The notes beneath the pieces were generated by a model. It was not told the origin of the DNA and ran no database searches. It saw only the letters and a list, made by a program, of their open reading frames with translations. Shown in pieces: positions 1 to 28,025 of a stretch of 28,025 bases of DNA. The stretch covers positions 1-28,025 of the forward strand of contig JBDHAC010000053.1 of the NCBI GenBank assembly GCA_039588275.1, in the 5' to 3' direction. A program made the translations under genes and the position numbers. This DNA is from Gemmatimonadota bacterium (GTDB taxonomy: Bacteria > Gemmatimonadota > Gemmatimonadetes > Palauibacterales > Palauibacteraceae). How positions within the stretch are numbered: the first letter of the stretch is position 1; each line of letters opens with the position of its first letter.

Positions 1-2
1 AC

Positions 3-455
3 CAACTTGGATTGAGTGGTGTGCTGTTTCTTGAGAAGTTGGAGGACAGCCGACATGTGAGCGTCCTGTTGGGTCTGGATGAGAGCAGCGTGGTACTCTA
101 CGATCCGCTGTCCGGGGTTAGAGTCAAAGCCTGCAACGAGACGCAGTTAGGAATGTACTCCAAGCCGGTAGGATCGCTTCGGGACGAGTTCCGGGAATAT
201 GAGCAGCAATTCACGCCAGAAGAGTGGTCGGATGTCTGGGCACAGCATAGGCACACGGGGAAACTGCTATCGAGGTTCCTCAGACAACACAGTGAGTTCG
301 GGCTCGTCTGTTCCGCAGGCGCGTCAACCGTTGCCGGTCCTGTTGACCTTCCAGCTCTTCAAGACGAGTCACGGCGTTCAGACTGTGCGCCGATTTGTCT
401 ATTCGTCATGTCTCTTATGCACCCCACCACAGGAGACGCAGCGAAGGAATCCGCT
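3..455 (+). CDS. 3' part of a gene entering from the left edge, possibly peptidase C39-like; runs in frame into the asparaginase without a stop
   Basis: Frame 3 is open from base 3. RHVSVLLGLDESSVVLYDPLSG resembles the H-x-V-x-x-G-x-D...DP-x-x-G pattern of C39-like folds. The last ~45 codons do not look protein-like. Confidence 0.3.
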
Positions 456-953
456 ATGGCTATCCAGATATTTGTCACCGGAGGGACATTCGACAAGGAG
501 TATGACGAGTTGGAAGGAAGGCTTGTCTTCAGGGAGACGCATGTACAGGAGATGCTCGAGCTGGGTCGATGCAAACAGAAGGTAGACATTCGTACGTTGA
601 TGATGGTTGACAGTCTCCAAATGACCAGTGCCGAGCGAGAGGTCATCGCGGAGAGTTGCCGGGAGTGCAAAGCGGAGCGGATCGTCATCACGCACGGCAC
701 AGATTCTATGGAGGTGACAGCCAGCGCTCTGGGGCGAGCCATCAAGAACAAGACAATCGTTCTCACCGGGGCGATGGTGCCCTATAAGTTCGGGAGTTCC
801 GACGGTCTCTTCAATCTGGGTAGTGCGCTGGCATTCGCGCAGAGTCTGCCGGCAGGCGTGTATGTCGCGATGAACGGTAGGTGTCTCGCATGGAACAAGG
901 TCCGGAAGATCAAGGGAACCGGCGAGTTTGAAGAGACGACATCAATCAGATAG
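456..953 (+). CDS. Short (N-terminal-domain-only) L-asparaginase family protein
   Basis: Motifs VTGGTFDK, ITHGTDSM, VLTGAMVP, SDGLFNL and GVYVAMNG. AAGGA RBS just upstream of ATG 456; 165 aa. Confidence 0.88.
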   Translation: MAIQIFVTGGTFDKEYDELEGRLVFRETHVQEMLELGRCKQKVDIRTLMMVDSLQMTSAEREVIAESCRECKAERIVITHGTDSMEVTASALGRAIKNKTIVLTGAMVPYKFGSSDGLFNLGSALAFAQSLPAGVYVAMNGRCLAWNKVRKIKGTGEFEETTSIR

Positions 954-1176
954 GTCCGGGGGGAGCAGAAGAGAGGTGCGGACGAAGGGATCGACGGTCG
1001 GCTCTACTTTCCACGACCAGCCGAGACGGGCACCCGCGTACAGCCGGAAGAGTGGCTGAGCGACTACACCTCGATAGCGGTTAGTTGGGGTTAGCCAATT
1101 ATGTTATTGCCCTATCTCGCCGCAGACTGAAGCCGCGGCCGCTTGCCTCGCAGGCCTCGCTTCGAGCCCTGCCGGG

Positions 1177-1380
1177 CGCGATTACTACGGCCATCCCGCG
1201 AGCGCAGCGCTCCTATACGAGCGAACGATCAAGGAGATCGTCCACGAGCTCGGGCACACGTTCGGTCTCGTCCACTGGCGGGACCACTCGTGCGTCATGC
1301 ACGCCTGGACCTACGTGGAAGAGGTGGACCTCAAGGAGGCATGCTTCTGCTAGGACTGCTGGGCAGAGATGAGTGAGTGA
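1177..1380 (+). pseudogene. Archaemetzincin (peptidase M54) C-terminal remnant
   Basis: Frame 1 reads GRDYYGHPASAALLYERTIKEIVHELGHTFGLVHWRDHSCVMHAWTYVEEVDLKEACFC*DC. HExxHxxGxxH and CVM are present, the expected Cys after the third His is Trp, there is a TAG at 1351-1353 inside the final CxxC, and no N-terminal part. Confidence 0.8.
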
Positions 1381-1636
1381 GCTCCGGGGACGGCACTGAC
1401 TCGCGGCTGCCTGAGCGAGGTGGAAGTGAAAGGTGTTGTCGTGGCGCAGAGCGACGAGGAACTGAGGGCCTATCCATGGGGACACAGGAACGAGGAGCGG
1501 CATTAGGGAACATCTTTGGGAACGACGCCTGGGCAGGCAGCGCAATACGGCGCAACTCAGCGCAGGCCGCTCCCCCTCAAACCGTTGCTCATTGTGGTGG
1601 CTTGTGGCTCTCCGCAGCTTGGCGCGACTCTTCGAT

Positions 1637-1684
1637 GAGGATTCCTAATCCCGAGGCCGCAGGTTCGAGTCCTGCCGGGGTCAC
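1637..1684 (+). repeat. att-like site: 3' half of tRNA-Arg(CCT), copy 1
   Basis: GAGGA-TTCCTAA-TCCCGAGGCC-GCAGGTTCGAGTCCTGC-CGGGGTCAC gives an anticodon loop, T-arm and acceptor 3' strand. No D-arm or 5' acceptor strand upstream. Near-identical copy at 20641. Confidence 0.85.
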
Positions 1685-1759
1685 TTGCAACCACGCGGGT
1701 TTCCACGCGTGTCGTTTCAGCCTCATCACGCTGACCTTGCCGCTGCCTTGCCGCGAATG

Positions 1760-1933
1760 GATGCAACCTTCCGCTTCAGGCTCAGGTGCGCTGTCGCCGT
1801 AGTGCTCCCCGAGCTTCTTCGCTTGGCTCCGAAGCACCGTCCGGCTGGAGATGGCGTAGCGGTCGAAAATGGACCGCGTTTCGTGGCCCATGAACCGTTG
1901 CGCGTGAACCTCCGGTATCCCCGCTTCGAGCAT
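1760..1933 (-). pseudogene. Tyrosine recombinase/integrase C-terminal remnant
   Basis: MLEAGIPEVHAQRFMGHETRSIFDRYAI matches box II (GH...Y catalytic region). The upstream HxLR motif and N-terminus are missing. It points toward the tRNA fragment and its frame reads through it. The 3' boundary is approximate. Confidence 0.8.
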
Positions 1934-1944
1934 CGGTGCAGGCC

Positions 1945-1972
1945 GCCCCCCCGGATGAGAAGAAGGGGGGGC
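1945..1972. repeat. C7/G7 hairpin, copy A
   Basis: GCCCCCCC-GGATGAGAAGAA-GGGGGGGC; same layout as 5057-5087. Confidence 0.55.
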
Positions 1973-1990
1973 ACAGGCAGAAGCCCTCCC

Positions 1991-2023
1991 CGGCTGGGTC
2001 TGGGACGCACGAGACGGCTAGGT
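1991..2023 (+). repeat. Dispersed ~33-bp intergenic motif, copy 1
   Basis: CGGCTGGGTCTGGGACGCACGAGACGGCTAGGT, flanked by AAGCCCTCCC and GGTCTCGGTCGGACC. Confidence 0.95.
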
Positions 2024-2313
2024 GGTCTCGGTCGGACCTCCCTCCAACTCCGTCCACGCTCGCGCCGTTGGCGACGCGGGAGGTTCAATCCGCGATTCGG
2101 GAAACCCTGATTTGTTCGCGAGCCGTCATGTCTTCCGAAGGCCCTGTCCGAATGAGCCCAACAGCTTACGTCATTTGCCCTCTTTTTGGTCCACATATCG
2201 AGAGCTGCGCAGCGATTTATTCCCATTGGGGGGGGGCGGTTGTCGCCGCCCTCCGAATCACCTTGGTTCACGCAGTCCCCCCGTTCATCAAACCCGTTCG
2301 GAGGAGTGAGCAA

Positions 2314-2493
2314 ATGGGTGGCATGACGAAGACGCTAACGGCACGTACAAAGAAGGAACTGGAAAAACTGGCCCGCGATTGGCTGAGCGACCCGCGCGAG
2401 CAGGGATGGGGTGTTCGGCAGGACTGGGACCCAAAACGGGCGAGAAAGAACGAGGATGGCGACTGGGAGATTGTGGTGTCAGCACACACCTAG
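2314..2493 (+). CDS. Small hypothetical protein (59 aa)
   Basis: GGAGGAG RBS before ATG; protein-like sequence MGGMTKTLTARTKKELEKLARDW...WEIVVSAHT. Confidence 0.55.
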   Translation: MGGMTKTLTARTKKELEKLARDWLSDPREQGWGVRQDWDPKRARKNEDGDWEIVVSAHT

Positions 2494-2573
2494 GGTGCAC
2501 CCACGTTCATTAATTTTGCGGGACTCCTGGCGCGTCTGGGGGGTCATGGGGTCGCGTTGTGAAGCGTCACCGT

Positions 2574-2650
2574 GAGGTAAGAGGTCATTGCGAGCGAGTT
2601 GAGATGTGAGAGAGGTAAGAGGTCATTGCGAGCGAGTTGAGATGTGAGAG
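2574..2650 (+). repeat. Perfect 38-bp tandem duplication
   Basis: GAGGTAAGAGGTCATTGCGAGCGAGTTGAGATGTGAGA occurs at 2574 and 2612. Confidence 0.95.
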
Positions 2651-3108
2651 CGCTTCAAGCGAACGTGCTAGCTGGAATCGTGGCTGGACTCCTGGTGCTG
2701 GGATTCGGAGGCCGAATTGCCATGCGCGTGCTGACGGTGACGACGGAGGCCCCGGCTGAGTTCACGATTGGCGGCACGCTACAGGTTCTAGGGTTTGGAG
2801 TAAGCTGGGGCGCGTTAACGGCACCCCTGCTGTTGCTGATAAGACGGCAGCAGAGGTTTAGTCGTAGGGTAGAAGGCCTGACATTCGGACTGCTCACCCT
2901 CGTACTCGCGATTCTTACAACCGGGCTCGTGCTCGGGTTTGACGGTGTCGTCGCGCCGTCCAGCTTCATCGTGCTCGGTACGGTCCTGTTTGTCAGCCTG
3001 TTCATGTTGCACGGAGTGATCGTCGCAGCGCTGACGACCCGTTGGACTGAGGGACGCCCAACGGCAGACAACAGGTCACCGGCGGACTCGGGGCTGTCCC
3101 CCGGCTAG
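2644..3108 (+). CDS. Hypothetical membrane protein (~4 TM)
   Basis: 154-aa ORF with four hydrophobic segments; GGRIAMR...FTIGGTL. Confidence 0.75.
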   Translation: MRALQANVLAGIVAGLLVLGFGGRIAMRVLTVTTEAPAEFTIGGTLQVLGFGVSWGALTAPLLLLIRRQQRFSRRVEGLTFGLLTLVLAILTTGLVLGFDGVVAPSSFIVLGTVLFVSLFMLHGVIVAALTTRWTEGRPTADNRSPADSGLSPG

Positions 3109-3119
3109 AAGCCCTTCCC

Positions 3120-3154
3120 CGGCTGGGTCGGGGACGCACGAGACGGCGCTAGGT
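3120..3154 (+). repeat. Dispersed motif, copy 2
   Basis: CGGCTGGGTCGGGGACGCACGAGACGGCGCTAGGT (1 substitution, 2-nt insertion), starting 12 nt after the stop at 3108. Confidence 0.93.
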
Positions 3155-3251
3155 AGCCTCGGACTCCATCGGCCTTCACGCGGCTCTTGCCGGGCCGTGA
3201 TGCTTTCGCCCATGCTGAAGCATCGTCGTACCCAAGCCACAGGAGGTTTCC

Positions 3252-3722
3252 ATGGCTCCCTCGATCCGGTTCGTAGCCGCCCTGTCCGTTTGCACCCTCC
3301 TCGCTGTACCGATCCATGCGCAGGAACTCACACCGGAGCAGCAGGAAGTGTGGACCGCTGTGGAGGCGCTGGTCGACCACTTCACCAGCGGAGAGCTAGA
3401 AGCAGCCTACGAGTACCTACACCCGGAGTTGGTGTGGTGGAACACAGGCAACTCGGTTCCCGGTAGCCGCGACGAGGCTTGGGAACTGGATAACGCCTTT
3501 GCCATGTACGCGGGCAAGTGGCTTGCTCATACCCTCACTCCTCTGGCGGTCGTTGTCTCAGGCGATGCAGCAGCCGTATACGCCTATCAGAGAGGCTTCC
3601 GAGAGGACACACCGGGAGGCAACGCAAGTTGGGCAACGATGCGTCTAGTTTTCGTTATGAAGAAGGAAGACGGTAGGTGGCTTCAACTCGCCAACTACCT
3701 GCATTTCGAGGAGAACCTGTAG
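3252..3722 (+). CDS. Secreted NTF2/SnoaL-like (DUF4440-type) protein
   Basis: AGGAGG RBS; signal peptide ending IHA|Q; pattern GELEAAYEYLHPE...VVVSGDAAAVY...VMKKEDGRW. Confidence 0.8.
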   Translation: MAPSIRFVAALSVCTLLAVPIHAQELTPEQQEVWTAVEALVDHFTSGELEAAYEYLHPELVWWNTGNSVPGSRDEAWELDNAFAMYAGKWLAHTLTPLAVVVSGDAAAVYAYQRGFREDTPGGNASWATMRLVFVMKKEDGRWLQLANYLHFEENL

Positions 3723-3725
3723 CAG

Positions 3726-3748
3726 GGGCGGCTCCACCGGGGCCGCCC
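3726..3748 (+). terminator. GC hairpin after NTF2-like gene 1, identical to 4294-4316
   Basis: GGGCGGCTCC-ACC-GGGGCCGCCC followed by a pyrimidine run; no clean U-tract. Confidence 0.5.
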
Positions 3749-3816
3749 TCTCTGCATCTGGCCCTCCTTACTATGCCGTGAAACCGACTGTACCGCCCGA
3801 GCCACAGGAGGTCACC

Positions 3817-4272
3817 GTGAGACGCTTCCCGCTTGCCGCCGTCGGACTGCTAATCGCCGTTGCCGCCCCCCTTACGGCACAGCAAGAACCAGAAGTCCCC
3901 GACTGGGCAAAGGACCAGCTGCGGGTCTGGTATGAGGCCTTCAGCGCTGGCGATGCGGCCGGAATGGCCCGTCAATATGCGACAGACGCGGTCCTCCTGC
4001 CGCCCGGGGAAGATCCCGTTCGAGGCCGAGAGGCAATCGAGGCTTTCAATCAAGCGGCCATGGCGAACACAGACTTCTCCTGCACTGGCACCTACGATGG
4101 CTTCCAGATCATGGGGGCCATTGCCGCAGGCTGGGGACATGACCTCGAAAACTGCACAGCCACCCCGAAGTCAGGCGGACCGAGCGAAGAGATTGGGGGT
4201 CGCTGGTTGGCGTTCTATGAGCGTCAAGCTGACGGCTCGTGGCTTATCATCCGCGACACTTGGCAAGATTAG
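3817..4272 (+). CDS. Secreted NTF2/SnoaL-like (YybH/DUF4440-type) protein
   Basis: AGGAGG RBS before GTG 3817; signal peptide; AFSAGDAAGMARQYATDAVLLPPG...VRGREAI...ERQADGSWLIIRD. Confidence 0.85.
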   Translation: MRRFPLAAVGLLIAVAAPLTAQQEPEVPDWAKDQLRVWYEAFSAGDAAGMARQYATDAVLLPPGEDPVRGREAIEAFNQAAMANTDFSCTGTYDGFQIMGAIAAGWGHDLENCTATPKSGGPSEEIGGRWLAFYERQADGSWLIIRDTWQD

Positions 4273-4293
4273 GGGAGGTTCAGGGAAGATGGA

Positions 4294-4316
4294 GGGCGGC
4301 TCCACCGGGGCCGCCC
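4294..4316 (+). terminator. GC hairpin after NTF2-like gene 2
   Basis: 23 bp identical to 3726-3748. Confidence 0.5.
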
Positions 4317-4351
4317 CTCTCACGACAACCTCATCTCTTCCGCACCCCGCC

Positions 4352-4384
4352 CGGCTGGGTCTGGGACGCACGAGACGGCTAGGT
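4352..4384 (+). repeat. Dispersed motif, copy 3
   Basis: 33/33 identical to the core of copy 1. Confidence 0.95.
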
Positions 4385-4496
4385 AGAGTCCCGCTGCTCG
4401 CTCTTGCCTACTGCCCGCCCGCTCAGCACCCTGGTCCACAGCAGAATCGCGTGTCCACTAGGCAGAAGCGGCCTCAGGGTTGGGAGAGTAGATCCG

Positions 4497-5090
4497 ATGT
4501 GGACCGTGTGGCTTGTAATCGGGTTCGCACTAGCGATCTTCGCCGCCACAACCGTGCTCCTTTGGCCGGACCTCCGCGCTACCCCCCGTGGTTGGCAACT
4601 GCTCGCTGCATCCGGCCTCCCCCTCGCCCTGGGTGGCCTCGGCTTTGCCATCCGGTTCTGGGACCCAACGCCAGGCCCTTACCTGGCCAACGAACTCTAC
4701 CCCTTCGGTACCCTTCTGAATGCTTGGGCGGTGTCCTTCGGCTTCATGTGGCTCGCCTTCGGCCTGGCTTTCTTCGCCTTCGCCGTGCGGGGCGGACACT
4801 CTGGCCGCACCTGGCTCGCGCTTTTCGTAGCCTGGGTGATCGCGTGGTTGCCGCATGGGGTAATCGGTATCGCCTTCGCGGTTACCGGGTCCAACCAGCC
4901 CAGTATTGCGTTGTACCGCGAGTGGGGCTCCGAGTGGGGTGGTTTCCTCACTCTCCTCGGCAGCAGTGTCATCCTCCTGGCCCACTTCGTCCTGAGCGTG
5001 CTCGGTTTCGCACTGAGCGGCCTTGATCTGCGGCGTCGTCCCAGCCGCCGCCGTCCGGCCCCCCCGGTCGTTATCGAAGGGGGGGCCTGA
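4497..5090 (+). CDS. Hypothetical polytopic membrane protein (~5 TM)
   Basis: GGAG upstream of ATG 4497 (MWTVWLVIG); several hydrophobic helices. Confidence 0.7.
   Translation: MWTVWLVIGFALAIFAATTVLLWPDLRATPRGWQLLAASGLPLALGGLGFAIRFWDPTPGPYLANELYPFGTLLNAWAVSFGFMWLAFGLAFFAFAVRGGHSGRTWLALFVAWVIAWLPHGVIGIAFAVTGSNQPSIALYREWGSEWGGFLTLLGSSVILLAHFVLSVLGFALSGLDLRRRPSRRRPAPPVVIEGGA
5057..5087. repeat. C7/G7 hairpin, copy B
   Basis: GGCCCCCCC-GGTCGTTATCGAA-GGGGGGGCC, overlapping the gene end. Confidence 0.55.
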
Positions 5091-5173
5091 AGCGGATTCT
5101 GTCCCACGCGCTCGCGAGATTGTCCAGCGGTCGATGTTCGGTGTGCCCCCACGTAGCCGCAAGCCGCCCTCCA

Positions 5174-5207
5174 CGGCTGGGTCTGGGACGCACGAGACGG
5201 CTGAGGT
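5174..5207 (+). repeat. Dispersed motif, copy 4
   Basis: CGGCTGGGTCTGGGACGCACGAGACGGCTGAGGT followed by AGGCTCGGTCGGACC, similar to the flank of copy 1. Confidence 0.95.
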
Positions 5208-5538
5208 AGGCTCGGTCGGACCCCGTCGCAACACTGCCAGATCCAGCCAGGTAGCCTGACGAAGCGCCCGCTCAGAGGGTTCTCCCCACACCGTAGAGCT
5301 TCTCCCGACTTGCAGAGGGAGAAAGCCGCATCATCGTGACTCCGTTCCGCCTGAGCTGGAGACCGAGAGGGTGGCCCCGCCCATAGGGGAGAAAGAGAGC
5401 GGTATGTCCGTTGGTCTCGTATATTAAGCCGGGCTGGCGCCCGGCGTGGCTCCTGCCCCGCACGGGCACATCGGCCCGGCCCTCCTATGCTCGAGGACCG
5501 TAACGAGAGCCGCCGACGACGGCGTAGGCGACGACGGC

Positions 5539-7287
5539 GTGGCATCGATAGATACACGGGGCGACCCGGAGCTCGACCGCCCCGTTTGGAGATCCGAGGA
5601 ACGCCCACGACGCGGGGTATCTCCGCTCGCGTGTGGGCTGCTGCTGGCTTGCACACTTCTCACCGCGTGTGGGGGCGTGGACGAGCCGGTTCGCGGCGTG
5701 TCGGCCGAGGCGACGACCTCTCCTTTCTCCTCAGCCGAGGAGGGTCTGCATTTCCGTGACGTTACCGGGCAGGCCGGCATCGATTTCCTGCACTCCCTCG
5801 GGGATGACGACCTCAGCAACATCGTCGAGAGCTCTGGGGGAGGGGCCGCCTTCCTGGATTTCGATGCGGATAGCCACCTTGACCTCTACATCACCAACGG
5901 CGCCTTCATCGATGGCTTCAGCAGTGGGCGGCGTCCCCGAGCCCCGTACCGGAACGGTCTATACCGGAATCGGGGAGACGGAACGTTCGAGGATGTCACT
6001 CGGCGCGCGCGGGTGGGGGACACCGGGTACGGGATGGGTGTCGTCGTCGGCGACTACGACAACGACGGGTACCCGGACATCTACGTCAGCAACTACGGCC
6101 GTAACGTCCTGTATCACAACGAGGGCGACGGGACGTTCTCAGATGTGACCGAAAGAGCGGGCGTCGGGGGCGACGGCTGCAGCGTCGGCGCCGCGTGGCT
6201 GGATTACGACAACGACGGCCGGCTGGATCTGTACGTCGGCAACTACATCGAATTCGATGTGGATTACGACCTGTACTACCCGCCGGACGGCTACCCCGGC
6301 CCTCTCGCCTACCCGGGACAGCCCGATCTCCTTTATCGGAACCTCGGCGACGGCGAGTTCGAGGACGTGACCGAGCGTATGGGGGTTTACCGCCCCGACG
6401 GCCGGGCGATGGGTGTGGGTGCCGCAGACTACGACGCTGATGGCCGGGTCGACATCTTCGTCGCGAACGACGTGATGCCGAACTACCTGTTCCACAACGT
6501 CGAGGGCCGGCGGTTCGAGGAGGTAGCCCTCGCCTCCGGCGTCGCGTTCGGCCGGCGTGGTGAGGCTACATCGAGCATGGCGGTCGATTTCGCCGATTTC
6601 GACGGCGATGGCCTGCTGGACCTGTACGTCTCTGACATGGCGTACAGCACGCTGTTCCTCAACGAGGGGACCGCGTTCCGCGACGTCACCTACCAGGCAG
6701 GCGTGGCATCTCCCGCCGGTCAGTTCGTCGGCTGGTCCACGAGCTTCTTCGACTACGACAACGATGGCGACGTTGATCTCTACCAGGTGAATGGCGAGAT
6801 CCACCATCTCTACGGCCAGGAAGACCAGCTGTTCGAGAACATGGGCGGGGGCGAATTCCGCGACGTGTCTGTGGAGCGGGGGCGCTACTTCCAGCAGGAG
6901 CTCGTGGGCCGCGGCGGCGCCTTCGGCGACTACGACAACGACGGCGACGTAGACGTCTTCATCGTCAACCTGAACGGTCGCCCGGCGCTCCTCCGCAACG
7001 AAGGCGGCAACCTCAAGAGCTGGCTTCAGCTCGAGCTCGTCGGGGGACCCAGCAACCGGGACGCGATCGGTGCCAGGGTGACCCTCACGGCCGGTGAGCG
7101 CACGCAGGTGGCGCAGAGGAAGAGCTCGACCGGCTACCTGTCGCAGAACGACCACCGCCTGCACTTCGGCCTCGGAGACGCCGAGAGAGTCGAGCGGATC
7201 GAGATCGTGTGGCCCTCCGGGACGCGGCAGCTCCTGGAGAACGTGCCGTCCCGTCAGGCGCTGCGCGTGGTGGAGCCGGGGCCGTGA
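5539..7287 (+). CDS. CRTAC1-family FG-GAP/VCBS repeat lipoprotein with C-terminal ASPIC/UnbV domain
   Basis: Multiple D-Y/F-D-N/G-D-G-x-x-D repeats; C-terminal NRDAIGARV...GYLSQNDHRLHFGLG...IVWPSG; lipobox LLTAC. Start uncertain (ORF open from 5446). Confidence 0.9.
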   Translation: MASIDTRGDPELDRPVWRSEERPRRGVSPLACGLLLACTLLTACGGVDEPVRGVSAEATTSPFSSAEEGLHFRDVTGQAGIDFLHSLGDDDLSNIVESSGGGAAFLDFDADSHLDLYITNGAFIDGFSSGRRPRAPYRNGLYRNRGDGTFEDVTRRARVGDTGYGMGVVVGDYDNDGYPDIYVSNYGRNVLYHNEGDGTFSDVTERAGVGGDGCSVGAAWLDYDNDGRLDLYVGNYIEFDVDYDLYYPPDGYPGPLAYPGQPDLLYRNLGDGEFEDVTERMGVYRPDGRAMGVGAADYDADGRVDIFVANDVMPNYLFHNVEGRRFEEVALASGVAFGRRGEATSSMAVDFADFDGDGLLDLYVSDMAYSTLFLNEGTAFRDVTYQAGVASPAGQFVGWSTSFFDYDNDGDVDLYQVNGEIHHLYGQEDQLFENMGGGEFRDVSVERGRYFQQELVGRGGAFGDYDNDGDVDVFIVNLNGRPALLRNEGGNLKSWLQLELVGGPSNRDAIGARVTLTAGERTQVAQRKSSTGYLSQNDHRLHFGLGDAERVERIEIVWPSGTRQLLENVPSRQALRVVEPGP

Positions 7288-8753
7288 GAATCGACAGGCT
7301 CCGCGGACGTGGCGTGGTCGCCGGCGCGGTGCTCGCGTCGCTCGGCATCGCCGGCGTGCTGGCTTCGAGGACGGGCGCGAGACCCGCGTCGGGGGTGATC
7401 GTGTTCACGCAGGTGCCGGCCGGCGTGGCGGCGCCCGGCGGACCCGACCTCTCGCAGCGGTATCCCACCGGGAGCCGCATCGTCTCGTACGACCCTCTCG
7501 AACCAGAGGTGGGCGTTCGGGTGCTGACGGAGGACTTCCACTCGGCCCGCGCACCCGCCGTCTCTCCCGACGGCTCGCGGATGGCCTTCTCCGGTCAGAA
7601 GCAGGGAGGCGGTCCGTGGCAGATCTGGGAGTTGGAGCTCGAGCGCGGCCGGTCGAGGCTCCTCACGCCGACGGAGGGAGCCACCGACCCCGCGTATCTG
7701 GCCGACGGGGGCATCGTGTTCAGCGCGCCCGCCGCCCATGGTACGGCGGAGCCGCGCCACGCGCTGTTCACGGCAGCTCCGGACGCCGCCGATCCGAGAC
7801 CCATCACGTTTCATCCGGCCGAGGACTCCTCCCCGACCGTCCTCCTCGACGGGCGCCTCTTGTTCGTGACGCGAGGGTTTGCCGCCTCCACGGAATCCCG
7901 GCGCATGACCATGCGCGCCGATGGCACCGCGGCGGAGCTGTTCTACGAGAACCGAGACGGCGGCCGGCAGACGGGGCGGGCCCGGGAGACGCCCGATGAT
8001 CGGGTCGTGTTCGTCGAGTCGAGCGCCCGGGAGAACGCCGACCCGGTGGCCCCCGGTGGACGTCTCATCGCCGTCTCCGGACGCCGGCCGCTGCACTCAC
8101 GGATTGATCTCGGCTCGGGTATCGAGGGAGAGTTCCACTCGGTCGTCCCACTCTCTTCGGACGAGCTCCTGGTGTCGTACCGTCCGCCTGACCGAGCGCG
8201 TTACGGTCTGTACGCATTCGAGCCGCTCACGGGCCGGCTTGATCCGCTCCTTGACCCCGATCCGGGCTACGACGCCACAGAGCCGATCGTGGCGATCGCG
8301 CGGCCGGCGCCGAAGCGGTTCGAGAGCGTGGTCGACCTCCAAAGAGACACGGGCGAGCTCTACTGTCTGGACGCCGATCACTCCGATTTGCCAGCCGATC
8401 GGCAACCCGGATCGAGTGCCTCGATCGCATCGGTGCGGATCCTCTCGGCGACGGGCATCCTGGGCGAGGTGCCGCTCGAAGCGGATGGCTCCTTCTACAT
8501 CGAGCTCCCAGCTGATTCGCCCGTGCGGCTGGAGACTCTCGACGGGGCCGGCCGCGTCGTGCGGGGGCCTTCCAGCTGGATCTGGGTGCGACCGAACGAG
8601 CGCCGCGGCTGCATCGGGTGCCACGAGGACCGAGAGCTAGCGCCCGAGAACCGGGCCCCGCTCGCCGTCGAGAAGCCGCCCGTAACCCTCCCGTCGGTGG
8701 CCTCTGAGGCTCCGAGCGATGGCACGCACGGACCCGACGAGGTGGGGCGATGA
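7284..8753 (+). CDS. Hydrazine synthase alpha-subunit-related protein (TolB-like propeller, HZS-alpha middle domain, one CxxCH)
   Basis: PAVSPDGSRMAFSG...WQIWEL; ILGEVPLEADGSFYIELPADSPVRLETLD...WIWVRPNERRGCIGCHE; N-terminal hydrophobic anchor; GTGA overlap with the upstream stop. Confidence 0.8.
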   Translation: MRIDRLRGRGVVAGAVLASLGIAGVLASRTGARPASGVIVFTQVPAGVAAPGGPDLSQRYPTGSRIVSYDPLEPEVGVRVLTEDFHSARAPAVSPDGSRMAFSGQKQGGGPWQIWELELERGRSRLLTPTEGATDPAYLADGGIVFSAPAAHGTAEPRHALFTAAPDAADPRPITFHPAEDSSPTVLLDGRLLFVTRGFAASTESRRMTMRADGTAAELFYENRDGGRQTGRARETPDDRVVFVESSARENADPVAPGGRLIAVSGRRPLHSRIDLGSGIEGEFHSVVPLSSDELLVSYRPPDRARYGLYAFEPLTGRLDPLLDPDPGYDATEPIVAIARPAPKRFESVVDLQRDTGELYCLDADHSDLPADRQPGSSASIASVRILSATGILGEVPLEADGSFYIELPADSPVRLETLDGAGRVVRGPSSWIWVRPNERRGCIGCHEDRELAPENRAPLAVEKPPVTLPSVASEAPSDGTHGPDEVGR

Positions 8754-10759
8754 GCGTGGAGGGGCACCGGCGCAGGCGCTGGCCACTGCTGGCCGGGGCA
8801 GCCTTCCTCGCCGGCCTGATGGTCGCCATCCCCGGCTACCGCCACTCGGTGGAACACGTCAGACACATCTCCGGGAGCGAATCGGCGAGCCTGAACTGCG
8901 TACCCTGCCATGTGCTCTCGAAGCAGGACGGTCCGATAGGCCGCCTGTTGAACCGCGAATACCTGTCGCCGCTCGACATCGCCGTGGCCGACGACGGGAG
9001 CCGGCTGTACGTGACCGCCGAGGAAGGTGACGTCCTGCTCGCGGTGGATCTCCGTGAGAAGAGGGTGGCGAGCTCGATTCCCGTGGGGCGCCGGCCGCAC
9101 AGCGTCGTATTGAGCCCGGACGGCAGGGCCGCGTACGTGAGCAACCGCTGGTCGAATTCGGTCTCCATCGTCGATCTGAGGGCGGGTGAGGTGACGGGCG
9201 AGCTCCCGGTCGGCACCGGACCCTCGGGGCTGGCCCTGACGCCGGATGGGTCGGCGCTGTACGTGGCGAACACCGTTTCGAACGATATCTCGCTCCTCGA
9301 TCTGACGAGCGGCCGAGAGCGAAAGCGGCTGCCCGCCGGCAACGCGCCTTATGCCGTGTCGATGGCGCGCGATGGTGAGGCGGTGTACGTGACCAACCGG
9401 CTCTCCAGCCAGCTCGCCTTCCGCGAGCCGCCGGCAGCCGAGCTGACCGTCGTCGATGCCGGCTCGGAACGGGTCGGTGCGCGGCTCACCTTCCAGTCGG
9501 CGCACCTCATCGAGGGGATCGACCTCACGCCGGGTGGCCATTGGGCGGTGGTGACGCTCGTGCGACCGAAGAATCTCATCCCGGCCACGCAGATCGGGAG
9601 GGGCTGGATGCTCACCTTCGGTCTGGGCATCGTCGATCGGGCGCAGGGTGGGAGGGTCATCCAGCTACCCCTGGACGACGTCAACGCGTTCTACGCCGAC
9701 CCCTACGACGTCGTCGTCACGCCGAACGGCGAGCTCGCGTTCGTGAGCCATGCGGGGGCGGATGTCATCAGCGCCGTGGACCTCCAGGCCATCCGCGAGC
9801 TCCTGGACGGACTCCCCGCGGACAGCCTGGCCGTGTACGCCAACCACCTCGGCGTGAGCGATCGCTATGTCATCAAGCGGATCCCGACGGGCGCGAATCC
9901 GAAGGGTCTGGCCCTCGCCCCTGACGGGCGACGGCTGTACGTGGCCGAACGGCTCGACGACCGGATCTCCATAGTCGACGTTGAGCGCCTGGAGATCATC
10001 GACGCCATCGACCTGGGAAGCGGCAGGGAGACCTTCCTTCGCCGAGGCCAGAGACTCTTCCACGACGCGGGTCACTCGTTCCAGGGCCAGTTCAGTTGCC
10101 GCTCCTGTCACCCGGAAGGACACCACGACGCTCTGACGTACGATCTCGAGCCGGACGGAATCGGGCGCAACGTCGTGAACAACGTCTCGCTTCGCGGGCT
10201 GGCCGAGACGGCGCCGTATAAGTGGACGGGCAAGAACGCGAGCCTGTACAGACAGTGCGGCTTCAGATTCGCGAAGTGGCTCACCAGAACGGAGCCGTTC
10301 TCCGAAGATGAGCTCTATGCGCTCGTGGGCTATATCCTCTCGCTCTCGCCCGCCCCCGGCCGGTATCGCATGCCGTCGGGTGAGCTGACCGAAACTCAGC
10401 TACGAGGGCGAGCGGTCTTCGAGCGGACGGTCACGAACGACGGTGATCCGATCCCGCCGGAGAATCGTTGCACGACCTGCCACCCGCCGCCGCTGTTCAC
10501 CAACAAGCAGAAGGTCGATGTAGGCACGAGCGGTCCGACGGACACCGAGACGGAGTTCGACACGCCCGCGCTGAGCAACCTGTACGACCACGGGCCGTAC
10601 CTCCACGACGGGCGGGCGATCACGCTCGAGGAGATCTGGACGAAGTACAGCCCGGATGACACCCACGGCGTCGCGAACGACCTGACCAAGGCCCAGCTGA
10701 ACGATCTGATCGAGTATCTGAAGAGTCTGGGAGGCACCGACGACTCCAGTGAGCGATAG
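8750..10759 (+). CDS. YVTN beta-propeller fused to a di-heme cytochrome c peroxidase/MauG-like domain (HZS beta-gamma-like), three CxxCH
   Basis: CVPCH, CRSCH and CTTCH; repeats LYVTAE, AYVSNR, LYVAN, VYVTN; SLRGLAETAPYKWTG; FDTPALSNLYDHGPYLHDG; DLIEYLKSL; ATGA overlap. Confidence 0.88.
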   Translation: MSVEGHRRRRWPLLAGAAFLAGLMVAIPGYRHSVEHVRHISGSESASLNCVPCHVLSKQDGPIGRLLNREYLSPLDIAVADDGSRLYVTAEEGDVLLAVDLREKRVASSIPVGRRPHSVVLSPDGRAAYVSNRWSNSVSIVDLRAGEVTGELPVGTGPSGLALTPDGSALYVANTVSNDISLLDLTSGRERKRLPAGNAPYAVSMARDGEAVYVTNRLSSQLAFREPPAAELTVVDAGSERVGARLTFQSAHLIEGIDLTPGGHWAVVTLVRPKNLIPATQIGRGWMLTFGLGIVDRAQGGRVIQLPLDDVNAFYADPYDVVVTPNGELAFVSHAGADVISAVDLQAIRELLDGLPADSLAVYANHLGVSDRYVIKRIPTGANPKGLALAPDGRRLYVAERLDDRISIVDVERLEIIDAIDLGSGRETFLRRGQRLFHDAGHSFQGQFSCRSCHPEGHHDALTYDLEPDGIGRNVVNNVSLRGLAETAPYKWTGKNASLYRQCGFRFAKWLTRTEPFSEDELYALVGYILSLSPAPGRYRMPSGELTETQLRGRAVFERTVTNDGDPIPPENRCTTCHPPPLFTNKQKVDVGTSGPTDTETEFDTPALSNLYDHGPYLHDGRAITLEEIWTKYSPDDTHGVANDLTKAQLNDLIEYLKSLGGTDDSSER

Positions 10760-10762
10760 GCG

Positions 10763-12040
10763 ATGCGTTCGATCCGACGACTCGTGAACGGCTCCAGATC
10801 CCGCGCTCTGCTGACCGGATCACTGGCGGGTGCCCTCGGTTGGCTGGCGGTCGGCGGAGCGCAGTCGGCCAGTCCGAACCGCATGCAGCCTGGGCCGGAG
10901 TCTCCGGAGGCGCTGGCGGCGAACGGCGGGTCCCGCCCGCAGATGATTCGGGAGGCGACCGCACAAGCGGCACAGCCAGCGACCGCGCCGTCGCCCGCCC
11001 CCGCGAGCGGCCCCATGCCCGTCGTCAGCGAGTGGCGGACCTTCACCAAGAAAGACGGCCTGCCCTCCGACAAGATCTATGCGGTGAGGGTGGGGGATGG
11101 GCGGGTGTGGGCCGGCACGGATGCCGGGCTCGCGTACTACGAAGACGGCACCTGGACGACGCTGACGACCGCCGATGGTCTGGCTCACGACGTGGTGCTC
11201 TCCATCGATGTGAGCGAGCAGACGGGCGACGTGTGGATCGGCACCGCGGGTGGACTGACCCGCTGGTCCGCGGGCCGCTTCGAGATCTTCGATCAGCTCA
11301 ACAGCGGATTGGCGAACGACGTGGTCTACGGCGTGTCAACCGAACGGGAGCACCTATGGGTGGCCACGGCCGCGGGAGCGGGCCGCCTGAACACATATAC
11401 CGGACGGTGGGACATCTTCAACGAGCAGAACGCTCCGATGCACGAGCCTTGGACATACGGGGTCCACGTGCACGAGGGCGTGGCATACATCGCCGCCTGG
11501 GGGGGCGGGGTGCTCGAGTACGACTCCGAGACCGATCGCTGGCGCGATCACCGTGACCCCGATGGCGAGATGGAGATCGACCTCTTCCCCAATGACGGCG
11601 TGGTTCACGACATAACGACCGCCGTGTCGCACGAGGACGGCGTACTGTGGGTCGCCACCTACTTCGGCCTCAGCCGATACGACGGTGTCCGCTGGCGTGG
11701 CTACTTCGACCACGACAGCGGCCTGATCAGCAACTTCATCAACTTCCTGCGCGCCCGAGGTCCCGTGGTGTGGGTGTGTACGGACGAAGGCCTGAACGCC
11801 TTCGACGGGACCACCTGGGTCACGTATCGCCGGGACGACGATACGGGCAGAGGCGAAGTATCGATCTTCGACGGCACGACCACGGTCAGCCGAACCACCC
11901 CCACCGGCATCGCGCACAACTACGTGCTCGGCGTCGATCTCGAGGACGACCGCGTCTGGGTAGCGACCTCCCAGGGCCTGAGCCTGGGCTCGGCGATGCA
12001 ACAAGCCTCCGACTTTCTGGCACGGAACGACACGAAGTGA
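10763..12040 (+). CDS. Exported beta-propeller protein (two-component-regulator propeller repeats), stand-alone
   Basis: Repeats DGLPSDKI..VWAGTDAGL, DGLAHDVV..VWIGTAGGL, SGLANDVV, SGLISNFI; signal-like N-terminus; no kinase domain. Confidence 0.85.
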   Translation: MRSIRRLVNGSRSRALLTGSLAGALGWLAVGGAQSASPNRMQPGPESPEALAANGGSRPQMIREATAQAAQPATAPSPAPASGPMPVVSEWRTFTKKDGLPSDKIYAVRVGDGRVWAGTDAGLAYYEDGTWTTLTTADGLAHDVVLSIDVSEQTGDVWIGTAGGLTRWSAGRFEIFDQLNSGLANDVVYGVSTEREHLWVATAAGAGRLNTYTGRWDIFNEQNAPMHEPWTYGVHVHEGVAYIAAWGGGVLEYDSETDRWRDHRDPDGEMEIDLFPNDGVVHDITTAVSHEDGVLWVATYFGLSRYDGVRWRGYFDHDSGLISNFINFLRARGPVVWVCTDEGLNAFDGTTWVTYRRDDDTGRGEVSIFDGTTTVSRTTPTGIAHNYVLGVDLEDDRVWVATSQGLSLGSAMQQASDFLARNDTK

Positions 12041-12050
12041 GGATACGAGG

Positions 12051-12653
12051 ATGAGTGATAGCGCTGGTACGCTGACCAAGGCCCCCCGGATCGATGTGAC
12101 GCGGCTGAGTTCGGGCGAGGAACAGGAGCTGCGGAGCTTGGGCATGCTGGGAGAGGAGGGCTCCCTGCGCCCGTATATCCCGCCTGCGGTGCACCGCACC
12201 CGGCCCCCGATCGAGAGGTGCCGCGTCTCCGCCCCCGACATGCTGAACGAGGCGTTCAAGTACAGCCGGCCCTCGTCTTTCTCGCGAGCCTTGGCCATGC
12301 AGTTCGGCGACTACCGGGTCCTGCTCATCTCGGGCACCGCCAGCGTCGACGAGCAGGGATTCTCGGTCCACGAAGGGGACTTCCGAGCTCAGTGCTGGAG
12401 AGCGTACGGCAACATCACCGCGCTCCTGGAGGCCGAAGGCATGACGTGGCACGACATCGTCCGCACGACATGCTACCTGCGTGACATCGAGCGCGACTAC
12501 AAGGACTTCAACGAGGTGCGAACGGCCTTCTTCGAGTGGCTGGGTCTCGATCCGCTTCCGGCCAGCACCGGCATCCAGGCGCGGTTGTGCCGGGAGGACC
12601 TTCTCGTGGAGATGGAGGCTATCGCAGTCGCGCGGCGGGTTGGGGAGGAATGA
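12051..12653 (+). CDS. Rid/YjgF-fold protein resembling the catalytic domain of FkbO/Hyg5/XanB2 chorismatases
   Basis: EAFKY, SSFSRA, LLISGTASVD..G..VH.GD...Q, and LCREDLLVEMEAIA; no signal peptide. Confidence 0.78.
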   Translation: MSDSAGTLTKAPRIDVTRLSSGEEQELRSLGMLGEEGSLRPYIPPAVHRTRPPIERCRVSAPDMLNEAFKYSRPSSFSRALAMQFGDYRVLLISGTASVDEQGFSVHEGDFRAQCWRAYGNITALLEAEGMTWHDIVRTTCYLRDIERDYKDFNEVRTAFFEWLGLDPLPASTGIQARLCREDLLVEMEAIAVARRVGEE

Positions 12654-13972
12654 CCGTGAGGCCGCGCGCGGCTCGATTGGCAACCCTCGGCGCGATCGTG
12701 GCGTGCGCCGGCGCAACGCACGTCCTGTCCGGGCAGGAGGGTCAGGACGAACGGAAGGACTGGACGCGCTACGCCGGCACGCCGCCAAAGCTGGCACCGT
12801 TCCGCGAGTATCAAAGCCCCTACCTGTTCTTCTTCGACGAACGTCTGGAGTACCTGGGACCGGGGCGCGACAAGGTTCCACTCTCCGGGCTGACAGAGGT
12901 CAGACTCGGGTTCATCGGTCCCATCGAGGGATCCCGCCATGCCCGACTCGGCAGACGGATGCTCCAGGGAGCCACGCTGGCCGTGGAACAGGCCAACGCG
13001 GCCGGCGGCTTCAACGGGCTCCCCTTCAACCTGATCGTGCGGAACGATCTCGGGCTGTGGGGCGCTTCGAGCAACGAGATCGTGGCGCTCCACGATGCGG
13101 GCGTGTGGGGCATGCTCGGGTCCATCGACGGGGCGAACACGCACATCCTGCTGCGGCTCGCGCTGAAGCTGGATATGCCGATGGTCGTCACCGGTGACAC
13201 CGATCCCACGTTCACCGAGACCCGGATCCCGTGGGCGATCCGGGTGAACGGGGACGACCGTCAGAGCAGCTACGCCCTGGCGCTGCAGATCCACGACGTG
13301 ATGGGCTATTCCCGGGTGGCCGTGCTTCGGGTGAACAACCGGTACGGCCGCGTGGGGACCGCGGAATTCAAGGACGCGATGACGCGTCTCGGAGCCCCCA
13401 TCGTGCTCGAGATGCGATACGAGCCCGGCGATACGACGTTCGCTGCTCAGCTGGAGCGCATTCGTCGAGCCGACCCGGATGCGATCCTCCTCTGGGGAGA
13501 CGTCGAGGAGGCGGGGCTCGCTGCGAGGCAGATCCGCGAGATGGGCATTCGGCAGCCCGTGTTCGGCTCGGATCGGCTCGTCTCGGAGGACTTTCTCAGG
13601 ATTGCGGGACGGGCAGCTGACGGAGTCGTCGCGACGTACCTGTACGATCCGACGAGCGACGACCCGATCCTGCGGAACTTCAACCGCCGGTACCGGGAGA
13701 GGTTCGGCGAGGAGCCAGAGAGCTTCGCGGCGCACGCGTACGATGGCATGAACATCATGATCGAGGCGGTCCGGCGAGCGGGTCTGAACCGCGTCCGGAT
13801 CCGTGACGAAATGACGGATCTCACCAGCTATAGTGGCGTCACCGGCGAGATCATCTTCGATGAGAGGTGGGACGATGTCGGGCCGATCTGGATGGCTGAA
13901 ATCCGGGACGGAGGGTTTCACTTCTTCCCATCGCCCCTGGAACAGGCGAGGCATGAAAACTCACGGCCGTAA
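12650..13972 (+). CDS. LivJ/LivK-type periplasmic binding protein
   Basis: [48 protein letters not shown]; signal peptide; GGAGG RBS and ATGA overlap. Confidence 0.88.
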
Positions 13973-14852
13973 AGACGAAAGCGCGGCGCCAGGAACGCAG
14001 ACCCTCCGGGAGGCCAGGCTCGTCGCGTACGAGTCGAAGCCCGAGGGGACCACCGTCGTCGCGGGCGGCGTCGAGATCGGCGGCCCCGAGGCCATCGTGA
14101 TGGCCGGCCCGTGCGCGGTCGAGAGCAGGGAGCAGCTGCTGTCGACAGCACGTGCGGTTCAGGAAAGCGGTGCGAAGGTCCTGCGGGGGGGAGCGTTCAA
14201 GCCCCGCACGTCTCCCTACAGCTTCCAGGGTCTCAAGGAGGAGGGCCTCGAGCTGCTCGCCTGGGTCAGGCAGGAGACCGGACTGCCGGTAGTGACCGAG
14301 GTGATGGAAACCCGCAAGGTGGAACGGGTGAGCAACCATGCGGACATCCTCCAGGTAGGCTCCCGGCACATGCACGACTACGCTCTCCTCGAGGAGGTCG
14401 GGCGAGCGCGGATTCCGGTCCTGCTCAAGCGAGGATGGAGCGCCACGCTCAAGGAACTGCTCCTCTCGGCCGAGTACATCCTCAACCAGGGCAACGAGCA
14501 GGTCATACTCTGCGAACGCGGGATCCGTACCTTCGAGCCTTGGACACGCAACACCTTGGACCTCAACGCTATACCCTTCCTGAAGCGCCGTACCCACCTG
14601 CCGGTGATCGTGGATCCTAGCCACGGAACGGGGCTCAGGTGGATGGTCCCGAAGATGAGCAAGGCGGCGCTGGCGGCCGGGGCGGATGGTCTTCTGGTCG
14701 AGGTGCACTGCGATGTCGAAGCGGCCCTGTGTGACGGAGCGCAGTCCCTCACGCTCGAAGACTTCCGGGTGATGATGGACGACCTGCGTCGCCTGTGCGG
14801 TGTCCTCGACCGTCAATTCGTCGCTCCGCAGGTTACCGGAGCCCCGGGGTAA
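13953..14852 (+). CDS. aroF: DAHP (3-deoxy-7-phosphoheptulonate) synthase, type I-beta, catalytic barrel only
   Basis: [59 protein letters not shown]; 299 aa with no ACT or chorismate-mutase extension. Confidence 0.93.
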
Positions 14853-14855
14853 CCC

Positions 14856-15941
14856 ATGAAGCTACGGGCCGTGTGGTCTCTATTGCCCGCCATCGTGGCG
14901 CTCTCTCTCGGGGCGCGACAGCCGGCCCCGGTCCGGATCGGCCTCCTCGTCCCGGACGGAGAGCTCGGGGAGGCGGCGAAGCGAGGCGCCGCGATCGCCG
15001 TGGAAGCAGCCAACCGGGACGGGGGATACGGTGGCCGTCGATTCGAGCTGGCGGTGCGGTCGATCGAGGGTCCGTGGGGCTCCGGCACGGGCAAGATTAC
15101 GGAGCTCGCTTTCGATGAGTCGGTGTGGGCCATCCTCGGTCCACTGCGCGGTCGCAGCGCTCATCTCGCCGAGCAAGTCGCCGCCAAGGCCCATGTCGCG
15201 CTTGTCTCGCCCTGGGCGTTCGACCCCACGCTCACGCAGGCCAACGTGCCCTGGTTCTTCCGCTGCGTGCCCGACGACCGCCAGCAAGCTGCGGCGCTCG
15301 TTCGCGAGATCCTGGGTGTCCGTGGCCTCGATCGCATCGCGGTCCTCGTCGCGGGTTCGTATGACGACCGCATGGCGGCGGCTGCCTTCGCGGCGGAGGT
15401 GGACGCCTTCGCGAAGCACACCGGTCCCTCCCACCTGGTTCGCTGGCAGCTCCCCGATAAGGCCGAAGACCTCGAGTCGCTGCTGGCCCGGCTGGAGGCC
15501 GAGGAGGTCGAGGGCATCGTGCTCTTCGAACCTGATTGGGCGACGAGAACGTTTCTTCGGATGTTGCGAACCCGAGGCATGCAGCAGCCGGTCTTCGCCC
15601 CGCTGTCCAGTGCCGATATCGCGCTCCGGGCCTCGGACCCATCGTACGTTGGGGAGCTCGTCGTGGTTGCCCCCGGCCACTGGGCCGCCGCCCAAGGCCG
15701 GGCGTTCGAGCAGGCCTTTCGGGCAGCCTACGACGTTGCGCCGAGCGCCGTGTCGGCCTACTCCCACGACGGCCTGATGGTGATCGTGGAAGCCATTCGA
15801 CGGGCCGGGCTCGACCGGCGACGAATTCGCGACGCTCTGGCGGACGTCGACTACGTGCCAGGGGTCACCGGGCGAGTTCGATTCGACGAAAAAGGGAATC
15901 GCGTGGCGCAGGTGGAGCTGATCGAGCTAGCGCGCCGGTGA
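14856..15941 (+). CDS. Second LivJ/LivK-type periplasmic binding protein
   Basis: VRIGLLVP, GAAIAVEAANRDGG, PWFFRCVPDDRQQA, AYSHDG, GVTGRVRFDEKGNR; paralogous to 12650-13972. Confidence 0.85.
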   Translation: MKLRAVWSLLPAIVALSLGARQPAPVRIGLLVPDGELGEAAKRGAAIAVEAANRDGGYGGRRFELAVRSIEGPWGSGTGKITELAFDESVWAILGPLRGRSAHLAEQVAAKAHVALVSPWAFDPTLTQANVPWFFRCVPDDRQQAAALVREILGVRGLDRIAVLVAGSYDDRMAAAAFAAEVDAFAKHTGPSHLVRWQLPDKAEDLESLLARLEAEEVEGIVLFEPDWATRTFLRMLRTRGMQQPVFAPLSSADIALRASDPSYVGELVVVAPGHWAAAQGRAFEQAFRAAYDVAPSAVSAYSHDGLMVIVEAIRRAGLDRRRIRDALADVDYVPGVTGRVRFDEKGNRVAQVELIELARR

Positions 15942-16114
15942 ATGTGCGGCTCATCGAATACTCCACCCAGAACTCGCTTCGACGCAATGTGTGGCATCGT
16001 GCCGCCCGACGAGAACGAAATGGACGGGAGGTCGTTGGGCATCGCTCAGGCCACCCGCCCACAACCGGACGAGCAACGTTCTCCAAGGCTGCGGACTGGA
16101 TCCACGCCGAGAGA

Positions 16115-16633
16115 TCAGTCCCTGCCTCCGAGCAGCTCCTGCGGCTCGCCTCCTGTCGGCCCCATCTCGGCCACGTCCGCACTGGCGTCGAGCAATTCTC
16201 GCTCCTCCGCCATTCTGGCCAGCGCCAGCGAACCGGAGGCCGAGACTGCGCTCAGTAGAGTCGCGGAACCGATCATTGCGGCAGCCCGCAGCCAGAGGAC
16301 CGGCCCAAATCCGGCGTCCAGCTGCCACGCAGCGACCGCAAGCACGCCCAGCAGCAGACCACCCACCGCCCCCCAGGCACCGAATCGGGGAAGCGACAAC
16401 TCATCGAATCTGCGACGGCCCGCTGCGATCCGAAGCACCGTGGAGAAGATCGCACCGCCAAGGAAGCCGAGTGCCACCAGCGGCATGACCCAGTCATCGA
16501 GGGGAAATCCATCGGGAGTCCGGCTATTGCCTCCCATAACCAACCCTATCAGTAGGCCGACGGGCGCCCATCCGGCTGCCCAAGTCAGGCCCATCCCTAC
16601 TGCGGCGCGGATGCGTCTCAGCCCCTTCTTCAT
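16115..16633 (-). CDS. Hypothetical membrane protein, paralog of 19113-19544
   Basis: MKKGLRRIRAAVGMGLTWA...GRRRFDELSLPRFGAWGAVGGLL...GSLALARMAEERELLDA. Confidence 0.8.
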   Translation of the reverse strand: MKKGLRRIRAAVGMGLTWAAGWAPVGLLIGLVMGGNSRTPDGFPLDDWVMPLVALGFLGGAIFSTVLRIAAGRRRFDELSLPRFGAWGAVGGLLLGVLAVAAWQLDAGFGPVLWLRAAAMIGSATLLSAVSASGSLALARMAEERELLDASADVAEMGPTGGEPQELLGGRD

Positions 16634-16755
16634 CGCTATCTCCCTGTACCTCGCACCTTCTACTACGGATGGTGCCGATCGGGTCCGACGATGCCCTCGT
16701 GCCAGGCCGAAGTGGGCCTCTGCTCGTCGCGGGGTGATGCCTGAGGAAACTTGGC

Positions 16756-18261
16756 TCAACCGCACTCTCCCCGACCCGACAAACTCCGGAGGGTCCCGAG
16801 GTCATCATCCACGGCGTCCCGCGCCCGGCTCTCGGACCAGTTGAGGCTCCTCCAATCCCCTGGTCGTTCAGGGCCCCACAGCCGCAGGAGCCGGCTCGCA
16901 AGTACGCACTGTGCTTCATCCGGCAACTCGTTGAGACGGCCGACCAGTAGCGGTGCAGCGTCGCTCCCGAGCGAGCCGAGGTAGTCCGCGTCCACCCCAC
17001 CCAACTCCGCGATTCGGTCGACATTATGACGGGCGACCAGACCGGCAGGATTGACGAGCTGCAGTGCACCCACCAGGACGAACGCCGTGACCAGGCCGCC
17101 AAACGCGAAGCGGTCGCGACGGCCGCTGAACACAGTCGCCCCGAACCAGACCACGACTACCGTCAGCCACACGAGAACCGCGGTGGCCACGACACGCAGC
17201 TCCGTGAGGCCGTAGGCGGCTTGGTAGACCAACATGCGTTGGATCGCAGAGGCCACGATGGCCAGGAGGAGAAGGAGATGGGCGCCCGCGAATCCGAAGA
17301 ACACCGAACGCGCCTTCAGACCGCGGTCATCGAGCAGGGCGTGGGTGACGAGAAGCCAGGGGATGGCGAGCGCCACGGCGGCGACGAGTTGGAAGAAGCC
17401 GGCGCGAGCGTAGGCGGCGTATGTGAGACCCGGCGTAACCTCGACCCAGGCTCCCCCTCCGAACAGGTAGCGGAACTGGACGATCACGAATCCCAGGAAG
17501 AGGAGATCCACCAGGCCCAGGGCGGTGCCCACCTCGGCGATCCCGAGAGACGGGCGGGTCGGCTGGAGGCGATGAATCCCCTCCAGTCTCGTGCCCGACG
17601 AAACGCCGATCAGGTAGCCGCAGGCGAGCCAAGACAGAACGGCGATGACCACGAGGTGCGAGGCGAAGGCCTGCAAGTCGATCCGTACGAAGTCCTCGAC
17701 CATCGTGGCGAACACCTCGTCCGCTGATATGAAGAGCGCCCCGAAGACCATCAGCGGGACGAGCGCGAGGAGCGCGCCGCCGAGGGCGGTTCGCGCCACG
17801 GTGCGTGCCGTCCCTCGTGACGTGTCCGTACCGATCTCACCCCAGTTGTGGCGGTTGATCAGTCGAGCGCTTCCGAACGCCGAGTGCAGTCCCGCACCCG
17901 CCACGGCCTCCACGACGTCCAGGACTCCGGACCGCCTGGTCCAGGCGCGCCCCGCGTTGAGAGCCGGCAGCGCGAACGCTGTGCACGCCGCCAGGAAGGT
18001 TCCGAAACGAAGAAGGCCGGAGCCCCGCCACAGCAGGGCAGCACCACAGAGTAGCCCTACTCCGATCCATGACGACGCCTCTCGACTGAGGGGCAATTCA
18101 CCGCTCCGAGCTACGATCCAGACGGAGGCGGCGAGGCCCACGAACAACAGGAAGAAGTTGAGGCCGGGACCCGCGGACGCCCGGAGAAGCTCGTCTCCCG
18201 CAAACCCCATCCCGATGCCAGCCGCGAGGATGGCGGTCACAGGCAATGCTCGGTCGGTCAT
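16756..18261 (-). CDS. DUF4153/DUF4173-family polytopic membrane protein
   Basis: FGALFISADEVF, QFRYLFGG, TYAAYARAGFFQLV, RMLVYQAAYGLTELR, DADYLGSLGSDA, DWRSLNWS. Confidence 0.85.
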   Translation of the reverse strand: MTDRALPVTAILAAGIGMGFAGDELLRASAGPGLNFFLLFVGLAASVWIVARSGELPLSREASSWIGVGLLCGAALLWRGSGLLRFGTFLAACTAFALPALNAGRAWTRRSGVLDVVEAVAGAGLHSAFGSARLINRHNWGEIGTDTSRGTARTVARTALGGALLALVPLMVFGALFISADEVFATMVEDFVRIDLQAFASHLVVIAVLSWLACGYLIGVSSGTRLEGIHRLQPTRPSLGIAEVGTALGLVDLLFLGFVIVQFRYLFGGGAWVEVTPGLTYAAYARAGFFQLVAAVALAIPWLLVTHALLDDRGLKARSVFFGFAGAHLLLLLAIVASAIQRMLVYQAAYGLTELRVVATAVLVWLTVVVVWFGATVFSGRRDRFAFGGLVTAFVLVGALQLVNPAGLVARHNVDRIAELGGVDADYLGSLGSDAAPLLVGRLNELPDEAQCVLASRLLRLWGPERPGDWRSLNWSESRARDAVDDDLGTLRSLSGRGECG

Positions 18262-19091
18262 GTTGCGGCCCTCCGTTCGCAGAACGACGATTCAGCAGCT
18301 CGGCCGGGTACTCGAGAGAGTCCTCCATATCGCCGATCACGAGTGGCAAAGGCCTGAACGGCGGAAGCGAGATCGGCCTCGCTGAAGTCCGGCCACAGGA
18401 CGTCGGTGAAGAGGAGCTCAGCGTAGGCCGACTCCCAGAGCAGGAAGTCGCTCAATCGCCTTTCCCGGCCCGTGCGGATGAGCAAATCCACGTCGCGCGT
18501 ACCGCGCGGTGCGTGAATGGCCTCATACAGGGATCGCTCGAAGGCCTGGCGGGTCGGGGTTATCCCTCGGGCGAGGCGGCCAGCTGCCACCATCAGCGCA
18601 TGGCGCGCCGAATAGTCGATCGCGACCCGGAGATGGAGAGTGGTTCCTTCGCTCGTTCGCTCCTCGACGTGCGCGATCGTGCGTTCCAGAGAATTCGGAA
18701 TCCGGTCCCGACGCCCGATGACGCTCAGGCGCACACCATTCTCCTCAAGGCGGGCGCATTCCGATTCCAAGTGCTTCTCCAAGAGACGCATCAGGTGATC
18801 CACTTCGTCTAGCGGACGGCGCCAGTTGTCCGAGGAAAAGGCGTAGAGCGTGAGCGTGGTGATCCCCAGCTCCGGGGCGTGCTCCACCGTTCGTCGGACC
18901 GCCCTGGCTCCGGCGACATGGCCGGCCGCTCTGGGTCGCCCTCCTTCCTGCGCCCAGCGGCCGTTTCCATCCATGATGATCGCGACATGGAATTGGTCCC
19001 GGGCTTCACCCACTCGCTCGAAGCTCCCTGGGGAGGCTCGTTCCGGTCGCTCAGGCATCGGCCATCGCGACCTCAAAGTACTTCGTATCAT
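18258..19091 (-). CDS. uppS: Undecaprenyl diphosphate synthase (cis-isoprenyl transferase)
   Basis: HVAIIMDGNGRWA, YAFSSDNWRR, DLLIRTG.E.RLSDFLLWESAYAEL, RRYGG; alternative start at 19058. Confidence 0.93.
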   Translation of the reverse strand: MIRSTLRSRWPMPERPERASPGSFERVGEARDQFHVAIIMDGNGRWAQEGGRPRAAGHVAGARAVRRTVEHAPELGITTLTLYAFSSDNWRRPLDEVDHLMRLLEKHLESECARLEENGVRLSVIGRRDRIPNSLERTIAHVEERTSEGTTLHLRVAIDYSARHALMVAAGRLARGITPTRQAFERSLYEAIHAPRGTRDVDLLIRTGRERRLSDFLLWESAYAELLFTDVLWPDFSEADLASAVQAFATRDRRYGGLSRVPGRAAESSFCERRAAT

Positions 19092-19096
19092 AAAGT
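19080..19096. promoter_or_regulatory. Palindromic operator at the uppS start
   Basis: ACTTCGTATCATAAAGT matches ACTTTGCATCGCAAAGT at 20601; an adjacent half-site CAAAGT lies at 19074-19079. Confidence 0.6.
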
Positions 19097-19112
19097 CACT
19101 CCTGAAAAAAAA

Positions 19113-19544
19113 TCAGGCGTCGAGTAATTCGCGGTCCTCAGCCCTTCTGGCCAGCGCCAGCGAACCGACGGCGGAGCCTGTGCACAACAGTGTCACGATG
19201 CTGCCAACGACCAGGCCCCAGACGGGAAAGCCCGCAACGGTCCCCATCGTCGCGATGAATCCCCCCACGAGAAGGCCGCCCAGCGCCCCCCACGCAGCGA
19301 ACCGGGGCAGCGACATCTCATCAAACCTTCGACGACGGCCGGCGATCCCGAGCACGGCGGAGAACGTCACGCCGCCGAGGAAAGCGGGATACGCGAACAC
19401 CGGTATCCAGATATCCACGACGTCCGTATTGAGACCCAGGCTATCCACGATTATCACCATTAGGATACCGACGACGGTCCATCCGACTGCCCAGGTCAGG
19501 CCCATCCCGACCGCACCGCGGATGCGTCTCAGCCACTTCTTCAT
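19113..19544 (-). CDS. Hypothetical membrane protein, paralog of 16115-16633
   Basis: MKKWLRRIRGAVGMGLTWA...GRRRFDEMSLPRFAAWGALGGLL...GSLALARRAEDRELLDA. Confidence 0.82.
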   Translation of the reverse strand: MKKWLRRIRGAVGMGLTWAVGWTVVGILMVIIVDSLGLNTDVVDIWIPVFAYPAFLGGVTFSAVLGIAGRRRRFDEMSLPRFAAWGALGGLLVGGFIATMGTVAGFPVWGLVVGSIVTLLCTGSAVGSLALARRAEDRELLDA

Positions 19545-19568
19545 TACTGCCCCCCCAAGACCGGTCGC

Positions 19569-19955
19569 CTATTCTCGTACGCGCTCGATCAACGCCTCCA
19601 TGTGGTCCAGATATCGCTGGAGCGCCTGTCGTCCGGCCTCCGTGAGGCGATAGTCCGTCCGCGGAATGCGTCCCTGGAAAGACTTTCGTATCTCGACGTA
19701 GCCGGCTTCCTCCAGCCGCCTGGCATGAACACTGAGGTTCCCGTCCGAAGTGTCGAGACGCTGCTTGAGCTCGTTGAAGGTGAGAGATTCCTCCACCGCG
19801 AGTGCGCTTACGATCCCAAGGCGGACACGCACATGGATGATCGGGTCGAGTGCGACAGGACTGGTCTTCCCGGCTTGTACATCGATGCTCACGGTCGATC
19901 CCTTGACCGGGGCCGGGTTCGGGACCTCGGGGCGGGCCCGCGCACCCTCAGCCAC
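19569..19955 (-). CDS. Winged-helix transcriptional regulator (HTH_34/ArsR-MarR-like)
   Basis: LDPIIHVRVRLGIVSAL...LTFNELKQRLDTSDGNLSVHARRLEEAGYV...PRTDYRLTEAGR; GTG start overlaps the upstream stop. Confidence 0.9.
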   Translation of the reverse strand: MAEGARARPEVPNPAPVKGSTVSIDVQAGKTSPVALDPIIHVRVRLGIVSALAVEESLTFNELKQRLDTSDGNLSVHARRLEEAGYVEIRKSFQGRIPRTDYRLTEAGRQALQRYLDHMEALIERVRE

Positions 19956-20559
19956 CGTGCCTCCTCGCGATAATCGTCCCGAAGAGGATTTGCAGCCCCC
20001 CGAATCCCACCGCCATCGAGAGATCACCCGCGGCAGGCATCGCGAGAAGCGCAAACACTCCGAGGATCATGAAACAGATCCCCATCACGGGAACGGTCTT
20101 GACCGAAAAGGTGCCCCCCGTGACGACGGCGACGCCGTAGAGGAGCAGCCATGCCCCCGGAAGAAGTGAGTCAGCTCCGGCCCGCCAGAGCGCTATCGTG
20201 AGTATCGCTCCCGCGACAGCGGGAGGCAGGAAGCTCAGAAGGAACTTGCGACCCGCTCCGGAAAAGACGGGAAGATCTGCCCGACGCGCCTTCCGGTGGA
20301 TTGCCACGGTCCCGATCGCCACCGCGAGCAACGCCTCGAGGGACCAGACTAGAAGCCACCCCTCAGCCGTCGGCTGGCGTGAAGCGATCGCCGCAGCCGC
20401 CAGTGCGGTGAGTCCCATTCCGACGCCACCCCAGCCCGGAACCGCCGTGAAGGCGGCGCCCCCCTCCATCGTCCGACGGATGAAGCGCAAATCCTCCATG
20501 GCTCGGTCGCCCAGGGCGATAGGCTCCGAACTCTGATCGACTTGAGAGAGTCTTTGCAT
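19948..20559 (-). CDS. Conserved hypothetical membrane protein (~6 TM) preceding the regulator
   Basis: RAMEDLRFIRRTME...VPGWGG...WLLLYG...GFGGLQILFGTIIARRHGG. Start taken at MQRLSQ; the longer ORF call crosses the att site. Confidence 0.82.
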   Translation of the reverse strand: MQRLSQVDQSSEPIALGDRAMEDLRFIRRTMEGGAAFTAVPGWGGVGMGLTALAAAAIASRQPTAEGWLLVWSLEALLAVAIGTVAIHRKARRADLPVFSGAGRKFLLSFLPPAVAGAILTIALWRAGADSLLPGAWLLLYGVAVVTGGTFSVKTVPVMGICFMILGVFALLAMPAAGDLSMAVGFGGLQILFGTIIARRHGG

Positions 20560-20600
20560 GATAAAAACAAATATGGTCCGCGGCGTCAGGGTCGTCAAGT

Positions 20601-20617
20601 ACTTTGCATCGCAAAGT
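20601..20617. promoter_or_regulatory. Palindromic operator upstream of the minus-strand operon
   Basis: Perfect inverted repeat ACTTTG-CATCG-CAAAGT; degenerate copy TCTTTGCATGATAAAAA at 20551-20567 over the start codon. Confidence 0.7.
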
Positions 20618-20640
20618 TCATGCCCTCCTACCGCTCTGAA

Positions 20641-20687
20641 GAGGATTCCTAATCCCGAGGCCGCAGGTTCGAGTCCTGCCGGGTCAC
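20641..20687 (+). repeat. att-like site: 3' half of tRNA-Arg(CCT), copy 2
   Basis: Identical to 1637-1684 except for one missing G; no tRNA 5' half upstream. Confidence 0.85.
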
Positions 20688-20772
20688 TCCCTCCGCAGTT
20701 CCCTCTGCACCACGGTCCACGGGGGGAATCGGCTCTTGCGGTGGCACGACGGTTGTCGCACCCTGCTCGGCC

Positions 20773-21108
20773 ATGAGACCCGTCCGTGCTTCGTCGCTGT
20801 CGATCGCCTCGATCGCCCTTCTCGTGACGGTGTCGGCCACCGGGATCCCCGTGCCGGCCGAGACCGATCACGATGACTTGGGTGCGCACATCGAGGCCGG
20901 TCACGGCGGGCACGGGATCGGCCTCGTTCGGCAGGACCTGAAGATCGAGCGGCCGGCTCCGCTGGCGGCGCCCGCCGCAGCGGCGCCGGCGGTGCGCTTC
21001 CACCCAACACCTCCACGGAAGTACGCACCCCCTCGCAGGTCGCCGCACAGGCTGCGGAGCCGAGCTCCACCCCAACTCCGGCCACGCGCTCCTCCACTCT
21101 CCACCTGA
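20773..21108 (+). CDS. His-rich exported leader protein with C-terminal RAPP motifs (putative arrest peptide, CzcI/DUF2946-like role)
   Basis: N-terminal hydrophobic segment, DHDDLGAHIEAGHGGH, Pro/Ala linker, ends RSRAPPQLRPRAPPLST*. Confidence 0.7.
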   Translation: MRPVRASSLSIASIALLVTVSATGIPVPAETDHDDLGAHIEAGHGGHGIGLVRQDLKIERPAPLAAPAAAAPAVRFHPTPPRKYAPPRRSPHRLRSRAPPQLRPRAPPLST

Positions 21109-21237
21109 TCAGACTTGCCGCCAGCGGCGGCCGGGTCCGACGGACCCATCTGCCCTGAACCCAGACGAACAACAACGCGCGTAAAGCGCGCTCCCGTTCA
21201 GAATCGGCGTCTCGATCCTGTCGCCGCGACGCGGGAG

Positions 21238-22542
21238 ATGGAGGCGCGAGTGGATGTGACACACCGCTTCAAGGCCGGGGGCTCGATCATCGCCCTCTGC
21301 ATCATTTCATACGGTGCGTTCTCACCGGTGGCCGCTCAGGAGCCCACCCGGCGCTTGTCTCTTTCTGAGGCGGTGGCGCTTTTTCACGAGAACGGTCTCG
21401 GGCTGCGGCTCGCGCGGGCCGAGCTCGAGGAGCGGGTCGGTAACGCGAGAGAGGGCCGAGCGTACTTCAACCCCACGGTCTCCGTGTGGCACGAGGCCCT
21501 CGACGGCGCTCTCGGCGGAGGGCCGCGGGATTACGAAGAGACGCTGCTCAGCGTAGCCCAGACCGTGGAGTGGCCGGGTCGGACCGCCGCGCGCCTGCGA
21601 GGCTCCGCTCGGCGGATCGAGTCGGCCCGCGAGCGGTTCCATGCGGACAGCCTGAGCCTCGTTTTCGACGTGCAACGGGCCTTCCTGGAAGCCGCACTCG
21701 CCGAGGAGGAAGCGACGATCCTGGCTGAGGCGACCGGTCTTCTGCGCGCCGTGATCGCCGCGGCCGAGACCCGCTTCGAGGAAGGAGACCTTTCCGGTTA
21801 CGACCGGCAACGCCTGCAACTCGAGCTCGCGCGCTACGAGGGAGCGCTCGCCTCCGCGGAGTTGAACCGTCACGCGACCCGAAGAACGCTGACCCGGCAG
21901 CTCCAACCGGAGACGGTCCGCGAAGCGCTCGCTCCGGACTCGCTGCCGCGTGCCACGCCTCCTCCGGTTTCGGAGGTCGCGGCGCTGGCCGCGATCGGCA
22001 ATCGACCGGACGTCGCCGTGGCCGCGCTGGAGGTCGAAGCCGACGGGGCGGCCGCGCAGGCGGCTTCCCTACGCTGGATCCCCGACCTCACGCTGAGCGG
22101 TGGATACAAGGATCAGTCGGATGGTCTCTCGGGTCCCGTCGTCGGTGTCTCGCTCGACCTCCCATTGCTCGACCGGGGGCGAGGCAGGGCCCAGGCCACA
22201 GAGGCCCGACACGCCGCCTCCATGTCGCGCCTCGCGCTCACCCGCCGGGTCGCCGAGATCGATCTGACCACGCGTCACGCACGTTACGAGTCGGCGCTGC
22301 ATCGCTCCGACCGCGTCGGCACGGTCCTCCTGGGCGACGCGAGCCTCCTGCTGTCGGCCGCGAGGGTGAGCTACGCCGAGGGCGAGATGACGCTGCTGGA
22401 GCTGCTGGACGCCGTGAGCGCCGATCGCGACGCGCGGCTCATCGCGGCCCGGCTGCGGGCGGATACATGGGTGGCCTACTTCGATTTGATGCGTGCCATG
22501 GGCGGCGAGACGCCGCGACAGTCCGGGGGAGAGATCCAATGA
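21238..22542 (+). CDS. TolC/CzcC-family outer-membrane efflux protein
   Basis: Signal peptide, LSLSEAV, NPTVSV, PDLTLSGGY, SLDLPLLDRGRG, SYAEGEMTLLELLDA; start could be GTG 21250. Confidence 0.88.
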   Translation: MEARVDVTHRFKAGGSIIALCIISYGAFSPVAAQEPTRRLSLSEAVALFHENGLGLRLARAELEERVGNAREGRAYFNPTVSVWHEALDGALGGGPRDYEETLLSVAQTVEWPGRTAARLRGSARRIESARERFHADSLSLVFDVQRAFLEAALAEEEATILAEATGLLRAVIAAAETRFEEGDLSGYDRQRLQLELARYEGALASAELNRHATRRTLTRQLQPETVREALAPDSLPRATPPPVSEVAALAAIGNRPDVAVAALEVEADGAAAQAASLRWIPDLTLSGGYKDQSDGLSGPVVGVSLDLPLLDRGRGRAQATEARHAASMSRLALTRRVAEIDLTTRHARYESALHRSDRVGTVLLGDASLLLSAARVSYAEGEMTLLELLDAVSADRDARLIAARLRADTWVAYFDLMRAMGGETPRQSGGEIQ

Positions 22543-24077
22543 CCCAACAAATGAAGGGAGTCGCGCTCGAGCGGCCCCGGTGGAAACCACGAGTGCGTGG
22601 GTGCAGTGCAACCGTATGTCTCGTCCTGTGGGCGCTGCTCGGTTGTGGCTCCCCGACGACGGATGCGCCCGGCGACGAAGTGCAGGTGGGCGGAGGGGGC
22701 GTCGTGACCCTGTGGACCGATGCCCTCGAGCTGTTCATGGAGTACCCGCCCCAAATCGCGGGACAGCCCGGGGACGTGTGGGCCATCCACCTGAACTTCC
22801 TGGACACCTGGCAACCCGTACGGGAGGGGAGCCTCACCCTGCGCCTCGTGGACTCGAGTGGGCAGGAGTGGAGCTTCGACGAGCCGCAGCCGGCGCGCGC
22901 CGGGATCTTCACCCCCGTGCCCGTCGTGCCGGCCGCGGGGGAGTACGCGGTGAGCATGGAGCTCGTCCATCAGGGGCGGACATACCCCGTCGAAGTGGGT
23001 CGCATCCGGGTGTACGCGAGCGAGGCCGAGCTGCCAGAGCCTGAGGAAGAAGACGCGGGCGGGATCCCGTTCCTGAAGGAGCAGCAGTGGGAGATCGATT
23101 TCGCGGTCGCCCTGGCCGAGGTCCGCGAGGTTCAACGGGCGGCGCGCGTCTCGGGCGAGCTCATCGTGCCACCGAACCGGAAGGCGAGAATCGCGGCTCC
23201 CGTGTCCGGGCTCGCTCGCCTCGGTGGCGCGGGCTCGTGGCCCGCCATCGGAACGCGGGTGCGCGCCGGCCAAACGCTCGCGGTCCTCGCCCCGACGGAG
23301 ATGGATGGCTCCTTTGCCGCGCTCCGCGGACGGGTCGAGCGCCTGGCGCGGGAGGTGGCGCGCGCCGAGCGTCTCTACGCCGCCGAGGCCATCCCGGAAC
23401 GCAGGCTGGTGGAAGCGAGACACGACCTCGAGGTCGCGCGCTCCACGTTCGATGCGATCGGGGGCAGCGAGGGGGAGGCTTATTCCTACGGCGTACGGAG
23501 CCCCATCGCGGGTGTGTTGACCGAGCGGCGACTCTCGCCGGGCCAGCGGGCCGGGGCCGGGGATCTCCTGTTCACGGTCGTGGATCCACGGTCACTGTGG
23601 CTCGAGCTCCGTCTGCCCGCATCGCTCGCCGCGGCCGCGCAGGATGTCACGGGGGCGGCCTTCACGGTCGAGGGTGGTGCGGCGGTCCACCAGGCCACGC
23701 GGCTCGTTTCGGTGGGCGATGTGATCGACCCCACCTCACGCACGCTGCCGGTCATCCTCGCGGTCGAGAACCCGGACCGGGCGCTGAAGGTCGGGATGCT
23801 CGCGCAGGCCCGTCTGTGGCTCGGCGACCCGGCGTCCGGAACCGCAGTGCCGGCGGAGGCCGTCCAGGATGAAGACGGGCTCGACATCGTATACGTGGAG
23901 ATCGGAGGCGAGACGTTCGAGAGACGGGTGGTCCGGCTCGGTCCCACGGACGGTTTCTGGACGATCGTGGAGACCGGCGTGCTCCCCGGAGACCGGGTGG
24001 TCACTCGTGGCGCCTACCAGGTTCGGCTCGCCTCCCTCGGGGACACCGAGGATCTGGGCGCCGGGCACCAGCACTGA
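22539..24077 (+). CDS. RND periplasmic adaptor subunit (CzcB/CusB-like) with N-terminal extra domain
   Basis: Lipobox LLGC; IAAPVSG, VRSPIAG, IDPTSRT, LKVGM, VPAEAV, GDRVVTRGAY; C-terminal GHQH; ATGA overlap. Confidence 0.9.
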   Translation: MTQQMKGVALERPRWKPRVRGCSATVCLVLWALLGCGSPTTDAPGDEVQVGGGGVVTLWTDALELFMEYPPQIAGQPGDVWAIHLNFLDTWQPVREGSLTLRLVDSSGQEWSFDEPQPARAGIFTPVPVVPAAGEYAVSMELVHQGRTYPVEVGRIRVYASEAELPEPEEEDAGGIPFLKEQQWEIDFAVALAEVREVQRAARVSGELIVPPNRKARIAAPVSGLARLGGAGSWPAIGTRVRAGQTLAVLAPTEMDGSFAALRGRVERLAREVARAERLYAAEAIPERRLVEARHDLEVARSTFDAIGGSEGEAYSYGVRSPIAGVLTERRLSPGQRAGAGDLLFTVVDPRSLWLELRLPASLAAAAQDVTGAAFTVEGGAAVHQATRLVSVGDVIDPTSRTLPVILAVENPDRALKVGMLAQARLWLGDPASGTAVPAEAVQDEDGLDIVYVEIGGETFERRVVRLGPTDGFWTIVETGVLPGDRVVTRGAYQVRLASLGDTEDLGAGHQH

Positions 24078-24086
24078 GAGGCGACC

Positions 24087-27000
24087 ATGTTCGATCGACT
24101 CGTTCGCTGGTCCCTCGATAACCGCCTCCTCGCCGTCGTTGCGGCCGGACTGATCCTCATCGCCGGGGGCTTCGTCGCGGTCACCGCTCCGGTCGACGTG
24201 TTTCCCGACCTCACCGCGCCCACGGTCACGATCCTCACGGATGCGCACGGGATGGCGCCCGAGGAAGTCGAGGTGCTCGTCACCTTCCCGATCGAGACGG
24301 CCGTAAACGGAGCCACCGGCGTCCGTCGGGTTCGATCCAGCTCGGCCCAGGGAATCAGCATCGTGTGGGTCGACTTCGATTGGGGCACGAACATCTTCCG
24401 TGCCCGCCAGGTGGTCACCGAAAAGCTCCAGCTCGCCGCTTCGCAACTGCCGGAAGACGTCGATGCGCCCGTGCTCGCGCCGATCACGTCCATCATGGGC
24501 GAGATCATGCTCGTGGGTCTCTCCGCTCCGGCAGGTCTCGAGATGGAGGCGCGGACGCACGCCGACTGGACCATCCGCCGTCGCCTGCTCGCCCTGCCCG
24601 GTGTGGCGCAGGTCGTTCCGATCGGCGGTTGGGTCAAACAGTATCAGGTCACCGTGAGCCCGGATCGGCTACGGGCGTACGAGATCAGCCTGCACGAAGT
24701 GCTGGGCGCGGCCTCCCAAGCCAACCGGAACGCCGCGGGCGGCGTGTTTCGGTCCGATGGCCGCGAGGTGCTCATACGTGGTCTCGGTCGGGCTCGAGGC
24801 GTCGACGACATCGGGGCCACGGTCGTCGCGACCCGCGGTACGACGCCGATTCTCCTGAAGGATGTGGCCGAGGTCGCGATCGGACCGAAGGTCCGGTTCG
24901 GCACCGCCGCGGTGAACGCGGAACCGGCGGTCATCATCTCGATCCAAAAGCAACCGCTCGCCAACACGCTCGAGCTGACCCGACGTATAGACGAAGAGCT
25001 GGACTCGATCGCGTCCGAGCTGCCGGACGGGATCGCTATCGAGCGCGAGATCTTCCGCCAGGCCGACTTCATCGAGCTCGCCGTCGAGAACGTGGTGGCG
25101 GCGCTGCGGGATGGGGCGATTCTGGTCATCGTCGTGCTCTTCTTCTTCCTGTGGAGCTTCCGCACGACAGCGATCTCGGTGCTGGCCATCCCGCTCTCGC
25201 TGGCCCTCGCCGTGCTCGGGCTCCGGGCGCTCGGTGGGACGATCAACACGATGACGCTCGGCGGGATGGCGATCGCGATCGGTGCCCTGGTCGACGACGC
25301 GATCATCTTCGTCGAGAACGTCTTCCGGCGGCTGCGCGAGAACCGGCACCGTCCAGAAGCCGTGCGGAAACCGACGCTCGAGGTCATCTACGACGGAGCC
25401 CGCGAAATCCGGGCGCCCATCCTGAACGCCACGCTGATCATCACGATCGTGTTCGTGCCGCTCTTCTTCCTGTCCGGTGTCGAGGGCCGGATGCTCAGGC
25501 CGCTGGGCCTCGCGTACGTCGTCAGCATCCTGTCATCGCTGCTCGTGGCGGTGACCGTGACCCCGGCGCTGTGCGCCTACCTGCTCCCTCGAGCGCGCCA
25601 CCTGGAGCAGGAGCGCGAGAGCTGGCTGGTCGAGAGACTCAAGAGCGCTTACGAGCGGACGCTGAGGGTCACCCTCGCGGTGCCCCGACTCGTGCTGGCA
25701 GGCGCGGCGCTGCTCGTGGCCGGGACACTGGCGATCGTGCCATCGCTGGGGAGCGGCTTCCTCCCGGAGTTCCAGGAAGGGACGCTGACGGTGTCGACCG
25801 TCACGATGCCGGGCACGGCCCTGGACGAGGCGGACCGGGTCGGTGCGACGGTGGAGCGACGGCTCCTCGGGCACCCCGCGGTCACATCGACGGCGCGTCG
25901 AACAGGACGCGCGGAGCTGGACGAGCACGCGCAGGCCGTAAACGCATCCGAGATCGACGTACGTCTCGACCTGACCGAGCTCCGGCTCTCACGCGTGATG
26001 GAGGAGGTGCGGGATCGGCTGGCCGGGCTTCCCGCGACGGCGGTGACGGTCGGACAGCCGATCGGCCACCGCATCGATCACATGTTGTCGGGGACTCGGG
26101 CGGCGATCGCCATCAAGCTGTTCGGCCCCGACCTGCGGGAGCTGCGAGACCTCGGACGTGACGTGCGTGACATCGCGGAGACCATCGATGGAATCGTGGA
26201 CCTCTCTGTAGAGCAGCAGGCCGATGTCCCCCAGATCCAGATCCGCGCGCGGCGTGACGCGATGGCGAAGTACGGGGTGACTTCCGCCGCCCTGGCGGAG
26301 GTGGTCGACGTGGGGTTCAGCGGCGAGGTCGTGTCGCAGATCCGCGAATCCGAGCGCGTCTTCGATCTCATCGTCCGATTCGGCGAGGGGGCTCGAGGCT
26401 CGGCGGCGCGGATGGCTGAAGCGCTCGTGGACACACCGCTCGGACCCAAGGTGCCGCTTAGCGAGCTGGCGACCGTGGAACCCGGCAGAGGGCCGAACAC
26501 CATCAACCGCGAGAACGTCCAGCGGAAGTTGGTCGTCAGCGCGAACGTCGCCGGGCGTGACGTCGGCGGCGCGGTCGAAGAACTGCGCGACCGGATCGCG
26601 GCAGAGGTTGCCACCCCGCAGGGATACCGGGTCGAGTTCGGGGGTCAATTCGAGAGCGGGCGGGCCGCGACACGCGCGATCACGATCCTCTCGATCTTCT
26701 CCCTGGCCGCGATCTTCCTGATCCTGTTCCAGGAATTCGGGAACCTGAGAATCGCGCTGCTCCTGCTCGTGAATCTGCCTCTGGCGCTCACCGGGGGAGT
26801 GTTCGCCGTGCTCCTGTCGGGCGGGGTCATCAACGTCGCCACGCTCGTCGGCTTCATCACGCTGTTCGGGATCGCCGTGCGAAACGGCATCCTGCTGGTG
26901 AGCCGCTACGTGGATCTCGCCGGCGGCGGCTCTTCCACGCACGATGCGATCACGCGCGGCTCGCTCGAGCGTCTGAGCCCGATCCTGATGACCGCGCTTA

Positions 27001-27212
27001 CCGCGGCGCTCGCGCTCGTCCCGCTGGCGCTCGGACTCGGCGAGCCGGGCAAAGAGATCCAGGCGCCACTGGCGATCGTAGTGCTGGGTGGCTTGTTTAC
27101 CTCCACCGCTCTCAACATGGTGGTCGTCCCGGCGTTGTTCCTTCGTTATGGTGGGCTGGAAGGCAGCCGCCCACGTAGTCGCACCAACCCGGAAATCGAG
27201 AGGTCGTCATGA
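24087..27212 (+). CDS. CusA/CzcA-family heavy-metal RND efflux permease
   Basis: 1041 aa; VDVFPDL, EEVEVLVTFPIE, TM4 AIAIGALVDDAIIFVEN, GVEGRMLRPL, RLSPILMTAL. Confidence 0.95.
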   Translation: MFDRLVRWSLDNRLLAVVAAGLILIAGGFVAVTAPVDVFPDLTAPTVTILTDAHGMAPEEVEVLVTFPIETAVNGATGVRRVRSSSAQGISIVWVDFDWGTNIFRARQVVTEKLQLAASQLPEDVDAPVLAPITSIMGEIMLVGLSAPAGLEMEARTHADWTIRRRLLALPGVAQVVPIGGWVKQYQVTVSPDRLRAYEISLHEVLGAASQANRNAAGGVFRSDGREVLIRGLGRARGVDDIGATVVATRGTTPILLKDVAEVAIGPKVRFGTAAVNAEPAVIISIQKQPLANTLELTRRIDEELDSIASELPDGIAIEREIFRQADFIELAVENVVAALRDGAILVIVVLFFFLWSFRTTAISVLAIPLSLALAVLGLRALGGTINTMTLGGMAIAIGALVDDAIIFVENVFRRLRENRHRPEAVRKPTLEVIYDGAREIRAPILNATLIITIVFVPLFFLSGVEGRMLRPLGLAYVVSILSSLLVAVTVTPALCAYLLPRARHLEQERESWLVERLKSAYERTLRVTLAVPRLVLAGAALLVAGTLAIVPSLGSGFLPEFQEGTLTVSTVTMPGTALDEADRVGATVERRLLGHPAVTSTARRTGRAELDEHAQAVNASEIDVRLDLTELRLSRVMEEVRDRLAGLPATAVTVGQPIGHRIDHMLSGTRAAIAIKLFGPDLRELRDLGRDVRDIAETIDGIVDLSVEQQADVPQIQIRARRDAMAKYGVTSAALAEVVDVGFSGEVVSQIRESERVFDLIVRFGEGARGSAARMAEALVDTPLGPKVPLSELATVEPGRGPNTINRENVQRKLVVSANVAGRDVGGAVEELRDRIAAEVATPQGYRVEFGGQFESGRAATRAITILSIFSLAAIFLILFQEFGNLRIALLLLVNLPLALTGGVFAVLLSGGVINVATLVGFITLFGIAVRNGILLVSRYVDLAGGGSSTHDAITRGSLERLSPILMTALTAALALVPLALGLGEPGKEIQAPLAIVVLGGLFTSTALNMVVVPALFLRYGGLEGSRPRSRTNPEIERSS

Positions 27213-28025
27213 AACGAAACGCGCTCTTGACCGCCGCGCTGCTGATCACCGCGGCGGGCTCGCTGTTGGCGCACGACATGTTCCTCAAGCTGGAGACCTT
27301 CTTCCTCGCCGAGAACACTACGGTTGCGATCCAGCTCATCAACGGGACGTTCGACAAGAGCGAGAACGCGATCACCCGCGACCGGATGGCCGACGTGAGC
27401 GTCGTCACCGGCGACGGATATGTGATGAAACCCGCGGAGTCGGCCTGGCACGATCACCCCCGCTCGTCATGGCTCGAGTTCGAGACGGGCGCGGCGGGCA
27501 CGTACGTGGTGGGCGTCTCGACCAACCCCACCGTATTCGAGCTCTCCGGAGAGGATTTCGACGGATACCTCGAGCATGACGGCGTGGTGGATGTCCTCGA
27601 GAAGCGGAAGGCGGAGGGCACGTTCGGACAGTCGGCCGTCGAGCGGTACTCCAAGCACGTGAAGGCGATCGTGCAGGTGGGTGAGGCGCGCACGAACGCG
27701 TACGAGCATGCGCTCGGGTTCCCGGTCGAGTTCATCCCGCTCCAGAACCCCTACGAGGTCGGGGTCGGCGACACGTTCCAGGTGCAGTTCCTCAAGTACG
27801 GCGAACCGGTTGCGAATCAGATCATCTACGCGAGCCACGAGGCATACCACGGCCACGCCGAAGGGGGCGGCCACATCGAGGCGGTGAGCACGCGCACGAA
27901 CGGCGAAGGGGTCGCGAGCTTCCGGGTGTCCGCGGAAGGGAAGTGGTACATCCGCACGATCAACATGATCGAGCCGGACGACGCCGAGGCGGACTACGAG
28001 TCGAACTGGGCGACGCTGACGTTCG
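27209..28025 (+). CDS. DUF4198-family exported metal-binding protein (runs off the window end)
   Basis: MKRNALLTAALLITAAGSLLA|HDMFL..., ERYSKHVKAIVQVG, LGFPVEFIPLQNPY, HEAYHGHAEGGGH, DYESNWATLTF; ATGA overlap with the RND stop. Confidence 0.85.
   Translation, partial: MKRNALLTAALLITAAGSLLAHDMFLKLETFFLAENTTVAIQLINGTFDKSENAITRDRMADVSVVTGDGYVMKPAESAWHDHPRSSWLEFETGAAGTYVVGVSTNPTVFELSGEDFDGYLEHDGVVDVLEKRKAEGTFGQSAVERYSKHVKAIVQVGEARTNAYEHALGFPVEFIPLQNPYEVGVGDTFQVQFLKYGEPVANQIIYASHEAYHGHAEGGGHIEAVSTRTNGEGVASFRVSAEGKWYIRTINMIEPDDAEADYESNWATLTF

Follow-up and report, generated by a model that had tools for sequence, protein, structure and literature searches.

The window, a 28,025-nucleotide stretch of DNA from a sediment bacterium of the Gemmatimonadota, carries between positions 5539 and 15941 eight open reading frames on the + strand, each confirmed at its full span as follows.

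g1, 5539..7287, + strand: FG-GAP/ASPIC-UnbV (CRTAC1-like) propeller lipoprotein, 582 aa
g2, 7284..8753, + strand: hydrazine synthase (HZS) alpha-like protein, 489 aa, with a propeller and one c-type haem (C443-x-x-C446-H447)
g3, 8750..10759, + strand: HZS beta-gamma-like fusion, 669 aa
g4, 10763..12040, + strand: secreted Reg_prop beta-propeller, 425 aa (PF07494)
g5, 12051..12653, + strand: cytoplasmic single-domain Rid protein, 200 aa (PF01042), predicted homotrimer
g6, 12650..13972, + strand: LivK-type periplasmic binding protein 1, 440 aa (PF13458, Peripla_BP_6, 9.3e-49)
g7, 13953..14852, + strand: type I-beta DAHP synthase (DAHPS), 299 aa, without an N-terminal regulatory domain
g8, 14856..15941, + strand: LivK-type periplasmic binding protein 2, 361 aa (PF13458, Peripla_BP_6, 2.2e-35)

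With the chosen starts, g1/g2, g2/g3 and g5/g6 overlap by 4 nt and g6/g7 by 20 nt, gaps of 3 nt separate g3/g4 and g7/g8, and one of 10 nt separates g4/g5, in agreement with an earlier sequence-only reading that had described eight co-directional genes with tight junctions. GC3 was 0.79-0.86 across all eight frames. A hydrophobic N-terminal stretch (mean hydropathy 1.65-2.45) was found in six of the eight proteins, i.e., all but g5, whose best value was 0.04, and g7, whose best value of 1.29 belongs to its catalytic AGPC strand. No sigma-70 site was found for the operon, and the single + strand terminator-like match inside it was not above shuffle expectation. Because the same gene order recurs under seven phylum-level labels, it is not due to chance; the eight-gene operon is real.

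The CxxCH motifs, one in g2 and three in g3, give four haems in the two proteins together. The families that the sequence-only reading had named for profile searches were all matched: HZS_alpha (PF18582, 2e-18) by g2, CCP_MauG (2.6e-10, beside a YncE propeller) by g3, and UnbV_ASPIC (PF07593, 1.5e-24, with FG-GAP_3, PF13517, 3.8e-55) by g1. The best solved-structure match of g2 was HZS alpha (5c2v_A, 5.5e-24); the protein has a single CxxCH, no alpha-II haem domain and no equivalent of Tyr591, the 14 residues following the CxxCH His being free of Tyr. In g3, an N-terminal anchor and an extra haem (H36, C50, C53, H54) precede a seven-blade propeller and a CcP/MauG-like dihaem domain (C450-H454; C574-H578 with H639), and its structure matches were headed by an S-layer propeller (1.2e-49), followed by HZS beta (5c2v_B, 6.6e-45) and gamma (5c2v_C, 6.2e-24). 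Residue conservation was counted over 87 g3 sequences. W492, aligned with gamma His144, and H639, with which the gamma-II haem is bis-His, were present in 87/87, and Q502 in 83/87; C503 aligns with gamma Cys165, the third haem link, in a column with Cys in 45/87 and Asp in 42/87, and F507 (75/87) aligns with gamma Asp168 in a register at 506/507 that comes from sequence alignment only. W492 and Q502 are spaced like MauG Trp93 and Gln103, and by spacing from W492, Arg506 and Thr512 occupy the positions of MauG Pro107 and Glu113. The gamma-I distal segment contains the invariant arginines R506 and R513, K491 and mostly Phe507; the distal Glu of peroxidases is not kept in g3.

A Tyr591-ligated alpha-I haem and an alpha-II haem domain are features of anammox HZS (PMC12758564, PMC12607021). 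Scores against the four NCBIfam HZS models reached 13-32% of the cut-offs (bits/cut-off: alpha NF052339, 104/800; beta, 181/560; gamma, 100/625; fusion NF052342, 238.5/1250). PF13447 (HAO/HDH) had no match in the 85.8% complete host genome and likewise none in the control genomes, and no HAO/HDH-named match occurred among 15 of the 17 multihaem ORFs of the host. With models so far below cut-off and Tyr591, His144 and Asp168 not kept, the earlier proposal of a non-anammox HZS paralog system stands. With 1,724 and 6,685 matches for two clades among 8,000 scored candidates, the HZS-like family must be called very large; it is present in Maribacter and Lutimonas isolates.

The Rid protein g5 carries the complete Hyg5-type residue set (Y71, F77, R79, G95, Y150, R157, G174, C180 and E187). 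FkbO Tyr155, Arg162, Tyr215, Phe226 and Arg228, which we take to be substrate-binding residues, have the equivalents Y150, R157, Y71, F77 and R79, invariant in 35/35, and Hyg5 Glu334 and its Gly173/Gly240/Cys327 signature correspond to E187 and to G174, G95 and C180. The PAR-motif Arg of RidA proteins, presumably the catalytic Arg105, is Ser172 in g5. A three-domain relative, P0136, served as the bridge for mapping positions by motif to Hyg5 (5AG3) and FkbO (4BPS); one g5 chain holds the domain-2 and domain-3 motifs of Hyg5, which three-domain relatives divide over two domains. Scores were below cut-off for TIGR04444 (40.7 bits; cut-off 325) and TIGR00004 (56.9 bits; cut-off 106.25), and in direct searches RidA proteins ranked above FkbO and Hyg5. 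Chorismatase products cannot be accurately inferred from alignments, according to PMC3949708; the most likely product of g5, as judged from its sequence, would be 3-hydroxybenzoate.

The DAHPS g7 matched DAHP_synth_1 (5.2e-75) and scored 368 bits against TIGR01361, above the cut-off of 267.75, with the KPR(S/T), AGPC, CERG and DPSH motifs kept. It is a second copy, the housekeeping gene lying on contig C68; AGPC is found about 50 residues from the start in g7 versus about 100 in the C68 copy, and the g7 type has GSR or GTR where the housekeeping copy reads GAR.

Among the remaining genes, g1 has an uncertain start, its frame being open from 5446 and homolog ORFs being mostly 560-630 aa, and its hydrophobic stretch terminates in a lipobox-like LTAC. 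A propeller of the g4 type, which belongs to a sensor-propeller family, follows beta-gamma in 84/84 loci with room for it, and in five relatives (L014, L018, L053, L054 and L059) it forms one chain with the g6 binding protein. The g6 protein bears a conserved N-terminal extension, and among solved structures it comes closest to HAAT-family binding proteins (best 3.4e-30); g8 is 33% identical to g6, and a g8-type protein is fused to binding protein 1 in one relative, L058. A LivH/LivM permease (PF02653) had no match in the 85.8% complete host genome, the control being positive in 12 of 14 genomes.

We surveyed how often chorismatase, DAHPS and HZS-like genes occur together, in counts that include related genomes and are not independent samples. 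Among 61 beta-gamma loci with at least 5.5 kb downstream, Rid or DAHPS was present in 50, both in 27 and a dedicated DAHPS in 37; conversely, a core gene was present in 76 of the 80 best Rid loci. A chorismatase-like gene was found elsewhere in 26 of 27 cluster genomes without a short Rid in view, the one without being G017; such a gene may work for a different copy, given that several genomes carry two or more HZS-like clusters. The background level was low: both markers occurred in the same 2 of 151 genomes of the Gemmatimonadota class and the same 2 of 201 Bacteroidia, as neighbours in both of the latter, and of 14 control genomes only Bacteroides thetaiotaomicron had both families. In the Planctomycetota sample, a chorismatase-like gene was detected in 8 of 9 HZS-like genomes (none was found in G471) and in 0 of 11 anammox genomes; it occurred without HZS_alpha in 5 of 181 other Planctomycetota and in two Gemmatimonadota. 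Rid and DAHPS are also kept in rearranged positions and through substitution by other enzyme forms: in three Opitutaceae the partners are a long chorismatase and a DAHPS of a different type, and chorismate synthase adjoins one long-form chorismatase from the Gemmatimonadota. Altogether, the link between chorismatase and HZS-like genes is near-obligate, and the predicted conservation of Rid and aroF beside the HZS-like pair is borne out by synteny.

In a distant clade about 30% identical to g3, the chorismatase lies directly behind beta-gamma in 21 of 80 loci, and it is kept with Met at the position of W492. DAHPS adjoins 1/80 of these loci, a binding protein is present in 1/80 and a propeller in 0/80. 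There are often two or three alpha paralogs with differing accessory domains (carbohydrate-binding or FGE), and among the genes nearby are ones for haem biosynthesis, ResB/CcsA and sugar catabolism; this sugar context was not seen in the clade of the present operon. The 52 distant-clade neighbours scanned included no prenyltransferase, CoA ligase, hydroxylase or ring-cleavage enzyme. The gene neighbourhoods favour a cofactor over a substrate role for hydroxybenzoate.

Our best reading as a whole, to which we assign a probability of roughly 45%, is that hydroxybenzoate is the cofactor of a periplasmic four-haem oxidoreductase. This membrane-tethered enzyme would be formed by g2 and g3. In the cytoplasm, the unregulated DAHPS g7 would sustain the shikimate pathway despite plentiful aromatic amino acids, and the predicted g5 homotrimer would convert chorismate to pyruvate and hydroxybenzoate, most likely the 3-isomer. 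The acid, or a product made from it by g3, may serve the haem complex as a bound ligand or a redox-active group, and electrons would travel to or from the membrane through gamma-II, with its bis-His haem, and the haem at the N-terminus. The actual substrate would be another small molecule, here probably caught by the g4/g6/g8 module, and hydrazine would not be the product. Because the chorismatase pairing occurs in many bacterial groups and did not turn up in the anammox genomes examined, it suggests that HZS relatives need a home-made aromatic cofactor, without anammox. Against a cofactor role, a dedicated DAHPS is also typical of high-flux product pathways, the operon contains no exporter for the acid, some chorismatase-like genes occur in genomes without HZS_alpha, and in three proteins a chorismatase is joined to an AMP-binding domain.

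It is possible, albeit unlikely, that hydroxybenzoate is instead the substrate, which the haem complex would hydroxylate, couple or N-modify into a secreted product, for instance a redox shuttle or metal chelator, held by the binding proteins. This was the main idea of the sequence-only reading, and it would fit the regulator-free DAHPS in 37/61 loci and the R506, R513, K491 and Phe507 of the gamma-I distal segment, which suit an aromatic carboxylate; some LivK-type proteins bind aromatic acids. It sits poorly with the single DAHPS neighbour among 80 distant-clade loci, with one beta-gamma and chorismatase serving several alpha paralogs, with the lack of conserved tailoring or export genes and with the many HZS-like hosts that are anaerobes. 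The N-N or N-O chemistry on hydroxybenzoate suggested earlier found no positive evidence, neither the HZS-chemistry residues nor the peroxidase distal Glu being kept.

We consider it quite improbable that g5 is not a chorismatase in vivo and hydrolyses another enol ether or reactive intermediate from the haem complex, the DAHPS link being otherwise caused: although g5 is below the family cut-off and RidA-type proteins are its nearest solved sequences, Ser172 replaces the PAR-motif Arg, nine chorismatase positions are kept, and the partners of g5-type genes include DAHPS of two unrelated types and, in one case, chorismate synthase. Marginally less credible is that g3 is a MauG-type maturase oxidising g1, g2 or g4 by hole hopping to yield a protein-derived cofactor, with the aromatic acid secondary. 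The MauG-like W492 and Q502 point that way; however, Arg506 and Thr512 replace Pro107 and Glu113, the second haem carries His639, matching HZS, whereas bis-Fe(IV) formation needs Tyr, and the distant clade retains its chorismatase without the Trp. On a par with this is a signalling role, in which hydroxybenzoate would diffuse, be detected by the pair of propeller and binding protein, and share no more than its regulation with the haem complex. 3-Hydroxybenzoate is the diffusible factor of Xanthomonas, g4 is of a sensor-propeller family and no LivH/M permease was found, yet the distant clade keeps chorismatase almost entirely without propeller or binding protein, and the conserved core has no kinase or regulator. 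Finally, a true hydrazine synthase in an anammox host, as proposed for such genes (PMC10732223; bioRxiv 10.1101/2024.06.05.597523), is extremely unlikely, since the shared folds, four haems, C503 and bis-His gamma-II are outweighed by the model scores, the failure to keep Tyr591, His144 and Asp168, the lack of an HAO/HDH-named match among 15 of the 17 multihaem ORFs, the occurrence of the family in Maribacter and Lutimonas isolates, and the chorismatase that marks these homologs being found in 0/11 anammox genomes.

Returning to the cofactor reading, we tentatively extend it, with slightly less confidence, to the whole non-anammox HZS-like family, which would comprise periplasmic haem oxidoreductases that depend on hydroxybenzoate made from chorismate, a cofactor not described before, with a chorismatase at its simplest a single-domain homotrimer; anammox HZS would derive by chorismatase loss. 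That alpha Tyr591 took over the phenolate role there is doubtful speculation. If the extension is true, the chorismatase gene is a marker separating false from true anammox predictions, simple enough for nitrogen-cycle annotation, and this near-obligate partner, not found in the sampled anammox genomes, offers a handle on the function of hydrazine synthase ancestors. Cultured strains in which the proposal is testable are Maribacter arenosus, M. polysiphoniae and Lutimonas saemankumensis, with Bacteroides thetaiotaomicron as a test case for the family at large.

Among known systems, the haem core matches HZS homolog clade III, described without an assigned function (Hagglund et al. 2025, PMC12758564), by gene set and by haem and residue features: an FG-GAP gene upstream, alpha then fused beta-gamma, two downstream binding proteins, no alpha-II haem, one extra beta-gamma haem motif and Trp for gamma His144. 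The supplementary tree of that study and the loci gathered here have Maribacter arenosus in common. Already known as clade III are the haem core, the FG-GAP gene and both binding proteins. The main text of that paper does not mention DAHP, chorism-, RidA or heptulon-, three such terms are absent from the accessible part of its supplement, and no chorismate link to HZS-like genes was found in the published literature searched. Genes of this kind have been read as anammox potential outside the known lineage (PMC10732223; bioRxiv 10.1101/2024.06.05.597523, the latter in ten phyla, Gemmatimonadota included), which PMC12758564 rejects, offering no function.

Kuenenia stuttgartiensis HZS (PDB 5C2V, 5C2W) shares the alpha/beta/gamma folds, bis-His gamma-II, four haems in total and, with this member, the third haem-linked Cys; the operon differs in lacking Tyr591 and alpha-II, in Trp at the His144 position and Phe on or next to that of Asp168, in a further haem at the N-terminus of g3, and in the chorismatase and DAHPS genes alongside. 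With bCcP, MauG and BthA, g3 shares the dihaem fold, bridging Trp and distal Gln, whereas its distal Pro and Glu are Arg and Thr, its second haem is His/His, not Tyr-ligated as in MauG and BthA, and it is propeller-fused. Compared to type I-beta DAHP synthases (TIGR01361), g7 has the score and catalytic motifs, without the regulatory domain and with GSR/GTR instead of the housekeeping GAR. Lastly, g5 shares all compared active-site positions and the Gly/Gly/Cys signature with the Hyg5-type chorismatases (EC 4.1.3.45; Hyg5, PDB 5AG3, 5A3K; FkbO, 4BPS; XanB2); unlike their three-domain chain of about 340 aa, it has both site halves in one 200-aa Rid domain, outside any polyketide, peptide or pigment cluster, and such a one-domain chorismatase would connect Rid proteins with the FkbO/Hyg5 enzymes.

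The operon lies on contig C53 of a 4.1-Mb genome (66.7% GC, 85.8% complete), and Gemmatimonadota MAGs make up the majority of the closest relatives of the window. Eight co-directional open reading frames fill its span, neighbours overlapping by 4-20 nt or standing 3-10 nt apart, and the gene labels proposed in the sequence-only reading were all confirmed by Pfam, NCBIfam and PDB searches. The features of the window are as follows:

12-953: asparaginase N-terminal domain at the contig start, with no match to the C-terminal domain
3252-3722: SnoaL-like protein
5539-15941, plus strand: operon of an FG-GAP protein (g1), an HZS-alpha-like protein (g2), a beta-gamma-like protein (g3), a propeller (g4), a Rid protein (g5), binding protein 1 (g6), DAHPS (g7) and binding protein 2 (g8)
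16115-20054, minus strand: convergent unit of a membrane protein, a DUF4153 protein, a cis-prenyltransferase and a winged-helix regulator
21115-27212: heavy-metal RND efflux genes of the CusCBA/CzcCBA type, ordinary in kind

A cis-prenyltransferase piece in frame upstream of beta-gamma at locus L041 is probably there by chance. Judged from their sequences, g1, g2, g3, g4, g6 and g8 look exported, while no signal-like stretch was seen in g5 and one was seen in g7 only at the catalytic strand. The host genome encodes one HZS_alpha gene, chorismate synthase, two cytochrome c assembly genes and a housekeeping DAHPS whose N-terminal extension of ~100 residues is missing in g7; futalosine MqnA/D had no match in this 85.8% complete assembly. 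Comparison with the protein Atlas returned no families beyond the proteins' own. In genome G000, ten successive multihaem cytochrome ORFs occupy contig C9 (975-20540, locus L271). Each contains between 4 and 21 CxxCH motifs, the C-terminus of one resembles cytochrome b, and several lack an NCBIfam name; the set resembles a gene cluster for extracellular electron transfer. Contig C18 (84487-92881) groups a gene with TPR and FG-GAP parts, another FG-GAP gene and a TPR protein with five haems, the first being a 41% match to a gene downstream of Bacteroidota versions of the operon.

From its motifs, g5 looks like a one-domain chorismatase, although it scores 40.7 on the chorismatase-family model TIGR04444 against a cut-off of 325, and short g5 fragments gave only chance or RidA-type matches in the PDB. 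Residues were mapped by aligning a three-domain relative, P0136, to FkbO (4BPS) and Hyg5 (5AG3) and counting. By this route, Y150, R157 and G174 of g5 correspond to the domain-2 motif of Hyg5 (Y147, R154 and G173), and Y71, F77, R79, G95, C180 and E187 to its domain-3 motif (Y207, F218, R220, G240, C327 and E334); eight of these nine positions never vary among 35 orthologs, and G174 hardly does. Whereas the long chorismatase relatives carry the two motifs in separate domains, g5 holds both in one, so a g5 homotrimer would rebuild the site at each interface. PMC7170507 and PMC4685789 give Gly/Gly/Cys as the signature of the 3-hydroxybenzoate-forming subfamily, and Gly and Cys are retained in 31/31 further chorismatase-like neighbours examined; chorismatase products are, according to PMC3949708, not accurately readable from alignments. 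Five apparent fusions of Rid with DAHPS, a binding protein or the propeller (P0124, P0221, P0213, P0222 and P0125) look like frameshift read-throughs or frame joins and were excluded. Three-domain chorismatase-like proteins with a fused AMP-binding domain were also seen (P0179, P0190 and P0191).

Gene content, motifs and co-occurrence were observed directly. The g3-anchored set comprised 88 loci, i.e., 11 from the closest-relative search and the best 80 of 366, with three in common, from Bacteroidota, Verrucomicrobiota, Acidobacteriota, Gemmatimonadota, Planctomycetota and two smaller labels. Alpha was present in 77 of the 79 loci with upstream room and the propeller in 84/84. Among the 61 loci with at least 5.5 kb after beta-gamma, all had a binding protein, 37 a short, one-domain Rid, 3 a long, multi-domain Rid and 37 DAHPS. 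The expectation that the Rid and DAHPS (aroF) genes are conserved beside the HZS-like pair was thus borne out, with either gene in 50 of these 61 loci and both in 27. The genes are retained despite a changed order (upstream, divergent or downstream) in L034, L037, L054, L058, L067, L083, L085, L087, L088, L104, L122 and L155, and 76 of the best 80 of 568 Rid-anchored loci, which overlap the g3-anchored set, hold a core gene.

The 37 loci that lack the short Rid divide into 3 where the long form replaces it, 7 that break off early and were left out of the search, and 27 whose genomes were searched, yielding the short form elsewhere in 6, the long form via the g5 profile in 10 and the long form via the relative P0361 in 10; with both probes, a chorismatase-like gene was absent from 1/27. 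An initial reading of a Bacteroidales group as having DAHPS without any chorismatase was overturned by this later genome search. In three Opitutaceae, the long form adjoins a DAHPS, probably of type I-alpha, that g7 does not match in BLAST. Several accessory genes were recorded. Asparagine-synthase-like and RaSEA-like radical SAM genes accompany cluster-flanking FG-GAP genes in many Bacteroidota and some Verrucomicrobiota loci (47 and 15 of the fetched, partly redundant loci), as in L063 (4471-6742), L033, L066, L073, L078 and L170, and are not counted as core because they were not found in the 85.8% complete host genome. In L036 (12818-13504) and six other Verrucomicrobiota loci, a Tll0287-like gene lies downstream of the one for binding protein 2.

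The surveyed genomes are related, and their co-occurrence counts are not independent trials: in the host's class, 2/151 genomes have g3 relatives, and these 2 alone have the short Rid, with the long form in 2 others, both without HZS_alpha; in Bacteroidia, PF21168 (the chorismatase-side marker) and PF18582 (HZS_alpha) are confined to the same 2/201 genomes, of which one is the search centre, and lie next to each other in each; among 14 control genomes, only Bacteroides thetaiotaomicron matches both. Anammox-grade HZS beta was found in 11 of 201 Planctomycetota (9 score above the cut-off and 2 are truncated where the contig stops), and 0/11 hold a chorismatase-like gene, with RidA-level matches only. 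Such a gene was found in 8/9 planctomycete genomes with an HZS-like beta and in 14 of the remaining 181; 9 of these 14 hold HZS_alpha, 6 within ~7 kb. In the Gemmatimonadota loci L162, L164 and L165, the long form is flanked by a Vps10/BNR protein and an M28 peptidase, with no HZS-like genes nearby.

In a distant clade, whose beta-gamma is ~30% identical to g3, the best 80 of 596 loci include 22 with a chorismatase within 8 kb (21 directly downstream), 50 with alpha, 1 with DAHPS, 1 with a binding protein and 0 with the propeller, from which the shared core is alpha, beta-gamma and chorismatase. One beta-gamma is often accompanied by two or three alpha paralogs, which bear FGE, NPCBM, F5/8 or laminin-G domains. 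Among the genes after the chorismatase are radical SAM pairs with NirDL-type and HemA genes, which we read as haem synthesis, along with ResB/CcsA, sugar kinases, isomerases and hydrolases; 0/52 neighbours scanned (100 called) were a prenyltransferase, CoA ligase, hydroxylase or ring-cleavage enzyme. At L268 (4680-19997), a Bacteroidia locus in genome G204, the order is IclR, beta-gamma, chorismatase, DhaK, DhaL, LsrF-type thiolase, alpha, class II aldolase and ResB-CcsA. These genes may encode a sugar catabolic pathway not yet characterised; a similar Dak set occurs in L256 and L258.

A catabolic oxidoreductase accompanied by genes that supply its cofactor would explain this pattern better than a pathway to an aromatic product. 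We tentatively infer, with a probability of about 0.45, that hydroxybenzoate is a cofactor of the haem complex; the enzyme activities, complex formation and electron path are likewise inferred. Hydroxybenzoate as the substrate of the complex is rather unlikely: a dedicated DAHPS in g3's clade suggests flux, the basic and aromatic side chains around gamma-I could accommodate a benzoate substrate, and the sugar-gene context that speaks for a cofactor is absent around g3's own clade, but the distant-clade neighbourhoods suit such a pathway less well. That g5 acts on another Rid substrate is improbable; RidA proteins outrank FkbO and Hyg5 in direct g5 searches, but the Arg of the RidA PAR motif is Ser in g5. 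Hydroxybenzoate acting as a signal is highly improbable, as is g3 being a MauG-type maturase. The positions of the MauG distal triad, Gln103/Pro107/Glu113 in PMC6405878, are Gln/Arg/Thr in g3 by spacing from Trp.

In 87 aligned sequences, g3 W492, R506, R513 and H639 are conserved throughout, Q502 in 83 and F507 in 75, with position 503 split between Cys (45) and Asp (42). F507 aligns with 5C2V at or beside HZS Asp168, the proton donor proposed in PMC12607021; together with Gln/Arg/Thr in the MauG triad, this indicates that neither the HZS acid nor the peroxidase acid is retained. Relatives carry at least four haems at the beta-gamma N-terminus, in c554-like domains; the single N-terminal haem of g3 adjoins the anchor helix and would most simply be a short form of their multihaem electron wire. 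L006 and L037 seemed to have fused alpha and beta-gamma genes, but these were discounted as products of frameshifts or shadow frames; a g4-type propeller is fused to binding protein 1 in five loci.

Such genes have been interpreted as anammox potential in PMC10732223, whose OFTM5 genome is among our loci, and in bioRxiv 10.1101/2024.06.05.597523. That the operon is an anammox system is barely credible: all HZS equivalog scores are far under the cut-off, g2 has no Tyr after CxxCH where HZS alpha has Tyr591, and Tyr stands at His+4 in 0/70 distant alpha proteins. Chorismate, DAHP and RidA are unmentioned in the main texts of these two sources and of PMC12758564. Among the matches listed, a literature search, mostly without subscription papers, found no description of a single-domain chorismatase and no report linking HZS homologs to chorismatase; Figure 4c or the supplement of PMC12758564 and the supplementary tables of the preprint may show these genes. 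Clade III of the HZS homologs in PMC12758564 has FG-GAP upstream, alpha, then fused beta-gamma, and two binding proteins downstream, lacks the alpha-II haem, has one extra haem motif and carries Trp for gamma His144; each of these features is found in g1-g8. By sequence, the haem core is therefore this already published, functionally unassigned family and not hydrazine synthase. New here are the mapping of residues onto both halves of the chorismatase site, the finding, backed by control genomes, that the chorismatase is a near-obligate partner at genome level, and its absence from the sampled anammox genomes. Altogether, the operon is a real, widely conserved system, the chorismatase link is a strong new handle on its function, and, beside the known HZS homologs, the system would be categorically new if hydroxybenzoate serves it as a cofactor.
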